From assembly GCA_963768675.1 (NCBI GenBank), contig CAVYIV010000016.1, forward strand, positions 152,150 through 216,149: a stretch of DNA of 64,000 nt, written 5' to 3'. This DNA is from an uncultured Chloroflexia bacterium. GTDB taxonomy: Bacteria; Chloroflexota; Limnocylindria; Limnocylindrales; CSP1-4. Under the pieces are notes generated by a model. It had not been told where the DNA came from and ran no database searches. It saw only the letters and a list, made by a program, of their open reading frames with translations. The position numbers and the translations under genes were made by a program. This document shows, in pieces, positions 1-64,000 of the stretch; positions within the stretch are counted from its first letter, which is position 1, and each line of letters opens with the position of its first letter.

Positions 1-1
1 C

Positions 2-880
2 GGCTTCAAGGCCGGCCTCTTCAACATCGGCGCTCAGGGCCAGTTCCTCATCGGGGCCCTCGCCGCGGTCTTCGTCGGCGTCATCGTCTCGACCCAGCCG
101 CCGCTCATCGCGATCCCCCTGGCCCTGGTGGCAGGCATCATCGGCGGAGCCATCTGGGGCTTCATCCCGGGGATCCTGAAGGCAGTCACGGGCGCCCACG
201 AGGTCGTGACCACGATCATGCTGAACTACGTCGCCATCGGGACGGTGGCGGCGCTGGTCAGCGGCCCGCTGAAGATCCCGACCTCCGTCTCGCCCGTGAC
301 GTTCGACGTCGGAAACGCCGCTTTCCCGATCATCATCGGGAAGACCGGTCACCTCGGGATCGTCCTTGCGCTCCTGTGCGTCGTGCTCCTCTGGTGGGTC
401 CTCTACCGGACCACCTGGGGATTCGAGGTGCGCGCAGTCGGCGCCAACTCCAGCGCGTCCCGGTATGCGGGAATGCGCCCGCGGGTGATCACCGCGCTCA
501 CGATGACGGCCTGTGGCGCGCTTGCGGGCATGGCCGGCGTCTCCGTCCTACTCGGGGTCACCCACTCGATGTCGTCGGCCTTCGGGACGACTGTCGGCTT
601 CGACTCGATCTCGGTTGCCCTCCTCGCCCGCTCCGACCCGATCGCGATCGTCTTCACCGCGCTCCTGTTCGGGGCGATGCGCGCCGGCGCCGGTCTGATG
701 CAGATCCAGGCCCAGATCCCCGCCGAGCTCGTCGACGTCCTCCAGGGGACAATCCTGCTGTTCCTGATCATGGGACCGGTCCTCCGGCGCCTCTTCAGGC
801 TGCGGTCGGCGACCACCGACATCGGCGGCGCCCGGACGGCCATCGCGGGTACCTCGGCCGGCGGGACAGGGGCACTGTGA
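2..880 (+). CDS. ABC transporter permease (BMP/nucleoside-simple sugar type), 5' end outside window
   Basis: The frame of ORF 128..880 stays open back to the window edge (GFKAGLFNIGAQGQFLIGAL...). Polytopic hydrophobic sequence of YufP/RnsC-like permeases. Stop TGA 878-880 overlaps ATG 880-882 of the next permease. Confidence 0.8.
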   Translation, partial: GFKAGLFNIGAQGQFLIGALAAVFVGVIVSTQPPLIAIPLALVAGIIGGAIWGFIPGILKAVTGAHEVVTTIMLNYVAIGTVAALVSGPLKIPTSVSPVTFDVGNAAFPIIIGKTGHLGIVLALLCVVLLWWVLYRTTWGFEVRAVGANSSASRYAGMRPRVITALTMTACGALAGMAGVSVLLGVTHSMSSAFGTTVGFDSISVALLARSDPIAIVFTALLFGAMRAGAGLMQIQAQIPAELVDVLQGTILLFLIMGPVLRRLFRLRSATTDIGGARTAIAGTSAGGTGAL

Positions 881-1956
881 TGGACACCTTGATCAACGCG
901 ATCTACGCGATCCCCATCCTCGGACTGGTCGCCCAGCTCGTTGGCTACCTGGTCGCCGTGCTTCCGCCGGTCGCGCCGATCATCCTCCGCCAGGCGACGC
1001 CGCTCGCGCTCGGAGCGATGTGCGGTGTCGTCTCGGAGCGCTCCGGCGTCGTGAACATCGGGATCGAGGGCACGATGCTCGCGAGCGCGTTCACGGGCTG
1101 GATCGTCGGCGTGGCCCTCGCCCCGATCCTTCCGTCCATCGCCACGCCGCTGTTCGGCATCACGCTCCCACTCCTCATCGCGCTCGCCGCCGCGCTTCTC
1201 GTCGCCCTCCTGATCTCCCTCCTGCATGCCTGGCTGTCGATCTCGCTCCGGGCCGACCAGATCATCAGCGGCACCATCATCAACATCGCGGCAGCCGGCG
1301 TGACCGGCTACCTGAACACGCTGATCTCGAAGCAGTCGCCCACGAGCGGCGGCTCGTTCACCCAGTTCAACCCCCCGACCCAGCTCACGAACCTCCCCGG
1401 CGTCGGCTGGCTGTTCGCGATGTTCCTCAACCAGGGTCCGATCACCATGTCGGTGATCGTCCTGGTCATCGGGCTCCAGATATGGCTCTTCCGGTCACGC
1501 TGGGGTCTCCGGACGCGCGCCGCCGGCGAGCACCCCAAGGCCGCCGAGACCGTCGGGATCGATGTCATCCGGCTCCGCTACCGCAACGTCATGATCGGCG
1601 GCCTCTTCGCCGGTCTCGCGGGTGCCTACCTGAGCATGGAGGCCACGAACTCGTTCCAGCAGAACATGTCGGCCGGGCGCGGGTTCATCGCCCTCGCCGC
1701 CATGATCGTGGGGCGCTGGACGCCGATCGGCGCATTCGGTGCCGCGCTCCTGTTCGCCTCGTTCCAGGCGCTCGGCCAGACGATCAACTTTGCCCCGCCG
1801 TCGGGCCAGCTGGGCGACATCATGACCGCGGTCCCGGCCCAGTTCTACGACGCGCTGCCCTACATCGTCACGATCGTCGTCCTCGCCGGCGTCGTCGGGC
1901 GGAGCATCGCTCCGGCGGCCGACGGCCAGCCGTACGAGCGCGAGTCGGCGACCTAG
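880..1956 (+). CDS. ABC transporter permease (BMP/nucleoside-simple sugar type)
   Basis: MDTLINAIYAIPILG... start is coupled to the upstream stop. SERSGVVNIGIEGTML and a multi-TM profile are typical of YufQ/RnsD-like permeases. The upstream 168 codons of ORF 376..1956 overlap the previous gene and are not coding. Confidence 0.85.
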   Translation: MDTLINAIYAIPILGLVAQLVGYLVAVLPPVAPIILRQATPLALGAMCGVVSERSGVVNIGIEGTMLASAFTGWIVGVALAPILPSIATPLFGITLPLLIALAAALLVALLISLLHAWLSISLRADQIISGTIINIAAAGVTGYLNTLISKQSPTSGGSFTQFNPPTQLTNLPGVGWLFAMFLNQGPITMSVIVLVIGLQIWLFRSRWGLRTRAAGEHPKAAETVGIDVIRLRYRNVMIGGLFAGLAGAYLSMEATNSFQQNMSAGRGFIALAAMIVGRWTPIGAFGAALLFASFQALGQTINFAPPSGQLGDIMTAVPAQFYDALPYIVTIVVLAGVVGRSIAPAADGQPYERESAT

Positions 1957-2024
1957 GCAGCTGGTCCGGGCGTGACCACGCGAGGGCTCGCGAGCGCCGA
2001 ACCGGCGCCGGGAGGGCCGCCGGC

Positions 2025-3254
2025 ATGAGCGACGCCGTCGCGCCCTCCGAACTCGGGTACCAGCCTGCCGACCCGGCCTTCATCGCGGACCCGTACCCGG
2101 TCCTGGAGAAGCTCCGGGAAGAGCACCCCGTGATCTACGACGCGGCCACGAACCAGTGGCTGGTCTCGCGCTTCGCGGACGTGAGCGCGCTGCTCCGCGA
2201 CCGCCGCCTGGGCCGCTCGTACGTCCACGTCGCGACCCACGAAGAGTTCGGACGGCGGCCGCCGCCGGCGTGGCAGGCGCCGTTCGAGGCCAGCCAGCGA
2301 CTGCAGCTGATCGACATGGAGCCGCCCGACCACACGCGGCTGCGGCGCCTCATCTCGACCGCCTTCACCCCGCGCACGGTGGAGGGGCTGCGCCCTCGGG
2401 TGATGGAGATCGTGGACGGACTGGTCTCGGCCGCGCTCGAGCGAAGCGAGTTTGACCTCCTGGCCGACCTGATCGAGCTGCTCCCGGTGGCCGTGATCGC
2501 CGAGCTGCTGGGGATCCCGGAGCCCGACCGTCCCCGCCTGCGCCCGTGGTCGGCCGACATGACGCTGATGTTCGAGCTCACCCGCAGCGAGGCCGATGAG
2601 CGCCGGGCCGTCCAGGCGACCGTCGAGTTCACCGACTACCTTCGAGGGCTGGTCCGCGAGCGACGGGCCCGGCCGCGGTCGGACCTGCTAAGTGCGCTGG
2701 CCCAGGTCGTCGAGACCGGCGATCGGCTCACCGAGGACGAGCTGATCGCGACCGCGATCCTCCTCCTCAACGCCGGCCACGAGGCATCGGTCAACGGGGC
2801 GGCGAACGCGTGGTGGACGCTCTTCCGACACCCCGAGGCGCTCGCGGCACTGAGGGCCGACCCCACCATCGTGCCGACCGCCGTGGAGGAGCTGCTCCGC
2901 TTCGACACCCCGGCGCCGATGTTCGAGCGGTGGGTGCTGGAGGAGGTCGTCGTGCAGGGGGTCAGGATCCCGCGCGGCCAGGAGCTCGCACTCCTTTTTG
3001 CCTCCGCGAACCGGGACCCGGCCCAGTTCGCCGACCCGGACGGCCTCGTGCTGGACCGCAGCCCGAACCCGCACCTGTCGTTCGGCGCCGGGATCCACTT
3101 CTGCCTCGGAGCGCCCCTCGCCCGACTCGAGCTCGGGATCCTGTTCAAGTCGATCCTGGAGCGCATGCCGACCCTGGAGCTGGTCACCGAGCCGGCCTGG
3201 AAGCCCCGCTTCGTGCTGCGCGGCCTCCAGGCTCTCCCCGTTCGCGTCGCTTGA
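2025..3254 (+). CDS. cytochrome P450
   Basis: Heme-thiolate loop FGAGIHFCLGAPLA (FxxGxHxCxG), EELLRF (ExxR) and I-helix-like LLLNAGHEAS. Start MSDAVAPSELGY at ATG 2025 inside the long ORF 1020..3254. Confidence 0.9.
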   Translation: MSDAVAPSELGYQPADPAFIADPYPVLEKLREEHPVIYDAATNQWLVSRFADVSALLRDRRLGRSYVHVATHEEFGRRPPPAWQAPFEASQRLQLIDMEPPDHTRLRRLISTAFTPRTVEGLRPRVMEIVDGLVSAALERSEFDLLADLIELLPVAVIAELLGIPEPDRPRLRPWSADMTLMFELTRSEADERRAVQATVEFTDYLRGLVRERRARPRSDLLSALAQVVETGDRLTEDELIATAILLLNAGHEASVNGAANAWWTLFRHPEALAALRADPTIVPTAVEELLRFDTPAPMFERWVLEEVVVQGVRIPRGQELALLFASANRDPAQFADPDGLVLDRSPNPHLSFGAGIHFCLGAPLARLELGILFKSILERMPTLELVTEPAWKPRFVLRGLQALPVRVA

Positions 3255-3257
3255 GGG

Positions 3258-4421
3258 TCAGCCTCGCAGCGGGTAGCGCCCGTACTCCATGGCGGCGTCC
3301 ACCATGGCGAGGATGTTCTCCGGCGGCACCTCGTCCATGATCGTGTGGACCGCCGCGAGGAGGTAGCCGCCGCCGGGCGCCAGCGTCTCGATCACGCGCC
3401 GGACCTCGGCGCGCACGTCCGCCGGCGTGCCGTAGGGCAGGACGCGCTTCGTGTCGATCGCGCCGCAGAAGCTGAGATGCGCGCCGTGGCGGCGCTTGAG
3501 GGCGGCGATGTCGGCCATCCGCCCCGAAGAGGTCTGGATTGGATTCAGGACGTCCACCCCGATCTCGACGAAGTCGTCGACGAGGTCCGTCACGTCGCCG
3601 TCCGTGTGGAAGAAGACGCGCGCCTTCGTGTGTGCCCGGATGAAGGCGATGTACTCGGCGTGGATCGGCTTGAGGATCCGGCGGTACATCGCCGGCGACA
3701 TCAGGAGCGATTCCTCGGTTCCGAGGTCGTCGCCGATCTTGATGATGTCGACGTCGTCGCCGAGCTCCCGCAGGAAGTGGCCCATCAGCTGCGTGCATAG
3801 CCCCGCGATGCGTCGCAGGAGCGCCTCGGCGAACTCGGGCTCGAGGGCGAGGTTGCCCAGGAACGTCTCCATGCCCTGCATTGCGAAGGCCCGCTCCAAG
3901 GGGAACAGCAGCCAGGGCGTTGCCATGACGGCGTAGCGGTCATCGGCGGCCAGCCGGGCCGCCTCGGCCCGGACGTGCGCCACGCGCGACGGGTCGTCCA
4001 TGTCGGGCCACGGGTAGGCCTCGATGGCGTCGAGCGCCTCCGCCTCCCGCAGCGGGTGCACGCCCGGATACCAGTGGCCCTCGTCCACCTCCACCTGGCC
4101 GCTCCCCCAGTCGTCGATGCAGGGAGCGTGCGGCGGACGCTCCCGGTTGCGCAGCTGCGTCGCCGCGGGGATCGCGTCGAACACTGGCCGCACGTCCGTG
4201 CCGAGCCGCTCCAGGACGGCTTCGCTCGGGTTCGCGGTGCCGAGCTCCGGCCAGTCGTAGATGTAGCGCTCCTCGACAGGAAGCCCCAAGAGGTTCGCAA
4301 GGCCGCGGTACGGCCGCATCTTCATGCCCGTCGCGTTGCTGGCGCCCACCACGATCGGCACCCGGTCGGGCTCGGCGTGGTCGAGGGCAGTTCGGACGCG
4401 GTCGCGAGGCGTAAGAGACAC
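3258..4421 (-). CDS. uroporphyrinogen decarboxylase (URO-D / MtaA-CmuA methyltransferase) family protein
   Basis: 387-aa intact ORF. The C-terminal half (FFHTDGDVTDLVDDFVEIGVDVLNPIQ...GGYLLAAVHTIMDEVPPENI) has the URO-D fold signature shared with methylcobamide methyltransferases. Confidence 0.8.
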   Translation of the reverse strand: MSLTPRDRVRTALDHAEPDRVPIVVGASNATGMKMRPYRGLANLLGLPVEERYIYDWPELGTANPSEAVLERLGTDVRPVFDAIPAATQLRNRERPPHAPCIDDWGSGQVEVDEGHWYPGVHPLREAEALDAIEAYPWPDMDDPSRVAHVRAEAARLAADDRYAVMATPWLLFPLERAFAMQGMETFLGNLALEPEFAEALLRRIAGLCTQLMGHFLRELGDDVDIIKIGDDLGTEESLLMSPAMYRRILKPIHAEYIAFIRAHTKARVFFHTDGDVTDLVDDFVEIGVDVLNPIQTSSGRMADIAALKRRHGAHLSFCGAIDTKRVLPYGTPADVRAEVRRVIETLAPGGGYLLAAVHTIMDEVPPENILAMVDAAMEYGRYPLRG

Positions 4422-4570
4422 GGTGGAGGACCTCCGTTTGTGGTGGAGTCTTGGTCGGGATGGTCCGGACGTGTGCGACGATTGAAGACAGGACCCGGCG
4501 CCAGTATGCCCCGCCCGCGCGAGCCGGCGCGCTCGACGGGTGCCGGCGCCCGTCGTGGCATCATCGCCGG

Positions 4571-5053
4571 ATGGATGCGGCCGAGCGGGTGCGACTCGCG
4601 GGGATTCTCGACCTTCAGGAGGGCCGCGTTCGCGTGCCGCTCCTCGACGACGCCGGGATCCGCGAGCTTCTGCGGTCTGCCCGGCGCATCGCGGTGATTG
4701 GGGCGTCCGACGGGCCGGGCCGCCCGTCCGGCGACGTCTTCGCCTCGCTCCTACGGGCGGGCTACGACGCCGTCCCGGTCACGCCGAACGCCGCGACGGT
4801 CCGCGGCCGGGCGGCGTTTCCGGACCTCGCTACGGCAGTCGCGGCGACCGGCAACTTCGACATCGTGGACGTGTTCCGGCGCGCGGAGAGCTGCCCCGCG
4901 CACGCGCGGGAGGCCGTCGCGGCTGGGGCGCGTGTCCTGTGGCTCCAGCTGGGAATCGTCAGCTGGGATGCGGCCGAGATCGCCCACGCCGGCGGCCTGG
5001 CAGTGGTGATGGACCGCTGCATCTCCGTGGAACTGCGCAGGCTCCTGCGCTGA
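4571..5053 (+). CDS. CoA-binding domain protein (YccU/YneT-like)
   Basis: RIAVIGASDGPGRPSGDVF...FDIVDVFRRAE...VLWLQLGI is the CoA-binding Rossmann pattern. Start chosen at MDAAERV (ATG 4571); upstream in-frame starts at 4451/4460 are possible. Confidence 0.7.
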   Translation: MDAAERVRLAGILDLQEGRVRVPLLDDAGIRELLRSARRIAVIGASDGPGRPSGDVFASLLRAGYDAVPVTPNAATVRGRAAFPDLATAVAATGNFDIVDVFRRAESCPAHAREAVAAGARVLWLQLGIVSWDAAEIAHAGGLAVVMDRCISVELRRLLR

Positions 5054-5117
5054 GAGCGGCGCCTCCAGCGGGACGGCAGCTCGGCCCCGACGTCGCGCGG
5101 CGGGTTTGCCTCCGTCC

Positions 5118-5396
5118 CTACCGCACGAGGAAGCCAACGAGCACGAGCACCACCCCGGCGGCCGCCACGATCAGCGCTTCCCGGACCCGTGCGCGAAGGA
5201 CCGCCTTCATGACGTCGGCTCCGGTCGTGTCGCCGGCCGACCCGGCGGGACCGCCGCGCCAGGCGCGATACCGCTCCGCGTTGGCTTCCCGCGCGCGCAG
5301 CGCCTGGTAGCGGCTCCAAGGCCCCCGTGCCCGCGACAGCCCGAGCGCGACGAGCACCAAACCGACCACGACGAGGACCAGGGCGAGCGCGCTCAT
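5118..5396 (-). CDS. hypothetical small membrane protein
   Basis: 92-aa ORF with hydrophobic N- and C-terminal helices (ALALVLVVVGLVLVALGL / LIVAAAGVVLVLVGFLV). Its start overlaps the gatB stop, consistent with co-transcription. Confidence 0.45.
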   Translation of the reverse strand: MSALALVLVVVGLVLVALGLSRARGPWSRYQALRAREANAERYRAWRGGPAGSAGDTTGADVMKAVLRARVREALIVAAAGVVLVLVGFLVR

Positions 5397-6907
5397 CCGG
5401 GCCTCCCGGCCGGATCGCCCAGGCGCTCGCGGAGGGCGGACTGGACGCGCGCGGCGTTGGCCTGGCCGCGGGTCGCCTTCATGACCTGTCCCACCAGGAA
5501 CCCGGCCGCCTGCGCCTTCCCGGCCCGGTAGTCGGCGACGGCAGCCGGGTTGGCCGCGAGCACGCCATCGATGATCCTCGCGAGCGTGCCGACATCGGAG
5601 ATCTGGGCGAAGGCGCGCTCGGCGATCAGCTCGGCCGCCGGCCGGCCGGACGCGAGGTGGAGCGCCACGACCTCCTTCGCGTTCGCCCGCGACAGGCGGC
5701 CGGCGACGACCTCGCGAAGGACGTGTACGAGCGACGGCGCGTCCGCCCGGCCGACCAGCCCGGCCGCCGTTCGCTCCGCCGTCTCCTTGGCCGCGCGGCC
5801 GTAGTCGCCGCTCACGAAGTTGGCCAGCTCCTTGGCCGGCAGGTCCGGCGCCCCTGCGCGGAGCGCCTCGAATGCGGCGGTCATCGACTCGTCCGCCACG
5901 ATCATCGCCGCGTCATAGGGCGAGAGGCCCAGGGCGGCGACATAGCGGGCGCGTCGCGCGGCGGGCAGCTCGGGGAGCGCCGCGCGGATGGCCGCGAGCC
6001 ACGCTGCATCTAGGTGGAGCGGCGGGAGGTCCGGCTCGGGGAAGTAGCGATAGTCGTCCGAGGACTCCTTCACCCGCATGAGGTACGTGGTGCCCGTCCC
6101 ATCGTCCCAGCCCCGCGTCTCCTGGCGGAGGGTCTCCCCCGCCTCGAGCGCAGCCGCCTGACGCCCGATCTCGTGGGAGATCGCCCGCTCCACGGCCCGG
6201 AACGAGTTCATGTTCTTGACCTCGGTCCTGATCCCGAACGGCTCCGTGCCGCGCGCACGCAGCGAGACGTTCGCCTCCACCCGCATCTGGCCGTTCTCCA
6301 TCTCCGCGTCGGAGACGCCGATCGCGCGGAGCAGGAGCCGGAGCTCCTCCGCGTAGCGGCGGGCCTGCTCGGCCGTCCGGATCTCGGGCTCGGTGACGAT
6401 CTCCATGAGCGGGATGCTGGAGCGGTTGAAGTCGACCAGGCTCTGGCGACTCCCGCCGGGTTCGGTTGCGTGGACCAGCTTGGCCGTGTCCTCCTCGAGG
6501 TGGGCCCGGGTGATCCCGATCGTGACCGGTCCCTCGGACGTGTCGAAGGTGAGCGACCCGCGGGAGGCGAGCGGCAGGTCGTACTGGCTGATCTGGTAGC
6601 CCTTCGGGAGGTCCGGGTAGAAGTAGTTCTTGCGATCCCAGCGCGTGGTCGGGGGCGCCGTCGCGCCGATCGCCGCCCCGGTCGCCAGGACGTGCTCGAC
6701 GGCTCGCCGGTTGATCGTCGGCAGCGTGCCCGGCAGCCCCAGGCAGACGGGGCAGACGTGCGTATTCGGCGGCGCGTCCGGCGGCGGCACCGCGCAGGCG
6801 CAGAACATCTTGCTCGCGGTCCGGACCTGGCAGTGAACCTCGATCCCGATCACGGCCTCCCAGCGGTCGAGCGGACGCGTGGCGGGGGCGGCCTGTGGCG
6901 AGGTCAT
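5393..6907 (-). CDS. gatB: Asp-tRNA(Asn)/Glu-tRNA(Gln) amidotransferase subunit B
   Basis: Intact 504-aa ORF. WEAVIGIEVHCQVRTASKMFCAC, NVSLR, YFPEPDLPPL and a C-terminal YqeY-like tail are typical GatB blocks. Confidence 0.95.
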   Translation of the reverse strand: MTSPQAAPATRPLDRWEAVIGIEVHCQVRTASKMFCACAVPPPDAPPNTHVCPVCLGLPGTLPTINRRAVEHVLATGAAIGATAPPTTRWDRKNYFYPDLPKGYQISQYDLPLASRGSLTFDTSEGPVTIGITRAHLEEDTAKLVHATEPGGSRQSLVDFNRSSIPLMEIVTEPEIRTAEQARRYAEELRLLLRAIGVSDAEMENGQMRVEANVSLRARGTEPFGIRTEVKNMNSFRAVERAISHEIGRQAAALEAGETLRQETRGWDDGTGTTYLMRVKESSDDYRYFPEPDLPPLHLDAAWLAAIRAALPELPAARRARYVAALGLSPYDAAMIVADESMTAAFEALRAGAPDLPAKELANFVSGDYGRAAKETAERTAAGLVGRADAPSLVHVLREVVAGRLSRANAKEVVALHLASGRPAAELIAERAFAQISDVGTLARIIDGVLAANPAAVADYRAGKAQAAGFLVGQVMKATRGQANAARVQSALRERLGDPAGRPG

Positions 6908-7167
6908 GCGGATACCGCGAGGCCGGCGGAGACGAGGTAGAGGCCGTACATCGCGGCGACCAGCCAGAGGATCGAAGCCGCCAAGGGCCGGACGAACCGG
7001 TGCACCCGCGACCGCACGAGGATGGGCCGTCTTGCATCAATTCCCTCACGGGTCGGGTCTCCCACCCTGGCGAGCGAACTCAGCGCGCACCGCGCGTTCG
7101 CCCAGCCGCGCCACGTGGCAAGGATCGCCGTCGCGAGGCCGCACGCAGTGAGGGTCACGCCAAGCAT
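6904..7167 (-). CDS. hypothetical small membrane protein
   Basis: MLGVTLTACGLATAILATW...LWLVAAMYGLYLVSAGL, 87 aa with two hydrophobic helices. Its stop overlaps the gatB start. Only the 3' part of ORF 6904..7887 is used; the 5' part of that ORF is a fragment of the neighbouring ABC ATPase. Confidence 0.4.
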   Translation of the reverse strand: MLGVTLTACGLATAILATWRGWANARCALSSLARVGDPTREGIDARRPILVRSRVHRFVRPLAASILWLVAAMYGLYLVSAGLAVSA

Positions 7168-7231
7168 GGAACCCAGTTTCGCATAGGGCCGAGTCGGCCG
7201 CCTCTGGCCTTCGCGCGCGCGGACGACTCGG

Positions 7232-8220
7232 TCAGCCCTCGGACGTGGGCCGCCCCCCGCAGGTGCCATCCGCGTTGGGCTGGACGCAGCCGACGAAATG
7301 TCCCTCTTCGATCTCGGCAAGCCCCGAGCCGCCGGCTGGACTCGCCGCTTCTTCCTCCAGGAGCGCCCCGTGGTAGCGGCATGGCTCGCCGGGGGCCGGG
7401 GCCCATCCGGACCCACTTCGCACCTCGTCCGCAGTGCGGTCCCACTTCTGGTGCAGCTGTGGGACCGACGCGATGCAGCATCCGGGTGTAGGGGTGGGGA
7501 GGCTGCCCAAAGACGGCGGGCGTCGCCCCCATCTCGACGATCCGGCCACGGCGCAGGATGACCGTTCGCTGGCTGATGTAGTTGCCGAGCGACAGGTCGT
7601 GGGTGATGAACAGGATCCCGAGGCCCGCGGGCTTTGAGGTCGCCGAGGAGGTTGAGCACGTCGATCCGCGTGGAGGCGTCGAGCATGCTGATGATCTCGT
7701 CGGCGACGAGGAGCTTGATGTCGAGCAGCAGCGCGCGGGCGATCAGCAGGCGCTGGAGCTGGCCGCCGCTGAGCTGGTGCGGGTACTTGTCGAGCACCTG
7801 GCCTGGGTTCAGGCCGACGGCCTGGAGCGAGGACCTCGAGCTGGTCGCTCCACTCCGCACGCCGACAGGCCGGGAAGTACACGTCACGGATCATGGCGAA
7901 GACGCGGTCGGCCTTGAAGATCGGGTTGTAGGAGCTGAACGGGTCCTGGAAGACACCCTGCACGTGCCGGTAGTACGTCCGTAGCGCCGGCCTAGGTCGG
8001 CGATGTCGGGCCGTCGAAGCGTGATCGTGCCCGCTCGTGACCGATGTCAGGCGCAGGATCATCTCGCCCGATCGTCGTCTTGCCGCTGCCGCTCTCCCCG
8101 ATGAGCGAGACGACCTCGCCCGGCATCGACGTCGAAGCTGACGTCGCGCACGGCCGGCAGACCGTGCCGCCGAAGGTGCCCGACCTTGTAGACCTTGGAG
8201 ACATGGTCGAGCGTCAGCAT
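7232..8220 (-). pseudogene. oligopeptide/oligosaccharide ABC transporter ATP-binding protein (OppF/DppF-like), multiply frameshifted
   Basis: Recognisable blocks are scattered over all three minus frames: MLTLDHVSKVYKV, GEVVSLIGESGSGKTTIGR (Walker A), YYRHVQGVFQDPFSSYNPIF, LSGGQLQRLLIARALLLDIKLLVADE (signature/Walker B), FGQPPHPYTRML and IASVPQLH...EIEEGHFVGC at the C-terminus. Confidence 0.75.
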
Positions 8221-9198
8221 CGGCCGGTCCCACGGATCCGCCCCGGCTTCCAGCAGGCCACGAAGTGGTCGCGTTCGATCTCCACGAACGGCGGCTCCTC
8301 GTCGGCAGTGCTCGAAGGCGAGGGGACAGCGGTCCTGGAAGCGGCATCCCGCCGGCGGGTCGAGGAGCGACGGCGGGCTGCCCGGGATGCCGGCCAGCCG
8401 CCTGTCCGCGTACCGGACACCGACCTCGGGCAGCGACGAGATCAGCAGCCGCGTGTAGGGGTGCGCGGGCGCGCTGATGATCGCGTCGGTCGGCGGCCTT
8501 CTCGGCGAGCTTGCCGGCGTACATCACGGGGATCGTGTCGGCGATCTGGGCAGGATCGACAGGTCGTGCGTGATCACGATCATGCTCTTGACGAGCCGCG
8601 GTCCCGGAACTCGACGAGCATCTCCGCGACGGCCTTCTGGCGTGGAGACGTCGAGCGCCGAGGTGATCTCGTCGGCGATCAGCAGCGACGGGTTCGAGCA
8701 GCGTGGAGATCACCATCACCATGCGCTGCTTCATGCCGCCCGAGAGCTCGATCGGGTACCGGTCGAGGACGTCCTGCGGCAGCCCGACGAGCTCCAGGCG
8801 GCGCTCGAACTCCGGCGACGCATCGCCGCGCGATCCACCTCCTCGACTCCAGCAGGTCGGCCGATCATCCTGCCGATCTTGCGGGTGGGGTTCATGGCGC
8901 TCATGGCGTACTGCGGGATGATCGAGACGTGCCTTGAACCGGAACTCGTTCATCGCGTCCGAGTCCCAGATCGGCAGCTGCGTCGCCGTCGAGGATCACG
9001 TCGCCCGCCGACGTACCGCATGCGGCTGTCGAAGAGGGTCAGGCTCTTGCCGAGCGTGGACTTGCCGCAGCCGGACTCGCCGGCCAGGCCCATGATCTCG
9101 CCGTCGGCGAGCGTGAACGACACGCCGTCGAGCGCCTTGACGTCGCCCGCCCAGCGTGCGGTAGTAGACGCGTCAGGTCCGTCGACCTGCAGGCTCAT
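8214..9198 (-). pseudogene. oligopeptide/oligosaccharide ABC transporter ATP-binding protein (OppD/DppD-like), multiply frameshifted
   Basis: MSLQVDG...[31 protein letters not shown] (Walker A), ELSGGMKQRMVMVISTLLEP (signature), IADTIPVMYAGKLAEKA and EEPPFVEIERDHFVACW lie in different frames. Confidence 0.75.
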
Positions 9199-9202
9199 CG
9201 AC

Positions 9203-10163
9203 TCACAGCTCCCGCAGCTTGGGGTTGAAGATCTCGTCGAGGCCGACGTTCATGACGTACAGCGCCCCGACGATGGCCGTGATCGCAAGCCCGGGCGGGA
9301 TGAACCACCACCAGAGCCTGCAGCTGCAGAGCGCTCCAGAGCACGGCGTTGTTCATCATCAGTCCCGAGGGAGATCGCCGTCCGGTCGGGCCGAGGCCGA
9401 TGAAGTCGAGGGTCGCGGCGATCAGGATCGCCCCGCCGAAGAGCAGGATGAAGGTCATGAACAGGTAGGAGCCCATGTTCGGGGCGATCTCCTGGAAGAT
9501 GATCTTCCAGCTCGCTCAGCCCGCTCAGGCGCGCTAGGTCGACGAACTCCCGGGATCGCAGCGAGAAGGTCTGGGCGCGGACGCCCGCGCGGCCCACGGC
9601 CAGGAGGTCAGCCCGATGAAGGCGGCCTCCACGACCACCCCGCGCGCCTTGAGGTAGGCAGCGATGACGACGCAGGACAGCGAGGGTCGGGATGACCAGG
9701 ACGACGTTCGTGATCATGTTCAGGATCTCGTCCACGATCCCGCCCCGGTAGCCGGCGACGAACCCGATGCTGATGCCGACGAGGGCCGCGAGGCCTCCGC
9801 CGAGCAGACCCGACGAGGAACGTGGCCTGCAGGCCGTTGACGAACTGGGCGAAGACGTCCTGTCCGAACGTGGTCGTGCCGAACCAGTAGTCGGCGCTGG
9901 GGGGCTGCCCCGTGGGGCCCGACGAAGGCCTGCGGATCGTTCGGGTCGACGATCGGCCCGACGATCGCGAGGGCAAGAAGAACAGGACGATCCCCGCGCC
10001 GATGAGGATCCGCTTGTCGCGCAGCGCGAAGTAGAGGATCTCGCGCCGTTGGCGCACTGGGGCCGCCCCGGGGAACGCCGTGGTCCCCGACATTGGCACG
10101 GGCTCCCGAACTTCCAGGGGCCCGCCGGCCGGGCCGGCCGGGAGAACGTCGCTGTGCGCTCAT
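9203..10163 (-). pseudogene. ABC transporter permease (OppC/DppC-like), multiply frameshifted
   Basis: Fragments [118 protein letters not shown] and [18 protein letters not shown]-stop lie in alternating frames. ATG 10163 overlaps the upstream stop (ATGA). Confidence 0.7.
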
Positions 10164-11156
10164 GCCGCGCCCCCCTGCATCCCGATCCGGGTGCGGGGGT
10201 CGACCAGGACATACGCGATGTCGATCAGGAAGTTCGCCACGAGCACGCCGATGATCACGAACAGGAACACGCCCTGGAGGAGGAAGTAGTCCTCGTTCTG
10301 GATCGCACTGGAGGATGAGGTATCCGAGGCCCGGGTAGGAGAACACGACCTCGGTAACCAGGGCACCGGCGACGATCACGCCCAGTTGCAGCGCCAGCCC
10401 GGTGATCTGGGGCAGGACTGCGTTGCGGAACGCGTACCGGCGGACCAGGCCGCTGGGGCGCCCCCAGCGCCTCGAGGTAGTGCGCGTAGTCCGACTCGAG
10501 CTCGTAGATGATCATGTTCCGCATGCCGATCGCCCAGCCGCCGAACATGACCAGGAAGAGCGAGAGGAACGGCATGAGCCAGTGCGTGTACGCGTTGAGG
10601 AAGAACTGCCATGTGAGCGTCGGAGACATCGAAAGATCGAAAGGCGCCCGACAACGGGAAGATCCTCAGGACTGACCCGAGCCCCCAGGCGAGCAGGATC
10701 CCGAGCCACATGTACGGCGTCGCAGTCAGGATGTAGCCGACCGGCAGGACGGTGTTGTCGAGTCGCTTTCGCCGTGCGGCATACGCGCCGAACTGGTTTC
10801 CGGCAACCCAGCTGAATAGGATCGCCGGAACGAGCAGCACGAGCGTGTACGGCAAGCGCCGACATGATGACGTCGGTGACGGGCCGCGGGAACAGCCACA
10901 CGCTGATGCCCAGGTCGCCGTGGAAAAGCGCGACCCAGAAGTTGAGGTACTGCTGCCAGAGCGGGTGATTCAGCCCGAACGCGCCGAGGAAGTAGCCCAT
11001 CATCCTGTCAGCCGCGTCGGGCTGCAGGTTCATCCGCGCGAGCATCCCCGACACAGGGTTGCCGGGCATGAAGCGCGGGATCATCCAGTCGACCGTCACC
11101 GCGACGACGAACGTCAGGATGTAGGTGACGAGCTTTCGGGCGAAGTACCGGCGCAC
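10160..11156 (-). pseudogene. ABC transporter permease (OppB/DppB-like), multiply frameshifted
   Basis: MRRYFARKLVTYILTFVVAVTVDWMIPRFMPGNP..., [84 protein letters not shown] and [39 protein letters not shown] are each in a different ORF-track frame. Confidence 0.7.
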
Positions 11157-11184
11157 GATGCCTCCCGAGAGGTCTGGGAAATAG

Positions 11185-11230
11185 GAGCCCCGTCCCTCGC
11201 CCCGGAATCCGAGGCGAGGGACGGGGGCTC
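11185..11230 (-). promoter_or_regulatory. intercistronic stem-loop between binding-protein and permease genes
   Basis: GAGCCCCGTCCCTCGCC (11185-11201) pairs with GGCGAGGGACGGGG(G)CTC (11213-11230), giving a 17-bp stem with one bulged G and an 11-nt loop. It lies in the 85-nt gap between the SBP stop and the oppB-like start. Confidence 0.5.
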
Positions 11231-11241
11231 GCGAGAGACGC

Positions 11242-12973
11242 TTACTTCAACTTCAGCGTCGTGAGCATGAGCACCGAGCCCATGTTCCAGTACCCGCCCC
11301 ACGTGACGGGCATGTAGTGCGGGCTGCCCGCCGCGGCGGACGGCCAGTTGGTCCAGACGTTGTTAACCTCCTGCGCCCACGCCCCGTTGTACCACAGCGG
11401 GATGATCGGCAGGTTCTGCAGCTGGATCGTCTGGATCTGGGAGATGATCTTCTTCATCCCGACAACGTTGCTTGTCTGCGTCGCGTCGAGCTGCTCGACC
11501 AGGGTCCAGATCGTTGAGTTCTTGTACCGCCCATCGTTGCCCGCGACCTGCGTGGCCTGGATCGGCTGGCGGAACATCCACTGGTAGTACGCCCAGGGGG
11601 TGTTGGCGATCTGGGCGTCGTTCGCGATCGCCAGGTCGAAGTTGCCCGTCTGGACCTTGTTCGTCCTGTCGTTGTAGGAGGGGAAGCTCGGAGTGATCCT
11701 GATCCCGCCCGCCTTGGCGCTCTGGGCGATCGACTGGATGGCTGCCATCCAGTCCGTCCAGCCGTTCGGCACGATCAGAGCTCAGGTTGATCACCGAGCC
11801 GTCCTTGTTGCGGAAGTAGCCGTCGCTGCCCATCTTGTAGCCCGCGGCCGTGAGGATCTTCCTGGCGTCGGTCGGGTTGTACGTGTAGCCGTACTTGGCG
11901 ACGACGGACTTGTCGACGAACTGGTTCCAGGTGGGCAGGAGGCCGGTCGGGTTGGCGGCCTGAACGATCTGTCCGTAGACGTTGTTCACGATCTGGCTGA
12001 CGTTGATCGATTCGGCCAGCGCCCGCCGGAAGACCGGATCGTTCGTCGGCTTCTTGACGTTGTTCGTGACCAGCCAGGCGGTGTTGGCCGACAGCATGTA
12101 GGGCGGCTTCGGGTAGTAGGTCTGAATGCCGTATCCGCCGATACCGCTGACGATGCTGTTAATGCCGGGCAGGAAGTTGTTACTCAGGTCGATGGTTCCC
12201 GCCAGCACCTGGCCGAGCTCGACGTTGTTGCTGCCGTTGACCTCGTCGACGATGTAGGTCGGCTTGACGTCCAAACCTAGGAGCGACGTGCCCCACCATG
12301 CGTCGTTCTTGACCCAGACGACCTTCGTCTGGTCGTAGGTCAGCAACTCGTACGGGCCGCTGCCGACGACACCGGCCGCAGCGTTAGGGCTGGTGTTGTA
12401 GGTAAGGACGTCCGTAACCGTTCGCGTCCCCCACACATGCGCCGGCACGATCGCCACGGTGTACAGCGAGTTCGACCACTCCTGGTAGAGGGCCTTGGAG
12501 AACGTGAACTGCACCGTTAGGTCGTCGACCGCCGTCACGCTCTGGAGGAAGTTCCACAGCGTGCTGTAGGGGACCGAGGCAAGCTTGCCGAGGTCAAAGG
12601 TGTAGACGACGTCAGCGGACGTGAGCGGCGTCCCGTCGCTCCAGGTGAGCCCCGAACGGAGCTTCAGCGTGTAGGTCTTGGCCCCCGTCCAGCTTCCACT
12701 CTGCGCCAGCCAAGGAATGAACTTGTCGGAGAGCGGGTTGTACAGGAAGAGCGACTCGTAGAGCAGCCCGAACGTTCCGGTCACGTAGCCGCCGGCGACC
12801 GGGTTGAAGTCGGTGGGCGGCCCGTACATCGTGCCGCTCGTGTAGAGCGTCTGGTCGCGCGGATAGGACGTCGGGACCGGCCCAGGGCCTGCCGCGCTGG
12901 CGGCTGCCGGGAAGAGTGCTCCGACCAGACTCGCGCTCGCTAGCAGGACGAAAAGCCTTCGCTTGAGACCCAA
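11242..12973 (-). pseudogene. ABC transporter substrate-binding protein, family 5 (OppA/DppA-type), one frameshift near 11775
   Basis: Signal peptide MGLKRRLFVLLASASLVGALFPAAASA, then a long family-5 SBP body in ORF 11363..12973 up to ...DGSVINLS. The C-terminal third (PNGWTDWMAAIQSIAQSAKAGGIRITP...PLWYNGAWAQ...TTLKLK-stop) continues in ORF 11242..11772. TTG start 12973 follows AAGGAGGA. Confidence 0.8.
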
Positions 12974-13045
12974 TCCAGTTCCTCCTTCTTGCCCCCTCCG
13001 GGAATGGAGAGGCGATACCTGCGTTGCAGGGAAGTCAGCGCGCAG

Positions 13046-14095
13046 TCATTCGCGAGGCACACCTCCCACGCTGGATTGCCGAATGACCAGCTCCGTCGGC
13101 AGGAGCACCCTTCGGGGGAAGCGCCGCGGATCGCCAAGGAGCTGCAGCAGGGCCCGAGCAGCCTCGGTCCCCTGCTGACGGACTCCCTGCCGCACCGTGG
13201 TGAGGGGCGGATCCAGGTGGGCCGCAAACTCGAGGTCGTCGAACCCGGCGAGCGCGACGTCCTCCGGCACGCGCAGGCCGCGCGTGTGGATCGCCTCGAG
13301 GGCACCCGCTGCAGAAGCGTCATTGGCACAGAAGATGGCGTCAACGGTCCGATCCAGGAGCTTCCCGGCTGCGGCGAAGCCCGACTGAACGTTGAAGTTG
13401 CCGTCCACAACAAGACCGTCGGGGTCAAGCCCAGCGCGTCCCATGGCCCGCTGATAGCCGGTCACGCGGTCCTCGGCGTGGACCGTGCCGCGAGTGCCCG
13501 TGATGTGGCCGATGCGGGTCCGGCCGAGGGAGATCAGGTGAGTGGTCATGACATCGGCCGCTTGCTCGTTGTCGATGTCGACATAGCTCGCGGTTAGGTC
13601 GGCGCGGCGGTGCCCGATCAGGACCGTAGGCAGAGTCGACGCGAGCAGGCCGTCGACGACGGCATCCTCCAGGGAGTGCGCCGACACGATGACGCCGTCG
13701 AGGAAGCTCATCCCGAGCACGTGGTCGAGGATCTCCGCCTTCGTCCGGTAGCCCAGCCACAGCATCAGCCCGGCGCCTTGACCGGCGAGGTGGTCCGCGA
13801 TGCCCTGAAGCAACTGCGAGAAGTACTGGTCCTGGAACAGAAGGTGGGGGTCGACGTGCATCACCACTCCGACCACGCCGGACCGCCCTGACGCAAGCGT
13901 CCGTGCAGCGGCGTTCGGCCGAAAGCCCGTCCGCTCTATTGCTTCGAGCACGCGGCGCCGAGTCCCCTCCGCAACCGGGCCACCATTGATGACGCGGGAG
14001 ACTGTGGCGCGTGAAACGCCGCTCAACGCTGCGAGTTCGTCGAGGGTCCGCGCCGAGCCCTCCTCGCCTGGACCCCCTACCGCCCTCTGGACCAA
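13046..14095 (-). CDS. LacI-family transcriptional regulator (CebR/CelR-like)
   Basis: N-terminal HTH LDELAALSGVSRATVSRVINGGP...RRRVLEAIERTGFRPNAAARTLASGRS followed by a periplasmic-binding-like sugar domain. Intact 349 aa. The only in-frame start before the HTH is TTG 14095. Confidence 0.9.
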   Translation of the reverse strand: MVQRAVGGPGEEGSARTLDELAALSGVSRATVSRVINGGPVAEGTRRRVLEAIERTGFRPNAAARTLASGRSGVVGVVMHVDPHLLFQDQYFSQLLQGIADHLAGQGAGLMLWLGYRTKAEILDHVLGMSFLDGVIVSAHSLEDAVVDGLLASTLPTVLIGHRRADLTASYVDIDNEQAADVMTTHLISLGRTRIGHITGTRGTVHAEDRVTGYQRAMGRAGLDPDGLVVDGNFNVQSGFAAAGKLLDRTVDAIFCANDASAAGALEAIHTRGLRVPEDVALAGFDDLEFAAHLDPPLTTVRQGVRQQGTEAARALLQLLGDPRRFPRRVLLPTELVIRQSSVGGVPRE

Positions 14096-14118
14096 CGGCC
14101 GCCCTCCTGCGGCACAAA

Positions 14119-14132
14119 TGGAAGCGCTCCCA
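14119..14132. promoter_or_regulatory. CebR/CelR-type operator (TGGAAGCGCTCCCA)
   Basis: 14-bp near-perfect palindrome, one mismatch from the TGGGAGCGCTCCCA box described for actinobacterial CebR/CelR regulators. It lies 24 nt upstream of the lacI-family gene, in the divergent intergenic region. Confidence 0.6.
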
Positions 14133-14274
14133 GGATATGGCCGGCTGGTAACCGTGTCAAGGGTCTACACTAGTGGTGAGCGCCCGATCGGAGTGACTGG
14201 GAGCATCAAGTGAGAATGAGAGCGCTTCAGGTGTGTCAGACTGAACGCCCGTCGCGATGGTGTGGAGGAGCTCA

Positions 14275-14793
14275 ATGACAGCACAGGCGAAGCCGCCCTG
14301 GAAGCCGTCGCACTGGCTTCGCAATGCCTCGATCGGCGTCATCGGGGTCATGGTCGTGCTCGCAGCGCTCGGGATCGCCGCAAATCGCGAAACGGGCGCC
14401 GAAACCCCGGCTGCCCCGGGAGGTCCGGCGGCAACGAGCGCAGGCGCGACCGCCCCGGCGGTCTTCCCCGACGTGTCGCCCTCGCCGTCTCCATCGGGTC
14501 AGACGCTCCTCGACATCAAGGGCACGGGCCCGACCGTATCCCTGGACTTCCACGCAAGCGGCGACAGCGTCGACGTCAAGTACGACTACACGTGCGGTGC
14601 GAACGACAGCTTCTCGCTCGACTTCTATGGGGCAAACAAGAGCCCACTCCTGCCGGACAACCTGGTCAGCGACGACCCGGGCAACAGTGACTCGAGCATC
14701 ACGACCGAGAACCTTAACGGAATGGCAGGGCCGTTTCATGTCGAGGTGACCTCAACGTGCACATGGTCGGTTGAGGTCATTGGACAGCCCTGA
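14275..14793 (+). CDS. hypothetical membrane-anchored/secreted protein
   Basis: MTAQAKPPWKPSHWLRNASIGVIGVMVVLAALGIAA (N-terminal TM anchor), a Pro/Ala-rich linker, then a small Cys-containing domain. ATG 14275 follows GGAGGAG; the alternative start is 14257. Confidence 0.5.
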   Translation: MTAQAKPPWKPSHWLRNASIGVIGVMVVLAALGIAANRETGAETPAAPGGPAATSAGATAPAVFPDVSPSPSPSGQTLLDIKGTGPTVSLDFHASGDSVDVKYDYTCGANDSFSLDFYGANKSPLLPDNLVSDDPGNSDSSITTENLNGMAGPFHVEVTSTCTWSVEVIGQP

Positions 14794-14921
14794 GCCCGCT
14801 AGATGCGGTTTCAACGTGACATGCACCGAAGGCTCGAGTCGGCTCGTGGCAGCAGGCGGATCCTGAAACAGCGGCCTCAAGGTTCCCCGTTCAAGTGCCA
14901 GGTCTGCATGAGCGCGCTTCC

Positions 14922-16295
14922 ATGAAGGAGAATGAGTTGGAGTCGTTGACCTTCCCTGGAGGATTCGTGTGGGGGGCCGCCACGGCCGCGTACCAGGTGG
15001 AGGGGGCCGCCCGCGAGGACGGCCGCGGCGAGTCGATCTGGGATCGCTTCTCCCACACTCCCGGTCGCGTCCGCAATGGAGATACCGGTGACGTGGCTTG
15101 TGACCACTATCACCGCTACAGCGAGGACGTCGCGCTGCTGGCAGGACTCGGGCTGAACGCCTACCGATTCTCGGTCTCGTGGTCCCGCGTGCTTCCTTCC
15201 GGGACCGGCACCATGAACCCGCGCGGACTCGACTTCTACGACCGCCTCGTCGACGAGCTGCTGGCGCACGAGATCGCGCCATTCGTGACGCTCTACCACT
15301 GGGACCTTCCGCAAGCCCTCGAGGACGCGGGCGGCTGGCCGGTGCGCGCGACCGCCGAGGCGTTCGCTGACTACGCCGGGATCGTCGCGCGGCGGCTTGG
15401 CGACCGCGTCCGCAGCATCGCCACGCTCAATGAGCCGTGGGTCGCGGCGGACCACGGGTACAGGATCGGCACGCACGCGCCGGGGCGCACTGACCCGTTC
15501 GCTGCGATCGCGGCGGCTCACCACCTGCTTGTGGCACATGGCCTAGGCATGCAGGCCATCCACGCCGCTGCGCCTGCGACGCAGGCCGGGATCGTCCTCA
15601 ACTTGGCCCCCATCCATCCCGCGTCGATGCACCCACTCGATGTGGAGACCGCAGCACGCGAGCACAACTGGCTCAACCGCTGGTACCTCGACCCGCTCGT
15701 CGGGCGGGGGTACCCGGAGCCGCCGGCGTGGGCCGCGGGACATGCGAGCGCCGAGATCCAGGCCGGCGACATGGAGCTGATCGCCGCGCCGCTCGACTTC
15801 CTGGGCGTGAATTATTACAGCCGAAACCGGGCTCGCTCGCCGCTTCTCCCGCCCCTCGGGCCGGCGGGAGATCCGGTGGAGCGGACGGGGATCGGCTGGG
15901 AAGTCTATCCGGCCGGCCTCGCCGAGATCCTGGACTTCGTCGTGTCGCGGACCGGCCCCCTGCCGCTCTATGTCACCGAGAACGGCGCCGCCTATCCGGT
16001 GGACGAGGCGGATCCCGGGCGGGATCCGGCGCGGGTCGATTTCCTTCGGCGCCATCTTTCGGTGGCACACGACGTGCTCGAGCGCGGCGTGCCGCTGCGC
16101 GGGTACTTTGCATGGTCCCTGCTCGACAACTTCGAGTGGGCCCAGGGATACGGCCCGCGGTTCGGCATCATCCACGTGGACTACCGGACGCAGGAACGCC
16201 TGATCCGCGACAGCGCCCGGTTCCTGGGGTCCGTGGCGCGCTCCGAGCGGCTCCCGCTGGACAACGCGTTTCCAACCATACGTCCGCCGGTCTGA
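14922..16295 (+). CDS. GH1 beta-glucosidase
   Basis: [24 protein letters not shown] (acid/base Glu) and YVTENGAAY (nucleophile Glu) are GH1 hallmarks. The start could also be GTG 14895. Confidence 0.9.
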
Positions 16296-16347
16296 GCGCC
16301 CCACGCCGGCGATCCCGACGGCCCGACCACGTGCGAAGGGAGATCCG

Positions 16348-17361
16348 ATGACCACCCGACAGCCGGCAACGGACCCCGCTCCCAGGGATGGGAACCCACC
16401 AGCGATCCCCTGGGAGGACCGGCCGGCCGGCTCGACGGCCGTGCTCTGGCGATCCTCGCGCAACCCGATCATCCGCCGCGACCACCTCCCCCGCTCGAAT
16501 AGCATCTTCAACTCGGCCGTCGTCCCTTTCCGCAACGGCTACGCCGGCGTCTTCCGGGTGGACGACACGACCCGGACGATGAACATCCACGCGGGCTTCA
16601 GCGCGGACGGTGTTGCCTGGCGCATCTCCCCGCAACCGATCGAGTTCGCGCCGGGGGACGACCGCATCCCCGAGATCCAGGGCCGCTTCGAGCACGCCTA
16701 CGACCCGCGCGCGACGTGGCTGGAGGATCGCTACTACGTGACGTGGTGCAACGGCTACCACGGGCCCACGATCGGGGTCGGCTACACCCACGACTTCGAG
16801 ACGTTCCACCAGCTCGACAACGCGTTTCTGCCGTTCAACCGCAACGGGGTCCTGTTCCCGCGTCGGATCGGCGGCGCCTACGCAATGCTCAGCCGACCCA
16901 GCGACAACGGGCACACGCCGTTCGGCGACATCTTCCTCTCGGAGAGCCCCGACCTGGTCCATTGGGGCCGCCACCGCCACGTCATGGCGCCCCGACCCTG
17001 GACGTGGGAGTCGACGAAGATCGGGGCGGGCCCCACCCCCATCGAGACGCGGGAGGGCTGGCTGCTGATCTACCACGGCGTCCTGACGTCGTGCAACGGG
17101 TACGTCTACTCGATGGGTGCGGCACTGCTCGACCTCGACCAGCCCTGGAAGGTCATCGCGCGCAGCCGGGACTACCTCATCTCGCCGCAGGTCCCGTACG
17201 AGCAGGTGGGCGACGTCCCGAACGTGGCATTCCCCTGCGCCGCGCTCGTGGACGCGGAGCGCGACCGGCTGACGATCTACTACGGGGGGGCCGACACCGT
17301 TGTGTGCATGGCTCACGGATCCCTGACCGAGGTCATCGAGTTCGCGCGGTCGAGATCCTGA
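16348..17361 (+). CDS. GH130 family beta-mannoside phosphorylase-like glycosidase
   Basis: [66 protein letters not shown] and [16 protein letters not shown] match the GH130 (DUF377) five-bladed propeller family. Intact 337 aa. Confidence 0.85.
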
Positions 17362-17386
17362 CCGACACGTCGCGGAAGAGGGCAGC

Positions 17387-19843
17387 ATGCGCTACGGGCA
17401 TTTCGACGACGTCGAGCGCGAGTACGTGATCACCCGTCCGGACACTCCCCTGCCCTGGATCAACTACCTGGGCAGCGAGGAGTACTTCGGGATCATCTCG
17501 AACACGGCTGGCGGCTACTCGTTCTACCGCGACGCCCGGCTCCGCCGGCTGACGCGCTATCGCTACAACAACGCGCCGCTCGACCTCGGTGGCCGTTATG
17601 TCTACCTCCGCGACGACGCCTCCGGCGACTACTGGAGCCCCAGCTGGCAGCCCACCCAGCACGATCTGGAGGACTATTCCTGCCGCCACGGTCTGGGCTA
17701 CACGATCATCTCCTCGCGCTACCAGGGTATCCGCGCCGAGGCGCTCTACTTCGTCCCCGGCGGCGACAGCCTGGAGATCTGGCGGGTTCGGGTCACCAAC
17801 GAGCGGTCCGAGCCGGCCCGGCTCTCGCTGTTCAGCTCGATCGAGTTTTGCCTCTGGGACGCCCAGGACGACGCCACCAACTTCCAGCGCAACTACTCGG
17901 TCGGCGAGGTGGAGGTCGAGGACGGCGTCATCTACCACAAGACCGAGTACCGGGAGCGGCGCGACCACTTCGCCTACTTCGCCTGCTCCGAACCGCTCGC
18001 GGGCTTCGACACGCAGCGGGACGCCTTCCTGGGGCCCTACCGAAGCTGGGACCGGCCGATCGCGGTGGAACGCGGCACGGCGTCGACTCGATCGCCCATG
18101 GCTGGCAGCCGTCCGGCTCGCATCAGGTTCGGCTCCAGCTGGGCGCGGGAGAGACAAAGGAGATTATCTTCCTGCTCGGCTACGCGGAGAACCCACGGGA
18201 CGCGAAGTTCGACCCACCCGGCTCGCAGACCATCGACAAGCGGCTGGTCCGGCCGACGATCGCGCGGTACCTGCGGCCCGCCGTGGTGGCCGAGGCGTTC
18301 GACGCGCTGCGGGCACGCTGGACGGACCTACTCAAGATCAGCCAGGCACATACAGGAACGAGCACGTCGACCGGATGGTCAACGTGTGGAATCCCTACCA
18401 GTGCATGGTCACCTTCAACATGTCCCGCTCGGCCTCGCTGTTCGAGTCGGGCATCGGGCGCGGCATGGGATTCCGGGACTCGACCCAGGACCTGCTGGGC
18501 TTCGTCCACCTTGTTCCCCCCGGGCTCGCGAACGGCTCATCGACGTCGCCTCGACGCAGCTGCCGACCGGCGGCGCGTATCACCAATACCAGCCGCTAAC
18601 CAAGCGCGGCAACAACGACATCGGGTCCGGCTTCAATGACGACCCGCTCTGGCTTGTGCTCGCGGTGGCGGCCTATCTCAAGGAGACCGGCGACGCATCC
18701 ATCCTTGACGAGGCCCTTCCGTATGACAACCAGGCCGGGACTGAGCAACCCCTCTACGAACACCTCCAACGCTCGATCGGCTACACGCTGGAGCGGCTCG
18801 GCCCGCATGGCCTGCCGCTGATCGGGCGGGCCGACTGGAACGATTGCCTGAACCTCAACTGCTTCTCGGAGACGCCCGGCGAATCGTTCCAGACGACCGA
18901 GAACAGGGCGGGCGGTGTCGCCGAGTCGGTCTTCATCGCCGGCCTCTTCGTGCTCGCGGCGGACGAGATGGCCGCGATCGCGGCCCTCCGCGCCGATGCC
19001 TCCGAGGGTGCCCGCTGTCGCGCCGGCGCCGCGGCGATGCGCGAGGCGGTGGCTCGGCACGGCTGGGACGGCGCCTGGTTCCGGCGCGCCTACGACTTCC
19101 ACGGTCGGCTGGTGGGCGCAGCCGAGAACGATGAGGGCCAGATCTTCATCGAGCCGCAGGGCATGTGCGTCCTGGCCGGCCTCGGCCTCGACGACGGGCG
19201 GGCCCGGATCGCGCTCGACTCGGTGCGCGACCGCCTGGTAACGCGGAACGGGATCGTCGTGCTCCAGCCGGCCTTCACCCGCTACCACCTGCACCTGGGC
19301 GAGATCTCGACCTATCCGGCCGGGTACAAGGAGAACGGGGCGGTCTTCTGCCACACGAACCCCTGGGTGATGATCGCCGAGACCCGGACAGGCAACGGGG
19401 ACGCGGCCCTGGACTACTACCTCCGGATCAACCCGTCGGCCCGGGAAGACCGCTCGGAGGTCCACCGCGGGGAACCCTACGTCTACGCCCAGATGATCGC
19501 CGGGGACGACGCGGCGGCCCCGGGCGAGGCGAAGAACACCTGGCTCACGGGGACCGCGGCCTGGAACTTCGTCGCCATCAGCCAGTGGATCCTGGGGGTC
19601 CGGCCCGAGCACGCCGGTCTGCGGATCGATCCGTGCGTGCCCATCACGTGGGGTGGATTCACGGTCACGCGGCAGTTCCGGGGCGCGACATACCTGATCA
19701 CCGTGCACAAGGAATCCGGCGTATCCGGCCGCGTGGCGCGGCTCCGGGTGGACGGCCGGGCGCTGGACGGCAACCTCGCTCCGTTGCCAACCTCGCCGGG
19801 CGCCGAGATCGAGGTGGAGGCGTTCGTCGAGGCGACCCCGTGA
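17387..19843 (+). pseudogene. GH94 cellobiose/cellodextrin/chitobiose phosphorylase, with three frame changes hidden inside an open ORF
   Basis: N-terminus MRYGHFDDVEREYVITRPDTPLPWINYLG and C-terminus AGYKENGAVFCHTNPW...GEPYVYAQMIAG...WLTGTAAW are typical GH94. Between about 18080 and 18520 the conserved peptides sit in the other two frames: [14 protein letters not shown]...[12 protein letters not shown], then [45 protein letters not shown]. Confidence 0.8.
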
Positions 19844-22268
19844 TGGCGGAGGACGGGTCGACGGCGGCCTCCGCGTACGGCTACGTCGACGCGGAGACGC
19901 ACGAGTACGTCATCACCCGGCCGGACACGCCCACGCCCTGGCTGAACTACCTGGGGCAGGGCGGCTACGGCGGCATCATCTCGAACACCGGGGGTGGCTT
20001 CTTGTTCGACCACGACCCGCGCGACCGCCGCGCGACACGCTACCGCTACAACGCGATCCCGGCCGACCAGCCCGGGCGCTACGTGTACCTGCGGGACCAG
20101 GCGACCGGGCGCTTCTGGAGCCCGACCTGGCAGCCGGTCAAGGGGGACCTCGACGCCTACGAGTGCCGGCACGGGCCCGGCTACACGCGGATCCGGAGCG
20201 CGCTCGACGAGATCGAGTCTGAGCTCCGCTACTTCGTCCCGCCCGCGAATGCGGACGCGCCATGCCCGTGCGAGCTGTGGGTGCTCCGCGTGCGCAATGC
20301 GGGTCCGGCTCCGCGGCAGCTGCGCACGTTCTCGTACGCGGAGTTCGGGTACGTCGACAGCCTGAGCGACCAGCAAGACCTGGACTGGACGCAGCACATC
20401 GTCTCCAGCCGGCTGGAGGGGAACACCATCCTCGCCTCGACCCGGTTCCGCCCCACCACGACGTACTTCGGGGCCAGCGAGGTGCCGAGCGGCTGGACCG
20501 GCGACCGCGAGGACTTCGTGGGTCGCTGCCGCGACCTCGCGGCGCCCATCGTGGTGGAGACCGGCGACCCGACCAACGCGGGCGCACCGCGGGGCAATGC
20601 GATCGGCTCGCTGTGCCATGACCTCGAGCTCGCGCCGGGCGAGGAGCGCCAGCTCGTTTACGTGCTGGGCCTCACCGACGAGCCCGGGGCGATCGCCGCA
20701 ACGGTGGCCCGCTACGGCGATCCTGCGGCGGTCGAGGCCGCCTTCGACGAGCTGCGGACTGACTGGCGCGCATATCTGGGTCGGTTCAGCGTCACGACAC
20801 CCGATCCCGAGATGACCGAGATGCTGAACGTCTGGAACCAGGTCCAGTGCAGAACCACGCTCAACTGGTCGCGTTTCGTCTCCGGGCACGAGACGGGACT
20901 GGGACGCGGCATGGGAACGCGCGACTCGGCCCAGGACACGCTCGGGACGATGCACAGCCTGCCCGAGCAGGCGCGGCGGACGCTCACGCGTACGTGGACC
21001 CTGCAGTTCCGCGACGGCCACGCCTGGCACCAGCTCTTCCCGCTGTCCGGCCAGGGCGGCCCGGGACTCGCCGCGGAGTTCCCGAGCTGGCCGCAGTGGT
21101 TCTCCGACGACCACCTGTGGCTGGTCCTGGCCACCTGTGCGTACCTCCGCGAAACGGGTGATCTCGCCTACCTCGACCAGCGTGTCCCGTGGGCCGACAG
21201 GACCGACGGGAACGACCGGACGGACGAGACGGTCTGGGGGCACATGGTCCGGGCGATCGAGTTCACGCTCGCCAACCGCGGGCCGCACGGCCTTCCCCGC
21301 GCCGGGTTCGCCGACTGGGACGACACCCTCAACGTCGACCACGGGTCGGGCGAGGCGGAGAGCGTCTGGTGTGCGATGCAGTTCTGTCGGACCGTTCTCG
21401 ACCTCGCCGACCTCTGTCGCCACACCGGCCGGCGTGCCGAGGCGATGCGGTTCCGAGACCTTCACCGCGAGATGGCCGCACTCGTGAACGCGGTCGCCTG
21501 GGACGGCTCCTGGTACGGCCGCGCCTTCGACGACGACGGGCGGCCGATCGGGGTTGCGAGCGAGGAGCGGCATCGGATCAACCTGAACCCGCAGACCTGG
21601 GCGATCATCGGAGAGGTTGCGTCGCCGGAGCGTGCCGGACGAGCGCTCGAGGCGGTTCGCGAGCTCCTCGAGACACCGTTCGGGACGGCGATGCTGTGGC
21701 CCCCCTACGACGGAGGCGACGAGCGCGTGCGGGGCACCGCGACGTACCCGCCGGGAGCGAAGGAGAACGGCGGGGTCTTCTGCCATTCCAACACCTGGCT
21801 GATCATCGCCGCCGCAATGCTGGGCAGGGGCGATGACGCTTACCTCCACTACCGTCGGATCCTGCCGTTCACGCGGACCGACGCCGACGTCTACCGGGCG
21901 GAGCCCTACGTCTACTCGCAGAACATCTGCGGCCCGGCTCACACCCAGTTCGGCATGGCCCGCAACTCATGGCTGACGGGCACGGCGGCCTGGGCCTTCA
22001 TCGCGGCGACCCAATGGATCCTGGGAATCCGGCCGACCCTCGACGGCCTCCTCGTGGCCCCGACGATCCCGGCCGCGTGGCCCGGCTTCGAGGCGCGCCG
22101 CGAGTTTCGGGGCGTGGTGTACGACATCCGGGTTCGACGCGGCGGCCCGGGTCGACGGTCTTCCTCGTCGTGGACGGGAGGCCCACGCTGGGATCCGTCG
22201 TGCCATTGCCGCCGTCCGGCACCACCTCGGTCTCGGTCGAGGTCGTGCTTGGCGGGTGTTCGAAGTAG
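19843..22268 (+). pseudogene. GH94 phosphorylase paralog, frameshift near 22148
   Basis: MAEDGSTAASAYGYVDAETHEYVITRPDTPTPWLNYLG...PGAKENGGVFCHSNTW...AEPYVYSQNICG. ATG 19843 overlaps the stop of the upstream GH94 gene. The C-terminal beta-sandwich continues in ORF 21969..22268 (STVFLVVDGRPTLGSVVPLPPSGTTSVSVEVVLG-stop) after a G-run. Confidence 0.8.
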
Positions 22269-22280
22269 GCCCGCCGGGCG

Positions 22281-23492
22281 CTACCTCCGGGCGGCGTTCG
22301 CGGCGTGGCGCTCGACGAACCGCCCGATCCGAACGAGCGCCTCCTCGAGCTTCTCGTAGCTCGTCGCGTAGCACATCCGGACATGGCCGGCTCCCGAGGG
22401 ACCGAACGCGCTCCCCGGCACGGCCGCCACGTGCTCCTCGGTGATGAGCCGCTCCACGAAGGTCTCGTCGTCCAGGCCCGTGGAGGTGATCCGGGGAAAC
22501 GCGTAGAAGGCACCGCGCGGCTCGAACGTGGCGAGGCCGAGCGCGTTGAGGCCGTCGACGATGAGCCTCCGGCGCCGGTCGTACTCGGCGCGCATCGCCT
22601 CGACGTCCGCCTCGGCGGTGAGAAGCGCGCTGAGGGCCGCGTCCTGCGCCGTGGTCGGGGCCGACATGATCCCGTACTGGTGGACCTTGACGATGCCCTC
22701 GAGGATCGCCGCCGGGGCGCAGAGGTAGCCCACCCGCCAGCCCGTCATCGCGTACGCCTTGGAGAAGCCGCCCATGAGGATCGTGCGCTCGCGCATGCCG
22801 GGCAGCGCGCTCACGGCCCGGTGGCGATAGCCGCCGTAGGCGAGCCGGTCGTAGATCTCGTCCGAGTAGACGATCAGATCGTTCGCCACCGCGATCTGGG
22901 CCAGCTCGTCCCGGACGGCGTCTGGAAGGACCGCCCCCGTGGGGTTGCACGGAAAACCGAGGAAGAGTGCCTTCGTGCGCGGCGTCACCGCGGCGGCCAC
23001 GGCCCCCGGATCGAGCGCGAAGTCGTCCTCGAAGCGGGTTGCGACATGCCGGACCGTGCCACCCGCGAAGACCACCGCGGGGACGTAGGCGACGTACGAC
23101 GGCTCGTGGAGGATCACCTCGTCGCCCGGGTCGATCGTGGCTCGCAGGGCGAGATCGACCGCCTCCGACGCCCCGACCGTCACGAGGATCTCCGAGGCCG
23201 GGTCGTAGTGGACGCCGTAGCGGCGGGCGAGGTGGTCGGCGATGGCGACCCGCAGCTCGAGGATCCCGTAGTTGCTCGTGTAATGGGTCCGCTTGGCCCG
23301 CAGCGAGGCGACCCCTGCCTCGATAACCTGCGCGGGGGTCGCGAAGTCGGGCTCCCCCACCCCGAGGCTGATCACATCCTCCATCGTCGCGGCGATGTCG
23401 AAGAAGCGCCGGATGCCCGACGGGGGCACGGCCCGCACGCGCGCCGAGAGGGCACGCTCCGCCAGCGGGAGACGCGACGCGGAGACCGTCAT
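22281..23492 (-). CDS. pyridoxal-phosphate-dependent aminotransferase, class I/II
   Basis: MTVSASRLPLAERALSARVRAVPPSGIRRFFDIA...ISLGVGEPDFATP...GFSKAYAMTGWRVGY (PLP-lysine motif SKxxxMTGWRxG). ATG 23492 overlaps the gatA stop (ATGA). Confidence 0.85.
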   Translation of the reverse strand: MTVSASRLPLAERALSARVRAVPPSGIRRFFDIAATMEDVISLGVGEPDFATPAQVIEAGVASLRAKRTHYTSNYGILELRVAIADHLARRYGVHYDPASEILVTVGASEAVDLALRATIDPGDEVILHEPSYVAYVPAVVFAGGTVRHVATRFEDDFALDPGAVAAAVTPRTKALFLGFPCNPTGAVLPDAVRDELAQIAVANDLIVYSDEIYDRLAYGGYRHRAVSALPGMRERTILMGGFSKAYAMTGWRVGYLCAPAAILEGIVKVHQYGIMSAPTTAQDAALSALLTAEADVEAMRAEYDRRRRLIVDGLNALGLATFEPRGAFYAFPRITSTGLDDETFVERLITEEHVAAVPGSAFGPSGAGHVRMCYATSYEKLEEALVRIGRFVERHAANAARR

Positions 23493-25045
23493 GGAACGCC
23501 AACCTCCTGGCTGCGCAGGGCGGCAAGGCCGGCCGGCTCCAGGCCCCGCCACGCCGCATTCGCGGTGATCGCTTCAAAGCCCCGGGCCAGCCGGAGGAGC
23601 GCGAGCTCGCTCCAGGCGGGGCCGATCAGCTGGAGACCGACGGGGAGACCGTCGGAGAGTCCGGCCGGGATGCTGATCGCGGGCAGGCCGGCCATGTTCA
23701 CGGGCAGTGTGCACGCATCGGTGAGGTACATCGCGACGGGATCGTCGAGCTTGGCCCCCAGGGGCCAGGCGACGAGCGGGCTGGTCGGGGCGACGAGCGC
23801 GTCGGTCCCCGCCCCGAACACCGCGTCGAAGTCCGCCTTGATGAGCGTGCGGACCTTCTGGGCCTTCAGGTAGTAGGCGTCGTAGTAGCCCGCCGACAGG
23901 GCATACGTGCCGAGCATGATCCGGCGCTTCACCTCCGGCCCGAAGCCGGACCCGCGCGTCGCGAGGTAGTTGGCCAGCACGTCGCCACCCCGGACCGCGT
24001 GACCGAACCGGATCCCGTCGTAGCGGGCCAGGTTCGCCGAAGCCTCGGCCGGGGCGACGATGTAGTAGGCGGCCAGGCCGTACTCGGTGTGGGGGAGGCT
24101 GACGTCGACGACCTCGGCGCCCGCCGCCTCGAGCGCGGAGACCGCCCCGCGGACGCGGGCCTCCACACCGGCTTCCATGCCCGCCACGAAGTACTCGCGT
24201 GGCAGCCCTAGCCGGACGCCCCGGAGATGGCCCGCCGCCTCGTCGTCCGACGCCGGAAGGTGGAGCAGCTCCCCGGGGACCGGGAGCGGCGCCGATGTCG
24301 AGTCGCGCTCGTCGCGGCCGGCGATCGCGTGCAGGAGCATCGCCGCGTCGCGGGCATCGCGTGCCAGCGGCCCGACCTGGTCGAGCGACGAAGCGAAGGC
24401 GACGATCCCGTAGCGGCTGACCCGCCCGTACGTCGGCTTGAGGCCGACGATCCCGGTCATCGCCGCCGGCTGGCGGATGGAGCCGCCCGTGTCCGTGCCG
24501 ATCGCGAGCGGGACGTGGCCTGCCGCGACAGCCGCCGCGGATCCCCCGGAACTCCCGCCCGGGACCCTCCCGAGATCCCACGGGTTCGCCGTCGGGCCGT
24601 AGGCGGAATGCTCGGTGGACGACCCCATCGCGAACTCGTCCATGTTCAGCTTGCCGAGGATCACCGCGCCGGCGTCGCGGAGCCGCTCGGTGATGTGGGC
24701 GTCGTACGGGGAGACGTACCCGGCAAGGATGCGCGACCCGGCAGTGGCCTGGCCGCCGCGCACTGAGACGAGGTCCTTGAGCCCGACCGGCACCCCGCAC
24801 AGCGGGTGCAGCGCCGCAAGGGCGGGTTCGCCCTCCGCCCGGGCGGCCGTCAAGCGCGCGTCCGCACTGTCGGCGGCGGCGCGGGCGCCGGCGTCGTTGA
24901 TCATGAGCCACGCGTTGAGGGCGGGGTTCTCGCGCGCGGCGAGGGCGAGGTGCGCCTCCGTCAGCTCGCGCGACGAGAGGTCGCCGGCGCGGAGCCGCGC
25001 GCTCATCCCGGCGGCGGTCAGGCGGGTCAGCCCGGCATCCGGCAT
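23489..25045 (-). CDS. gatA: Asp-tRNA(Asn)/Glu-tRNA(Gln) amidotransferase subunit A
   Basis: Amidase signature GGSSGGSAAAVAAG...GTDTGGSIRQPA. Start MPDAGLTRLTAAGMSARL at ATG 25045. In the ORF track it appears fused to gatC (ORF 23489..25348) because of a frameshift in gatC. Confidence 0.9.
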   Translation of the reverse strand: MPDAGLTRLTAAGMSARLRAGDLSSRELTEAHLALAARENPALNAWLMINDAGARAAADSADARLTAARAEGEPALAALHPLCGVPVGLKDLVSVRGGQATAGSRILAGYVSPYDAHITERLRDAGAVILGKLNMDEFAMGSSTEHSAYGPTANPWDLGRVPGGSSGGSAAAVAAGHVPLAIGTDTGGSIRQPAAMTGIVGLKPTYGRVSRYGIVAFASSLDQVGPLARDARDAAMLLHAIAGRDERDSTSAPLPVPGELLHLPASDDEAAGHLRGVRLGLPREYFVAGMEAGVEARVRGAVSALEAAGAEVVDVSLPHTEYGLAAYYIVAPAEASANLARYDGIRFGHAVRGGDVLANYLATRGSGFGPEVKRRIMLGTYALSAGYYDAYYLKAQKVRTLIKADFDAVFGAGTDALVAPTSPLVAWPLGAKLDDPVAMYLTDACTLPVNMAGLPAISIPAGLSDGLPVGLQLIGPAWSELALLRLARGFEAITANAAWRGLEPAGLAALRSQEVGVP

Positions 25046-25052
25046 GGCCGTC

Positions 25053-25348
25053 TCAGTCGCCGCCGAGGATCGCGGGCACGACGATGGAGGCAGCGTCCCG
25101 CTCCGGCGCGTCGCGAGGACCTCGGCCCGTGGCAACGATGGGCGCGCCACGTCCTCGCGGAGGATGTTCTCCAGCTCGATGGTCTGTGCCGTGGGCGGGA
25201 TGGCGTCCGTGTCGAGCCGGGCCAGGATCGCGTACTGGTCGAGGATGTGGTTCAGCTCGATCTCGAGCCGGGCCAGCTCGTCGTCGGCAAGACCCAGCCG
25301 GGCGAGGTGTGCGACGTGCTCGACATCGCCGCGCGACAGGGTACCCAT
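25053..25348 (-). pseudogene. gatC: Asp-tRNA(Asn)/Glu-tRNA(Gln) amidotransferase subunit C, 1-nt deletion near 25111
   Basis: MGTLSRGDVEHVAHLARLGLADDELARLEIELNHILDQYAILARLDTDAIPPTAQ is classic GatC. The expected C-terminus NAPERDAASIVVPAILGGD-stop (ends at 25053) is in the adjacent frame. Restoring one A in GCGACGCG (to GCGAACGCG) reconnects it. Confidence 0.8.
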
Positions 25349-25407
25349 CGCGCCCGATGATAGCCGACCACGGGGCCCGGCCTGGGCGGGGACGGCAGGC
25401 GCATGAC

Positions 25408-27709
<2,302 letters not shown>

Positions 27710-30448
27710 TCAGCGGCCGATCGCCAGGTTCGCGATGCTCGCCAGAAGAGTCTTCACGCCACCCGAGCGGAAGGCGACGGTGACCTCCTCGTCGTCCCGG
27801 GTGAGCTTCGAGGTCACGACCACCCCGTCCCCGAATCGCGCGTGGACGACACGATCGCCATCGTGGAAGAGCCGCTCCCCCGGGACGCGGACGCGTGGCG
27901 CGCCGCCCTTCCTCCCGGCGGAAGGACCCGGGGCACCGGCGAGACGCCCGGCCCCGAGACCTGCCGGACGCGCCGGCTCCGTCCGTGCGGGCTCCTGGCG
28001 CACGGGCACGTCGTCGTCCGGGAAGGCTGCGTCGGGGTGATCCGGCGGTTCGGCGTCGTCGCCGCGCAGGCGGCGGCGCGCGGGCGCTGCGAGCGAGCCC
28101 GATGGCGCTCCCGCCGCGAACGCCTCCCGGCGCGCTGCGAGATCGCGGGACGGACGGAAGCCCTCCCCCGGGGCCGGGGCGCCGGGCCGGCCGCTGCCGG
28201 TGCGCCAGGCGCCGCCGGGTCGCGCGCCCAGGCGCGACGAGCGCCGCGCCCCGAACGCCAGTTCGAGGTCGTAAGGGTCCGCGGCGCCCGGGAGCAGTCG
28301 CGGGCCCTCCATGAGATCGGCGGGGATCTCGAAGAGGAAGCGCGATGGCATGGCGGGGCCTCCTGCCGGACCCCACGTGGCACGCCGCGAGGCGTGGGAG
28401 AGGAAGAGCCGCTCCTTGGCCCGCGTGATCCCGACGTAGGCGAGGCGGCGCTCCTCCTCCAGCTCGCGCGGGTCGTCCTGGTCGCGCTCCGCGGCGAGGG
28501 CGCGCGCATGCGGGAAGATCCCCTCCTCCAGGCCGCCGATAAAGACGGCGCCGAACTCGAGGCCCTTCGCCGCGTGGAGCGTGATGAGCGTGACCGCGTC
28601 CGCGTCGCCCTCGTAGCTGTCCTGGTCGGCGACGAGCGCCGTCTCCTCAAGGAGCCGATCCAGGGCATCGTCCGGTGCCAGGTCGTCGTAGCGGGTCGTC
28701 ACCGACCGAAGCTCCAGCAGGTTCCGCCAGCGCTCCTCGTTCTCCTCTGTGCCGTCGGCGAGCATCGCCCGGTAGCCCGAGGCCTCCAGGACGTCGTCGA
28801 GGAGCTCGGGCAGCGGCAGGAGCCCCACCCGGGACCGGAGCCGCCGGACGAGGGCGACGAAGTCGGCGACGGCGCTGCGGGCCCGCGGAGTCAGCACGCC
28901 CTGTCCGTCCGCGGCAGCCCGCTCCAGGGCGCTCCAGTGGGTTGCCTCGGGCACGTCGGCGGCGACCCGGATCACCTCGAGCGAGCGGTCGCCGAGACCG
29001 CGCGGCGGGAGGTTGATGACGCGCTCGAAGCTCACGCGGTCGCGGTCGCTGCGCAGGATCCGCAGGTAGGCCAGAGCATCCTTGACCTCGCGGCGCTGGT
29101 AGAAGCGCGTCCCGCCGATGAGCTGGTAGCGGATCCCGTACCGAAGGAAGGCTTCCTCGATCGCCCGGGACTGGGCATTCGTCCGGTAGAGGACCGCGAT
29201 GTCCTTCGGCCGGAACGCGGCGGCGTCATCGGCCCGTGCGGTCAGCGGCGACGCGCGCCCGCCGAGGAGCGCCTCGACCTGGCGGGCGATCCACTCCGCC
29301 TCCTCCTCCTCGTCGTAGGCCTCGAAGCGCTGGATCGGACGGCCCGCCGTCTTCTCCGTCCAGAGCTTCTTCTCCTTACGGCCGACGTTGTTGGCGACGA
29401 CGGCGTGCGCGGCCTCGAGGATCAGCTGGGTGCTCCGGTAGTTCCGCTCCAGCTTGACCACGGTGGCACCGGGCTCGTCGCGCTCGAAGTCGAGGATGTT
29501 GCGGAGGTCGGCGCCGCGCCAGGCGTAGATCGACTGGTCGTCGTCACCCACCACGCACAGGTTGTGGTGGGCGGCGGCGAGCGACCGGACGATCCGGTAC
29601 TGGGCCCGGTTCGTGTCCTGGTACTCGTCCACGTGGATGTAGCGCCAGCGCGCCTGGTAGCGGCCGAGCACGTCGGGCGCCGTCTCGAGGAGGCGCACCG
29701 TCGAGCCCAGCAGGTCGTCGAAGTCGAGGGCGCCGGCCGCCCGAAGACGGCGCTCGTAGGCGACGGCGACCCTGGCGACCTCCTCCTGGAAGTGCGTGGT
29801 GGCCATCTCCACGAGCGCGTCCGCTCCCTCGAGGTCGTTCTTCGCCCGCGAGAGTGCCTCGAGCACGCCACGCGGCCGGATCGGGCCGCCCTGGAGGGGA
29901 ACGTCGAGGTCCCGGAAGACCTGCTTCATGAGCGTCAGCTGGTCGTCCGTGTCGTAGATCACGAAGCGCGGGTCGAGCCCGATCGACGCTCCGTCCCGGC
30001 GCAGCATTCGCGCGCAGACCGCGTGGAAGGTGCCCATCTCCACCTTCCGGCCGTCGTCCGGGCCGACGAGCGCCACGATGCGCTCCCGCATCTCCGCGGC
30101 CGCCTTGTTGGTGAAGGTGACCGCAAGGATCCGCCACGGCACCACCCCTACGACCCCGATGAGATACGCGACCCGGTGGGCCACGACCCGGGTCTTGCCG
30201 CTCCCGGCCCCCGCGAGGATCAGGAGCGGCCCGTCCGTGGTCGTCACGGCGCGGGCCTGCTCGGGGTTCAGGCGCTCCGTGATCGCGGCGGCCAGCGCAT
30301 CGCGCGAGGCGATGCCCGTGGCAAGCCCGCGGTCGCGCTCCGGCGCGCGCGGGTCCGGGCCACCGGATCCCTGCGCTCCCTCGTCGTCGGGCGCGGGCGC
30401 GTCGGGCAAGGGCGGCTCGTCGGCCAGCCAGGGCGGAGGGGGTTCCAC
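27710..30448 (-). CDS. pcrA: ATP-dependent DNA helicase PcrA/UvrD family
   Basis: Intact 912 aa. LILAGAGSGKTRVVAHRVAYL (Walker A), YIHVDEYQDTN, VGDDDQSIYAWRGA, TLHAAKGLEFGAVFI and YVGITRAKERL are SF1 UvrD motifs, followed by a long low-complexity C-terminal extension ending in a Tudor-like tail. Confidence 0.9.
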   Translation of the reverse strand: MEPPPPWLADEPPLPDAPAPDDEGAQGSGGPDPRAPERDRGLATGIASRDALAAAITERLNPEQARAVTTTDGPLLILAGAGSGKTRVVAHRVAYLIGVVGVVPWRILAVTFTNKAAAEMRERIVALVGPDDGRKVEMGTFHAVCARMLRRDGASIGLDPRFVIYDTDDQLTLMKQVFRDLDVPLQGGPIRPRGVLEALSRAKNDLEGADALVEMATTHFQEEVARVAVAYERRLRAAGALDFDDLLGSTVRLLETAPDVLGRYQARWRYIHVDEYQDTNRAQYRIVRSLAAAHHNLCVVGDDDQSIYAWRGADLRNILDFERDEPGATVVKLERNYRSTQLILEAAHAVVANNVGRKEKKLWTEKTAGRPIQRFEAYDEEEEAEWIARQVEALLGGRASPLTARADDAAAFRPKDIAVLYRTNAQSRAIEEAFLRYGIRYQLIGGTRFYQRREVKDALAYLRILRSDRDRVSFERVINLPPRGLGDRSLEVIRVAADVPEATHWSALERAAADGQGVLTPRARSAVADFVALVRRLRSRVGLLPLPELLDDVLEASGYRAMLADGTEENEERWRNLLELRSVTTRYDDLAPDDALDRLLEETALVADQDSYEGDADAVTLITLHAAKGLEFGAVFIGGLEEGIFPHARALAAERDQDDPRELEEERRLAYVGITRAKERLFLSHASRRATWGPAGGPAMPSRFLFEIPADLMEGPRLLPGAADPYDLELAFGARRSSRLGARPGGAWRTGSGRPGAPAPGEGFRPSRDLAARREAFAAGAPSGSLAAPARRRLRGDDAEPPDHPDAAFPDDDVPVRQEPARTEPARPAGLGAGRLAGAPGPSAGRKGGAPRVRVPGERLFHDGDRVVHARFGDGVVVTSKLTRDDEEVTVAFRSGGVKTLLASIANLAIGR

Positions 30449-30547
30449 GCCTCGATTGTACGGCCGCGTCCCGCGCCGCCCGTCGACGTCCGGCGCACCG
30501 CCGGGCTCCCGGGACCGGCGCCGGCGCTGCGGCGATGGGCTTGCCGG

Positions 30548-32047
30548 TTACGCCCGCCGGGCCTTCGCCGCCACGTCGGCCGCCACCCCCGGCAGTGCGT
30601 CGAAGCCCGTTGGCCGGAGCGCGGCGGCGACCTGCCTGACGAGCTCGCCGGCGCGATCGGCATCCACGCTCGTCGGCGACGGCTGAGCGAGCAGGGCGTC
30701 GACCTGCGAACGGGCCCGGTCGAAGGCGTCGGCGCTGCCGGCTTCGAGCCAGGCGCGGAGCGACCCGCGATCCACGACGGCCGAAGGGAGGTGCTGCTCC
30801 TCGCGGAACCGGCGGCGCGTCTCGGGGAGCTCGAGGAAGCGCCCCGCGTAGCCAGCCTCGCGGATCGTGTCGAGCCCGAGCGACCCGTCCGGGAGCGCAA
30901 TGCCGCGCACGAGCCGGAGGGCGCTCGCGATCGCTTCGGCGTCGATCACCAGCTTCTCCGCGCTCTGGCAGCGCAGCGAATCGAGCATCCCGGCACCCGA
31001 GACGAGGTCAATCCCCGCCAGCGCCCCGACGAGCGCGGTCGTCGCGCTCTCGATGCCGGCCTGGGCATCGACCACCTTGGCATCGGTCGCACCCAGGTAG
31101 CCGTGCGTGGGCAGGCCGAGCGAACGCCCGACTGCCGCGTTGCCCGCATCGAGCATCGCCGTCTCGATGGCTCCCATCGGCGTGGCGCCGATCCGCATGT
31201 CGAGGATCGCCGGCGCCCCGCCCCACACGATCGGTGCGCCCGGGGCCGCCGCCTGGTGGATCACGATCCCGGCCAGGCACTCGGCCGCGTGCTGGACGAT
31301 GGAGCCGGCGAGGGCAACCGGCCCAGCACCGCCGGCAAGCGGCATCGACACCATCTGGGCCGGGACACCTGCGCGGGCGAGCCCGACGATGCAGCGCGAG
31401 GCAAACAATGTCCAGTCGAGGGGAGGCGACGGGCAGACGTCAAACACCGCCCGGGGCCGCGCGCGAAGCGCGTCCGTGCCGCCCGCGTCGAGCGCCAGCA
31501 GCTCGAGCATCGGCCCCAGCCCGTCCGCCGTAAACGCGCCGGTTACGACGGGCTTGTCTGAGCCGAGCAGCACGATCAGGAGCCGGTAGCGGTCACCCAG
31601 CTCGGCCGGGACGTCCGAGCAGACGACGGCCGTGGACTGTGCGGCGTAGACGGGAAGGCGCTCGGCGACCGCGACCAGCCGGGCGAGGTCGGCGGCCGTG
31701 GACGGCCGGTGCTCGCCCGTCGCCGGGTCGAGCACCGCCACGCCGCAGGAGCCCGGATCGAAGGCCACCTCGCCCGCGCCGTAGCGAACGGCCGGCGAGC
31801 CGTCGCGGGCGTGGAGCGAGAACGAGTGTGGGACGGTCGCAAGGGCCGCCTGCACGACGCGCTCCGGGATTCGGACGACGCCGTCGCGGACCTCGGCGCC
31901 AACGCCCTGGAGGAGCGCCCGCGCCTCCGGATCGGCCACCCGGACCCCCGGATCGCGAAGCACAGCAAGCGCCTCGTCGAGGATGCGCTCGATACCCGCC
32001 GGCTCGAGCAGGTCGAGCGTCGGGCGGCGTCCGGCCCGCCTGCTCAC
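30548..32047 (-). CDS. MttB-family (trimethylamine/quaternary-amine) corrinoid methyltransferase, non-Pyl, paralog 1
   Basis: From GTG 32047 (GTGA overlap with the upstream stop): LDLLEPAGIERILDEALAVLRDPGVRV...GGAPAILDMRIGATPMGAIE...DSLRCQSAEKLVIDAE. TIM-barrel MttB superfamily pattern with no internal stop. The N-terminal 520 codons of ORF 30548..33616 are shadow. Confidence 0.85.
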   Translation of the reverse strand: MSRRAGRRPTLDLLEPAGIERILDEALAVLRDPGVRVADPEARALLQGVGAEVRDGVVRIPERVVQAALATVPHSFSLHARDGSPAVRYGAGEVAFDPGSCGVAVLDPATGEHRPSTAADLARLVAVAERLPVYAAQSTAVVCSDVPAELGDRYRLLIVLLGSDKPVVTGAFTADGLGPMLELLALDAGGTDALRARPRAVFDVCPSPPLDWTLFASRCIVGLARAGVPAQMVSMPLAGGAGPVALAGSIVQHAAECLAGIVIHQAAAPGAPIVWGGAPAILDMRIGATPMGAIETAMLDAGNAAVGRSLGLPTHGYLGATDAKVVDAQAGIESATTALVGALAGIDLVSGAGMLDSLRCQSAEKLVIDAEAIASALRLVRGIALPDGSLGLDTIREAGYAGRFLELPETRRRFREEQHLPSAVVDRGSLRAWLEAGSADAFDRARSQVDALLAQPSPTSVDADRAGELVRQVAAALRPTGFDALPGVAADVAAKARRA

Positions 32048-33558
32048 CGGACGCGCTCCGTGGCCGTCTCGGCGATCCGGACCAGCTCGTCGGCTAGGAC
32101 GGGGTCGAGCGGCGCGCCCGGCGCCGTCGCGAGCAACTCGAGCGCACGGTCGTGGGCCCGCTCCCGGGCATCCACCCGCGGCGTGCCATCGGGCGAGGGC
32201 GGGCGGCGGTCGACGAGCGCGGGGCTCCAGCGCTCGCGCATGTGGCGGCGGGTGTGGGGCTCGGAGAGGAAGTCGCCCCCCGGCCCGACATCCCGGATGA
32301 CCTCGATGGCCAGCGACTCGTCGTCGACCGTGATGCCCTTGCAGACCCCGCGGACCAGCCCCAGGATCTCGGCGTCGAGCAGGAGCTGCTCGTACGACCA
32401 GATCCGGCTGCCGGCCAGCAGGCCCATGCCGAGGAGCATGTCGGCCCTGCCGACGCAGGCGGCGAGCGCGGCGAGACCGTTCTCCAGGCCGGCCCGCCAG
32501 TCCGGCACGTGCGCGCCGGTCGCGAAGGCGCCCATCGAGAGCGGCACATGGTAGTAATCGGCCAGCTCGCCGGACGCCATCCCGAACAGGACGTCCTCTG
32601 GCCCGCCGCCGGTGTAGGCGCCGGTCCGCAGGTCCATGGCCGTCTGGGCCGCGGCGTAGTAGACGGGCGCCCCCGGCGACGCGAGCTGGATGAGCGCCAG
32701 CGCGGAGAGGACCTCCGCGTTCCCGATCGCCAGCGTGCCGGCCAGCGTTGCCGGCCCCGTGTGTGCGCAGGACGCCATGGTCATGAAGCCGGTGGGAATC
32801 CCGGCTTCCGCAGCGACGAGCGCGGCGTCCAGCGCGCCGCCCTCGTGGGCGAGCGGGCTGATCGTGCAGAAGGTCAGCGAGATCGGCGGCCGGGCCCGTA
32901 CCGCAGCCGCGCTGCCGGAGATCGCGAGCGCGATCTCGACGGCGACCGCCGCCTCGTGAGCGTGCATGACGGTCTCGGTCTGGACGTGCTTCGAGGTGAT
33001 GCTCAAGGCAGCGGCCAGCTCGCGCAGCGGCCGCGTCTCGGCCGGGATGTCCTGCGCCGAGACCGGCATCCAGACGAAGCCGACGTCGGGCAGCTCCTCC
33101 GCCACGCGAGCGATGGAGCTGACATCTGCGAGCGTCGAACGACGCCGCTCGCCGGTGACCGGGTCCGCGACCTCGACGCCGCAGCCGTCGGTAGCGGCCC
33201 AGACATGGTGGCCGTCGAGGGGAAGATCGCGCTCCGTCTCCCGGCCGGCGAGCGTGAACGCCGCCGGGGCACTGCGGAGCGCCGCCTCGACGACGTGCCC
33301 GGGGACGCGCACGATCCCGGTGCCCGGGTCGACCTGGGCACCGTGATCGGCCCAGATCGCCTGGGCCCGGGCGGACGGGAAGCGCACGCCGACCGTCTCG
33401 ATCAGCTCGAGCGTCGCGGCGTGGACGCGCTCGATGGCGGCGGGATCGAGCACCTGGATCCGGATCGCGGGGTCGACGAGCGTTGCCAGCGGCCGGCGCG
33501 TGGTCGGCGCGGGCGGCTGGGTGGGCGCGATTGTGGCCATCGTTGCACCCGGGCTCAC
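32044..33558 (-). CDS. MttB-family corrinoid methyltransferase, non-Pyl, paralog 2
   Basis: Intact 504-aa ORF. LDPAAIERVHAATLELIETVGVRF...YYAAAQTAMDLRTGAYTGGGPE...SYEQLLLDAEILG is collinear with the other two paralogs. GTG 33558 overlaps the corrinoid-protein stop; the alternative start is ATG 33540. Confidence 0.85.
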   Translation of the reverse strand: MSPGATMATIAPTQPPAPTTRRPLATLVDPAIRIQVLDPAAIERVHAATLELIETVGVRFPSARAQAIWADHGAQVDPGTGIVRVPGHVVEAALRSAPAAFTLAGRETERDLPLDGHHVWAATDGCGVEVADPVTGERRRSTLADVSSIARVAEELPDVGFVWMPVSAQDIPAETRPLRELAAALSITSKHVQTETVMHAHEAAVAVEIALAISGSAAAVRARPPISLTFCTISPLAHEGGALDAALVAAEAGIPTGFMTMASCAHTGPATLAGTLAIGNAEVLSALALIQLASPGAPVYYAAAQTAMDLRTGAYTGGGPEDVLFGMASGELADYYHVPLSMGAFATGAHVPDWRAGLENGLAALAACVGRADMLLGMGLLAGSRIWSYEQLLLDAEILGLVRGVCKGITVDDESLAIEVIRDVGPGGDFLSEPHTRRHMRERWSPALVDRRPPSPDGTPRVDARERAHDRALELLATAPGAPLDPVLADELVRIAETATERVR

Positions 33559-34208
33559 GCCTGCACGCCGACGAGCCGGCGAGCGGTGTCGACGGCTGCG
33601 ATCGCGTCCTCGGCATACGCGTCGGCGCCGATCTCCTCGGCCCAGGCGCGCGTGACCGGGGCGCCGCCGACCATCACCTTGACGCGTGGCCGCAGGCCGG
33701 CCGCGCCGAGCGCCTCGACAACCGCGCGCTGCCCGGTCATCGTGGTCGTGAGGAGGGCGGAGACACCGACAAGGCCTGCGTTGACCTCCGCGGCCTTGGC
33801 CGCGAACGCCGCCGGAGCCACGTCGACGCCGAGGTCGTAGACCTCGAAGCCGTTAGCCGACAGCAGCGTTGCCACGAGGTTCTTGCCGATCTCGTGGATG
33901 TCACCGGCCACCGTGCCGAGCACGACGCGGCCCGCCGACGCGCGCCGCTCACCGCCCGCCGTGAGGGCCGGCTCGATCACCCGCATCGCGGCCTGCATCG
34001 CCCGCGCCGCGAGCATCAGGTCGGGCAGGAACAGGTCTCCGTTCGAGAACCCCTCCCCGACCTCCCGCAGTGCCGGCATCGCCGCCTCGTCAATCAGTCG
34101 CAGCGGCGGGACCCCCTCGGCAAGCGCCTGCCGGGCGGCCGCCTCGGCCGCCGCGGGCTCGCCGTCCGTGACGGCCTGGCGCAGAAGGGCGAACGTCGTC
34201 TCGTCCAT
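33555..34208 (-). CDS. cobalamin-binding corrinoid protein (MtbC/MtgC-like)
   Basis: N-terminal helical cap (LFLPDLMLAARAM) plus a B12-binding Rossmann domain with the DxHxxG motif (GDIHEIGKN) and SALLTTTM...VMVGGAP. Start MDETTFALL at ATG 34208. Confidence 0.85.
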   Translation of the reverse strand: MDETTFALLRQAVTDGEPAAAEAAARQALAEGVPPLRLIDEAAMPALREVGEGFSNGDLFLPDLMLAARAMQAAMRVIEPALTAGGERRASAGRVVLGTVAGDIHEIGKNLVATLLSANGFEVYDLGVDVAPAAFAAKAAEVNAGLVGVSALLTTTMTGQRAVVEALGAAGLRPRVKVMVGGAPVTRAWAEEIGADAYAEDAIAAVDTARRLVGVQA

Positions 34209-34294
34209 GAAACACCTCTCGCCGCGTTGCGCGGCGACTCCCCGACACGTACCGCCTCCCGGGGGATGCGGCCTCATCTCTTGGCGCGTCGCCC

Positions 34295-35785
34295 TCAGAG
34301 GCCGGCCCGGGCTTCGGCGCGGGCCACAATCTCGCGGAGCTCGGCTGCGGCGTCATCCGGGAGCGGCAGCGGGACCCGGTTGGCGGCAAGGATCGCGTCC
34401 GCTCGGTCGGCGGCGCGGGCGGCCAGCGCCCGGCCACCCGCGTTGGCCCATGCGCCCCGCGAGCGCCGATCGAACAGCGTCGGGTACCAGCGCGAGCGGT
34501 AGTGAGCCAGGGTATGGTCGGATTCGAGGAAGGAGCCCTCGACCCCGAGCTCGTCGACGAGGTCGAGCGCGAAGGCGTCGTCAGAGAGGTCGACCGGCGC
34601 GGTGGCGGCGCGGGTCCAGCCAACGATCTCGTCGCAGATCGCGAGCTGCGCCAGCGACCCGGCGAGCCCCGACTCGAGGTAGCCGCTGTCGTGCGTGACC
34701 TGACCCGCAGCGAGCGCGTCGAGCAGGATGGCCGCGGCGGCCTCGGCGGCGGCCTGGCCGTCGACGATCTTCGAATCCGCGCCCCCGCCGAGGCTGAACA
34801 TCGGGAACCCCAGGTGGTGGGCCAGCGCCTCCGCAGCACCCTTCGGGTCGGGGCCCACGTAGGGGTCGACCGTCGTGCGCAGATCAAGGGCATCGCCGCC
34901 AAAGCCGGGCACGACAACCGGCGCGCCCTCGCGCACGAGCTGCGCGATCACGATCCCAGCGAGCACGCCCGCGTGGTTGACTGCGAGCGTCCCGGCGAGC
35001 GTGACCGGCCCGGTCGTGCCGCCCGAGGTGACCGGGATCCAGAGCGCCGGGAGCCCGCGCTCGGCGAGGAAGAGGAGCCGGCCGACCGCGTCCTCGTCGA
35101 GGAGGAGCCCGCGCGTCACGTTGATGTACCAGCCGATCGTCGGGCGCGCCGCCTGCTCTCCGGCGCCGCCGGAGACGGCCGCGGCCATCGCGAGGACGTC
35201 CTTGAGCCCGTCGAGCTCGTACGTCACGACGATCAGCGGCTTCGTCGTCCCGGTCAGCATCGCGACGGCCTGGTGGCGATCGGCGACCCGCCCATCGACA
35301 TCCGAGGGCAGGAACATGGACATGGCGAAGGCCATGTTCGGGAGCGCATCGACCAGGGCAATGCCGGCGCGGACGTCGGCAAGCGTGGCGAGGCGCCGCT
35401 CGCCCGTCCGCCCGTCGACGATGTTGGGGCAGTCCGAGCCAGGCCCGAACCAGGCCGTCTCGCCTCCCCAGGCGATCGCCGGCCGGCCCGACCGGTCGTG
35501 CAGGGTGAGCGACTTCGGCGTGACGGCGAGCCCCTCGGCCACGAGCCGCGCCGGGATGCGCACGCGATCGGCCTCGTCGACGCGCGCGCCGGCGGCCGCC
35601 AGCAGGCGCCGCGCCTCCGGGTGGTCGACCCGGACGCCCGTTCGCTCGAGGATCGCGCAGGCCGCTGCCTGGATGCTCGCGCAGCCTTCCTCGCTCAGTC
35701 GCGTCCAGCGGCCGGCGCCGGGCGTGATTGCCGCCGGACCGGACCACTCGTCGGTGCGCACGCGAGCAGTATCCTTTATCGGCAT
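34295..35785 (-). CDS. MttB-family corrinoid methyltransferase, non-Pyl, paralog 3 (first gene of the operon)
   Basis: From MPIKDTARVRTDEWSG (ATG 35785): LSEEGCASIQAAACAILERTGVRV...GFGGDALDLRTTVDPYVGPDP...GSLAQLAICDEIVG, collinear with paralogs 1 and 2. The 81 codons upstream in ORF 34295..36028 run antisense into the integrase gene and are not coding. Confidence 0.85.
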   Translation of the reverse strand: MPIKDTARVRTDEWSGPAAITPGAGRWTRLSEEGCASIQAAACAILERTGVRVDHPEARRLLAAAGARVDEADRVRIPARLVAEGLAVTPKSLTLHDRSGRPAIAWGGETAWFGPGSDCPNIVDGRTGERRLATLADVRAGIALVDALPNMAFAMSMFLPSDVDGRVADRHQAVAMLTGTTKPLIVVTYELDGLKDVLAMAAAVSGGAGEQAARPTIGWYINVTRGLLLDEDAVGRLLFLAERGLPALWIPVTSGGTTGPVTLAGTLAVNHAGVLAGIVIAQLVREGAPVVVPGFGGDALDLRTTVDPYVGPDPKGAAEALAHHLGFPMFSLGGGADSKIVDGQAAAEAAAAILLDALAAGQVTHDSGYLESGLAGSLAQLAICDEIVGWTRAATAPVDLSDDAFALDLVDELGVEGSFLESDHTLAHYRSRWYPTLFDRRSRGAWANAGGRALAARAADRADAILAANRVPLPLPDDAAAELREIVARAEARAGL

Positions 35786-35837
35786 AGTACACTCACCGAA
35801 ACGAGGCTCACGAGGCCGAAGGATTGGAGCACCAGCC

Positions 35838-37208
35838 ATGATGCCACGCGCCGAGAACCACGGGCGGGCCGTCGAGTACCTACGCCGCAGCGTGGAGCGC
35901 GACAAGAGTGCCGATAAGGACCGCGGCGCCGGCCAGCGTGCCGCCAACGCCGCCCAGGCCGCCCGCGATGGCGTGATCATTGCGCGGTCCTTCGATGGTG
36001 ATTGGGGCATCTCCGGCGGCCGTGGCAAGCGCGAGTACCGGCACGCGATGGCCGAGCTAATCGACGCGATCCGCGCCGGCGAAGTCTCCCGCGTCTACTG
36101 CCACACGACCGACCGACTGGCCCGCGACGTCGAGTACGGCATGGCCCTCTGGAACGCCTGCAAGGACGCCGGCACGATCCTCCGCCCTGGCTCGCAGACG
36201 TTCGACCCCCAAGAGCCCGGATACCTAACCCTCTGGACCGTGCTACTCGCTCAGGCCGAAGAAGACCTCGACCGGATGACTAGGAAGAACCACGACCAGA
36301 TCGACTACGGGCGCGACCACGCCCTGACCTGTCCGCTCCCCGGCCGCCCGCACCTTGGCCGATGCCATCTCGTCGGATGCACCGACAAGACCCATTGCAG
36401 CCTAAGCCATGAGCGCGGCCGGAAGCCCTACGGCACCATGCCGGAGGAGGACGCCGCCGCCGTCGTGACCGCCTTCCTCGAAGCCGGCAGCCTGAACGGC
36501 GCTGCCCGCATCTTGAACGACCGCGGCGTACCAACCAAGACGCCCGGCGGACGCTGGTCGGCCCGGACAATCAAGGCCGTCGTGGAGCGGACCACCCCCG
36601 GAACGGTCCCCTACGGTGGCCGGAGAGGAGCGCGCACCGTCGCCCGGCGAGCCCTTGCCGGGCTCCTGCATTGTGGCGGGACCGTCGCGGGAGGCGCGAC
36701 GTGCGGCCACGTCCTGACCTCTAAGCCGCGCCCAGCTGCCACGCGACGCGACGGGACGCCGCGCCAAGCCATAACGCAGTGGATTTGCCCCGACGTCGTA
36801 AACACCACCACGCACAGCAGGCCCCAGGGGATCAGCGAGGCCCGGCTACTCCCGGCGATCATGGCCGAGAGCCTGCATTACCGGGCCCCGGCCGACGAGT
36901 TCACCGCGGCCGAGCGTACGAGCCAGCGCGACAAGCTCACAGCCGACCTTGCCCGCGTGCAACGACTCGCGATCTCTGGCGTACTGGACGAAGACCAGGC
37001 CGCGGCCGAGGCCAAGTCGATCCGGGCCCAGCTCGCCGCCCTCGACCACGCGGCAGCGCCAGTCGCGATACCCCAGGCGATCTCCTGGAGCGCCCCGGCC
37101 GCAGAGCTCAATGGATGGCTGCGTGCTCTGTGGCCCGAGGGTATCGAGCTCGACAGCAACCTCCTACCCGTCCGGTACTCATGGCTCCCGGGATGGCGCC
37201 GTGACTAG
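35838..37208 (+). CDS. large serine recombinase (integrase)
   Basis: N-terminal resolvase-type catalytic domain (AVEYLRRSVERD with candidate nucleophile Ser; TDRLARDVEYGMALW), a recombinase domain (GRKPYG...GSLNGAARILNDRGVPTKTPGGRWSARTIKAVV), a Cys-rich zinc-ribbon region (LLHCGG...TCGHVL...WICP) and a C-terminal coiled coil (RDKLTADLARVQRL...AAEAKSIRAQLAAL). Start ATG 35838 follows GGAG. Confidence 0.85.
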   Translation: MMPRAENHGRAVEYLRRSVERDKSADKDRGAGQRAANAAQAARDGVIIARSFDGDWGISGGRGKREYRHAMAELIDAIRAGEVSRVYCHTTDRLARDVEYGMALWNACKDAGTILRPGSQTFDPQEPGYLTLWTVLLAQAEEDLDRMTRKNHDQIDYGRDHALTCPLPGRPHLGRCHLVGCTDKTHCSLSHERGRKPYGTMPEEDAAAVVTAFLEAGSLNGAARILNDRGVPTKTPGGRWSARTIKAVVERTTPGTVPYGGRRGARTVARRALAGLLHCGGTVAGGATCGHVLTSKPRPAATRRDGTPRQAITQWICPDVVNTTTHSRPQGISEARLLPAIMAESLHYRAPADEFTAAERTSQRDKLTADLARVQRLAISGVLDEDQAAAEAKSIRAQLAALDHAAAPVAIPQAISWSAPAAELNGWLRALWPEGIELDSNLLPVRYSWLPGWRRD

Positions 37209-37361
37209 ACAGCGCCCGCGCCTCTGGATCAAACGGCCCGGCCCACCAGCCGGGCCGTTCCACGTCCCGGGATCGCACGCCCAGGGTAGGCAGAGACGAC
37301 GCCACGCGTAGCCGGAGCATACGCTACACGTATACCACCCCTAGGGTCACAGGCGCCGCAT

Positions 37362-37379
37362 ACCACAAGATGTTGTGGT
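37362..37379. promoter_or_regulatory. inverted repeat ACCACAA-GATG-TTGTGGT (operator-like) abutting the -35 box
   Basis: Perfect 7-bp arms, 8 nt upstream of the TTGACA at 37387. A second palindrome GCGTCAC-AG-GTGACGC lies at 37464-37479, and a GTCACAGG half-copy at 37346-37353. Confidence 0.35.
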
Positions 37380-37386
37380 TCCCGCA

Positions 37387-37415
37387 TTGACAGAGGCTTG
37401 CTCCCGCGGTACATT
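37387..37415 (+). promoter_or_regulatory. sigma-70/SigA-type promoter (TTGACA-17 nt-TACATT) for the rightward ORF chain
   Basis: Exact -35 consensus TTGACA (37387-37392), a 17-nt spacer and -10 TACATT (37410-37415). It lies in the 560-nt gap after the integrase gene in otherwise very G+C-rich DNA. Confidence 0.5.
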
Positions 37416-37557
37416 GGGCCCGCAGTAGGGAAGCCGGCAGCCGCGAAAGCCCGGTAGCTCCCAGCGTCACAGGTGACGCGCTCCGGGGCCGCGAGGCCGG
37501 AGCCACTTTCGCAGCCACGGCGCGACCCGCGCCGCCAGCTCGAAAGCAGGCGCACTC

Positions 37558-37761
37558 GTGACCTCCGCACCCGCAGAACCCACCTTCGGCGCCCACATGG
37601 GGCCCAGCGCGGCCGGCAGGATCGGCAGCGCAAAACGGTGGGGCCCTCCCCGCAGGATCAACCTCCGAGACATGGACGAGGCCGGCCGCCGGATCGTGCT
37701 AGCCAGCGTCGCCGCCGTCCGCGCAGAGCACGCGCGAGACACCGCCGCGGCCCAGAAGTAG
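37558..37761 (+). CDS. hypothetical small protein (weak call)
   Basis: 67-aa ORF downstream of the promoter and the only +strand ORF before the coupled chain. No clear SD; internal starts at 37600 and 37669 are possible. Confidence 0.25.
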   Translation: MTSAPAEPTFGAHMGPSAAGRIGSAKRWGPPRRINLRDMDEAGRRIVLASVAAVRAEHARDTAAAQK

Positions 37762-37770
37762 GCCGGCGCC

Positions 37771-38454
37771 GTGACCCGCGGAGAAGGCTTGCAGCGAGCC
37801 GATATCGACTCGTCTCTACTCACCGACCCGAAGCTACGCCGACTCCGGCGCCAGCTCCCGGACGCCGCCCAGATGGCCCGCGCCGTGGTCCTGTACCTCG
37901 CAGCCCTCCTCGACTCGTGGAGGACCGGAGAGCGAGTCTCCGCGGAGGACGCGGCCCCCGAATGGATCGAGGCCGACGCCGGCACGCTCGCCGCGCTCGT
38001 GGCCGCCGATCTCCTCGACAACGAGTACCGCGTCCCGCTCCACGCCTGGACCGCGTGGCACGACCCCGCCGTGCAGCGCATCTCCCAGAACCGCGAGAAG
38101 GCCCAGCTAGGAGGACTCCGCGCCCGCGGGGCCCGGACCCGCGACGAGGCCGAGGCTATGCGCGCAGCCCTCAACAGCCCAGCTATCAGCCCAGCTATCA
38201 GCGCCACTGATACACCAGCCAGCCAGCCAGCCACACCTACAGGGCCCAGCCAGCCGCTAGGAGTAGAGAACACTCCGCCGGCCGGAGCGAAGACACGAAC
38301 CGCGAAGCCCTCAGATGACGACGAACGACGCCGAGAGGCCGCGGCAGCCCACGCCTACGAGCTCGACGCGAAGTACCGGCCCAGCATCCCGACCGACCCG
38401 CGCCCCCTTCGGGACATCGTGGCCCAGCTCGCCCAGACAGGAGCGCCAGCATGA
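37771..38454 (+). CDS. hypothetical element protein (helical N-domain, low-complexity linker, acidic C-terminus)
   Basis: First ORF of a chain linked by ATGA/GTGA overlaps. The N-terminal part (DSSLLTDPKLRRLRRQLPDAAQMARAVVLYLAALLDSWRTGERV) faintly resembles phage replisome-organiser/DUF1376-type N-domains, but this is not established. It contains in-frame tandem repeats (PAIS x2). Confidence 0.55.
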   Translation: MTRGEGLQRADIDSSLLTDPKLRRLRRQLPDAAQMARAVVLYLAALLDSWRTGERVSAEDAAPEWIEADAGTLAALVAADLLDNEYRVPLHAWTAWHDPAVQRISQNREKAQLGGLRARGARTRDEAEAMRAALNSPAISPAISATDTPASQPATPTGPSQPLGVENTPPAGAKTRTAKPSDDDERRREAAAAHAYELDAKYRPSIPTDPRPLRDIVAQLAQTGAPA

Positions 38455-38666
38455 CCGACCCCGAAGACCTCGAACACCGACGCCGCCGGCACGAGCGGCT
38501 AGACGGTACGGGCAGCCCGACCCACAACGGCGCCGAGCTCCGCCGACGCGAACGCTTCGACGTGGCCCGCAGGATCGACCGGCGCGAGCTCAAACGCTGG
38601 ACGCTCGAACGCTTGCAGGCGATGGAGCGCCGCATTGACACCCTCGAACGGGAGGCCCGGCCGTGA
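38451..38666 (+). CDS. hypothetical small coiled-coil protein
   Basis: ATGA overlap with the upstream stop, with AGGAG 6 nt upstream. Arg/Glu-rich helical sequence. Confidence 0.5.
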   Translation: MTDPEDLEHRRRRHERLDGTGSPTHNGAELRRRERFDVARRIDRRELKRWTLERLQAMERRIDTLEREARP

Positions 38667-39256
38667 GCATGGCGGCCGGAGGCGCCCGGCCCGCGACCAT
38701 GCCCGAGCTCATGACCGCGCACACGCCGGAGCCGCCTAGCGCCGCCGATGCGCTCAGGAGAGCCAGCCGCCGGCACCGCGCCGCTATCGAGCGCCTAGAG
38801 CGTGCCCGGGATGCGACCACGGCCGCGCTCGCAGCGAACGAGGAGCCGACGCCGGGCAGCTCACGCCAAGCGAACAGCGCCCGTATCGCCCTCGACGCCG
38901 CGCTAGCCGAAGTCTCCGAAGCCAGCGCCGCGCTCGTGGAAGCATGGCGCCGCCGCGCCCAGGCCGGCCCAGAACAAGCCGGGCCCGAACAGCTCGCAGA
39001 GGCCCGCGAGCTCCAGGCCCAGGGTGCCCAGCTCGCCGGCCGGACCCGCGCCTACCTCCGAGCCATCCTCGAAGACGGGCGAGAGCTCGACGCCGAAGCG
39101 CGCGAATGGCGCGCGGCAGCGTCCGACTTCCAAGCCGCCAACGCGCTACGCATAGACCGGAGCGCGGTCGAACCCCTCGCAGACCTCGCAGCGTGGACGA
39201 CGCTAGCCGCCGCCGTCCGGTCCGCGCTGGACTACCTCCCGGAGCCGAGACGGTGA
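38663..39256 (+). CDS. hypothetical Ala/Glu-rich helical protein
   Basis: GTGA overlap with the upstream stop, with GGGAGG 7 nt upstream. Contains the in-frame repeat GPEQAGPEQ. Confidence 0.5.
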   Translation: MSMAAGGARPATMPELMTAHTPEPPSAADALRRASRRHRAAIERLERARDATTAALAANEEPTPGSSRQANSARIALDAALAEVSEASAALVEAWRRRAQAGPEQAGPEQLAEARELQAQGAQLAGRTRAYLRAILEDGRELDAEAREWRAAASDFQAANALRIDRSAVEPLADLAAWTTLAAAVRSALDYLPEPRR

Positions 39257-39588
39257 CCCACACAGCCGCTCACAGACTGCTAGAGCTCGCCCGGAAGCGA
39301 GCCTTGACCCACACGTCACCAACGCCGGCACCAACGCCGGCACCAACGCCACCAACGCCGCCGGCCCGTGAATACCTCGAACCGCGCGACCTCCCAAACG
39401 ACGACCTCTTGTGGCACTCATGGCGGGCCCAGGAGGCGACGAGACGACTACAGGAGGCCGCCGGGCAGACGCCGGACGCCGTGTATTCGCCGCCGGCCCG
39501 CCTATCGGCCGAGGAGCGCCGCGCCGCCCTCGAACGTCTCCGGGCAGCCAACCGCTACCCAGGCGACCACGAGGAGGCCGACGAATGA
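39253..39588 (+). CDS. hypothetical protein with TPAP repeat
   Basis: GTGA overlap with the upstream stop. 12-nt tandem repeat CACCAACGCCGG (39317-39362) encodes (TPAP)n. In frame within ORF 38944..39588. Confidence 0.5.
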   Translation: MTHTAAHRLLELARKRALTHTSPTPAPTPAPTPPTPPAREYLEPRDLPNDDLLWHSWRAQEATRRLQEAAGQTPDAVYSPPARLSAEERRAALERLRAANRYPGDHEEADE

Positions 39589-39950
39589 GAGCCGCCCACG
39601 TCGAGCCGCCCAGCCTCAGATGCGGACAGCTCCACGACCCACGCCTAGCCGCCGGCCGACTCTCGCAGACGTGCCCCCGGTGCGGGCGGTCGGAGGCCGC
39701 GCACTGGTATTGCTCCTGGTGCGTCCGGCCGATGACGCCGGCCAACTGGTACGAAGACAAGCGCGGCAGCGACGAGGCCGCCCGCCGTATGCCGAAGACC
39801 GCACCGGCCGACCCGCCGACCGAGCTACGCGAGCACTGGCCGCCGTCGTGGGGCCCGAAACCCCGCCAGAAGGCCGCCAGCGCCCCCCAGGAGGCCGCAG
39901 ACACCCCGGAACCCCTAAACGTGGCCCAGAACACCACCGCAGCAGCGTAG
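39585..39950 (+). CDS. hypothetical zinc-ribbon protein
   Basis: ATGA overlap with the upstream stop. CPRC-x9-CSWC four-Cys motif (TCPRCGRSEAAHWYCSWC). Confidence 0.5.
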   Translation: MRAAHVEPPSLRCGQLHDPRLAAGRLSQTCPRCGRSEAAHWYCSWCVRPMTPANWYEDKRGSDEAARRMPKTAPADPPTELREHWPPSWGPKPRQKAASAPQEAADTPEPLNVAQNTTAAA

Positions 39951-39964
39951 AGAGGATCGCCAGC

Positions 39965-40666
39965 ATGACAACGCTCTATGTCTTCAGGACCGCCGAGGCG
40001 CCGTCGCTCACCGTCGGCCCAGGACTCCGAGGCGACGACGCGACCACAGTGCAGTTTGTCCCGGGCCCGGACGGGGCAGGGTACGCCGAGATCAGCTCAG
40101 ACGACCCGAACCTAGCGCGCAAGCTCGCATGGATCACGAGCGCCCGGAACCTGTACCGGATCGAGGCAGTAGAGGCCGACTCCCGGCCGACGCCCGACGC
40201 CACCCTCTGCGACATGGAATGGTGCCCGGTCGGGATGGATCAACGGGCCGGCAGGGTCCCGCACGTGGCAGCGCCACATGATGCGCCACGCCCCGGGAGG
40301 CGACCTCCCCAAGCCCCGCGCGAACGTGACCACGAGCGGCCCGGAGTTTGCCCGATGAGCCCGCAGCCCTTCGACCGCCACCAACTAGGCCGCTACCTCG
40401 AAGCGAAGCTAGCCGGCCGTGAGCCCGAGCCGATCCCGGGCCCGGCCCCGACGCAGACGCTCGCAGACGTGGCGCGCAACGCCATCCGAGCCAGCGACCA
40501 GGAGGAGGGAACCCCCAACGACACCACATCCCGCCGCGCGTTCCTGTCTCTAGGAGTCTCCGGCCGGGAGGCTCTGGCCGACGAGAACAACCCCAACCAC
40601 GAGGCCGCAGCCGAGCTCTACGCGAAGTTGGCCGAGCTCGAACGCAGGAAGGACCGGAGCGCATGA
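39965..40666 (+). CDS. hypothetical protein
   Basis: ATG 39965 lies 14 nt after the previous stop, preceded by GAGAGGA (MTTLYVFRTAEAPSLTV...). 233 aa, the largest product of the chain, with no recognisable motif. Confidence 0.5.
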   Translation: MTTLYVFRTAEAPSLTVGPGLRGDDATTVQFVPGPDGAGYAEISSDDPNLARKLAWITSARNLYRIEAVEADSRPTPDATLCDMEWCPVGMDQRAGRVPHVAAPHDAPRPGRRPPQAPRERDHERPGVCPMSPQPFDRHQLGRYLEAKLAGREPEPIPGPAPTQTLADVARNAIRASDQEEGTPNDTTSRRAFLSLGVSGREALADENNPNHEAAAELYAKLAELERRKDRSA

Positions 40667-40950
40667 CCGACCACCGACCACCCAGCGAGGACGCTAAAGA
40701 GCTCCAGCGCATCCGGGAGGGTATCGCCAAGGCGAGGGAGGACGCCGCGGCCGGCCGACACCCCGCCCATTGGCAGCCGAAGTACAGCGAGCTCCGGCGC
40801 CACCTGTCCGCGGTCGGGGCCGCGGCCCCGATCCCGGACGACCCAACCACGAAGCCCAAGGACAAGCGACCCGGGCGATACCACCTCGACGCCTACAACG
40901 TCCCCTATTGGCAGGAAGACCCAGAACCGCAGGAAGGCGAGACACGATGA
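40663..40950 (+). CDS. hypothetical small protein
   Basis: ATGA overlap with the upstream stop, with GGAG 5 nt upstream. Confidence 0.5.
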   Translation: MTDHRPPSEDAKELQRIREGIAKAREDAAAGRHPAHWQPKYSELRRHLSAVGAAAPIPDDPTTKPKDKRPGRYHLDAYNVPYWQEDPEPQEGETR

Positions 40951-41297
40951 GCACCCCGAAGACCTCGAACAAGACCGACACGGGACACCCGGCCGCGGGG
41001 CACCCGTCCGACTTCGGCCCGGCCGACGCCAACACGACGGGCCCGGGATCATTCCCGACGCACCCGACGACCCTACCGGGCAGCGGAGGCCCGGCACATG
41101 AGCCGTTGAAGGTCAACAGCGGACCCGTCCCGGGAGGCTGGGGCACCTCGACCGGAAAGCGCGCGACCGGGAACCTCCCCGGACTCGACCACCCCTCGGA
41201 CGCAGGCGACCGCGTGACCCCGGCCGGACCAGCCGCCCAGCCGAACCCCAAGCTAGCCGGAGCCGGCGCCACGAAGAAGGCGCCGCCCAACAAGTAG
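40947..41297 (+). CDS. hypothetical Pro/Gly-rich protein
   Basis: ATGA overlap with the upstream stop. Low-complexity, probably disordered product. Confidence 0.45.
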   Translation: MSTPKTSNKTDTGHPAAGHPSDFGPADANTTGPGSFPTHPTTLPGSGGPAHEPLKVNSGPVPGGWGTSTGKRATGNLPGLDHPSDAGDRVTPAGPAAQPNPKLAGAGATKKAPPNK

Positions 41298-41413
41298 ACG
41301 CGGCAGGGCCGACCCGATCCCGGCCCACCGCGTCAAACGGGCCGGCCGGTGGACTTCCCCCAATCGGTCGGCCCGACACCTACGGCCGGCGCGATGTAGG
41401 CACGCCAGCCACA

Positions 41414-41443
41414 GGGGCCCGGACTGGTAGCGGTCCGGGCCCC
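41414..41443 (+). terminator. GC-rich hairpin between ORF blocks (attenuator/terminator-like, no U tract)
   Basis: GGGGCCCGGAC (41414-41424) pairs with GTCCGGGCCCC (41433-41443), giving an 11-bp perfect stem and an 8-nt loop. It is followed by AGGAG and ATG 41467. Confidence 0.35.
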
Positions 41444-41466
41444 GCACCTCGACAGGAGCCGACCAG

Positions 41467-41835
41467 ATGACCGACACGAACGGACCCGACCCGGGATACA
41501 CGAAGCCCGGCCGCCGCGGAATGGTGCACGATGCCGACCTCGACGTATGGATGGACCCAGCGACCGCGGACTACATGGAGAACGCCGCCGGCCGCGGCAT
41601 CCCGGGCCCGGCCCTGCCACGCTCGAAGCGCGGCCGCAGCGCGCCCAAGCCGAAGGCCACCGGCAGCGCCGCCAGGATCGCCGACCTCGCCCATCAGATC
41701 GCCGCGGAGGCCCAGGCGATGACCTCGAACGCGCCGACGGAGGCGCCGCCAGCGGTGGAGCGAGCCGAGGAGCAGACGCCTGTCCCAGCCGCGACCCCGC
41801 ACGAGCTCGCCGTAGCGGAGCAGGGGCAGCCGTGA
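41467..41835 (+). CDS. hypothetical protein
   Basis: AGGAG lies 8 nt upstream of the ATG. 122 aa with a basic middle (KRGRSAPKPK). Confidence 0.5.
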   Translation: MTDTNGPDPGYTKPGRRGMVHDADLDVWMDPATADYMENAAGRGIPGPALPRSKRGRSAPKPKATGSAARIADLAHQIAAEAQAMTSNAPTEAPPAVERAEEQTPVPAATPHELAVAEQGQP

Positions 41836-41974
41836 ACGAGCCGCAGAGCCGACCCTAGTGGTGCACCCACGCCTACGCAAGAGCCAGCGGGCCCTAGGCT
41901 CCGACCCCGGCCGGTAGGACACTGGATCCCCCAAGGAGGATACGCGCGACCCCGGACCACCCTTAGGCCCAGAA

Positions 41975-42193
41975 ATGGAGCAGTCCTTGCCCTACGCCGA
42001 CCCCGAGAAGAAACGCGCTTACGACCGCGCCCACCGCGAGCAGCACGCCGCAGTCCAGCGCACCTACTACGCCGCCCACCGCAAGGCCATCCTCCGACAG
42101 AAGGCGGCCTATGACTCCGCCCATTGTTCGGATCGGATGATCGCTCGCCTCAGGCTAGACGGCCAGCGAGCCCTAGAGCCCTTCACCGCGTGA
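41975..42193 (+). CDS. hypothetical small protein with YADPEKKRAY motif
   Basis: 72-aa ORF. Its N-terminus, PYADPEKKRAYDRAHREQHAAVQRTYYAAHRKA, is paralogous to the next ORF. Confidence 0.45.
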   Translation: MEQSLPYADPEKKRAYDRAHREQHAAVQRTYYAAHRKAILRQKAAYDSAHCSDRMIARLRLDGQRALEPFTA

Positions 42194-42534
42194 GTTACGC
42201 CGATCCCGAGCGACGCCGCGCTTACTGGCGCGCCTACCACGCAGCGCGCCCCAAGGAGCACGCCGCGGCCCAGCGCCGATACGCCGCCACGCCGAAAGGA
42301 CGAGAGGCCGCGGCCCGGTCCCACTGGAAGGAGTACAAGCAGAACCTACGCCAGCGCATCGCCGACGGCCCCGCCAAGATCGCCGCCCTAGAGGCCGAAC
42401 TAGACGAGCTCCTCGCAGTACCGCAGCGTGCCGATGCGTCGCCCAGCGTACCGGCCAGTACAAGGCCCGAGACAGACGATGGGGCAGACGCGCTCATCGT
42501 CGCAGTCTGGCGTCACGTCACCGCGAGGCCCTGA
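42190..42534 (+). CDS. hypothetical protein with YADPERRRAY motif (tandem paralog)
   Basis: GTGA overlap with the upstream stop (VSYADPERRRAYWRAYHAARPKEHAAAQRRYAATPKGREA...), followed by a coiled-coil segment. Confidence 0.45.
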   Translation: MSYADPERRRAYWRAYHAARPKEHAAAQRRYAATPKGREAAARSHWKEYKQNLRQRIADGPAKIAALEAELDELLAVPQRADASPSVPASTRPETDDGADALIVAVWRHVTARP

Positions 42535-42856
42535 AACAGCCCCGGGGGTAGGAAGGACACTCGCGCCGCGGCCAACTTCCGCGCCGTACAACCCGGCGGG
42601 GCCCGGTGGGTGTCGCACTTGGCGCGACGGCAGAGCTCGCCGGCCGAGCCGACCGGCACGCGACCGACCGCGCCAGATGATGCGGAGCCGTGCACTCCTG
42701 GGCGGTGCGGTGCGTTCTATTTGTGCTCAGTGGGACGAGTGTACCCATACCGAGCGATTAAGACTCGACTCCCACGAGCACGCGGCGCCGATCACGCGCA
42801 ACCGTCCGCGAGCGTGCACCGGGCGAGTCATGGGGCCGCACGCATTCCTCACAGAA

Positions 42857-43017
42857 CCTATCAAGCCGGTCCGATGCTGCCCGGCGCCTATCAGCTCGAC
42901 CAGCAAGAGCTAGCCCGCCGCTCTGATAGCACGAGGCGCCTGCCGGCGCCAAGAGGACCCTGCCGCGGTATCGCTGCTGATAGCCGGACCGTGGACACTG
43001 GGGCCGCCTTCTGATAC
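42857..43017. repeat. cluster of CTATCA(G) motifs in a 650-nt non-coding, lower-G+C region
   Basis: Forward copies are CCTATCA at 42857-42863 and 42887-42893. Inverted copies are TGATAG at 42924-42929 and 42978-42983, and TGATAC at 43012-43017. CTATCAG also occurs twice in tandem inside the gene at 38183-38201. Confidence 0.35.
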
Positions 43018-43187
43018 GTACAGCGTCTAGTCAACGTGGACTCTGCGGCACCGCTCACCCTACGTCAGGCGTAGGCCCACGATGTGCACCCAGGCGCCCG
43101 CACCGTGCAGCGCATGCCGCGGCAGGGACCCTCCTCGGCCGAGCAGAGGACCTTGGCGGGCAAGCATCCGCGCGTAGACTGCGGGGC

Positions 43188-43733
43188 ATGAGTTGGGTTG
43201 ACCGGCTCCTTCGTGCGGTTGGCATCGCACAAGGAGCATATTTCCTCTGGTTCACGATAGGTACATCGGTAGTTGTGGCCGGTGCAATGGCGGGCATCCT
43301 GGCAGCAATCAGCGGACTGCCTACCTGGTCCATCGGGGTGATTGCAGTGGGGCTGTTCTTTGTTGGACTCGGCGTGGTCAACGCACTTGCCGTCGCGATC
43401 TCAGGTCGGCTCGTACCGAGGTCGGAGCCCTATCACGCACTGACGCGAGTGATTGAGGATGGCCGCCGACTTCGTGAGCGCTTGAGCGCGCTGGACACAG
43501 ACCCCACCGAGCAGGAACAGGCCGAGTGGACGGTCCGTCTCAAGGACTGGAACGACGCTGCGGACGCAACGGTCGCGCGGGTCGCACCTTTCCGGCTTGC
43601 CGCGTTCAGGGTGGACCTCATCATCGCCGATTACCCCGGGCGCAGGCAGGGTCGCCCCAAACAGATCGCCCAATGGGAACTCGACGTGGAAACGACCCTA
43701 GAGCGTTTGCTCTATATCCGAGTAACGCTCTAG
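43188..43733 (+). CDS. hypothetical membrane protein (3 TM helices plus a cytoplasmic helical domain)
   Basis: 181-aa ORF with hydrophobic segments (AYFLWFTIGTSVVVAGAMAGILAAI, WSIGVIAVGLFFVGLGVVNALAVAI). Codon usage is visibly richer in A/T-ending codons than in the flanking genes. Confidence 0.6.
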   Translation: MSWVDRLLRAVGIAQGAYFLWFTIGTSVVVAGAMAGILAAISGLPTWSIGVIAVGLFFVGLGVVNALAVAISGRLVPRSEPYHALTRVIEDGRRLRERLSALDTDPTEQEQAEWTVRLKDWNDAADATVARVAPFRLAAFRVDLIIADYPGRRQGRPKQIAQWELDVETTLERLLYIRVTL

Positions 43734-43807
43734 TCAGCAGCCTGGCGAGCTCCGCGCCCGTCCAGATGTAATCGCCGCGGCTCCGACGCTAGACTCACCG
43801 CGCCCCG

Positions 43808-44272
43808 TCACTGCGGGACGTTCTGCTGGACCCAGTAGTTGATCGCGTCGCACTTGTCGCTGAACGCCTGGTTGGCGTCATAGATCGCCTTGTAGGCTGC
43901 GTCGAACTGGTCCATCGTCATCGGTCGAGCGAAGGCTGACGCGCCGGCGACGAGAGCCGAATGCAGCGCTGCGACCTCGGCGTCCGCGCCGGTCCCTGAG
44001 AAGCCCGCGACCAGCGCGGCGTCCTTCTTGGCCGCCGCCGCTGCCACCTTGCGCGCGATTGTCACGTCGCCCAGGGTCGAGAAGTAGAGCTGCTCGGCGG
44101 CGGGCGCGTCGGTCCCGAAGTTGTAGATGCTGGCGAGCGCGCAGGCGTCAGCCTGCGCCTTCGTGTAAGTCGGCGTGGGGGCCGCAGGCGTCGCCGCCGC
44201 CCCGCCGCCGGAGCACCCGGCAAGGGCCAACACCGCTGCCATGACCCCGCCGGTAAAGCCGCGTGTAAGCAT
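43808..44272 (-). CDS. hypothetical lipoprotein
   Basis: MLTRGFTGGVMAAVLALAGCSGG is a lipobox (LAGC) signal peptide, followed by an Ala-rich helical mature domain ending CDAINYWVQQNVPQ. ORF 43808..44320 offers an upstream TTG start, but ATG 44272 fits the signal peptide. Confidence 0.6.
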   Translation of the reverse strand: MLTRGFTGGVMAAVLALAGCSGGGAAATPAAPTPTYTKAQADACALASIYNFGTDAPAAEQLYFSTLGDVTIARKVAAAAAKKDAALVAGFSGTGADAEVAALHSALVAGASAFARPMTMDQFDAAYKAIYDANQAFSDKCDAINYWVQQNVPQ

Positions 44273-45135
44273 CGCCGCCGCCTTCTTGACTCCCCCCGCC
44301 ACTCTGAACCTCGCGCCCAACGACCGCTGACTCGCCCGATGGCGTCGCTCGGGATGCCGATCTCGGCTAGGAACTCGGGCTCCTGCACAACCGGGACCCC
44401 GTACTCCTTCGCCCGTTGGAGGTTGCCGGTGACCTCCTCCGGGTCCGCGACGATGAGCGCGTGCGTCTTCTTGGTGAGGCGAGGGAGCACGTCACATTGG
44501 GCCCACCGGGCGAGCATCACCTGGGCGTGCCGGTCAAGTGGGACCCCGTAAACGGTGGTTCCCATCTCGCCCGTGAACGCGATCATCTTCCCGACCCACG
44601 GGTGGGCAGCGATTGGGGCCCGGTCGTCCGTGACCATCTCCGCGGCGCATTCGCCGGGCGTGCCGAGATGCAGGACCACGCCGACCCCTTCGCGCTCTGG
44701 GACTCGGGCCGCGTCGCAAGCTACCGCCGTTGTCATATCCGACTTGGAAGCCGCAAGGTGCCGGAATAGGGGCTGGTACGCGATTGCGTCATAGCGCGAC
44801 AGGTAGCCCGCCTGCGTCCATGCGCCGCCCGCCCACAGGTGCACGCCTATCGCGTTCGGGTCGTACTGGTTCGTCGGTTCCGGGATCAGCATCGCCTTGA
44901 AGAACCCGACGGGCGGCGGCGGGAGTCCCGGAGGTAGGTCATCGGGGCCCGGGGGACGCGCGGCTCGTAAGTTCTCCTGCCTATAGAACTCGCCGACGAC
45001 CTGCACGGCTGCGTCGTCGCGCATCCCTGTGAAGGCCGTGAAGTGCAGCCTGATCTCGTGGATGCCGGTATCGCGGCCACGCTGCCCGCTTGGCGACGCC
45101 GTCGGGGTGCCTCGCAGTCGTCGCAGGAAGCCCAT
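44062..45135 (-). CDS. HIRAN domain - BRCT domain protein (3' end uncertain)
   Basis: ATG 45135 follows GGAGGG. HIRAN signature VVGEFYRQENL...IPEPTNQYDPNAIGVHL...AGYLSRYDAIAYQPLF. BRCT-like C-terminal domain GKMIAFTGEMG...LTKKTHALIVADPEEVTGNLQRAKEYGVPVVQEPEFL. The last ~90 codons are Arg-rich, overlap the lipoprotein gene and are probably not real. Confidence 0.65.
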   Translation of the reverse strand: MGFLRRLRGTPTASPSGQRGRDTGIHEIRLHFTAFTGMRDDAAVQVVGEFYRQENLRAARPPGPDDLPPGLPPPPVGFFKAMLIPEPTNQYDPNAIGVHLWAGGAWTQAGYLSRYDAIAYQPLFRHLAASKSDMTTAVACDAARVPEREGVGVVLHLGTPGECAAEMVTDDRAPIAAHPWVGKMIAFTGEMGTTVYGVPLDRHAQVMLARWAQCDVLPRLTKKTHALIVADPEEVTGNLQRAKEYGVPVVQEPEFLAEIGIPSDAIGRVSGRWARGSEWRGESRRRRRCLHAALPAGSWQRCWPLPGAPAAGRRRRLRPPRRLTRRRRLTPARSPASTTSGPTRPPPSSSTSRPWAT

Positions 45136-45405
45136 CGCCACACCCTCCGAGCCATAAGCGCGAGTGCAGGCTAGGCTCCTATTCTGCGCCTGCCGGCGCC
45201 GTCCCATGCCTCCCAGGAGCCAGCAGGAAGCCCCAGCACGAGCGAGCGCGCGGGCCGATGGTATCCGCGTGCTGAATGGCCCTGTCTTCGGGACTACTTG
45301 GTCCTACACGTCGGGCATCGGACCTCCCTCGGCGCGAGGGTGCCGGGCCTCCCAACATGTCCGCCAGTGCGAAATGGCCCGTTGCTGCGGGCGGCGCAAC
45401 GAATA

Positions 45406-45438
45406 GCGAGGCCCCGGCCGTCCCGGCCGGGGCCTCGC
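45406..45438 (-). terminator. groEL terminator hairpin
   Basis: GCGAGGCCCCGGCC (45406-45419) pairs with GGCCGGGGCCTCGC (45425-45438), giving a 14-bp perfect stem and a 5-nt loop 22 nt after the groEL stop. On the minus strand it is followed by UAUUCGUU. Confidence 0.6.
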
Positions 45439-45460
45439 GCTGCCTGCCTGAGGGAGCGGA

Positions 45461-47094
<1,634 letters not shown>

Positions 47095-47153
47095 GGATTC
47101 GGGTTCCTCCTGGGTTGACGCGCGAAGCGGCGGGGCGAGACGGGCAGGGCCCG

Positions 47154-47465
47154 TCAGCCCTCGACGATCGCGAGAATGTCCTTCTGGCTCACGATGAGCA
47201 GGTCCTCGCCGTTGACCTTGAACTCGGTACCGGCGTACTTCGCGTAGAGGACCTTGTCGCCCACGGCGACGTCCATTTTCTCGCGCGACCCGTCATCGAG
47301 GATCCGGCCCGGCCCGACGGCGAGCGCGGAGCCCTCCTGGGGCTTCTCCTTGGCGGTGTCCGGCAGGACGATCCCGCTCTTGGTGATCTCCTCGCGCGGC
47401 GACGGCTTGATGACGACGCGATCCCCGAGCGGTCGGAGTTTCGTCGTCTCGGTTGCGGTGGCCAA
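47154..47465 (-). CDS. groES: co-chaperonin GroES
   Basis: KLRPLGDRVVIKPSPREEITKSGIVLPDTAKEKPQEG...GDKVLYAKYAGTEFKVNGEDLLI is canonical GroES. TTG start 47465 lies 7 nt after AGGAGGG. Confidence 0.95.
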   Translation of the reverse strand: MATATETTKLRPLGDRVVIKPSPREEITKSGIVLPDTAKEKPQEGSALAVGPGRILDDGSREKMDVAVGDKVLYAKYAGTEFKVNGEDLLIVSQKDILAIVEG

Positions 47466-47622
47466 CGGGTGACCCTCCTGTGCACTGTGGGTGGCGCGTC
47501 CGCCGGTCGTGCCGGCGGCCCCCTCGATGGACTGGCGCGCGGATGTCCGCGCGTCTCCCGGCAGCGATGGACCGCCACGGCCGCACGTCGAGCGGCGTCG
47601 TGACGGCGGCTCCGCGCCGTTT

Positions 47623-47649
47623 CTGGCACTCTCTCTGTGAGAGTGCCAA
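47623..47649. promoter_or_regulatory. CIRCE element (HrcA operator)
   Basis: CTGGCACTC-N9-GAGTGCCAA, against the consensus TTAGCACTC-N9-GAGTGCTAA. It lies directly downstream of the promoter and about 160 nt upstream of groES. Confidence 0.8.
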
Positions 47650-47650
47650 C

Positions 47651-47679
47651 AATCTAGCGGCGCACGTCCAGCGTGTCAA
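47651..47679 (-). promoter_or_regulatory. groES-groEL promoter (TTGACA-17 nt-TAGATT)
   Basis: On the minus strand, TTGACA (47679-47674), a 17-nt spacer and TAGATT (47656-47651), immediately followed by CIRCE. Confidence 0.6.
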
Positions 47680-48169
47680 GCGCGTGTACTCGTCCAGTGC
47701 GTCCGCTGTTTGGTGGGCCGCCGCAGGAACGCCAGTTGAGATCGATCCCGAGCCGGGCCAGGTGCTCGGCGGGGGCGAGGTCCTCTCTGCCGGGACCCTG
47801 GAGCGTCCCGTTGTTGTGGGAATGTTCATCCTTCGATGAGGGCTCGCCCGCAAAGGCTCTGAGCACCGGGAGGTCCGCGCACGGCTGGCCGGGCGCGGGG
47901 CTCAAGCACGCCGGGCGACCTCCGGGGGACCTCCGGCCGCGCCCTGGGGGATCCTGCAGTCACCCCCGATCGCGAGTCACTGCACGTCCGCGGCGGGCAG
48001 CTTGACGCTGTGGCCCGGGCTGCGCGTCGGGCAACACTCTCGCAACTGGAACGGCGCCCAGCGCGCCCTGCGGGCGGAGACGGCGGGCCACTGGCGGGCG
48101 GCGGAACTGCCCGCGCACGGTCGGCCATCGCGCGCTACGCTCCCGTCCGTGCATGCGACCCCGGCGCGC

Positions 48170-48983
48170 ATGATCCTGCGGGCCGGCCCGGCCGAGGCGG
48201 TCCTCGACCCGGGCGCAGGCGGCCGGATCGCGGCGCTCCGCGTCGACGGGCAGGACCTCCTCCTCACCGAGGGCTACGGACCCCTCGCCTGGGGCGCCTA
48301 CCCGATGGTGCCGTGGGCCGGCCGGCTTCGGGACGGCATCCTGCGCTGGGACGGCGCCGAGCATGCGCTGCCCACCCACCTGATCCCGCCGCACGCGATC
48401 CACGGGACGCTGGTGGAGACGGCCTGGGACCTAGTCGACCCGGTCGGAGCGAGCGCGGCAGTCCTCGAGGCGCCGCTCGGCCCCCCGTGGCCGTTCGGCG
48501 GGCGAGCCGTCCACCGCGTGTCCCTCGCAGCCGACGACTGACCGCCACGCTCGAAGTCCACGCGGGCGTTCGGTCCTTCCCGGCCATCGCGGGCTGGCAC
48601 CCGTGGTTCCCGCGCACGCTCCGCGGGCCTGCGGGTGTCGCGGGGGGCGCCGCGGAGATCGACCTGCGGGCGGGCGGGATGCTCCGGCGCGGCGAGGACG
48701 GCCTTCCGACCGGGAGCCGTCGACCCAGTACCTCCCGGACCGTGGGACGACTGCTTCGTCGGGGTCACGGCGCCGCCCGTCGTGCGCTGGCCGGGGGCTC
48801 TCGAGGTGGCGCTCGAGAGCGACGCGGCGTACTGGGTCGTGTACACCGAGCACGCCGACGGCGTCTGCGTGGAGCCCCAGACGGGCCCGCCGAACGGGCT
48901 GAACACCGGCGACTTCCGGCTGGTCGAACCGGGCCGGCCGCTGGTCGTGTCCACTGCGGCTCCGCTGGCGGCGCCTCGCCTGA
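48170..48983 (+). pseudogene. aldose 1-epimerase family protein, at least two or three frameshifts
   Basis: MILRAGPAEAVLDPGAGGRIAALRVDGQDLL...GAYPMVPWAGRLRDG...IHGT (frame of ORF 48002), then LEVHAGVRSFPAIAGWHPWF (frame of ORF 48010), then WVVYTEHADGVCVEPQTGPPNGLN (frame of ORF 48635). The likely end, ...LRLRWRRLA-stop at 48983, is in the third frame. Confidence 0.55.
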
Positions 48984-49019
48984 CGGACCTGGCGCGGGCC
49001 AGCCACGCCCCGGGACGGG

Positions 49020-49847
49020 TCAGCCGGCGGCGGGCGGGAACGTCGCGTCGAAGGCGGCGACCAGCCCGTCACCCAACGAGTCGGGATCGTCGCCGAGCTG
49101 CCCCGCGACCCAGCGCGCCGTCGTCTCCACGAAGCGCGGCTCGTTCCGACGCCGCGGTGCCCCCGGGGGCGACAGGTACGGCGCATCGGTCTCGACGAGG
49201 AGCCGTTCCCGGGGGACGAGGCGAACGGCCTCGGCGGTGGCCTCCTCGCCCCGGCGAAACGCCAGCCCCGACACGCTGACCGCGCACCCGAGCTTGAGCG
49301 CTGCCGCGACGTAGTCGACAGGACCGGAGACGGAGTGCAGGATCGCGGACGGCCGCGCCCCGAAGACGGCACGGCACGCGGGGCCGCCCAGCCCGGCATC
49401 CGCGAGCTCGGCGAGCAGCGCATCCTGGGCGTCCCGCTCGCCGGGCTTCGAGCGGCAGTGGAGGATCACCGGCTTGCCCGTCTCCAGCGCGAGCGCGAGG
49501 TTCCGGCGCAGGTTCGCGACCTGCACGTGCCGCGGCGACCACAGCCGGTCGAAATCGAGGCCGGTCTCCCCGATCCCCACGACCCTTCGGTCCGCCGCAA
49601 GCGCGACGATCCGGGCCCAGGCGTCGGCATCGGTGGTCGCGGCCGCGTGCGGGTGGACCCCGACCGCGACGCCGGCCAGGCGCGGGAATCGGTCGATCAG
49701 GGCCAGCGCGGCGACGCACGACGGCTCGTCCCAGCCTGGGACGAGCATGCGCTCGACGCCGGCGACCTCGGCGGCACCGAGGACCGCGCCGACATCGTCC
49801 GCGAACGGCTCGGCGTTGAGGTGGCAGTGGCTATCGACAAGACGCAT
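49020..49847 (-). CDS. tatD: TatD-family metal-dependent hydrolase
   Basis: MRLVDSHCHLN (HxH), GIGETGLDF, VILHCR and LVETDAPYL are TatD motifs. Only the last 276 codons of ORF 49020..51758 are used. Confidence 0.85.
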   Translation of the reverse strand: MRLVDSHCHLNAEPFADDVGAVLGAAEVAGVERMLVPGWDEPSCVAALALIDRFPRLAGVAVGVHPHAAATTDADAWARIVALAADRRVVGIGETGLDFDRLWSPRHVQVANLRRNLALALETGKPVILHCRSKPGERDAQDALLAELADAGLGGPACRAVFGARPSAILHSVSGPVDYVAAALKLGCAVSVSGLAFRRGEEATAEAVRLVPRERLLVETDAPYLSPPGAPRRRNEPRFVETTARWVAGQLGDDPDSLGDGLVAAFDATFPPAAG

Positions 49848-49849
49848 GC

Positions 49850-51508
49850 TCAGCCCGGCTGCGCCGCGCCCGTCTCGTCGGCCTCCACCTCGAGGCGCGG
49901 GAACAGCGGGACGGGCGCCGCCATCGCGCCGGGCGTACCGGCATGGGCGCCCCAGCGCAGCTCGTCGAGGAGCGGCGGCCCGCCGTTGCCGTCGGCGGCG
50001 AAGTCGTGCGGATAGCCGAGCTGGGCCATGATCCGCGGTGCGAGGCCCGGCATCACGGGCGCGGCGGCGAGCGCAATCAGCCGGCAGGCCTCCACGAGAT
50101 CGCCGAGCACGAGACGGAGCCGATCTTCGGCGCCCTCCTCGCCGGCCTTCGCCGCCCGTGCGATCACCCACGGCTGCTCCGTCTCGACGAACCGGTTGCC
50201 GGCACCCACGAACTCCCAGAGTGTCGCGAGTGCCTCCTGGAGGAGGCAGCCTTCGAGCTTCGCTGCGAACGCGTCGCGGACTGCGGGCCAGGCCGCGCCG
50301 AGCGGGCTCTCCGCCTCGGCGCGCGGGTCCGGCCTGGCGCCCCCGAGGTAACGGCCGGCCATGGACACCGTCCGGTTGACGAAGTTGCCGAAGTCGTTCG
50401 CCAGGTCGGCGTTGTAGCGGCGCGTGAACGCGTCCCACGAGACGTCGCTGTCCCGGTCGAAGGCGGCTTCGCGAAGCGCGACGTAGCGGGCGCCGTCGCT
50501 CCCGAACGCGGCCACGAAGTCGATCGGGTCGAGGAAGTTGCCGCGGCTCTTGCTCATCCGCTCGCCTTGGGCGAGCAGCCAGCCGTGAACCCACACCTTG
50601 CGGGGCGCCTCGAGCCCGGCGGACCAGAGCATGGCCGGCCAGAAGATCGTGTGGAAGCGGGCGATGTCCTTGCCGATCACGTGGAGGTCGGCGGGCCACC
50701 AGCGGGCAAAGGCCGCCGGGTCGTCGGGGAAGCCCGCCCCGGTGATGTAGTTGATGAGGGCGTCGTACCAGACGTAGATCGTGCCCGCCGCGGGGTCCCA
50801 CGAGCCGTCGGCGCGCTGCGCGCTGCCCCCGTCGGGCAGGATCGGGAACGGGATCCCCCATCCCCCACCCGGCCGGCTGATCGAGAAATCCTCGAGGCCT
50901 CCCCGGATGAAGCCGAGCATCTCGTTGCGCCGGTGCTCCGGCGCGACGGCGTCGGGATGCTCCGCGAACCAGCGCTCCAGCCGCTCGCGGTACGCGGAGA
51001 GCCGGAAGAACCAGTTCCGCTCCGTCAGCCACTGGAGCGGGACGTCGGGATGGTTCGGGCAGATCGTCCCGTTGGCCGTCTCGACGACGTCGGTGGCGTT
51101 CCGGAACCCTTCGTTCGGGCAGTACCAGCCCTCGTAGGTGCCCAGGTAGATATCGCCGTTCGCGTAGGCGCGCCGGACCATCTCCTGGGCAGCGTGGACG
51201 TGGTCCGGGTCCGTGGTCCGGATGAAGCGATCTGGGCTGATGAGCAGCGCGTCCTCGGCCGCCCGGAAGAGGCCGACCTGTTCGTCGACGAAGTCGCGCG
51301 GCGAGCGATGCTCCTCGGCGGCCCGCATCGCGATGTTGACGCTGTGCTCGTCGGTCCCGGTCAGGAAGCGGGTCGGGATCCCGCACATTCGGTGCCAGCG
51401 CGCGAGCGCGTCGGCCGCGATCACCTCGTAGAGGGTGTGGAGTCCGGGTCGGTTGTTGGCGTACGCGATGGAGGTGGTGACGAAGAAGCGCTCGGGTCGG
51501 TAGAGCAT
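49850..51508 (-). CDS. metG: methionine--tRNA ligase
   Basis: Intact 552 aa. TTSIAYANNRPGLHTLYE (HIGH region variant), KMSKSRGN (KMSKS) and an anticodon-binding helical domain. Confidence 0.9.
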   Translation of the reverse strand: MLYRPERFFVTTSIAYANNRPGLHTLYEVIAADALARWHRMCGIPTRFLTGTDEHSVNIAMRAAEEHRSPRDFVDEQVGLFRAAEDALLISPDRFIRTTDPDHVHAAQEMVRRAYANGDIYLGTYEGWYCPNEGFRNATDVVETANGTICPNHPDVPLQWLTERNWFFRLSAYRERLERWFAEHPDAVAPEHRRNEMLGFIRGGLEDFSISRPGGGWGIPFPILPDGGSAQRADGSWDPAAGTIYVWYDALINYITGAGFPDDPAAFARWWPADLHVIGKDIARFHTIFWPAMLWSAGLEAPRKVWVHGWLLAQGERMSKSRGNFLDPIDFVAAFGSDGARYVALREAAFDRDSDVSWDAFTRRYNADLANDFGNFVNRTVSMAGRYLGGARPDPRAEAESPLGAAWPAVRDAFAAKLEGCLLQEALATLWEFVGAGNRFVETEQPWVIARAAKAGEEGAEDRLRLVLGDLVEACRLIALAAAPVMPGLAPRIMAQLGYPHDFAADGNGGPPLLDELRWGAHAGTPGAMAAPVPLFPRLEVEADETGAAQPG

Positions 51509-51583
51509 GGCCGGCCGATCGTAGCAGGGCCGAGCGGGACGCCGCGGCCCGTTCGATGCGAGCGCCGCCGGCTCGGCGGCACC

Positions 51584-53587
51584 CTAGTGCCGGAAGTGCC
51601 GTGTCCCCGTCACGAGCATCGCCCCGCCCGCGGCATCGACCGCCGCGATCACCTCCGCGTCCCGGATCGATCCACCCGGCTGGACGAACGCGGTCACGCC
51701 CGCCGCGAGGCACGCCTCGACCGCGTCGGGGAACGGGAAGAAGGCATCCGACGCGCACGCGGCGCCGGCGAGCCGCGCCGGCCCGAGGATCGAGTGGGCC
51801 TTGTCGAGCGCCGGCCGGGCGGCATCGACCCGGCTTGTCTGGCCCGAGCCGAGGCCAATGAGCATCCCGTCACGGACGAGGACGATGGCGTTGCTGGTGG
51901 CGCCCCGGACCAGGCGCCAGGCGAGGTCGAGATCCGTGCGCTCACGTTCGGTCGGCGCGCGCCGCGTCACGCAGGACCAGCCAGCGGGATCGTCCGGCAG
52001 CGTGTCGGCCGCCGTCACGAGGACCGCCCCGCCCGCCGTCCGGAACGCCCCCCGCGGGTCCGGTCTGCCGGCTTCCCCGGGGGCGCCGAGCCGCCCGTCG
52101 ACCACCAGGCGGAGGTTCGGCCGGCCGGCGAGCACGGCGCGTGCACCGGGATCGAACCCCGGCGCGACGACGATCTCGAGGAAGATCGCGGCGAGCCGCT
52201 CGGCCACCTCGGCCTCGACCGTCCCGGTCAGCGCGACGACGCCGCCGAACGCGCTCACCGGGTCGCCCGCGAGGGCGTCGTCCCAGGCTGCGGCGAGGCT
52301 CGATCGCTCCGCCGCCCCGCACGGGTTCGTGTGCTTGACGATGACGCAGCCGAGCCCGCGGAGGGAACGCCCGAGCGCCGACGCGGCAGCCACGTCGAGG
52401 ATGTTCGTATAGCTGAGCGACTTCCCCTGGAGCGGCGGCTCTCCCGCTGCGAATGGCCCGTCGGCGTCGGTGGCGCCGGGACGACGGTAGCGCGCCGCCG
52501 CCTGGTGCGGGTTCTCGCCATATCGCAGCGTCTCGACCTTCTCGAGCGCGATCGTGAGCGTCGCCGGGAACGGGTCGGGGCTCCCCGGCAGGCCGGGTTC
52601 GTCGGGCAGGTCGATCCCGGCCCGGTCGAGCTCGCCGGGCAGGACCTCGGCGATCCGCGCGTCATATGCCGCGGTGTGCCGGAACGCCTCGACCGCGAGC
52701 GCGGTCCGGAGGCCGGCCGAGATGCCCCCAGGCACGTCGAGCGCGGCGAGGATCGCCGGGTAGCGCGACGGCGACGTCACGATCGCCACGTTCGCGGCGT
52801 TCTTGGCGGCTGCCCGGACCAGCGCCGGGCCGCCGATGTCGATCTCCTCGACGAGGCCGTCCAGGCCCAGCTCGCCCCGGGCGGCCCGCTCGGCTGCGGC
52901 GCCGAACGGGTAGAGGTTCACGACGACGAGCGCGAAGGGCTCGATCGCAGCAGCCGCGAGCTGGGCGCGGTGCTCGGGACTGCGCCGGTCGGCGAGGATC
53001 CCCGCATGGATCCGCGGATGGAGCGTCTTCACGCGTCCGTCGAGCATCTCCGGGAACCCCGTGACGGCGGCGACGTCGGTGACGGGCAGGCCTGCCGCGC
53101 GAAGCGCCTGCGCCGTGCCGCCGGTGCTCACGAGCTCGAAGCCTCGTGCCACGAGCCCGGCCCCGAGCTCCGCGAGTCCCGTCTTGTCCGAGACGGAGAG
53201 AAGGGCGCGGCGCGGCACCGGGGCGGATGCCCCGTCGGGCGCCTCGACGGCAACGTCCGGGCGGCTCCCGTCCGGCGGGGGCAGCGCGCCTCGCGGCTCC
53301 CCGCGCGCCGCCGAGAGCGCGCCGAGCCGCTCGATCGCATAGTGCTCGGTCGCCGGGTCGCACAGGAGCTCCCGCGCAAGCCCGTCGACGAGCGCGCGGG
53401 CAGCCTCCTGGTCGTTCGCCTCGACGGCGACCTCGATGCGGCGACCGGCCCGCACTTGCCGGATCGCGGTCAGGCCGAGGGCCGACAGGCGCTCTTCGAC
53501 GGCGCGGGCCGCCGGGTCCGGGATCCCGTCCCGGGGGATCACGTTCACGGCAAACCGGAACCGGCGGGAGAGGATCTCCTTGTTCAT
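51584..53587 (-). CDS. purH: apparent PurS - PurH fusion (FGAM synthase PurS subunit fused to AICAR transformylase/IMP cyclohydrolase)
   Basis: N-terminal ~85 aa (FAVNVIPRDGIPDPAARAVEERLSALGLTAIRQVRAGRRIEVAVEANDQEAARALVDGLARELLCDPATEHYAIERL) fit PurS. A ~38-aa linker follows, then canonical PurH (RRALLSVSDKTGL...VSTGGTA...GRVKTLHP...VVNLYPF...VKHTNPCG...FFPFPD...TGTRHFRH). There is no stop in any frame across the linker. Confidence 0.8.
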   Translation of the reverse strand: MNKEILSRRFRFAVNVIPRDGIPDPAARAVEERLSALGLTAIRQVRAGRRIEVAVEANDQEAARALVDGLARELLCDPATEHYAIERLGALSAARGEPRGALPPPDGSRPDVAVEAPDGASAPVPRRALLSVSDKTGLAELGAGLVARGFELVSTGGTAQALRAAGLPVTDVAAVTGFPEMLDGRVKTLHPRIHAGILADRRSPEHRAQLAAAAIEPFALVVVNLYPFGAAAERAARGELGLDGLVEEIDIGGPALVRAAAKNAANVAIVTSPSRYPAILAALDVPGGISAGLRTALAVEAFRHTAAYDARIAEVLPGELDRAGIDLPDEPGLPGSPDPFPATLTIALEKVETLRYGENPHQAAARYRRPGATDADGPFAAGEPPLQGKSLSYTNILDVAAASALGRSLRGLGCVIVKHTNPCGAAERSSLAAAWDDALAGDPVSAFGGVVALTGTVEAEVAERLAAIFLEIVVAPGFDPGARAVLAGRPNLRLVVDGRLGAPGEAGRPDPRGAFRTAGGAVLVTAADTLPDDPAGWSCVTRRAPTERERTDLDLAWRLVRGATSNAIVLVRDGMLIGLGSGQTSRVDAARPALDKAHSILGPARLAGAACASDAFFPFPDAVEACLAAGVTAFVQPGGSIRDAEVIAAVDAAGGAMLVTGTRHFRH

Positions 53588-53675
53588 CGCAGAGCACCGG
53601 CACGCCCGCACGTGCGGAGGGAGAGCGTGGCGTCGTGGCAGGCGTCAACGGGCCGGACGGATCGCGCCGCCGGCC

Positions 53676-54993
53676 TCATCGCGCGACCTTCGGGTCGATG
53701 GCGTCGAGGCGTCCCATGACCGTCGGGACGTGGATCAGGAACGCAGCCTCGTCGAAGCAGGCTTCCACGGAGGTCCGTGGGAGTCGCTCGCAGACGCGGG
53801 GTTCGGACGCGAGCACGTCGCGAAGCGGGCGCCGCTCGTCAGCGGCCTGGAGCGCGGCCCGCTGGACGGTCGCGTAGGCCTCCTCCCGCGACATGCCGCC
53901 CTCCTCGACCAGGGCGACGAGCACGCGCGACGAGGCGTGGAGGCCGAGCCCGCTCTCGATGTTCTCGCGCATCCGGTCGGGCCGCACGACCAGTCCCTCG
54001 ACGAGCTCCGTCATCTTCGCCAGCATGTAGTCGAGCAGGATCGTGGCGTCCGGGAGAAGAACCCGCTCGGCGCTGCTGTGGCTGATGTCGCGCTCGTGCC
54101 ACAGCGGCTGGTTCTCCAGCGCCGCGGACGCGTAGCCCCGCAACAAGCGTGCCAGCCCTGCGATGCGCTCGCACAGCACCGGGTTGCGCTTGTGGGGCAT
54201 CGCCGAGCTGCCCTTCTGGCCGGCCCGGAAGCGGCTCCTCGAGCTCACCGATCTCCGTGTGCTGGAGGTTGCGAACCTCCGTGGCGAAGCGCTCGAGGGA
54301 GCCGCCCGTGATGGCGATCGCGGCCATCACCGCGGCGTGCCGGTCGCGCTGGACGATCTGGGTGCTGACCGGATCGGCATGCAAGCCGAGAGCGGCGAGA
54401 ACCTCCGCCTCGAGATCCGGGGCGAGCAAGCTGTACGTGCCGACGGGACCGGAGATCTTGCCGGTCGCCACGTCATCGAAGGCCCGCGCCAGGCGCTCGC
54501 GATCGCGGGCGAGTTCGAACGCCCAGCCGGCGAGCTTCAGCCCGAGCGTGATGGGCTCCGCGTGGACCGAGTGGGTCCGGCCCATCATCACGGTGCCGGC
54601 CTCTGCCCTGGCCTGCGCCACGAGCGCAGCGAGAAGCGCGTCGGTGTCGGCGATGAGCAGGTCGCCCGCGGCTCGGAGCTGGAGCGCCAGGCCCGTGTCG
54701 AGAACGTCGCTGCTGGTCAGGCCGAGGTGGAGGAACCGGCCCTCCGGGCCGACCGACTCGGCGACCTGGCTCACGAAGGCAATCACGTCGTGCTCCGTGG
54801 TCCGCTCGATCTCAGCGATCCGGTCCACGTCGACCCGGGCGCGCCGCGCGATCACGGCCTCGGCCCCGGCCGGCAGCATGCCACGCGCGACCTGGGCCTC
54901 CGCCACCGCGAGCTCCACCCGGAGCATGGCGGCAAAGCGCGCCGCCTCGGACCAGACCGCGCCCATCTCGGCGCGGGTGTAGCGGCGGATCAC
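53676..54993 (-). pseudogene. purB: adenylosuccinate lyase, frameshift near 54240
   Basis: VIRRYTRAEMGAVWSE...HLGLTSSDVLDT...GRTHSVHAEPITLG...VGTYS (ORF 53839..55128) continues as GQKGSSAMPHKRNPVLCERI...LWHERDISHSS (ORF 53676..54248). GTG 54993 overlaps the purA stop. Confidence 0.85.
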
Positions 54994-56290
54994 CGATCCG
55001 CGGCCAGCGGCCGATCCTCGAGCACCACGGTCTGGGTCCGCTCGGGTCCCACCGACACGAGGGTGATCGGGACACCGGCCAGGGCGACGAGCGCCGCGAC
55101 GTACGAGCGCGCGCTCGGGGGAGATCATCGGGCGTGCGAGACTGCGTGGATCTCCTCGGACCAGCCAGGGAACGTCTCGTAGATCGGCACCGCGCGGGCC
55201 ACCTCCTCGCCCGAGGCGGGCCAGCGCTCCACGCGTCGCCCGTCGATCTCGTAGGCCACGCAGAGGCGAATCTCGTCGATCCCCGAGAGGATGTCGAGCT
55301 TGTTGAGGACGATGCTGCTGACGCTGTTGACGTCCACCGCGTAGCGCAGCGGGACGGCGTCGAACCAGCCGACGCGACGGCGCCGGCCGGTCGTCGTCCC
55401 GAACTCGTGGCCGCGGGTCGCGATTCCCTCGCCGACCTCGTCGAGGAGCTCGGTCGGGTATGGGCCGGCACCAACCCGCGTCGTGTAGGCCTTCATGATC
55501 CCGATCACGGCGGTGACCTGGAGGGGTCCGATGCCGCCGCCGGTGCAGGCGCCGCCGGCGACCGGGTTAGACGACGTGACGAACGGGTACGACCCATGGT
55601 CGAGGTCCAGGAGCGTCCCCTGGGCTCCTTCGAACAGCACGTGATCGCCCGCCCGCAGCGCGTCCTGGACCAAGGTCGTCGTGTCCACGATCTGCCCGCG
55701 AAGGCGCTTCCCCCAGCCGAGCGCATCCTCGACGAGCGTCTCGACGGCCAACGGCTGGCCCTGATCGCCGAGGTGCGCCAGCCGGGCGTTCTTGTCCGGG
55801 ACCAGGCGCTCGAGCTTACGGCGGAGCGCGCCCTTGTCGAGGAGGTCCTCCATTCGGATCCCCACACGGGAGGCTCGGTCCGCGTAGGCCGGTCCGATCC
55901 CCCGGTGCGTCGTCCCGATCCCATCGCCGCCGAGACGCGCCTCCGAGGCGCGGTCCTCGGCGACGTGGTACGACATGATCACGTGCGCAGCGTGCGAGAC
56001 GCGGACGCGCGAGGTGTCGACCCCGCGCGCCCCAGGCCGTCGAGCTCGGCGATCAGCGTCGCGGGGTTCACGACGACTCCGGGACCGATGAGCGGGCCGA
56101 TGTGCGGGTACAGGACACCGCTCGGGACAAGGTGGAGCTTGAACACCTCCGTGCCGAGCATGATCGTGTGCCCCGCGTTGTCGCCGCCCTGATAGCGGAC
56201 CACCCAGCGGACCTGCTCGGCAAGGAAGTCCGTTGCCTTGCCCTTGCCTTCGTCTCCCCACTGCAGGCCGACGATCACCGTGGCGGGCAT
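54990..56290 (-). pseudogene. purA: adenylosuccinate synthetase, frameshift near 56030 plus two compensating shifts near 55110-55140
   Basis: [23 protein letters not shown]...[10 protein letters not shown] (ORF 55979..56416), then GIGTTHRGIGPAY...GAQGTLLDLDHGSYPFVTSSN...TTGRRRRVGWFD (ORF 55125..57059). After the apparent TGA at 55125, the same frame continues as PPSARSYVAALVALAGVPITLVSVGPERTQTVVLEDRPLAADR-stop. Confidence 0.85.
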
Positions 56291-56679
56291 CGCCGGTCTC
56301 CTGTCGCCTTCGAGCTCGACGAGCGTCGAGCAATGACCTGGATCCGCATGTCCGGGAAAGGCGCGTCGAGCGGCTCCGGCTCCGACAGCCCGCCCGAGCG
56401 TCGCAGGGCTCGGCACGGATCCGGCGGTTCAAGGGCGACCGATCGTGCGGTCTCGGACACTCGCTGACTCCTGCGGGGACCCGGGGGCTGAATCCGGGTG
56501 TCGGGACCGCGGGAGTATACCAGCGGCGGCTGCCGATCCCGGCCCACCCGACGGGCGGGCTCGCCGAGCCGGGGCGCTCGGCTCCGCGCCGCCCGGGCGC
56601 CGACCCCGGGACTTCCTGCGACCGAGGCGGTACCTTCGGGACAGGCGATTTGGCCCACCGGGACAGGTACCGTGACGGG

Positions 56680-58227
56680 GTGATACGCGCCCTTGGCGGA
56701 TTGGGGCTCCTGGCTCCGATCGTATTTCTGGCCCTTCTCGCCGAGGCCGGCCCGGGCGGTCCAGCGACGGTCGATGGCCTTGGACCCGCCGCGATCGTCA
56801 CTGCGCTGGTCCTCGGCATGAGCCTCACGGCCGCGATCACGAGCCTCTGGATCCGGGGTCGCATCGTCCCAGTGATCGCAGCCGCCGAGCGGCTCGCATC
56901 GGGTGACCTTGCGACTGAGGTACCGGACAGCGGCGGGGGGCTCGACGGCCGCCTGGGCCGCGCCGTGGCCCAGCTGGGTGCGACGCTCGCGATCTCGCAC
57001 AACGAAGCGACGGTCGATCGAATGACCGGCATCGCCAACCGCCCGGCGCTACTGGGCATGCTCTTCGGCGAGGTGGAGCGGGCCGCTCGCTACAACCGGC
57101 CGCTCTCGGTGGGCTTCGTCGACATCGACCGCTTCAAGGTGGTCAACGACACCCACGGCCACCATGTCGGCGACGTGGTCCTCCGCGGCGTGGCCGACGT
57201 GCTCCGCGCGAACATCCGGGCGACGGACATGGTCGGCAGGTACGGCGGCGAGGAGTTCATGCTCATCCTCCCCGAGACCACTGTCGAGGATGCGGCGTCA
57301 CTCGCGGAGAAGCTCCGCCTGCTCGTGAGCGGGACCCAACTCCGGATCGACAACTCCCTGAGCGTGGACGTGACGGTGTCGATCGGGGTCGCGGGCGGGC
57401 CGGGCGGCAACCTGCGAATCGACACGCTCGTGCGCGATGCCGACGCGGCGATGTATTCGGCGAAGTCGCTCGGGCGTGACCAGGTCTACGTCTTCTCCGA
57501 ACCGACCGACGAAGCCCGCGTACCGCGCGCCCCGATCTCGACCGAGGGCAGGGCCCGGGCGACGGACCTGGCCCAACTGGCCCGGATGGCCGCCGAGCAG
57601 GCGCTCGTGGCGACGCTGACCCCGTACCCGAACCATCGCGGCCACGCCTCGGCGCTGATTGCCACGCTGGCCGTCGGGATGGCACGTCGGATGGCGCTCC
57701 CGGACCCCGAGCTCGACCGGATTCGCCTGGCGGCCCTGCTCCACGACGTGGGAAAGCTGGCCCTCCCCGAGGAGATCCTGGAGAAGCCCTCCGCGCTCAC
57801 CTCGGTCGAGTGGCAGTCGGTCGTCCAGCATCCGCGAATCGGGCAGGTGATCCTGGAACAGGCGTCGGTGCTGCGGGATGCTGTGCCGATCGTCCTGCAT
57901 CACCACGAGCGGTTCGGCGGGAACGGGTATCCGTACGGCCTGCGCGGGAACGAGATCCCGCTCGGCGCGCGGATCGTAGCGCTCGCCGATGCCTACGATG
58001 CCATGACCACGGATCGGCCGTACAAGCGGGCCATGTCGCACGTTCAGGCCATCCGCGAGATCCAGCGCCACGCCGGCACGCAGTTCGATCCGGAGGTCGT
58101 GACCGTGTTCTGCGATCTCTACGCGGCCGAACGGCCGACGGCCGATCCGATGGTCGTCGGCGGGATCGTGATCCCGGGGCCGCGGGGCGTCCGGCGGAGC
58201 GGACGAGCCTCCACCGCAACGGGCTGA
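56680..58227 (+). CDS. membrane-anchored HAMP-like / GGDEF diguanylate cyclase / HD-GYP phosphodiesterase
   Basis: Two N-terminal TM helices. GGDEF domain with RATD I-site five residues before GGEEF. HD-GYP domain with HDVGK and HHHERFGGNGYPYGL. Start is uncertain; GTG 56680 was chosen inside ORF 56233..58227. Confidence 0.8.
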   Translation: MIRALGGLGLLAPIVFLALLAEAGPGGPATVDGLGPAAIVTALVLGMSLTAAITSLWIRGRIVPVIAAAERLASGDLATEVPDSGGGLDGRLGRAVAQLGATLAISHNEATVDRMTGIANRPALLGMLFGEVERAARYNRPLSVGFVDIDRFKVVNDTHGHHVGDVVLRGVADVLRANIRATDMVGRYGGEEFMLILPETTVEDAASLAEKLRLLVSGTQLRIDNSLSVDVTVSIGVAGGPGGNLRIDTLVRDADAAMYSAKSLGRDQVYVFSEPTDEARVPRAPISTEGRARATDLAQLARMAAEQALVATLTPYPNHRGHASALIATLAVGMARRMALPDPELDRIRLAALLHDVGKLALPEEILEKPSALTSVEWQSVVQHPRIGQVILEQASVLRDAVPIVLHHHERFGGNGYPYGLRGNEIPLGARIVALADAYDAMTTDRPYKRAMSHVQAIREIQRHAGTQFDPEVVTVFCDLYAAERPTADPMVVGGIVIPGPRGVRRSGRASTATG

Positions 58228-58582
58228 CCGCCCCACGCGGGCGCCTCACGGCGGCCGGTAAGCGGCCGTGAAGCGGCTGTTTCCCGCCGGGTGATCGATC
58301 CGCGTCAGGATCCGGATCATGGCGGGCGCGTCATTGTCCACCGCCCGGGCCACCGCGCTCGGCGTCGAGCCTGCACGCGCGCCCGACGGCGTCGCGTACG
58401 AGGACGAGCCGGAGCCGGCCGTCGCGCCTGACGATCCCGAGCCGGACGAGGCCGTCCTCGTCGCCTGAACTTCACCCGCTTCGCGCGCGACGGGCCCCGT
58501 CCTCCCCTCCGGCGCCCGTCGCGCCGCCGCGCCCATCGGGTGGGTCAGCTGGGCCACCGACGCGCCCTCCACGGAGGGCGCC

Positions 58583-59536
58583 TCAGCCCAAGCCGGCGTC
58601 AGGCGCGCTGTACAGCACCCGTCGCGGGAGCCCGGTCGTCCCGGCCACCGCCCGAGCGGCCGCGCCTCGAGCCGCGCCGCCCGCCACGAGCCGCGCGACC
58701 TCCGCCCGGGCCGCGGCGAGCGCTTCGGATTCCGGCTCGGGCGCGGCCCCGGCCGGCTCCGCCGCCCCGGCCTTCGCGCCGATCGCACCGCCGCGTCTCA
58801 TGCCGGGCCGCGGGTATCCGTTGTGCGGTCGCTGGCCGACGACGACGACGGCCTCGCCGCGCAGGTCGAGCTCGCCCGCGGCTGCGGCTGCGACGAGCGA
58901 CCCCAGGCTCCCCCGGAGCGTCTCCTCGTGCAGCTTCGTGAGCTCGCGACAGACTGCCGCAGGCCGCGCCTCGCCGCACGCCTCGGCGAGGTCCCCGAGC
59001 GTCGCGGCGAGGCGCCCCAGGGCCTCGAAGAGAACGACCGTCCGGTCATCAGCCGCCAGGCGCATCAGCCGCTCCCGCCGCTCCCGCCCGCGTCGCGGCA
59101 GGAAGCCCTCGAAGCTCCAGCGGGGCCCCGCGATCCCCGACGCGACGAGCGCCGCCAAGACGGCGGACGGGCCCGGGATCGGGACCACGTCGCCTCCCTC
59201 CGCAGCCCACGCCGCGACGAGCCCGGCGCCGGGATCGGAGATGAGTGGCGTCCCGGCGTCCGTGACGACCGCAAGGTCGAACCCGGCGCGGAGGTGGTCG
59301 AGCAGGCCCGCGATCGTCGCCGCCTCGTTGCGGGCGTGATGCGCGACCAGCCGGGTCGTGATCTCGTAGCGCGCGAAGAGGCGGCGCGTGACACGGGTGT
59401 CCTCCGCGGCGACCAGCGTGACGCCCCGCAGCACCTCGAGTGCCCGCAGCGTGACGTCGCCGAGATTGCCGATCGGCGTCGCGACGACGTACAGGCGTCC
59501 GCCGGGGCCGCCCGACGCGCCCGGGTCCGGGCTCAC
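58583..59536 (-). CDS. rsmI: 16S rRNA (cytidine1402-2'-O)-methyltransferase RsmI with Ala-rich C-terminal extension
   Basis: GRLYVVATPIGNLGDVTLRALEVL...VAAEDTR...VVTDAGTPLISDPG...IPGPSA...FEGFLP is the tetrapyrrole-methylase-fold RsmI pattern. GTG 59536 overlaps the nadE stop (GTGA). It is read as the 3' part of ORF 58583..61330. Confidence 0.8.
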   Translation of the reverse strand: MSPDPGASGGPGGRLYVVATPIGNLGDVTLRALEVLRGVTLVAAEDTRVTRRLFARYEITTRLVAHHARNEAATIAGLLDHLRAGFDLAVVTDAGTPLISDPGAGLVAAWAAEGGDVVPIPGPSAVLAALVASGIAGPRWSFEGFLPRRGRERRERLMRLAADDRTVVLFEALGRLAATLGDLAEACGEARPAAVCRELTKLHEETLRGSLGSLVAAAAAGELDLRGEAVVVVGQRPHNGYPRPGMRRGGAIGAKAGAAEPAGAAPEPESEALAAARAEVARLVAGGAARGAAARAVAGTTGLPRRVLYSAPDAGLG

Positions 59537-61188
59537 CGTCGCGCCGAGCCGGGACGTCGCCGCGGGTACAGGTAGTCGACGCCGAGCGTCCGCAGGCCGA
59601 GCTTCGCGATCGGCGGCACTTGGCGCTTGAACTCGGAGGTTGCGACCAGGCGTCCCACGCGGTCGACGACGGCCCGATCGAAGCCCATCGCCACGAGCTC
59701 CTCGTCGCTTCGCCGCCGATCGATCATCCAGAACAGGAGCCGGTCGAGCTGCGGGGTAGTTGAAGCCGGCCTCCTCCTCGTCGGTCTGGCCGGGCCACAG
59801 GTCGGCCGACGGAGCCTTGCGGATGATCGCCTCCGGGACGCCGATCGCCGCCGCCACCTGGCGCACCTGGCTCTTGTATAGGTCGCCGATCGGGTTGAAG
59901 GCGGAGGCGCTGTCGCCAAAGAGCGTCGTGTACCCGATCAGGGCCTCGGTCTTGTTGCCGGTCCCGACGACGAGTCCGCGCCAGGTCACCGAGCGGTCGT
60001 AGAGGACCAGCATCCGCGCGCGGGCCATCGCGTTCCCGCGCCGAAGTGCTGACGCCTCGAGCGCGGCCGCGCCGCCGGCACCGGGTGCCCCTGCCTGCCC
60101 GAAGTACCCATCGATGATCGGGGTGATGTCCACGAGCTCGCTGGCGCAGCCGAGCCGCTGCACGACGACCTCGGCATCGGCACGCGACGCCGGCGAGGAC
60201 GCCCGGTAGGGCATCAGGACGCACAGGAGCCGGTCCGCCCCGATCGCCTCCGCCACCAGGTACGCCACGAGCGCGAATCGATGCCGCCCGACAGGCCCAG
60301 CACCGCCCGCTCGAAGCCGGCCTGGGCGAGCTGCGCCCGGATGAAGGCGGTGATCACGCGGCGCGCGACGCCGGTGTCGATCGCGAGCTCCTCCGGCAGC
60401 TCGAACAGCGGGGGGCTCTCCATGCTCAACGCTCCGACCGCTGGCCCGCCCGTGCCGTCCTCCGCGATGCCCGCGCGCCCGGCTGACGATCCGGCCGAGC
60501 TCGCGCACGAGAAGCTCCGGCCGCTCGTCGCGCAGGAGCGGCAGGACGATGCGCTCGCGCCGGACGTCGGCCAGGGGCACGTCCGCGATGACGAGCGCCT
60601 CGTCGTAGAGCGGACCCTCGACGAGCACGTCGCCGGTCGGCCCGACGATCATGGAGCCTCCCCAGAAGGAGACGGATTCCTCGACGCCGACCCGGTTGCA
60701 GAAGACGACCACGCTCGTCGTGAGCTGCGCGTACGTCCGCAGCAGCGTGCGCCACGAGACCGCCGTCCCCAGCCCCCCGGCGTTCACGGCCGCCACGTCG
60801 CGACCCGGCGAGGAGGCGACGTCCACCAGGATCTGGGCGCCGTCCAGGGCGAGGAGCGCGGGCACGTGCAGGTGCCAGAAGTCCTCGCAGATCGCGAGCC
60901 CGACGCCGACGCCGAGGCGCGATGGCGTCGTGCGCAGCGCATCGCCCGCCGCGAAGAAGCGCCGCTCGTCGAAGAGCCCGTACGTCGGCAGGTAGAGCTT
61001 GCGATGGACATGGCGGATCGCGCCGTCCTCGAGGAGCGCCGCCGCGATGAACAGGCGGTGGTCGGGCGACTCCTCCACGAAGCTGACGACGGCGGAGCAG
61101 CCGGCGGTCTGCGCCGCGAGCGCGAGAAGGCGCGGATCGTCGATGCCGATGGCGACCTCTGCCGCCAGGTCCTGCAGGTGGTACCCGG

Positions 61189-63601
<2,413 letters not shown>

Positions 63602-63607
63602 GGTCGC

Positions 63608-64000
63608 CTAGCGCTTCAGGCGCGGGTCGATGGACTCGCGCAGCCCGTCGCCCAGCAGGTTGAAGCCGATGGCGCTGATGACGATCGCGGCGCCGGGGAA
63701 GAAGATCAGGTACGGCGCGGACTGCAGGAAGCGCGACGAGTCGGTCAGCATCTCGCCCCACTCCGCGATCCGCGGGTCGCCCGGGCCCAGCCCCAGGAAG
63801 CCCAGCCCGGCCACGTCGATGATGGCGGTCGCCGCGCGCCAGGGTGGCCTGCACGATGAGCGGCGTCAGCGCGTTGGGCATCATGTGGCGAAGGAGGATC
63901 CGGGTGGGCGAGGCGCCCATCGACCGCGCCGCGATGCACGTAGTCCGACTCGCGCAGCGCGAGCAGGCTCCCGCGCAGCAGCCGGGCGAAGATCGGCGCG
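63608..64000 (-). pseudogene. ABC transporter permease (OppC/DppC-like), 5' end outside window, frameshift near 63830
   Basis: ARSMGASPTRILLRHMMPNALTPLIVQATLA (ORF 63534..63920) continues as AGLGFLGLGPGDPRIAEWGEMLTDSSRFLQSAPYLIFFPGAAIVISAIGFNLLGDGLRESIDPRLKR-stop (ORF 63608..63814). Confidence 0.7.

Follow-up and report, generated by a model that had tools for sequence, protein, structure and literature searches.

A 9537-nt element that encodes a serine recombinase appears to have integrated at a GA dinucleotide within codon 3 of the first gene of a four-gene MttB/corrinoid operon. The native leader of the operon, with its GGGAGG ribosome-binding site and the first bases of the coding sequence (ATG CCC GA), is left at the far junction, where these bases now open a four-codon stub. 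We hold this structural part of the explanation with high confidence. In the integrated state, the operon would lack its own transcription and translation signals, and could be expressed only from weak signals at the end of the element, namely a TACTAT hexamer followed by either GGTGAG and an ATG or AAGGA and a GTG. In our reading, operon expression would be strongly reduced or deregulated, with the balance tipping slightly toward strong reduction, and the native gene would be regained if the element were precisely excised. Taken whole, as a blend of structure and expression, we regard the explanation as likely to be correct.

The window, that is, the entire 64,000-nt stretch of DNA that was analyzed, carries the operon on its minus strand in the order mttB-like 1, corrinoid protein, mttB-like 2 and mttB-like 3. 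The operon thus contains three MttB-family paralogs, and its role is presumably the demethylation of quaternary amines. The open reading frame of mttB-like 1 runs from a minus-strand ATG (35785-35783) to an end at 34295, and matches the Pfam family MTTB with 282 bits. The host-derived part of this gene, from native codon 3 onward (34295..35771), carries the Pfam MTTB and NCBIfam matches and is 86-94% identical to its orthologs. The rest of the operon (30548..34277, minus strand) comprises the genes for the corrinoid protein (33555-34277), mttB-like 2 (32044-33558) and mttB-like 3 (30548 to about 32095).

As a reference set, we used 11 orthologous loci that are free of the element and whose proteins show 86-94% identity. 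In each of them, the gene opens with ATGCC and is immediately preceded by a leader that combines a conserved box (GGGCCATTYCGCACTGGCGGA) with a GGAGG ribosome-binding site; the box occurs once per locus, 40-60 nt 5' of the start (11/11). Locus L012 has groEL, the leader and mttB next to one another without interruption. Twelve related loci are colinear with the window over the 5.2-kb operon, and 14 share the synteny of groEL, the operon, uvrD and ligA. A sequence-only reading of the window had proposed that the operon has been severed from the signals that natively govern its expression, and had named the presence of positions 35786-35837 upstream of element-free operons as evidence to the contrary. 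The comparison bears the proposal out: the leader of all 11 orthologs lies in the window only at 45319-45392, and none of the 11 element-free operons has 35786-35837 upstream.

The left junction is located by alignment. Orthologs begin with ATG CCC GAT ACT, and the window reads ATG CCG ATA AAG GAT ACT; the only stretch that stays in register in both junctions and in the empty sites of relatives is GA, which lies at 35773-35772 (minus strand; TC on the plus strand) and again at 45312-45311. The copy at 35772..35773 is therefore taken as the true left junction. Since GA is the crossover point both by comparison with the 11 element-free loci and by the gap-free joining of the flanks, the ATG CCG ATA AAG at 35774..35785 (minus strand) is assigned to the element. 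Read from the sequence in this way, the crossover falls in native codon 3, the element takes up the sequence rightward of 35773, and the ATG at 35785-35783 belongs to its attachment-site arm. Although the letters TCGGCAT at plus-strand positions 35779-35785 are as first reported, and the distance of 52 nt (35786-35837) between the mttB-like ATG and the divergent recombinase ATG at 35838 is exact, the boundary originally proposed, with the element abutting a native ATG, is 12 nt off, and the element enters the open reading frame. The 12 bases of the element (ATGCCGATAAAG) happen to keep the frame open: its start codon and native codon 3 (GAT) share one frame, no stop intervenes, and MPIK replaces the native MP. 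If the structural account is right, ATGCCGATAAAGGAT would not be expected at the mttB start in element-free genomes of the same lineage.

The right copy of the core (45311..45312, minus strand) adjoins the orphaned native start, in which ATG CCC GA followed by bases of the element encodes MPDV and then a stop (45304..45318, minus strand). Upstream of it lies the displaced native leader (45319..45392, minus strand), with its GGGAGG ribosome-binding site at 45328-45323 and the conserved box GGGCCATTTCGCACTGGCGGA at 45380-45360. Within the window, this box was found only here. The displaced leader and start face the minus-strand cargo genes of the element, about 9.5 kb from the operon. A search of Rfam over positions 35500-45700, which include the native leader, gave no match at E values up to 1. 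RNAalifold predicts a hairpin in the leader (GGGCC/GGUCC, just 3' of the Shine-Dalgarno sequence), with no compensatory changes. A visual comparison of the leader with sigma-54 and ECF promoters led to the rejection of both assignments, as the GG-N10-GC spacing is unfit and the candidate -12/-10 positions are not conserved.

When the two flanks of the element are joined by script, the result is an ortholog-type ATG CCC GAT ACT behind the native leader, and this in silico product aligns without a gap to one relative (L039, whose empty host site lies around ATGCCCGATACT), with 135 of 150 positions identical and a perfect match across the junction; the ancestral site is thus one deduced from relatives and not from the same strain. 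In a blastn search with the 9537-nt block, no match was found in the 14 related loci, even though their flanks are syntenic, and the junction is therefore more than a chance pattern. Contigs of relatives assembled from public runs match the window up to 35770-35773, where the match ends. The window strain was not found in the public runs that were checked, where the share of sampled words never exceeded 0.14, and the reads from these runs that mapped on the window came from relatives only.

Between its core copies, the integrated element occupies 35774..45310, and from about 36 to 43 kb its plus strand is rich in A. The first gene at its left end encodes a serine recombinase (integrase) of 456 amino acids (35838..37208, plus strand), and the assigned start, ATGATG at 35838, agrees with the MMPR/MMAR N-termini of homologues. 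Residues 11-149 match the Pfam Resolvase domain (PF00239) with 39.7 bits, above the cut-off of 23.3. The C-terminal Recombinase domain (PF07508) scores 18.4 bits, under its cut-off of 21.1, and a homologue (P0013) has this domain on record. For the zinc ribbon, the window integrase has no Pfam match; three homologues (P0016, P0022 and P0025) carry PF13408, and C279 and C317 are invariant among the integrase homologues. Also invariant, in 13 homologues, are the motifs YLRRS18 (Y14-L-R-R-S18) and DRLAR (R93/R96), and the recombinase looks catalytically intact judging by its residues. No match to the integrase was found among PDB sequences, 50,697 phage records or 72,556 plasmid records.

The ends of the element have the marks of a serine integrase, with a 2-bp non-palindromic core at both junctions and no longer target duplication. 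The core precedes the integrase ATG by 65 nt. The attachment-site arm beside the integrase gene (P arm; 35774..35797, minus strand) forms with the other end an imperfect inverted repeat that has a common TACT block 13-16 bp from the core; the symmetry of the arms is weak, with 10 of 24 positions matching. By eye, the P arm and the host arm also have CCGAT in common at -9 to -5. A crossover at the first CCGAT was considered and rejected, because the right junction it predicts differs from the one observed. Scans for related insertions gave little: a 15-mer of the element end had 103 matches in viral contigs, all by chance and with flanks 25-40% identical; a 21-mer junction scan of metagenome contigs had 0 matches; and a scan of metagenome contigs with the integrase protein returned one short locus that is uninformative on the target site. 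Neither an excised (circular) form nor a second copy of the element came up in these scans.

The new 5' end of the operon was evaluated for signals that might take the place of the native ones. No GGAGG-type site precedes the ATG at 35785, but the claim that the gene has no Shine-Dalgarno sequence is only approximately right: GGTGAG (35797-35792, minus strand) resembles such a site, if a weak one, is spaced 6 nt from this ATG on its 5' side, and is predicted to pair at -7.6 kcal/mol. An alternative start is a GTG (35759..35761, minus strand) with AAGGA (35776-35772) 10 nt upstream, and by exact look-up the only recorded form of the protein has 488 amino acids and starts at this GTG (35761; P0149). 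The start codon of mttB-like 1 is thus uncertain. With a canonical anti-Shine-Dalgarno sequence assumed in place of that of the genome's own 16S rRNA, the duplex energies are -7.6 kcal/mol for GGTGAG, -6.5 for AAGGA and -13.4 for the native GGGAGG, so a ribosome-binding site on par with the native one is not supplied by the element.

For transcription, consensus scans revealed no sigma-70-like promoter facing the operon, although the consensus may not suit this Chloroflexota lineage. A -10-like hexamer, TACTAT (35784..35789, minus strand), is situated at the element end and is a candidate part of an outward promoter. It is the only nearby hexamer of this type that faces the operon; when the minus strand was searched with the relaxed pattern TANNNT over 35740-36500, TACTAT and a weak, distant hexamer were the two that matched. 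On the plus strand, the 52 nt before the integrase gene (35786..35837) form its promoter/leader region, with GGAG at 35826-35829 and a likely -10 element, TACACT, at 35788..35793, which has a TA in common with TACTAT on the other strand. The view that nothing here could serve expression is therefore too strong, given these candidates: a weak Shine-Dalgarno sequence with an ATG, AAGGA with a GTG, and one -10-like hexamer. Since the reading frame is intact and has both an in-frame ATG with a weak Shine-Dalgarno sequence and AAGGA with a GTG, the operon may still be expressed.

The strongest alternative starts from these same candidates. It proposes that the end of the element functions as an expression patch in place of the native one, such that the operon is expressed under control of the element, with a -10 pair that fires both ways and translation from AAGGA-GTG (35761) or GGTGAG-ATG (35785). 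This proposal is favored by the scarcity of TANNNT hexamers, of which 760 nt of the strand contain only two, TACTAT at the junction being one of them, and by the overlap of TACACT and TACTAT in a shared TA, which is predicted to put the two transcription starts about 23 bp from each other; back-to-back -10 elements with starts 23 bp apart are one reported configuration of bidirectional promoters (Warman et al., bioRxiv 10.1101/2020.01.31.928960). Further points in its favor are the recorded gene call, which starts at the GTG at 35761, and the precedent of a prophage HK022 promoter that drives torS (PMC6814406). Also, the end of a related element (L168) brings GAGGAG upstream of a host GTG. However, TACTAT has a poor -35 match (3/6) and no extended -10, and fails the consensus scan, and both Shine-Dalgarno-like sites are weak. 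The integrase-side hexamer, TACA(C/A)T, is present about 45 nt 5' of the integrase ATG in the window and in three other loci (L166, L168 and L174), whereas its outward TANNNT partner is, by eye, missing in those three, which argues that the outward -10 is not a trait of the family. The in-frame start might be seen as a sign of design. We considered this and rated it as weak, because the frame upstream of mttB-like 1 meets no stop over more than 80 codons, and in DNA of 70% G+C an in-frame start is then unsurprising. Overall, we consider a working replacement patch possible and clearly less probable than reduced expression.

A broader idea, which is speculative, concerns the target preference of this group of integrases. 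A second case of insertion is seen in L168, where the element of an integrase 58% identical to that of the window interrupts an operon at the start of its permease gene; in comparison with four element-free contigs, it replaces all sequence upstream of position -2 of the permease start codon. In both cases that can be resolved (mttB in the window and the L168 permease), the host arm consists of a strong Shine-Dalgarno sequence (GAGGGAG), the start codon and codon 2, followed by the cut, which falls in codon 3 in the window and between position -2 and about codon 3 in L168. This small and undescribed serine-integrase clade might target translation-initiation regions, and integration would be a reciprocal swap of expression signals. 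The host operon would gain from the integrase-side end a bidirectional -10 pair, a Shine-Dalgarno-like purine run and a start codon, and the captured mttB leader, presumably responsive to substrate, would drive the minus-strand cargo, which includes a HIRAN-BRCT protein and a lipoprotein. We regard this as improbable.

Somewhat less probable still is a regulated switch, or active lysogeny, in which the operon is silent while the element is in place, and a regulated excision restores ATG CCC GAT and its link to the leader once the substrate pathway is called for. The native reading is exactly restored on joining the flanks, the recombinase seems catalytically intact, and serine-integrase prophages act in this way in spsM (PMC5499854) and comK (PMC7397523). 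Against this, no recombination directionality factor was recognized, and the public data that were searched contain no excised or empty form of the window strain. We also know of no developmental programme in this Chloroflexota lineage, and plain insertional inactivation fits the observations equally well.

Two other readings concern the junctions themselves. The window comes from a metagenome-derived contig of 353 kb, and a free element could have been wrongly joined to the chromosome during assembly. This is very unlikely, since the junctions are reciprocal, base-exact around the 2-bp core and together rebuild a conserved site, and a chimeric join would not give two matching recombinant junctions 9.5 kb apart. 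Least credible is the original geometry, in which the ATG at 35785 is native, the element ends at 35786, and TCGGCAT and TCGGGCAT are a target duplication: the left-end ATGCCGA does resemble ATGCCCGA at the right end, but relative to the ortholog ATG CCC GAT ACT the left junction has six additional bases and lacks one C, GA alone is in register at both junctions and the empty site, and a serine recombinase leaves a 2-bp core and not an 8-bp duplication. A model of target-site duplication or transposition was rejected.

Under integration at GA, the interpretation we favor, the start of mttB-like 1 is not readable from the sequence alone, as its ATG is mobile and the recorded call uses another codon, and its true regulatory region would lie 9.5 kb away. 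The MttB/corrinoid operon is probably silenced or rewired in the window strain in comparison with its relatives. The junctions also define a pair of host and element sites for a clade of serine integrases without a match in the structures and the phage or plasmid collections searched, and the second member at a start codon hints at a preference for the 5' ends of genes.

Among known systems, the large serine integrase of Bxb1 targets a site inside groEL1 of Mycolicibacterium smegmatis. The resemblance lies in a short non-palindromic central dinucleotide and in a host gene of a high-G+C bacterium; in the window, groEL is only the upstream neighbor, and the target is the mttB start. Closer in outcome are the SPbeta prophage of Bacillus subtilis, whose SprA serine integrase acts in spsM (PMC5499854), and the comK prophage of Listeria (PMC7397523). 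As in the window, an element with a serine integrase resides in a protein-coding gene, the integrase adjoins the attachment site, and precise excision rebuilds the gene. Unlike these cases, the integrase of the window has no match to solved structures or to the phage and plasmid collections searched, and the cut is in codon 3 and not in mid-frame, so the whole four-gene operon is parted from its promoter and leader.

This parting from expression signals has a parallel in prophage HK022 at torS of E. coli, where the native promoter of torS has been displaced and a prophage promoter beside the attachment site has taken over (PMC6814406). Both host genes are separated from a native promoter and regulator site, and DNA adjacent to the attachment site becomes the new upstream region; however, the integrase of HK022 is of the tyrosine type and its insertion lies 5' of the coding sequence, and the promoter in the window is a weak candidate from sequence. 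Islands and prophages with dusA-specific integrases (PMC4482086, PMC8409611) likewise enter a conserved gene site-specifically, within its 5' end, and provide a new one from their own DNA. Those elements have tyrosine integrases and share one target across many genomes, whereas the window offers a single instance, whose element supplies only four codons and does not copy the native ones. The event is thus of a known kind, here in a little-studied soil lineage of Chloroflexota.

The start of the first mttB-like gene was compared with orthologous loci in relatives that lack the element. Eleven such loci (L001-L006, L008-L010, L012 and L039), which encode proteins 86-94% identical and whose 5' flank is included, served as the empty-site set. 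A sequence-only reading had held that the operon is cut off from its native expression signals unless element-free relatives carry sequence like 35786-35837 upstream of the mttB gene; this sequence is absent there in all 11, and the claim stands. The closest N-terminal relative, L039, begins ATG CCC GAT ACT GCT TTC GTG CGC ACC, and the left junction of the window reads ATG CCG ATA AAG GAT ACT GCT CGC GTG CGC ACC. The left junction corresponds to the empty site from GATACT... onward, the right junction corresponds to it up to ...ATGCCCGA, and the dinucleotide GA (35773-35772 and 45312-45311) is all that the empty site and the two junctions share. When the two flanks were joined by script and aligned with L039, the alignment was gap-free, with 135 of 150 positions identical and a perfect match across the join. 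With blastn, none of 14 related loci has anything corresponding to the 9537 nt that separate the two cores. Related loci are colinear with the window in groEL on the upstream side, in the 5.2-kb operon, and in uvrD and ligA on the downstream side; L012 has groEL, its terminator, the leader and the mttB gene in an uninterrupted row. Among contigs of relatives from four public metagenomes, the match to the window ends at 35770-35773, and none covers 35776-35843. Integration at the GA core is therefore a very probable structural explanation, and the explanation with its functional reading included is likely.

Because the junction comparison puts the core GA at 35773-35772, the element reaches 12 nt into the mttB reading frame. 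It had been supposed to abut the native ATG, a boundary that is 12 nt off. By this alignment, the element contributes ATG CCG ATA AAG, which continues in frame into native codon 3; that the start codon seen at the left junction belongs to the element, and is not native, is new here. The letters themselves are real: TCGGCAT occupies 35779-35785 on the plus strand, with ATG at 35785-35783 on the minus strand, exactly 52 nt to the left of the divergent start (35838, plus strand) of a 456-residue serine recombinase. The similarity of TCGGCAT at the left to TCGGGCAT at the right is not a duplication; in register, the host and element arms share only CCGAT (-9 to -5) and the core.

The minus-strand ATG opens a 496-codon frame that ends at 34295 and encodes, without an in-frame TAG, a clear MttB-superfamily methyltransferase (Pfam MTTB, 282 bits), which scores below the cut-off of the NCBIfam trimethylamine model. 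Downstream on the same strand are genes for a corrinoid protein (33555-34277), a second MttB-like protein (32044-33558) and a third (30548 to about 32095), after which come uvrD/pcrA and ligA.

The native leader is kept in all 11 element-free orthologs and consists of a box, GGGCCATTYCGCACTGGCGGA, which precedes the mttB start by 40-60 nt, a second block, CCCGGCACGCTCGCG, a GGAGG ribosome-binding site and then ATGCC. Both blocks (window 45360-45392, minus strand) are near-invariant in this set, and the surrounding flanks vary. The box occurs once in the window (45380-45360, minus strand), followed by GGGAGG (45328-45323), ATG CCC GA, and then unrelated DNA and a stop, such that the orphaned native start now encodes MPDV-stop (45318-45304, minus strand). 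The blocks match no Rfam entry and have no clear sigma-70, sigma-54 or ECF reading; the region is probably the promoter/operator of the operon or a leader RNA. A predicted hairpin in the leader, without covariation, pairs GGGCC with GGUCC just after the Shine-Dalgarno (SD) sequence. The orphaned leader and MPDV-stop start now face minus-strand cargo ORFs (window 43808-45318), namely a HIRAN-BRCT protein ORF (from about 45135-45207 down) and a lipoprotein ORF (44320-43808), with no terminator predicted between the leader and these ORFs. Element cargo may now be driven by a captured host promoter.

Cut off from native signals, the new 5' end is still not wholly bare: GGTGAG is present 6 nt before ATG 35785, and there is also an AAGGA-GTG. 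Against a canonical anti-SD tail, assumed in place of the genome's own 16S rRNA, GGTGAG pairs at -7.6 kcal/mol, versus -13.4 for the native site. The second candidate start, GTG 35761 (window 35759-35761), has AAGGA 10 nt upstream (-6.5 kcal/mol), formed by the last element bases and the core. The sole form of the mttB-like 1 product on record in the public protein collection has 488 residues and starts at GTG 35761; neither the ATG 35785 form nor longer upstream starts are on record there. Almost all of its 14 cluster mates have 494 residues, which is the native form, from element-free contigs. The first 10 or so residues are variable among orthologs and lie ahead of the Pfam domain, and either start would probably yield active enzyme. 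This measurement of the new 5' end against the native one is new here, as is the point that the start codon actually used is uncertain.

The signature of a serine recombinase is a core of 2 bp, non-palindromic and not extended into a longer duplication, as at these junctions. In Pfam, the Resolvase domain of the recombinase scores above its cut-off, and the match to the Recombinase domain falls slightly short of its own; the YLRRS18 (nucleophile) and DRLAR motifs show no variation across 13 homologues. Its ATG is preceded, at a distance of 8 nt, by GGAG, and the N-terminal residues MMPR/MMAR are common to its homologues. The core lies 65 nt upstream of this start codon, a placement shared with many serine-integrase phages. 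Weak inverted symmetry relates the two element ends: 10 of 24 positions match, and each arm has TACT at 13-16 bp from the core. No match to the recombinase was found in PDB, 50,697 phage records or 72,556 plasmid records, and a large protein collection holds only 27 relatives, all metagenomic; in sequence, it is far from any characterised enzyme. An 817-nt contig (run X2, soil metagenome) has 86% identity to the integrase gene over its 5' half (window 35851-36296), so that soil sample contains a much closer relative of the element than any full-length homologue.

Related integrases head similar 7-10-kb strings of small same-strand genes (loci L166/L167, L168 and L171), and in L172/L173 the integrase gene is mid-string. 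In L172 (1-3224), L173 (1-749) and L170 (1-549), same-strand genes precede the integrase and there is no divergent host gene; these three may be free (unintegrated) or circularly permuted related elements. L166 (85-130) and L174 (2655-2700) resemble each other over CTCGTGGAC.AG.GCGAG.CCCCAC, about 65-90 nt ahead of the integrase gene in each, a likeness that may reflect homologous target genes or a conserved part of the element end. On the plus strand of the element, from about 36000 to 43000, A exceeds T (AT skew +0.2 to +0.43) and C exceeds G, a bias unusual for 70% G+C DNA; in the host flanks, skew is near zero.

A second family member at a start codon, also new here, is found in L168, whose integrase is 58% identical to that of the window and divergent from its host gene across a 59-nt gap. 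The host operon encodes an ABC ATPase, a binding protein, two permeases and an aminotransferase, and the host gene in question is that of the first permease. The operon is of the polyamine-type ABC transporter and aminotransferase kind, and a source's own protein name indicates that the host is also a Limnocylindrales-type bacterium. Four element-free contigs (L175-L178) have the binding-protein gene, 76 nt and then the permease gene. Because the match of L168 (4060-4210) to them (2881-3030) begins only at the GC that immediately precedes the GTG start, its element lies mid-operon, between -2 and about codon 3; the permease orthologs have the same N-terminus. The native ribosome-binding site, GAGGGAG, is replaced by the element's GAGGAG, 12 nt upstream of the permease start. 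Both host sites consist of a strong SD, a start codon, one further codon and then codon 3, whose first two bases may be where the cut falls, a parallel worth testing that, with two cases and the other L168 junction off the contig, makes no rule.

On balance, it is slightly more likely than not that the operon is silent or strongly reduced for as long as the element stays inserted. In consensus scans, no part of the element gave a sigma-70-type promoter directed at the operon, and a relaxed TANNNT scan of the operon-facing strand (35740-36500) gave two hexamers only. One of these, TACTAT (35789-35784), has its TA in common with TACACT (35788-35793) on the opposite strand, which is likely the integrase -10, because the window, L166, L168 and L174 all have TACA(C/A)T at about 45 nt before the integrase ATG. 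The pair is a weak but coherent candidate for a bidirectional promoter core, a suggestion new here. A transcript from TACTAT would start near 35777, skip the ATG and carry AAGGA-GTG. That element-borne signals of this kind keep the operon meaningfully expressed is doubtful: back-to-back -10 elements with predicted starts 23 bp apart are one reported configuration of bidirectional bacterial promoters (bioRxiv 10.1101/2020.01.31.928960), and the arrangement fits it, but the candidate outward promoter has a poor -35 and its TACTAT partner is not conserved in other family members. That excision serves as a regulated switch is improbable, and a silent or strongly reduced operon remains our preferred reading. 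This strain is in no public run searched. RNA-derived contigs of 85-90% identical relatives occur in a wetland metatranscriptome, which makes transcription of the orthologous gene in nature probable; this result applies to relatives and not to this strain.

Several known systems resemble this arrangement. SPbeta in spsM (PMC5499854) and the Listeria comK prophage (PMC7397523) are likewise serine-integrase elements inside a host gene. The dusA-specific islands (PMC4482086) and HK022 at torS (PMC6814406) likewise replace the 5' region of a gene, and for HK022 at torS a phage-encoded promoter has been shown experimentally (PMC6814406).

Follow-up and report, generated by a model that had tools for sequence, protein, structure and literature searches.

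A 9.5 kb serine-integrase element inserted in the mttB gene of a Limnocylindria-like Chloroflexota genome

Boundaries, attachment sites and host

The stretch of DNA analysed here (the window, 64,000 nt) carries a discrete serine-integrase element, about 9.5 kb long and with precise boundaries, the features of which are listed in Table 1. The empty site is given by two relatives, L043 and L016, in which the equivalent of window position ~35773 is joined straight to ~45309–45311. This sets the inserted block at 35774..45310 together with a single TC core, or 9,539 bp, the attB used for this comparison being that of other species rather than of an isogenic strain. The block is missing at the mttB locus in all of the 11 closest relatives, and homologues of the 17 element proteins were found in none of 62 related host loci. 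A preliminary description had proposed a discrete serine-integrase element of this size and a search of related genomes for empty sites; the empty sites and exact junctions bear the proposal out. Of the extent it gave (35786..45310), the right end stands while the left end moves to 35774.

The attL, attR and attB sequences have only the 2 bp TC in common; the bases on either side differ and there are no long direct repeats, a pattern that marks the action of a large serine recombinase (LSR). Insertion was by conservative site-specific recombination at the TC in codon 3 of mttB, a methyltransferase gene. The left end of the element fuses in frame with the host gene (MPIKDTA... replacing MPDTA...), and the native mttB Shine-Dalgarno sequence and ATG now head a four-codon stub (ATG CCC GAC GTG TAG, 45318–45304, minus strand). 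The host motif copied near the right end of the element is kept upstream of mttB in all relatives. A search of IMG/VR for an excised-circle (attP) junction was negative.

The flanks show 84–95% nucleotide identity to Limnocylindrales/Chloroflexota MAGs. They place the host, a soil MAG, with Limnocylindria-like Chloroflexota and not with actinomycetes, so that the earlier framing in terms of actinomycete elements (AICEs) no longer applies. The assembly carries single-base indels, because of which some ORF ends (g8 and g16) are unreliable.

Table 1. Features of the element and its junctions, in window positions.
Feature	Position	Strand	Description
attL	35750..35800		host B arm ...GCGAGCAGTA, TC core 35772–35773, element P' arm CTTTATCGGCATAGTACAC...; from alignment with L043 and L016
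Substitute mttB 5' end	35774..35785	-	element-borne, ATG CCG ATA AAG GA-; read from the sequence against the L043 empty site
Int	35838..37208	+	large serine recombinase, 456 aa; catalytic, recombinase, zinc-ribbon and coiled-coil regions
Regulatory intergenic region	37209..37557	+	promoter, palindrome, repeat
g2	37558..37761	+	67 aa, conserved small protein beside Int; motif RWGpPRRINLRDL..RRIVLAS
g3	37771..38454	+	227 aa, large unannotated family; putative replisome-organiser-like N-terminal domain
g4	38451..38666	+	small, charged, translationally coupled
g5	38663..39256	+	small, charged, translationally coupled
g6	39253..39588	+	small, charged, translationally coupled
g7	39585..39950	+	121 aa, zinc-ribbon motif CPxCG...WYCSWC
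g8	39965..40666	+	233 aa, largest plus-strand product after Int
g9	40663..40950	+	small operon ORF
g10	40947..41297	+	Pro/Gly/Thr-rich, likely disordered
g11	41467..41835	+	small operon ORF
g12	41975..42193	+	paralogue of g13
g13	42190..42534	+	paralogue of g12
Gap	42535..43187		653 nt, no convincing gene, lower GC
g14	43188..43733	+	181 aa membrane protein, N-terminal transmembrane helices (hydropathy scan); accessory
g15	43808..44320	-	lipoprotein-like, signal peptide ...LALAGC, GC3 0.87; accessory
g16	44062..45135	-	HIRAN + BRCT domain protein (Pfam HIRAN 1.1e-3, BRCT 1.5e-3, both below curated cut-offs)
Copy of host motif	45262..45295	-	GTGCTGAATGGCCC, upstream of g16
attR	45290..45340		element P arm ...GGTCCTACACG, TC core 45311–45312, host B' arm GGGCATCGGACC

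Integrase, operon and accessory genes

Int adjoins one of the att sites. It matches Pfam Resolvase (PF00239, 6.5e-10, above the cut-off) and the integrase family phrog_95 (8.9e-19), while the Pfam Recombinase match (0.0026) falls below the cut-off (18.4 vs 21.1 bits). The recombinase, zinc-ribbon and coiled-coil regions are matched by the Int family profile to PhiC31 Int (profile positions 216–363, 1.3e-8) and to SPbeta YokA/SprA (positions 215–414, 8e-8). Among 21 family members the serine of YLRRS (S18) and the DRLAR motif are invariant, as are Cys279 and Cys317, with Cys289 and His326 nearly so; the reading frame of Int is intact and the invariant residues, including S18 and DRLAR, are present. 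On these sequence features Int is an LSR, with a resolvase-type catalytic domain and a C-terminal recombinase, zinc ribbon and coiled coil, and the intact recombinase of the preliminary description is upheld. The protein is very divergent: only 27 relatives were found among 5.8 billion proteins, and single-sequence searches returned nothing from the PDB, 50,697 phage records or 72,556 plasmids.

Downstream of Int lies a promoter, TTGACA-17-TACATT (37387–37415), which agrees with the consensus at 10 of 12 positions and is the sole promoter-like match in 10 kb (0.4 expected). The same intergenic region holds a palindrome, ACCACAAGATGTTGTGGT (37362–37379), and two copies of the repeat CCyAGnGTCACAGG (37340–37359 and 37460–37479). 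Plus-strand coding from 37558 to 42534 is backed by the GC3 frame plot, and seven start-stop overlaps link the genes (ATGA at 38451, 39585, 40663 and 40947; GTGA at 38663, 39253 and 42190), most of them with GGAG-like Shine-Dalgarno sequences upstream. Promoter, overlaps and tight translational coupling to go with an intact integrase had all been described beforehand, and all were found again. The single plus-strand ORF block of that description holds through g13; the last three genes (g14 on the plus strand, g15 and g16 on the minus strand) stand apart as an accessory module whose GC is lower (0.63–0.67).

No significant match in Pfam, PHROGs, NCBIfam or PADLOC was obtained for any of g2–g15, among them g2, g4, g5, g6 and g14. 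The small protein g2 accompanies Int in all related elements and is 78–80% identical to its counterparts in L002 and L004, where Int is 58–65% identical. Single-sequence modelling predicts one long helix (residues 41–65), and g2 may be a partner of the integrase (a directionality factor) or a regulator.

The g3 family is large (542 cluster representatives at E<=1e-3), and g3 has no sequence match in Pfam or the PDB. Its AlphaFold model (pLDDT 84.5) has as best-named BFVD fold matches Lin1244/Lin1753-N, DUF1376 and the phage replisome organiser N-terminal domain, with weak Foldseek E-values (7.5e-3 to about 2), and g3 together with 75 relatives gave no sequence-level match to the replisome-organiser, DUF1376 or Lin1244-N Pfam families. 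For both of these reasons the relationship is taken as resemblance to, not membership of, the replisome-organiser families. Homologues of g3 adjoin YqaJ-RecT in a 44 kb IMG/VR phage contig, and Tyr-Int/Xis/TerL in an 8.6 kb, probably circular contig. Given this setting and the weak fold match, the previous statement that the element has no replication gene is probably wrong.

Of the other operon genes, g7 is kept in L002 and L004 (52% and 43% identity by tblastn), and g12 and g13 share a YADPExxRAY...R.Y repeat (direct repeats D1 and D2). The largest of these products, given before as about 230 aa, is g8, whose sole database match is itself. It has a pair of neighbouring genes as its counterpart in L002 (87 and 124 aa), holds an internal Shine-Dalgarno sequence and ATG at 40355 and has a GC3 frame anomaly at 40200–40300; g8 may be a fusion or the product of an assembly indel.

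In the accessory module, g14 is the only element protein with transmembrane helices. The start of g16 is probably at 45135, preceded by a GGAGGG Shine-Dalgarno sequence, while its 3′ end runs on into g15 in an implausible way, probably owing to an assembly indel. The match of g16 to PDC-S48, a candidate defence system of PADLOC (2.6e-10), is not full-length and covers only profile positions 330–403 of 411, the BRCT-like C-terminus.

Origin and spread of the element

Terminase, portal, major capsid, tail and lysis genes gave no PHROGs or Pfam matches, and no relaxase, type IV coupling protein, FtsK-like TraB or Rep was found by domain searches and a Walker A scan, which was negative in every real reading frame. 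This agrees with the preliminary description, in which virion, conjugation, Walker A and repressor genes were reported lacking; none was matched in Pfam, PHROGs, NCBIfam or PADLOC. Satellite markers (AlpA/Stl regulators, terS, capsid-size redirection, Sid/Psu/Delta) had no Pfam, PHROGs or NCBIfam matches, and neither a cos or pac site nor a primase was detected in the element. A search for a replication module found no primase, helicase, Walker A motif or iterons; it did give the weak fold match of g3. The element does have the integrase, small size and specific site that enter into SatelliteFinder-type definitions of phage satellites such as PICI, P4-like elements, PLE and PICMI (Int, 9,539 bp and precise att sites).

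With a little better than even confidence, the block is read as a 9.54 kb integrative element of phage early-region ancestry that is most likely helper-dependent (satellite-like) or currently cryptic. The reasoning is that it has early-phage-type genes but no virus-particle genes, and that, lacking genes for capsid, terminase, tail and conjugation alike, it would be unable to move by itself. In such an element the strong promoter would drive g2–g13 as one translationally coupled operon. The constant pairing of g2 with Int in relatives suggests that g2 acts as the directionality factor for Int or as an autoregulator; g3 would be a replisome-organiser-like initiator through which the host's replication proteins are recruited to the circle formed on excision, and the remaining small operon proteins may be early-phage-type modulators. 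The membrane protein, lipoprotein and HIRAN-BRCT protein (g14–g16) would be cargo, with g15 and g16 facing the captured mttB upstream region. Transfer would rely on a helper phage, unless the element is now cryptic.

A cryptic prophage remnant, in which a full-size temperate phage lost its late genes, for structure and lysis, by internal deletion and left Int, the early operon and morons between intact att sites, is a rather unlikely but serious alternative. It would fit the occurrence of g3 homologues in the early regions of 39–44 kb IMG/VR phage contigs, and a deletion could have left the low-GC, gene-free gap that separates g13 from g14 as its scar. Against it, the att sites are exact at both ends, Int has stayed intact, the seven coupled junctions carry Shine-Dalgarno sequences, and structural gene fragments were detected neither in the gap, where an RNA fold z-score of -2.9 was the only signal, nor elsewhere in the element. 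In favour of the helper-dependent or cryptic element, metagenomic relatives have the Int-g2 pair at different insertion sites (an ABC permease in L004), with varying other small ORFs and, in one case, a 757 aa AAA_25 protein after Int-g2. Both ends were mapped for the window element only, the relatives lying on contigs too short to rule out downstream structural genes and possibly being parts of longer prophages. In L002, by contrast, the array stops about 9 kb from Int after a g13 homologue (54% identical, the last gene called on that contig), with an opposite-strand ORF ~100 nt further on, which suggests a similarly small element.

Many integrative mobilizable elements are likewise small and have an integrase and no transfer genes, and two sizeable non-coding regions are available here for an unrecognised oriT. 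Excision by the LSR and hitch-hiking on a conjugative element is nevertheless improbable, since relaxase, coupling protein, FtsK-like ATPase and Walker A are all lacking and g3, the sole gene with recognisable relatives, occurs in phage and not plasmid contexts (tblastn of g3 and Int against the 72,556 plasmids was negative). It is likewise improbable that the element is a minimal virus or plasmid-like replicon of a novel type that is self-sufficient, its structural or transfer proteins hidden among the small ORFs. Ten ORFs have no detectable relatives, the Int and g2 families were not found in IMG/VR, and no work on phages or prophages of Chloroflexota/Limnocylindria was found in the literature searched, all of which would leave room for such a replicon. 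Against it, there is no ATPase of any kind, the operon has no membrane proteins, and none of the small ORFs exceeds 233 aa (only Int and g16 do), most products being highly charged or disordered; all small dsDNA/ssDNA viruses and plasmids known so far have a gene for a Rep or for a packaging ATPase at the least. That the block is an ordinary, immobile host region conserved at the locus is scarcely credible, despite a GC (0.70) only modestly below that of the flanks (0.73–0.76). The precise 2 bp junctions and the missing homologues in relatives argue against it, and the empty sites refute it. Conservation of the block across relatives had been named beforehand as contrary to mobility, an objection that fails because the block is absent at the locus in every relative examined.

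Comparison with known systems

The helper-dependent or cryptic element favoured here is probably not a new kind of system. LSR integrative elements and prophages (PhiC31, Bxb1, SPbeta/SprA and A118 types) have been catalogued at scale (Durrant et al. 2022, PMC10083194). The window element shares with them the domain layout of Int, a 2 bp core inside a protein-coding gene and the position of Int beside an att site, and differs from them in the divergence of Int, the lack of virion genes and the rebuilding of the target start codon.

PICMI (phage-inducible chromosomal minimalist islands) are satellites of small size that do without capsid-remodelling genes; a tyrosine integrase, AlpA, a DUF3987/DUF5906 primase and a place beside fis in Vibrionaceae define them (PMC10803314). 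All of these defining features are lacking in the window element, which resembles PICMI in its very small size, reduced gene content without capsid-remodelling genes, ATGA-type overlaps and accessory genes that may serve in defence. The EPIPs of Mycolicibacterium are 11 kb serine-integrase satellites isolated as particles, and encode terS, a head-tail adaptor and stopper, a scaffold, a major capsid protein and a tape-measure protein (preprint, PMC12822802). None of these genes is detectable in the window element; a size of about 10 kb, high GC, a serine integrase and an incomplete virion gene set are common to both. Finally, g3 resembles replisome-organiser/DUF1376/Lin1244-N proteins in fold, and its homologues occupy the matching early-region position, after YqaJ-RecT or Int-Xis.

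Insertion Point and Effect on mttB

The discrete serine-integrase block of the preliminary description proved to be a true insertion, with ends that can be read to the base. Relatives were fetched with the mttB-like flank from a one-genome-per-species collection, and the search returned MAGs of Chloroflexota/'Candidatus Limnocylindrales' at 86–94% protein identity; the host is therefore outside the actinomycetes. In two relatives with an empty site (L016 and L043), the DNA to the right of 45309–45311 is joined directly to the DNA to the left of about 35773. Conservation of the block at this locus in relatives had been raised as a possible objection, and on checking, the block was missing from 11 of 11 close relatives. 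No homologues of the 17 element proteins were found in 62 related loci.

The empty site (attB) of L043 reads ...GAAAGCAGTA-TC-GGGCATCGAACC..., while the junctions of the element are ...GCGAGCAGTA-TC-CTTTATCGGCATAGTACAC... (attL) and ...GGTCCTACACG-TC-GGGCATCGGACC... (attR). The reconstructed attB for the window is ...GCGAGCAGTA-TC-GGGCATCGGACCTCC..., and the reconstructed attP of the excised circle is ...CTTGGTCCTACACG-TC-CTTTATCGGCATAGTACAC..., which had no match in IMG/VR. The TC dinucleotide is the only sequence common to attB, attL and attR, and such junctions are what a large serine recombinase (LSR) leaves behind. A mobile element of 9,539 bp, inserted into the 5′ end of mttB by serine-recombinase chemistry and absent from relatives, is firmly established. 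A right boundary near 42745, at a 17-nt inverted repeat, was considered and dropped, as the empty sites put attR at 45311.

Recombination took place within codon 3 of mttB. Since the element's P′ arm supplies ATG CCG ATA AAG GA-, mttB now begins MPIK-DTARVRTDEW, compared with MP-DTAFVRTDEW in L043. The original ribosome-binding site and start codon of mttB are left at attR, where they now lead into a stub of four codons (ATG CCC GAC GTG TAG) facing g16 and g15, the last ORFs of the element. All Limnocylindria-like relatives keep a motif (TCCGCCAGTGCGrAATGGCCC), a candidate promoter, operator or leader, at about 50 nt before mttB, and a second copy (GTGCTGAATGGCCC) lies within the element, about 20–50 nt from attR and upstream of g16. 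Perfect copies of the pattern number only two in the 64-kb window (0.23 expected), and both are at this site; the second copy is either captured host DNA or regulatory mimicry. Together, the replaced start codon and the duplicated host motif indicate how an element can enter the 5′ end of a gene without destroying it. Most relatives carry some 0.8–1.6 kb of extra DNA between the 3′ end of groEL and the motif upstream of mttB (8522–9897 in L043, with matching positions in L005–L010, L012 and L014), which is absent from the window and L016.

Gene Content of the Element

The layout of the element, derived from a GC3 frame plot and ORF lists, is given in the table; the GC content of the window is about 72%.

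Features of the element and its surroundings (window positions)
Feature	Position	Strand	Remarks
Oligopeptide-type ABC transporter operon	6900–13000	−	Lower GC (0.65–0.68)
TC dinucleotide, attL	35772–73
Large ORF (Int)	35838–37208	+	GC3 frame plot, ORF list
Gap	between the 35838–37208 ORF and 37558		350 nt
Promoter	37387–37415		TTGACA-17-TACATT
Thirteen ORFs	37558 to 42534	+	GC3 frame plot, ORF lists
g2	37558–37761	+
g3	37771–38454	+
g7	39585–39950	+
g8	39965–40666	+
g12/g13	41975–42534		Tandem paralogues
Stretch lacking a convincing coding signal	42535–43187		653 nt
g14	43188–43733	+	Lower GC
g15	43808–44320	−	Lower GC
g16	about 44300–45135	−	Lower GC
Motif, second copy	45262–45295
TC dinucleotide, attR	45311–12
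Motif, host copy	45356–45390
groEL terminator	45406–45438
groEL	45461–47100	−	Spread across three reading frames
groES	47154–47465		groEL downstream of it

Several claims of the preliminary description held. All seven start–stop overlaps were found (7/7), with GGAG-type ribosome-binding sites preceding most of the overlap starts; the promoter was recovered as the sole sigma-70-like match in 10 kb, the groEL terminator was located, and no Walker A motif was present in any real frame of the element. The operon encodes no transmembrane protein. Searches of Pfam, PHROGs, NCBIfam and PADLOC with all ORFs and gap ORFs gave nothing significant beyond Int and weak HIRAN/BRCT matches, and the gene-free gap showed no detectable gene remnant and no Rfam match. 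Rfam and tRNA scans were likewise negative. Comparison of the element with GenBank phages by blastn gave a single trivial match of 50 nt, and tblastn found no match for Int, g3, g7 and g13 in phages, nor for Int and g3 in plasmids. The HIRAN and BRCT matches belong to g16 and are both sub-threshold; a further match of this protein (2.6e-10) is to the C-terminal end of PDC-S48, a PADLOC candidate. The paralogues g12 and g13 have a common repeat (YADPExxRAYxRAxxxxHAAxQRxY); a weak PHROG match (E 0.12), with an 'endonuclease' family, falls in the N-terminal part of that family, and a nuclease domain is absent.

Int is recognised by Pfam (Resolvase, 6.5e-10) and by phrog_95 ('integrase', 8.9e-19), and its family is rare (27 proteins by word-indexed search). 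Single-sequence searches found nothing in the PDB, GenBank phages or PLSDB plasmids, and Int is very divergent. In a family profile built from 21 members, the C-terminal half aligns to PhiC31 Int (1.3e-8) and SPbeta YokA/SprA (8e-8) over the recombinase, zinc-ribbon and coiled-coil regions, and the N-terminus aligns to gamma-delta resolvase. Little or no variation is seen in the YLRRS nucleophile motif, in DRLAR or in the Cys/His residues of the zinc ribbon. When metagenomes and IMG/VR were scanned with the profile, nothing emerged beyond short contigs or one distant match. This divergent LSR may have a new target specificity, and could serve as a genome-engineering integrase.

The small protein g2, for which a single-sequence model gives only one confident helix, is a putative integrase partner or a regulator, a role suggested by its strict co-occurrence with the integrase. 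A word-indexed search returned two proteins for g3, and for g8 only itself; the apparent orphan status of g3 was overturned by an exhaustive HMMER search, whose matches comprised 542 cluster representatives (E ≤ 1e-3), 394 of them at E ≤ 1e-10. Among 75 family members compared with Pfam there was no meaningful match (four isolated matches, E 0.005–0.009, one member each); a PDB search with the family profile found no matching sequence either. An AlphaFold2 model from the family alignment has a mean pLDDT of 84.5 (>95 for residues 11–100). It gave no meaningful match in a PDB fold search; its best-named BFVD matches are the Lin1244/Lin1753-like N-terminal domain, DUF1376, the phage replisome organiser N-terminal domain, the DnaA N-terminal domain and 'replication initiation and membrane attachment' proteins. 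The top two matches have probabilities of 0.98–0.99, yet E-values across the matches run from 7.5e-3 to about 2.

Homologues of g3 come after a YqaJ exonuclease and RecT on a 44-kb IMG/VR contig, after a tyrosine integrase and an HTH_17 excisionase-like gene on contig L079, and beside another serine recombinase on contig L080, contexts that agree with an early or replication role. Because of these fold matches and the phage early context of its homologues, g3 is regarded as a probable replisome-organiser-like initiator. This allows a tentative link between its large unannotated family and the early or replication modules of phages. L079 (ENA ERZ1761214, 1–8648) is an 8.6-kb contig, probably circular given its exact 29-nt terminal repeat; it also holds a terminase large-subunit ATPase (phrog_7579, 1e-34), endonuclease VII and an HNH gene, with no recognisable capsid or tail genes, and is a candidate mini-satellite sharing g3.

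Related Elements and Assembly Quality

Contigs with the closest integrases (L002/L003, L004, L075 and L076) carry Int, a gap, a gene of 60–70 aa and then small co-directional ORFs, the latter with no Pfam matches. Clear conservation across all relatives is limited to Int and g2, the latter reaching 78–80% identity where Int has 58–65%. The window and L002 share g7, g8 and g13, and of these only g7 occurs in L004, which adjoins the start codon of an ABC permease and so has a target other than mttB. In more distant members, Int-g2 is followed by a 757-aa AAA_25 protein (L074) or an HNH endonuclease (L077). IMG/VR scans for g2 and g13 gave no matches. Identity between L002 and L003 is 99.9% across 8.8 kb, beyond which all similarity is lost; the distal part therefore varies, and may be a swappable module. 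These two contigs come from different JGI samples; from position 8803 onward, L002 has the g13 homologue and L003 an unrelated sequence with a promoter-like site (TTGACG-17-TACGCT).

Relative to the L016 copy (95% identity), the frame of groEL in the window is broken by an extra G at each of two places (about 47044 and 46194); the cause is either an indel error of the assembly or decay of groEL1 to a pseudogene. The ABC transporter operon (SBP_bac_5, BPD_transp_1 and ABC_tran domains) is in fragments over several short ORFs. The breaks at both loci suggest that the assembly is prone to indels, or else that pseudogenes or decay are involved. A read-through of g16 into g15 is implausible and is probably explained by such indels or pseudogene decay, as perhaps is the fusion in g8, the counterpart of which in L002 is two genes. 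The ORFs of Int, g2 and g3 agree over their full length with homologues, and an independent Logan contig encodes identical Int, g2, g3 and g4 proteins.

Nature of the Element

The preliminary interpretation stands as regards a distinct mobile insertion, and falls as regards its actinomycete framing. Ancestry in a phage early region, with a replication-initiation function in g3, is likely. The element carries no virion, terminase, conjugation or ATPase genes and so cannot transfer alone. With att sites, Int and the coupled operon intact, and no gene debris seen, we lean slightly towards an element that is satellite-like and relies on a helper, or that is cryptic at present. The serious rival is a prophage remnant formed by internal deletion; genes of the g3 type are present in 40-kb phages, and the relatives of the element are not fully bounded, both ends having been mapped for the window element only. 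Set against the intact features just listed, we regard a remnant as unlikely.

A broader proposal, which we hold to be distinctly doubtful, is that the Int-g2-g3 elements form a family of helper-dependent satellites not described before, which rewire a host operon and their cargo. Such elements would consist solely of a divergent LSR with its own small partner protein, an initiator resembling replisome organisers, and some ten tiny effectors. They would enter the first codons of host genes and provide a new start codon, and the cargo (the HIRAN-BRCT protein and a lipoprotein) would sit behind the captured host promoter region with its conserved motif copied; integration would therefore rewire both host operon and cargo. 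If true, this would be the first satellite family proposed for Chloroflexota.

Little work seems to exist on the viruses and mobile elements of Limnocylindria-like Chloroflexota from soil, a literature search on Limnocylindria and prophage having found no paper. Proof of helper dependence would add a new phylum, and a new minimal gene set, to those known among phage satellites. The element falls outside the marker-gene definitions of PICI, P4 and PLE, of PICMI (PMC10803314) and of EPIPs (PMC12822802). It is best filed among LSR-borne integrative elements, a group in which computation has predicted thousands of members along with their attachment sites (PMC10083194), as a cleanly bounded example from Limnocylindria-like Chloroflexota with attL, attR and attB mapped.

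Follow-up and report, generated by a model that had tools for sequence, protein, structure and literature searches.

The question raised by this locus is whether three genes lying together at positions 43188 to 45135 of the window (the whole 64,000-nucleotide stretch of Chloroflexota DNA analyzed here) work as a unit, and what the product of one of them, which joins a HIRAN domain to a BRCT domain, might do. A sequence-only reading had raised the possibility that the three are one undescribed defense or superinfection-exclusion module, in which a HIRAN-BRCT end sensor acts with two envelope proteins. All three open reading frames are present where they had been placed, gene A at 43188 to 43733 on the plus strand and genes B (43808 to 44320) and C (44062 to 45207) on the minus strand, and each has a coherent homolog family. 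To our knowledge, bacterial BRCT domains beyond LigA have barely been studied.

The inserted element and its target site

To delimit the element, we compared the window with related metagenome contigs that carry an empty site. In six such contigs (L080, L081, L082, L086, L087, and L120), groEL abuts mttB directly. The comparison places an insertion of ~9.5 kb at about 35786 to 45315 (borders ±~15 nt), at or just within the start codon of mttB. Window positions 45313 to 45387 run on unbroken into the mttB 5′ end of the empty-site contigs, and alignment with the empty sites identifies the displaced native ribosome binding site and ATG remnant of mttB at the right junction (GGAGGTCCGATGCCCGACGTGTAG; 45304 to 45327, minus strand). 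A gene for a large serine recombinase (35841 to 37208, plus strand; Pfam Resolvase, 6.5e-10; Pfam Recombinase, 2.6e-3; PHROG integrase, 1e-18) begins 56 nt from the left junction, so that an integrase with both Resolvase and Recombinase domains lies beside the border of an insertion defined against empty sites, as in integrative elements. We found no direct repeats at the borders beyond a common ATGCC, as expected for serine integrases. No tRNA gene that could serve as an integration target was found within the window, a search of the element against Rfam gave no matches, and a search of IMG/VR did not find a relative of the integrase. Short reads placed on groEL, with a second frameshift there in view, recovered many cross-mapping contigs, which came from other organisms.

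The backbone of the element is a chain of small open reading frames (37558 to 42534, plus strand) with a coding-like GC3 of 0.74 to 0.89 and no matches in Pfam or PHROG searches. Genes A, B, and C follow at the right end, where the sequence-only reading had put the cargo of an integrated element, and the empty-site comparison bears this out. A serine-integrase element thus sits at the start of mttB, with three independent accessory genes at its right end. The three had also been described as lower in G+C, which holds clearly only for gene A: its GC3 of 0.68 is the minimum of the element, while the values of B (0.87) and C (0.82) are like those of the remaining element (0.74 to 0.89). All three genes and the rest of the element lie below the core genes (0.89 to 0.955).

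Genes A and B and their occurrence apart from gene C

Gene A (43188 to 43733, plus strand) encodes a 181-amino-acid membrane protein, which we assign from its eight homologs (55 to 64% identity, full length) and from hydropathy. A single hydrophobic stretch of ~60 residues is followed by a soluble C-terminal domain of ~105 amino acids. The protein had been read as having three transmembrane segments; a membrane hairpin is present, but a stretch of this length is better suited to two segments, with three possible. Gene B (43808 to 44302, minus strand, within the open frame 43808 to 44320) encodes a lipoprotein of 164 amino acids that starts at GTG 44302 or, alternatively, at ATG 44272. Its assignment as a lipoprotein stands, since the signal peptide ends in L-A-G-C and the LAGC lipobox (MAAVLALAGCSGG) is kept in six of eight aligned homologs. 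The mature domain is predicted to be a four-helix bundle (AF2 pLDDT, 81), for which a fold search against the PDB returned only generic helical bundles (E > 0.7). Neither A nor B matched any profile of PADLOC, Pfam, PHROGs, or NCBIfam.

Co-occurrence of the three genes, chosen beforehand as the observation on which a functional unit would stand or fall, was surveyed by tblastn and neighbor clustering over at most 10 kb on each side of every locus and over less on short contigs. Within that reach, no other member of the trio was found at 11 loci with full-length C, 3 loci with A, or 2 loci with B, one of the B copies being 85% identical to that of the window. Homologs of A adjoin tyrosine integrases, transposases, and an RHS toxin gene, and homologs of B adjoin a GNAT gene and an N6/N4 methyltransferase-Mrr fusion. 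Since each of the three families is found at other loci without its two companions, the trio is not a module. In favor of a single module, translation of B is coupled to that of C in the window (TGA-GA-GTG), the three genes share one end of the insertion, and all three families have mobile contexts elsewhere; the coupling is, however, local to this element, and the codon usage of A (GC3, 0.68) is unlike that of B and C (0.82 to 0.87), which points to separate acquisition. We therefore regard a joint defense or exclusion module as very unlikely. A, a small membrane protein, and B, a lipoprotein, are cargo separate from C.

Neighbor clustering across the 11 loci and the window also found no conserved partner gene for C. 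The sole recurring neighbor is an open reading frame for a C-terminal fragment of an SLFN-g3-helicase, which lies upstream of C in three Chloroflexia metagenome-assembled genomes (MAGs).

Ends and domains of the HIRAN-BRCT protein

Gene C (44305 to 45135, minus strand) encodes a protein of 273 amino acids. Its open frame begins at 45207, and homologs support a start at 45135 (MGFLRRL). The coding sequence runs from 45135 to 44308, with the stop position at 44307 to 44305, exactly where all homologs (263 to 281 amino acids) end in WAR[G/R/L]. The window, which has G at plus-strand position 44306, reads TCA here on the minus strand. At this position, a short-read contig of the same study has C (loose-end consensus, TCTTGACTCCCCCCGCCACTCTC, versus ...CTCTG in the window), which gives TGA, a stop at the point where the homologs end; the protein is therefore 273 amino acids long. 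The proper stop of gene C is thus TGA at 44307 to 44305, and the TCA of the window reflects either strain variation or a single-base error in the consensus. The TGA allele was read from one low-depth contig (depth, 2.8), which may come from a sister strain rather than from the strain of the window, since contigs of run X1 show 2 differences from the window in 463 bases.

The overlap of C with the lipoprotein gene that the sequence-only reading had described is accordingly spurious; the open frame does run on for ~270 nt, but only by virtue of the G at 44306. The resulting Arg-rich read-through tail (44062 to 44304, minus strand), which would add 81 residues beyond WARG, overlaps B, is missing from all homologs, and has a noncoding codon-position pattern (GC1/2/3 of 0.63/0.88/0.65). 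A G6 run at 44293 to 44298 had been proposed as an indel site. The homopolymer is C6 on the plus strand at 44292 to 44297, one base away, and is identical in the independent short-read contig; a shift of +1 or −1 yields no nearby stop, and an indel in this run was rejected as the cause of the lost stop. In a high-G+C MAG, what looks like a long overlap between genes can thus come down to a single base, which public short reads could resolve.

The description of gene C as a HIRAN-BRCT protein lacking an enzyme was borne out by family-wide Pfam matches, an AF2 model, and Foldseek. Pfam HIRAN (PF08797) is found in 83 of the 90 family members (best, 7.4e-12) and Pfam BRCT (PF00533) in 42 of them (best, 2.1e-6); on its own, the window protein reaches 19.5 bits for HIRAN, below the gathering score of 24.7, and 19.9 bits for BRCT, below that of 21.3. 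Compared with the PDB, the family profile matched lp_0118 (3.7e-5), HLTF HIRAN (7e-4), and LigA BRCT (2e-3). The AF2 model (pLDDT, 92.3; pTM, 0.88) has two folded domains only. HIRAN occupies residues ~30 to 156 (44668 to 45048, minus strand), a region with pLDDT of >90 throughout that is supported by Pfam, the profile comparison with the PDB, and Foldseek (3k2y, 6kcs, 4xzg, and 4s0n, with probabilities of 0.97 to 1.0; HLTF HIRAN, 0.99). BRCT, of the LigA/RFC1/PDC-S48 type, occupies residues ~179 to 258 (44362 to 44601, minus strand) and is supported by PADLOC, conservation, and Foldseek (RFC1 2ebu, with a TMt of 0.61; 2k7f; LigA; and TopBP1/XRCC1, with probabilities of ~1.0).

The AF2 model shows no third fold and no nuclease fold, and no nuclease was among the fold matches. 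Residues ~150 to 200, where a hidden nuclease had been suspected, are modeled as the last two HIRAN strands (135 to 156), a helix (160 to 169), and a linker. The HIRAN domain carries the motifs N-x-Y-D-x-N-A and G-Y-L, and its PTNQYDPNAI aligns with PNNPYDKNAI of HLTF; in the pocket, conservation is complete at N89 and A95 and ≥90% at D92, N94, G110, Y111, and L112. In the BRCT domain, the phosphate-pocket motif, consisting of FTG (T188 and G189), R202, and TKKT at 220 to 223 (including K222 and K223), is invariant or nearly so, and we take these residues to correspond to T415/G416/R423/K458 of RFC1. The product of gene C, as modeled, is thus a single compact body that is composed of HIRAN, BRCT, and a short N-terminal motif conserved in the family (MGFLRRLxG) and that contains no catalytic fold.

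Relatives, genomic settings, and predicted function of the gene C family

A search with defense profiles connected gene C to PDC-S48, a predicted PADLOC candidate system consisting of a DEDDh/RNase_T exonuclease with a C-terminal BRCT domain (related NCBIfam model, PRK06063, "DEDDh family exonuclease"). The PDC-S48 profile matched C at 2.6e-10 but only over positions 330 to 403 of 411, which are the C-terminal BRCT; true members have RNase_T and match the profile over its full length. The BRCT domain of C is of the same subtype, with 35 to 43% identity to that of full-length members, and C is likewise a single-gene protein in variable regions, but it has HIRAN in place of the DEDDh (RNase_T) exonuclease domain. 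Searches of the literature on PDC-S48, and on BRCT combined with anti-phage terms, gave no relevant papers. Together with that of PDC-S48, the closest architecture is that of P0186, an uncharacterized 657-amino-acid HIRAN-DEDDh exonuclease-BRCT protein from our representative library. P0186 has the N-terminal motif (MAFLRRLLGG versus MGFLRRLRG in C) and the two domains (27% identity for HIRAN and 33% for BRCT) in the same order. Between them it carries an insert of ~400 residues, with a Zn-ribbon-like segment and the DEDDh exonuclease, whereas C joins its domains by a helix-linker of ~20 residues. By sequence comparison, the gene C family therefore looks like a P0186-type protein without its exonuclease.

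The best structural matches of the C BRCT domain are those of RFC1 (2ebu, 2k7f, and 8dr3) and LigA (9a6z_B), with which it has the motif T-G...R...(S/T)-K-K-T in common; unlike in those proteins, it is joined to HIRAN rather than to a clamp loader or ligase and is followed by an extra conserved C-terminal tail, IGIPxxxIGRVxxRWARG. The RFC1 BRCT domain binds recessed DNA ends with a 5′ phosphate. The HIRAN domain of C has the fold and the N-x-Y-D-x-N-A motif in common with HLTF/Rad5 HIRAN, the HIRAN-like 3′-terminus pocket of PriA, and the stand-alone bacterial protein lp_0118 (PDB 3k2y); unlike HLTF/Rad5, C has no SNF2 or helicase motor, and it has a Pro-rich loop insertion at residues ~60 to 78. 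Passages of PMC8262856 citing Kile 2015 and Hishiki 2020 describe HLTF HIRAN as binding free 3′-OH DNA ends, and prokaryotic HIRAN proteins have been described as uncharacterized (PMC11090510).

The HIRAN-BRCT family comprises dozens of 50%-identity clusters, chiefly from uncultured soil and sediment Chloroflexota; ~56 clusters match strongly, at E ≤ 1e-30. Homologs were found beside a serine recombinase and a tyrosine integrase; immediately after a type I HsdR gene, with Mrr and ImmA nearby; with NERD, a Ppl/AriA-like ATPase, and a PIN-HTH pair; and in a prophage, at a moron-like position with a GC dip. In about four of nine annotated contexts, the neighbors are hypothetical or metabolic only. 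No homolog was found in GenBank phages or PLSDB plasmids, and no DEDDh exonuclease was found in trans near C homologs. These neighbors (integrases, a type I restriction enzyme, an AriA/Ppl-like ATPase, and a prophage) agree with the general idea, also in the sequence-only reading, that the protein binds DNA ends and is connected with mobile elements or defense.

We infer that gene C most likely encodes a noncatalytic binder of DNA 3′-OH/5′-phosphate ends that acts in conflicts among mobile elements, phages, and hosts; a conflict role is most likely because the family recurs as solitary cargo of prophages, integrative elements, and defense islands and because its closest architectural relatives are of the DEDDh type. 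The HIRAN pocket would accept a free DNA 3′-OH end and the BRCT phosphate pocket (T-G...R...K-K) an adjacent 5′ phosphate or duplex; holding both, the protein would therefore clamp a nick, gap, or recessed end. It would not cut DNA; by occupying the end, it would block or mark it against exonucleases, polymerases, or ligase, and it would serve either to exclude incoming DNA or to protect the element's own ends. We lean, by a modest degree, toward this account as a whole, that is, a serine-integrase insertion with independent cargo in which C is predicted to bind ends by occupancy and to have a role in conflict.

A counter-defense decoy is a possible but doubtful alternative. C would be a nuclease-less derivative of HIRAN-DEDDh-BRCT/PDC-S48-type exonucleases, carried by phages and integrative elements, that occupies the same DNA ends and protects the DNA of its carriers against exonucleases of this kind or RecBCD/AddAB-like enzymes. 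The N-terminal motif, HIRAN domain, and BRCT subtype in common with P0186 and the BRCT in common with PDC-S48 fit this idea, as do its carriers, a prophage and the integrase element of the window, and the failure to find a nuclease gene nearby; but PDC-S48 is itself only a candidate system, and some homologs lie inside chromosomal defense-type clusters (after HsdR; beside the Ppl/AriA-like ATPase), so that a host-side role fits equally well. We give still less weight to a housekeeping helper that binds nicks or gaps in host repair or ligation, for example by recruiting LigA or a polymerase, and that lies beside the element only by chance. HIRAN and BRCT are classic repair modules, some contexts are ordinary (DinB-family, GNAT, and glyoxalase genes), and some database entries of C homologs are named NAD-dependent DNA ligase, a name due to the BRCT domain. 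Such a role is distinctly improbable for a gene that lies within an insertion missing from six related contigs, has a patchy distribution and a variable position among related MAGs, exists as a prophage copy, and shows no synteny with repair genes at the 11 loci and the window.

BRCT domains can bind phosphoproteins and phosphopeptides as an alternative to DNA, and C could on these grounds resemble HipN, an antitoxin or regulator whose HIRAN domain controls a kinase or other toxin while BRCT reads a phosphorylated partner. HipN, a putative antitoxin, and the HipL kinases contain HIRAN (PMC8262856), as do HipA-HIRAN-diDNase clusters (PMC11706625) and PADLOC PDC-M03B, all of them toxin-antitoxin or predicted phage-defense contexts. 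C, however, has no HipS-like domain, no HipA-type kinase was found beside it in annotated neighborhoods or scans of the window, and the 11 loci and the window have no shared partner, which makes this the least credible of the readings, with hardly any weight.

The predicted end binder has wider implications. The HIRAN-BRCT family unites two end-recognition modules without any enzyme, and the sister architecture with a DEDDh exonuclease between the same modules provides a clean pair for tests, one member with the nuclease and one lacking it. This pair bears on how immune and mobile-element proteins recognize DNA ends, with nuclease-less copies as sensors or decoys. One bolder proposal, which we hold to be speculative and rather unlikely, is that HIRAN-BRCT proteins are a new class of nonenzymatic DNA-end caps that arose from HIRAN-DEDDh-BRCT/PDC-S48-type exonucleases by nuclease loss and are carried, in Chloroflexota and Actinomycetota, by temperate phages and integrative elements. 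If so, they would guard the replication or integration intermediates of these carriers against immune nucleases that attack ends, a form of anti-defense by mimicry of the targeting modules of an immune protein, or would alternatively sequester the ends of superinfecting DNA. Relatives of the C HIRAN domain are also found fused to Shango SngA and match PDC-M03B.

An insertion at the start of mttB

We scanned metagenome contigs with the neighboring MttB protein. In six close relatives (L080, L081, L082, L086, L087, and L120; 83 to 89% amino acid identity), groEL is followed directly by mttB, and a match to window positions 45313-45387 (72 to 76 nt) continues straight into the mttB start. Since the equivalent of 45313-45387 abuts the mttB start in these relatives, the window carries ~9.5 kb of inserted DNA (roughly 35786-45315), placed at the mttB start codon or just inside it. 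This insertion holds an integrase (a large serine recombinase, 35841-37208; Resolvase, 6.5e-10; PHROG integrase, 1e-18), an ORF chain, and genes for a membrane protein (A), a lipoprotein (B), and a HIRAN-BRCT protein (C). The small plus-strand ORFs after the recombinase had no family match. C starts ~175 nt from the right junction, which confirms A, B, and C as right-end cargo of an integrated element.

The native mttB GGAGG-ATG (45327-45316) is stranded at the right junction, 9.5 kb away (sites 35781-35785 and 45304-45327); its ATG now begins a 4-codon ORF, and the leader left in front of mttB (GGTGAGTGTACT-ATG) is weaker and comes from the element. Within the element, a 60-nt direct repeat of 72% identity (42014-42073 and 42229-42288) encodes a recurring peptide motif, YADPE(K/R)(K/R)RAY...H...AAxQRxY, in two overlapping ORFs (41975-42193 and 42124-42534). 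Outside it, just past groEL (45406-45438, minus strand), a T-rich tract follows a perfect G+C-rich hairpin of 15 bp; this is the chromosomal groEL terminator.

A (43188-43733, plus strand) encodes 181 amino acids, and B occupies 43808-44320 on the minus strand. A had been described as having three transmembrane segments, but its single hydrophobic stretch of ~60 residues fits two helices better than three; the lipobox of B (LAGC) is conserved, in agreement with its description as a lipoprotein. Third-position G+C in this 71% G+C window is 0.68 for A, 0.87 for B, and 0.82 for C, compared to 0.74 to 0.89 for the remaining element ORFs and 0.89 to 0.955 for flanking core genes (mttB, the B12-binding protein gene, groEL, groES, and others). 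The lower G+C attributed to all three genes is thus clear for A, while B and C are low when set against the chromosome but not against the other element ORFs.

The ends of the HIRAN-BRCT gene

The listed ORF for C (44062-45207, minus strand) encodes 381 amino acids. Because all homologs begin with MGFLRRL, C starts at 45135, as the sequence-only reading had assumed. All homologs end in ...GRVxxRWAR[G/R/L] followed by TGA or TAG, while the window reads GGT TCA GAG at this point and the frame runs 81 further codons across B with a noncoding codon-position pattern (GC1/2/3 of 0.63/0.88/0.65). An indel in a run given as G6 at 44293-44298 had been suggested as the cause of the unclear stop, but a +1 or -1 shift in this run, which is C6 at 44292-44297 on the plus strand, yields no stop. 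A 151-nt contig from X1, a public freshwater-sediment metagenome run holding 13% of the region's words, spans 44284-44434 with one difference from the window, which was narrowed down by aligning the contig to shortened window stretches. Its soft-clipped end reads TCTTGACTCCCCCCGCCACTCTC versus ...CTCTG in the window, placing a C at 44306 and therefore a TGA on the minus strand exactly at the family's end point. The C protein is 273 amino acids long. The window G at 44306 reflects a consensus error or else strain variation; since X1 contigs differ from the window at 2 of 463 bases, they may come from a sister strain.

The neighboring groEL (45461-47094, minus strand) is broken over three reading frames by two +1 C insertions (cagCggc and tcgCgag, at 47043 and ~46195); groES, downstream of it, is intact. 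Public run X2 includes a related contig that is missing one base at 47044. These insertions and the X2 contig make errors in the source assembly plausible; the broken groEL represents either such an error or a decaying paralog.

Genomic contexts of A, B, and C homologs

Homologs of C (n = 117 at an E value of ≤1e-3; mostly 54 to 71% identity; 263 to 281 amino acids) come nearly all from metagenomes, and the genome matches are Chloroflexia/Chloroflexota MAGs. No relatives of A, B, or groEL lie near full-length C homologs at seven genome loci and L061 to L073 (DNA of up to 10 kb on each side). The 8 homologs of A adjoin tyrosine integrases, transposases, and an RHS toxin, and none has B or C beside it. 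B also has 8 homologs; the closest (locus L078, 85% identical) has a different upstream gene from that of the window and is followed by a defense-type neighbor, an N6/N4 DNA methyltransferase-Mrr-like restriction endonuclease fusion (943-2334), and a GNAT gene follows another. The genes neighboring the homologs have no counterparts in the window. In the flanking DNA compared, homologs of A, B, and C thus occur without each other, which, on the sequence-only reading's own terms, refutes the three-gene module it proposed. In the window only, the B GTG (44302) follows the C stop by 2 nt, and because of this spacing B and C are probably cotranscribed there.

Clustering of all ORFs within 5 kb of C at 11 loci and the window revealed no common partner, with one exception: in three Chloroflexia MAGs, an ORF whose match is confined to the last third (C-terminal) of the Schlafen group 3 helicase domain (3.5e-21) abuts or overlaps the HIRAN-BRCT gene start from upstream (L001, 8246-8641; L002, 9414-10004; L007, 9585-10004). 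At L067 to L070, the C homolog is flanked by a large serine recombinase and a tyrosine integrase. At L072, it begins 49 nt past a type I HsdR gene (PADLOC E value of 0), with DUF6308, Mrr, UDG, and HTH/ImmA genes after it; at L061, it appears to form an operon with small ORFs and a 1,025-amino-acid Ppl/AriA/LmuB-like ATPase, next to NERD and a PIN-HTH pair. Four further contexts contain hypothetical or ordinary genes only. Neither GenBank phages nor PLSDB plasmids contain a C homolog. A full-length homolog (35% identity) lies in a moron-like position on a 35-kb IMG/VR phage contig (L159), on the strand opposite to the flanking modules and in a local G+C dip; the contig also encodes a tape-measure protein, an exonuclease, a methyltransferase, and HTH regulators.

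Domains, relatives, and possible role of C

In C alone, HIRAN and BRCT both fall below Pfam thresholds; among 90 family members, HIRAN was detected in 83 (best, 7e-12) and BRCT in 42 (best, 2e-6). The family profile matched PDB sequences of lp_0118, a bacterial HIRAN protein (3.7e-5), HLTF HIRAN (7e-4), and LigA BRCT (2e-3). An AlphaFold model built from 90 sequences (pLDDT of 92.3, pTM of 0.88) comprises a disordered segment with a conserved motif (residues 1 to 28), HIRAN with a Pro-rich loop (~30 to 156), a helix (160 to 169), and BRCT (~179 to 258) followed by a conserved C-terminal tail. Foldseek matched the model to RFC1 BRCT, LigA BRCT, HLTF HIRAN, and lp_0118 and returned no nuclease or other third fold. 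These results agree on HIRAN plus BRCT without an enzyme, as had been proposed; the middle region, where a nuclease had been suspected, forms the last part of the HIRAN domain. C has the HLTF 3′-end-pocket motif (PTNQYDPNAI versus PNNPYDKNAI), and the T-G/R/K-K-T residues of its BRCT show little or no variation across the family. The motif M-[GSA]-F-L-[RK]-R-L-x-G (residues 1 to 10; window 45106-45135) is common to the HIRAN-BRCT family, many HIRAN-only proteins, and library protein P0186; lying in the predicted disordered segment, it may serve as a peptide for docking or for binding membranes.

Relatives carrying an enzyme were found in a representative library of 1.84 billion proteins, where the family profile had 5,229 matches at an E value of ≤1e-3, 1,275 at ≤1e-10, and 56 at ≤1e-30, including dozens of full-length two-domain clusters. 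The sole PADLOC match of C is to the C terminus of the candidate defense system PDC-S48, which a scan of selected library matches showed to be a DEDDh (RNase_T) exonuclease ending in C's BRCT subtype. C is not a PDC-S48 member, because it lacks the exonuclease. P0186 (657 amino acids) shares the N-terminal motif (MAFLRRLLGG), HIRAN, and BRCT with the C family but, unlike C, has a DEDDh exonuclease between the two domains. Related HIRAN domains occur in fusion with Shango SngA and also match PADLOC PDC-M03B. No DEDDh exonuclease is encoded near C homologs. C looks like the targeting modules of its exonuclease-bearing relatives minus the enzyme and belongs to an uncharacterized, sizeable family made of known domains.

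The observation made from the sequence alone was borne out in part only, its interpretation standing for the domains and cargo status and falling for the trio, the hidden nuclease, and the indel. Domain content, conserved pockets, lack of an enzyme, mobile and variable contexts, and lack of a fixed partner are established for C. The BRCT domains of RFC1 and LigA bind DNA, that of RFC1 at 5′-phosphorylated recessed ends. HLTF HIRAN captures free 3′-OH DNA ends (as cited in PMC8262856). C would clamp a nick, gap, or recessed DNA end and act through occupancy, with a probable role in conflict among mobile elements, phages, and the host. It might exclude incoming DNA or, alternatively, protect the carrier's own DNA as a decoy of its nuclease-bearing relatives. 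HIRAN occurs in predicted defense or toxin-antitoxin settings in HipN/HipL (PMC8262856) and HipA-HIRAN-diDNase clusters (PMC11706625), and prokaryotic HIRAN domains have been termed uncharacterized (PMC11090510); our literature search found no HIRAN-BRCT protein.

A second BRCT-coding stretch in the window (25435-25644, minus strand), which shares 60% identity with the C-terminal BRCT of protein P0228, lies just below a 707-amino-acid ORF (25589-27709, minus strand). It is possibly the C terminus of the host NAD-dependent ligase, and its coordinates suggest another frame break.

Follow-up and report, generated by a model that had tools for sequence, protein, structure and literature searches.

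Gene content of the locus

The window (the whole stretch of 64,000 nucleotides that was analysed) comes from an uncultured soil or freshwater bacterium of the Limnocylindrales (Chloroflexota), a little-studied soil lineage. Its minus strand carries, in this order, groES, groEL, an intrinsic terminator, about 9.5 kb of DNA of lower GC content, a gene encoding an MTTB methyltransferase, the gene for a B12-binding corrinoid protein and a second MTTB gene (Table 1). Further mttB paralogs are present in the same operon. In comparison with the best ortholog contig (L067), groEL contains single extra C's at 47043 and 46193. The original prediction, made from the letters of this DNA, was thus right that the assembly contains indels, but these are not homopolymer length errors.

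The first of the methyltransferase genes, here called mttB, has no in-frame amber codon and is immediately followed by the gene of the B12-binding protein. Its product scores 309 bits, below the equivalog cutoff of 525 bits for the true trimethylamine enzyme, and it is predicted to be a non-pyrrolysine methyltransferase of the MttB superfamily. In a scan of one genome per species, 62 loci with relatives of the methyltransferase were found, the closest of which (86-94% amino-acid identity) belong to Limnocylindrales/Chloroflexota MAGs. Exact-protein look-ups of the window mttB and HIRAN-like ORFs gave no match, evidently because gene callers picked other starts, for example the GTG at 35761 on a Logan contig. 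As it now stands, the mttB ORF starts with MPIKDTARVRTDEW (MPIK/DTARVRTDEW) and has 496 codons, whereas the full-length orthologs at 93-95% identity recovered by protein search are all of 494 aa and start with M(P/L)DTAPVRT(D/E)EW. Judging from these orthologs, the ancestral mttB is a gene of 494 aa.

Table 1. Features of the groEL-mttB region of the window and of the DNA inserted in it
Feature	Position	Strand	Description
groES	47465-47154	-	
groEL	about 47100-45461	-	two ORFs, split by frameshifts
groEL intrinsic terminator	45406..45438	-	15-bp stem, ends 88 nt before the orphan ATG
conserved mttB leader	45331..45392	-	still joined to the orphan start; two invariant blocks and a variable spacer
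orphaned mttB start	45304..45330	-	SD GAGGGAGG 45330-45323, ATG 45318-45316, CCC, GA of codon 3
attR crossover dinucleotide	45311..45312		TC on plus strand, GA in gene orientation; from empty-site comparison
P' arm of attP, now in attR	45281..45310	-	CGTGTAGGACCAAGTAGTCCCGAAGACAGG; provides the TAG ending the orphan ORF
inserted element	35774..45310	.	9,537 bp between core copies; absent from L067, L068, L012
HIRAN/BRCT-like cargo gene	44062..45135	-	first gene downstream of the orphaned mttB leader; true start 45135
lipoprotein cargo gene	43808..44272	-	lipobox LAGC
small conserved ORF downstream of int	37558..37761	+	67 aa; 78-80% identical in L063, L065
large serine recombinase (int), predicted	35838..37208	+	456 aa; YLRRS (Ser18); ATG 64 nt from attL core
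P arm of attP, now in attL	35774..35803	-	CGTTTCGGTGAGTGTACTATGCCGATAAAG
attL crossover dinucleotide	35772..35773		TC on plus strand, GA in gene orientation; from empty-site comparison
mttB-like methyltransferase ORF, present form	34295..35785	-	496 aa; PF06253 7e-84, residues 23-493
half-sites, 5' to core			P CGTTTCGGTGAGTGTACTATGCCGATAAAG; B CACCCTCGCGCCGAGGGAGGTCCGATGCCC; P' CCTGTCTTCGGGACTACTTGGTCCTACACG; B' GACCACTCGTCGGTGCGCACGCGAGCAGTA

An orphan translation start beside groEL

Between the groEL terminator and the lower-GC DNA, the reverse complement of 45304..45330 reads GAGGGAGGTCCGATGCCCGACGTGTAG, that is GAGGGAGG-TCCG-ATG-CCC-GAC-GTG-TAG, exactly as had been described. After the GA of the third codon the sequence continues into element DNA (C GTG TAG), which turns this start into a dead-end ORF of four codons. 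The same SD-ATG-CCC-GA is found in the loci of L067, L068, L012 and L039, which have no inserted DNA at this place. Moreover, the 80 nt ending in ATGCCC (window 45392-45313) align column by column with the mttB 5' region of 13 other loci, with a mean column identity of 87% and an invariant GGAGG. The conservation of leader, SD and ATG across the mttB loci identifies the orphan start as a conserved translation-initiation region separated from its gene. This alignment excludes a chance start and indicates that the orphan SD and ATG is the native mttB initiation region, which lost its gene; the suggestion that it is the start of mttB itself is borne out by the orthologous loci.

Most of the 62-nt leader that precedes the orphan start is invariant among the aligned loci. 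No Rfam match was obtained within 35600-45600, the leader included, and RNAalifold gave no covariation in the leader RNA; a hand-made model with two helices showed a single compensatory change.

The integrase

The gene nearest to the left end of the inserted DNA encodes a protein with a PF00239 resolvase domain (6.5e-10, above the cutoff) that also matches the integrases of phrog_95 (9e-19). In an alignment of 22 homologs Y14, R16, R17 and S18 are invariant, as are C279 and C317; C289 and H326 are nearly so, and several arginines are likewise invariant or nearly so. The other two domains are better seen in the family than in the protein itself. The window protein reaches 18.4 bits for the PF07508 Recombinase domain against a cutoff of 21.1, which 6 of the 22 family members match, and the PF13408 zinc ribbon is matched by 14 of the 22, the window protein alone giving no match at E <= 0.01. 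The best match of the family profile is SPbeta SprA/YokA (8.7e-10), over the catalytic, recombinase and, weakly, coiled-coil regions; the profile also matches the RD-ZD (recombinase/zinc-ribbon) region of phiC31 integrase (7e-9). The int product is accordingly filed here as a predicted large serine recombinase, two of its three domains being shown at family level.

This integrase family is little sampled, with 27 proteins among 5.8 billion, and the window integrase, and hence the insertion, was found in one genome only (a cluster of 1). A scan of IMG/VR for relatives returned only one recombinase, of 21% identity, and a scan of JGI metagenomes returned six short contigs, too short to define att sites.

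Empty sites and position of the crossover

Several relatives retain the uninterrupted locus. The L067 contig has the order groES-groEL (543 aa)-143 nt-mttB (494 aa)-corrinoid-mttB, without the 9.5 kb, and L068 and L012 show the same arrangement, with groEL directly followed by mttB. L039 is element-free too, but has a different gene upstream of mttB. These empty sites agree with the proposal that the orphan start marks the right junction (attR) of a serine-integrase insertion of about 9.5 kb at the 5' end of mttB; the alternative boundary at 42.5-43.2 kb that had also been considered is ruled out.

At the junction L067 reads ..GAGGGAGGTCCGATGCCCGA / TACTGCTCCCGTGCGCACC (in longer form ...CGCCGAGGGAGGTCCGATGCCCGA TACTGCTCCCGTGCGCACC), attR reads ..GAGGGAGGTCCGATGCCCGA / CGTGTAGG (...CGCCGAGGGAGGTCCGATGCCCGA CGTGTAGGACCAAG) and attL reads ..GATAAAGGA / TACTGCTCGCGTGCGCACC (...GGTGAGTGTACTATGCCGATAAAGGA TACTGCTCGCGTGCGCACC). 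Homology of attR to the host sequence (L067, L068 and L039) stops at ...ATGCCCGA, and homology restarts in attL at GATACTGCT. Around the shared GA the empty sites have C before and T after, while attL has G before and attR has C after. Since the flanking bases differ on both sides, the overlap is, as aligned here, exactly the two bases GA, and any other dinucleotide would need a mismatch in the core. The GA belongs to codon 3 (Asp), 6-7 nt downstream of the mttB ATG. Alignment to element-free relatives, which had been proposed as a check, therefore confirmed the insertion at the start of mttB, but the empty-site comparison places the junction at GA and not in the TCGG(G)CAT string that had been suggested. 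Host DNA resumes at 35773, and codons 1-4 of the present mttB ORF (ATG CCG ATA AAG) are borne by the element.

The reconstructed attB is ...GAGGGAGGTCCGATGCCC-GA-TACTGCTCGCGTG... (junction sequence CCGAGGGAGGTCCGATGCCCGATACTGCTCGCGTGCGCACC), which reads ATG-CCC-GAT-ACT-GCT, and the reconstructed attP is ...GGTGAGTGTACTATGCCGATAAAG-GA-CGTGTAGGACCAAG... (junction sequence GGTGAGTGTACTATGCCGATAAAGGACGTGTAGGACCAAGTAGTCCC). When the flanks are joined in silico at GA, the register and length of mttB match those of the orthologs, and the gene recovers a proper RBS about 90 nt past the groEL terminator, as had been predicted (the distance from the end of the terminator to the ATG is 88 nt). In the flanks, identity to the nearest relative is about 90-93%. 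No empty site was found at more than 95% identity, and none from the same strain or species, so that GAT as the ancestral codon 3 is inferred from the sequences of L067, L068 and L039. With regard to the assembly, attL is identical base for base in an independent Logan assembly (L066), whose contig spans the mttB 5' end, int and three more genes; for attR no independent assembly was found.

The GC content is 62-74% within the element and 72-79% in the flanking DNA. At the ends of the element no long direct repeats, terminal or flanking, were found, and ARAGORN detected no tRNA at the element. A crossover of 2 bp, with no longer core and no target duplication, is the signature of a serine integrase, and these enzymes are known to exchange strands at a 2-bp core and not at one of 7-8 bp (PMC3783163). 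Taken together, we consider it very probable, on the sequence evidence, that a 9.5-kb integrative element was put into the 5' end of mttB by its own large serine recombinase, with strand exchange at GA. The target would be the first mttB-family gene of a groESL-adjacent methyltransferase/corrinoid operon, and the exchange would have occurred at a non-palindromic GA within codon 3.

Structure of the attachment sites

Some motifs of the four half-sites fit a centre at GA. The pentamer CCGAT lies in register, at positions 6-10, in both P and B. Of the 30 positions compared between P and P', 14 match, among them a block at 14-17. The hexamer TCGGTG occupies positions 22-27 in P and 17-22 in B', which is 5 bp farther out in P; in the model derived from A118 the zinc-ribbon (ZD) motif of attB is moved 5 bp towards the centre relative to that of attP (PMC3783163). 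These motifs were found post hoc and are consistent with the GA centre. A scan of all possible centres for dyad symmetry gave weak support: GA shares rank 2 of 89 in attP and is at rank 77 of 89 in attB, where there is no symmetry. GTGTAC/TGTAC and TTATCGG also occur upstream of related integrases (TTATCGG, a motif related to TCGGCAT, in L070, whose integrase is 54% identical), and GTAGGA/TCCTAC is also found at the right end of L063.

Besides the string TCGGCAT, the P arm has a GGTGAG that resembles an SD (35797-35792) and, four codons from the junction, an ATG in frame (35785-35783).

Related elements and cargo

Related elements were found in L063/L064 (integrase 65% identical) and L065 (58%), and they share with the window element only the integrase and the small ORF downstream of it. 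In comparison with L063 and L065 the substitutions in this 67-aa ORF fall mostly in third codon positions, as in a coding sequence. Its product, for which no family match was obtained, may have an accessory, directionality or regulatory role. In both L065 and L063 no more than about 60 nt separate the integrase from the 5' end of a divergent host ORF, at putative junctions; these, placed by analogy and tblastn, are ambiguous in both elements, and the core of L063 could be AG, or GA within GCGA.

For the HIRAN/BRCT-like gene the homology to relatives spans 45135-44305; the HIRAN and BRCT matches are weak and that to PDC-S48 is partial. These and the integrase were the only matches given by the element ORFs in Pfam, PHROGs, NCBIfam and PADLOC. 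No genes for phage structure, packaging or lysis, no conjugation genes and no directionality factor were recognised in the element with Pfam, PHROGs and NCBIfam, and an exhaustive HMMER search with its largest ORF (432 aa) found essentially no homologs among 1.84 billion representatives. We do not call the element a prophage; a prophage remnant, a satellite and a mobilisable element are all candidates.

Two contigs of about 9.5 kb with HIRAN homologs (L076 and L080) were considered as free forms of the element, but a check showed that they are not. A look-alike of the mttB leader within the element (45250-45281) is not significant, its score being reached by 57 of 1000 shuffles and by 204 of 3000 random pieces, and no such look-alike is present upstream of the chromosomal HIRAN homologs.

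Consequences of the insertion

As a result of the insertion the leader, SD, ATG and 8 coding bases remain beside groEL and run into the P' arm, where TAG follows after four codons, and the P arm is now joined to the body of mttB. The conserved leader and the presumed promoter would be separated from the operon. Since the leader is lost and a search of the minus strand near the left end gave no sigma-70-like promoter, the operon is probably silent, or strongly reduced, unless it is read out of the element. Any residual translation of mttB would begin at the ATG at 35785 or at the GTG at 35761, which the attL junction provides with an AAGGA 10 nt before it. From the orphan start to the first minus-strand gene of the element there is no predicted terminator, so transcription from the host leader probably reads on into the HIRAN/BRCT-like and lipoprotein genes. 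If the integrase, with a putative directionality factor, excised the element, attB and the 494-aa gene would be regenerated exactly.

Alternative explanations

The crossover had originally been assigned to the start codon itself, within TCGG(G)CAT, with an attB GAGGGAGGTCCG-ATG-CCG-ATA-AAG-GAT (containing ATGCCGATAAAGGAT) and a homopolymer error to explain the one-base difference between the two copies. Both strings are present, TCGGGCAT at 45311-45318 and TCGGCAT at 35779-35785 of the plus strand, the assembly does have single-base indels in groEL, and a shift of 6 bp brings 13 of 30 positions of the P and B arms into agreement. Nevertheless we regard this explanation as highly improbable. 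Such an attB has 6 extra bases and gives a protein of 496 aa, but the empty sites read ATGCCCGATACTGCT, without ATAAAG, and the close orthologs all have 494 aa and begin M(P/L)DTAP; the left TCGGCAT belongs to the P arm of the element. A homopolymer indel is contradicted by the identical attL of the independent assembly, and the indels of groEL are of another kind. The original prediction had itself cautioned that a 7-nt match is statistically weak, and 74% of random pairs of 100-nt pieces of the GC-rich window share an exact 7-mer; 99% of them share a homopolymer-compressed 6-mer, and TCGG+CAT occurs 26 times in the window. The 2-bp core established for serine integrases (PMC3783163) also speaks against a core of this length. 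It is still harder to believe that the locus is an assembly chimera, or that the relatives suffered a deletion instead of the window genome an insertion. The indel errors of the assembly and the single assembly of attR could be taken in favour of this, but attL is reproduced by the Logan contig, the two junctions share an exact 2-bp core beside a matching recombinase, and the start is intact in all 14 loci, which represent four different upstream contexts.

If insertion at GA is accepted, its effect on the operon can be read in other ways than as silencing. The insertion might be neutral, or repair itself, the P arm supplying a replacement start (GGTGAG-N6-ATG CCG ATA AAG) and outward transcription keeping mttB expressed. 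We think this possible but rather unlikely. The in-frame ATG with its SD-like GGTGAG, the AAGGA before the in-frame GTG and the variable N-termini of the orthologs are in its favour, as is the called start of the permease adjacent to the L065 element, which appears to lie within the element arm at a putative junction. On the other hand, no sigma-70-like minus-strand promoter was found in or near the 52 nt that separate this ATG from int, the arm of L063 contains no in-frame start, the gene caller picked the GTG and not the ATG on the Logan contig, and the conserved, presumably regulatory leader is lost regardless. The element might also be an excision-dependent switch, with the methyltransferase operon off when it is integrated and on after precise excision, and with reintegration possible. 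The operon is indeed separated from its leader, precise excision would give an intact gene, the integrase is intact and of full length, and there are no recognisable virion genes (lost or never present), like in domesticated switch elements; precedents exist in SPbeta/spsM (PMC5499854) and the Listeria comK prophage (PMC7397523). We nevertheless find a switch improbable: the insertion is in one genome only and the relatives at 86-95% identity are all empty, so that it looks recent and sporadic and not like a fixed regulatory device, and the operon has further mttB paralogs. The reading that we prefer remains that of an integrative element which entered mttB at GA and probably silenced or strongly reduced the operon.

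A broader hypothesis, to which we give an equally low probability, is that this integrase family may target translation-initiation regions, an arm of attP mimicking SD-ATG, in a two-way swap of start and leader. If it were true, the target operon would lose its regulatory leader and gain the element-borne start GGTGAG-N6-ATG; a methylotrophy operon would come under control of the element, the host promoter would be borrowed for the cargo, and excision would reverse both.

Significance and comparison with known systems

To our knowledge, no mobile-element biology has been described for the Limnocylindrales. The locus yields an attB/attP pair resolved to the base pair for a divergent large serine integrase from this lineage, and new, orthogonal serine integrases whose 2-bp-core sites are defined have uses in genome engineering. 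It also shows a methyl-transfer operon uncoupled from a conserved, uncharacterised leader. Unless excision is regulated, or the replacement of the start codon is functional and recurrent or is a trait of the family, this is ordinary biology.

In Bacillus subtilis the SPbeta prophage, with its recombinase SprA, likewise has a large serine recombinase and interrupts a gene, spsM, the reading frame of which is restored by excision (PMC5499854; structures 9dxh, 9dxd). However, SPbeta is a functional phage of 134 kb with a directionality factor, SprB, and excision controlled by sporulation, whereas the window element has 9.5 kb and no recognisable phage genes or RDF. SPbeta also splits its gene mid-way, while the insertion at codon 3 of mttB parts the expression signals from a nearly complete gene.

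The prophages located in comK of Listeria use a serine integrase. These prophages, of the A118/phi10403S type, are also integrated in a host gene, and the concept of excision as a switch is theirs (PMC7397523). The A118 family is the source of the att model followed above, with its 2-bp core, in-register RD region and ZD motif shifted by 5 bp (LI integrase-attP structure, PMC3783163); the similarity of the A118 integrase to the family profile of the window protein is marginal (E = 0.1).

The insertion of mycobacteriophage Bxb1 in groEL1 offers another parallel, as it also involves a serine integrase and an att site that is small and has a non-palindromic dinucleotide at its centre, and integration has a phenotypic cost through the disrupted host gene (PMC1470463). 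Bxb1 enters the 3' end of groEL1, whereas in the window groEL and its terminator are untouched and it is the next gene that is targeted, at its 5' end. The position of the window att site beside groEL is a coincidence in relation to Bxb1 and groEL1.

Elements other than phages are moved by large serine recombinases as well, as is the case of Tn5397 (TndX) and Tn4451 (TnpX), and the targets of Tn5397 always have a central GA (PMC4430133). The GA core common to Tn5397 and the window element may be a coincidence. The similarity to TnpX (2mhc) is confined to the catalytic domain (E = 0.0036), and the window element has no conjugation or resistance genes. The fdxN element of Anabaena is excised from the gene that it interrupts by the large serine recombinase XisF (NF041201), a family of which the window protein is not a member (24 against 375 bits). 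The insertion in mttB is, in relation to all these systems, a known kind of event, the site-specific insertion of an element in the 5' end of a gene, here found in a little-studied lineage of the Chloroflexota.

The mttB leader and the adjacent groESL segment

The DNA directly 5' of the mttB SD, which was left beside groEL when the element inserted, is a conserved leader kept in 14 loci among four different upstream neighbours (loci listed: the window, L001-L012, L039, L067 and L068, all upstream of mttB). It is composed of two invariant blocks, CAGGAAyGGGCCATTyCGCACTGGCGGA and GCCCGGCACGCTCGCG, separated by a variable spacer of 11-12 nt. No match to this leader was found in Rfam. RNAalifold paired block 1 with the SD with no covariation, and a two-helix model of the leader gained a single compensatory change, in the element-free locus L068. 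The leader could act as an operator or a promoter of unusual type, or it could encode a small regulatory RNA.

A look-alike of the first block lies within the element beside attR (see table). It was considered as a copy of the leader block and rejected, its alignment score being not significant and equalled in 57 of 1000 shuffles.

Beyond the leader, groES-groEL shows about 99% nucleotide identity to the element-free locus L067 (window 45461-47500 against L067 301-2400), whereas both flanks show 79-96%. This excess of identity, read from sequence comparison, suggests that the groESL segment may be under unusually strong constraint or may have recombined recently. Compared with the 99%-identical L067 gene, the groEL of the window carries two single-base insertions, at 46193 and 47043, which split it into two ORFs. 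Both consist of an extra C preceding a G, outside homopolymer runs, and are probably sequencing or assembly errors.

Features of the element, with window coordinates
Feature	Position	Strand	Description
Cys/His-rich insertion HALTCPLPGRPHLGRCHLVGCTDKTHCSLSH	~36300-36410		integrase residues ~155-190, between catalytic and recombinase domains
Sigma-70-like promoter match	37387-37415	plus	TTGACA-17-TACATT, 10/12
Small basic ORF	37558-37761	plus	just 3' of int; also L063 1803-1994 and L065 5829-6017
Diverged tandem duplication	41993-42288	plus	~100 nt; encodes YADPE..R.AY.RA motif
Lipoprotein gene (second minus-strand cargo gene)	43808-44272	minus	154 aa; signal peptide with lipobox LAGC
HIRAN/BRCT-like cargo gene	44062-45135	minus	
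Look-alike of first leader block, GGGCCATTCAGCACGCGGA	45250-45281	minus	30 nt inside element, beside attR
Conserved mttB leader	45331-45392	minus	62 nt, directly 5' of mttB SD

The integrase and the interior of the element

The Cys/His-rich insertion of the integrase is missing in four of the 22 aligned family members and may represent an extra metal-binding module of this family. To our knowledge, such a module has not been described for serine integrases. The small ORF that follows int is more conserved across the elements of the window, L063 and L065 (78-80%) than the integrase itself (58-65%), and its substitutions fall mostly in third codon positions. Its product is a candidate for the directionality factor or for a regulator. 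Within the element, a sigma-70-like promoter was matched only once, in the 350 nt that separate int from the rightward genes. Further on, at 38000-42000, the coding strand has an AT skew of about +0.25 to +0.5 and a GC skew of about -0.07 to -0.18, a strong strand asymmetry that contrasts with the host flanks. The motif encoded by the tandem duplication is similar to one encoded near the right end of the related element L063.

In the right part of the element, the HIRAN/BRCT-like gene has homologs of 263-271 aa that start with MGFLRRL and are common in Limnocylindrales chromosomes. The copy in the window has no stop after ...GRWARG, where TCA stands in place of the fitting TGA, and therefore the ORF extends for 81 Arg-rich codons, overlapping the start of the next gene. 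In PADLOC its product partially matched PDC-S48, a candidate defence protein (1.7e-10). No family match was obtained for the lipoprotein.

Related elements and target choice

In two related elements, no more than about 60 nt again separate the integrase start from the 5' end of a divergently oriented host ORF (L065 4089-4149, L063 ~115-175), which in L065 encodes an ABC permease. Moreover, the putative right junction of L063 (~9240-9265) contains an ATG that overlaps the stop codon with which the upstream host gene ends. These putative junctions hint that the integrase family targets gene starts.

A Limnocylindrales-type contig rejected as a free form of the element (L080; ENA ERZ25039554 contig_120133) is bounded on one side by a HIRAN-like gene and on the other by a serine recombinase of 30% identity, with Terminase_4 and Peptidase_S49 genes between them. 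It is possibly an analogous but phage-like element.
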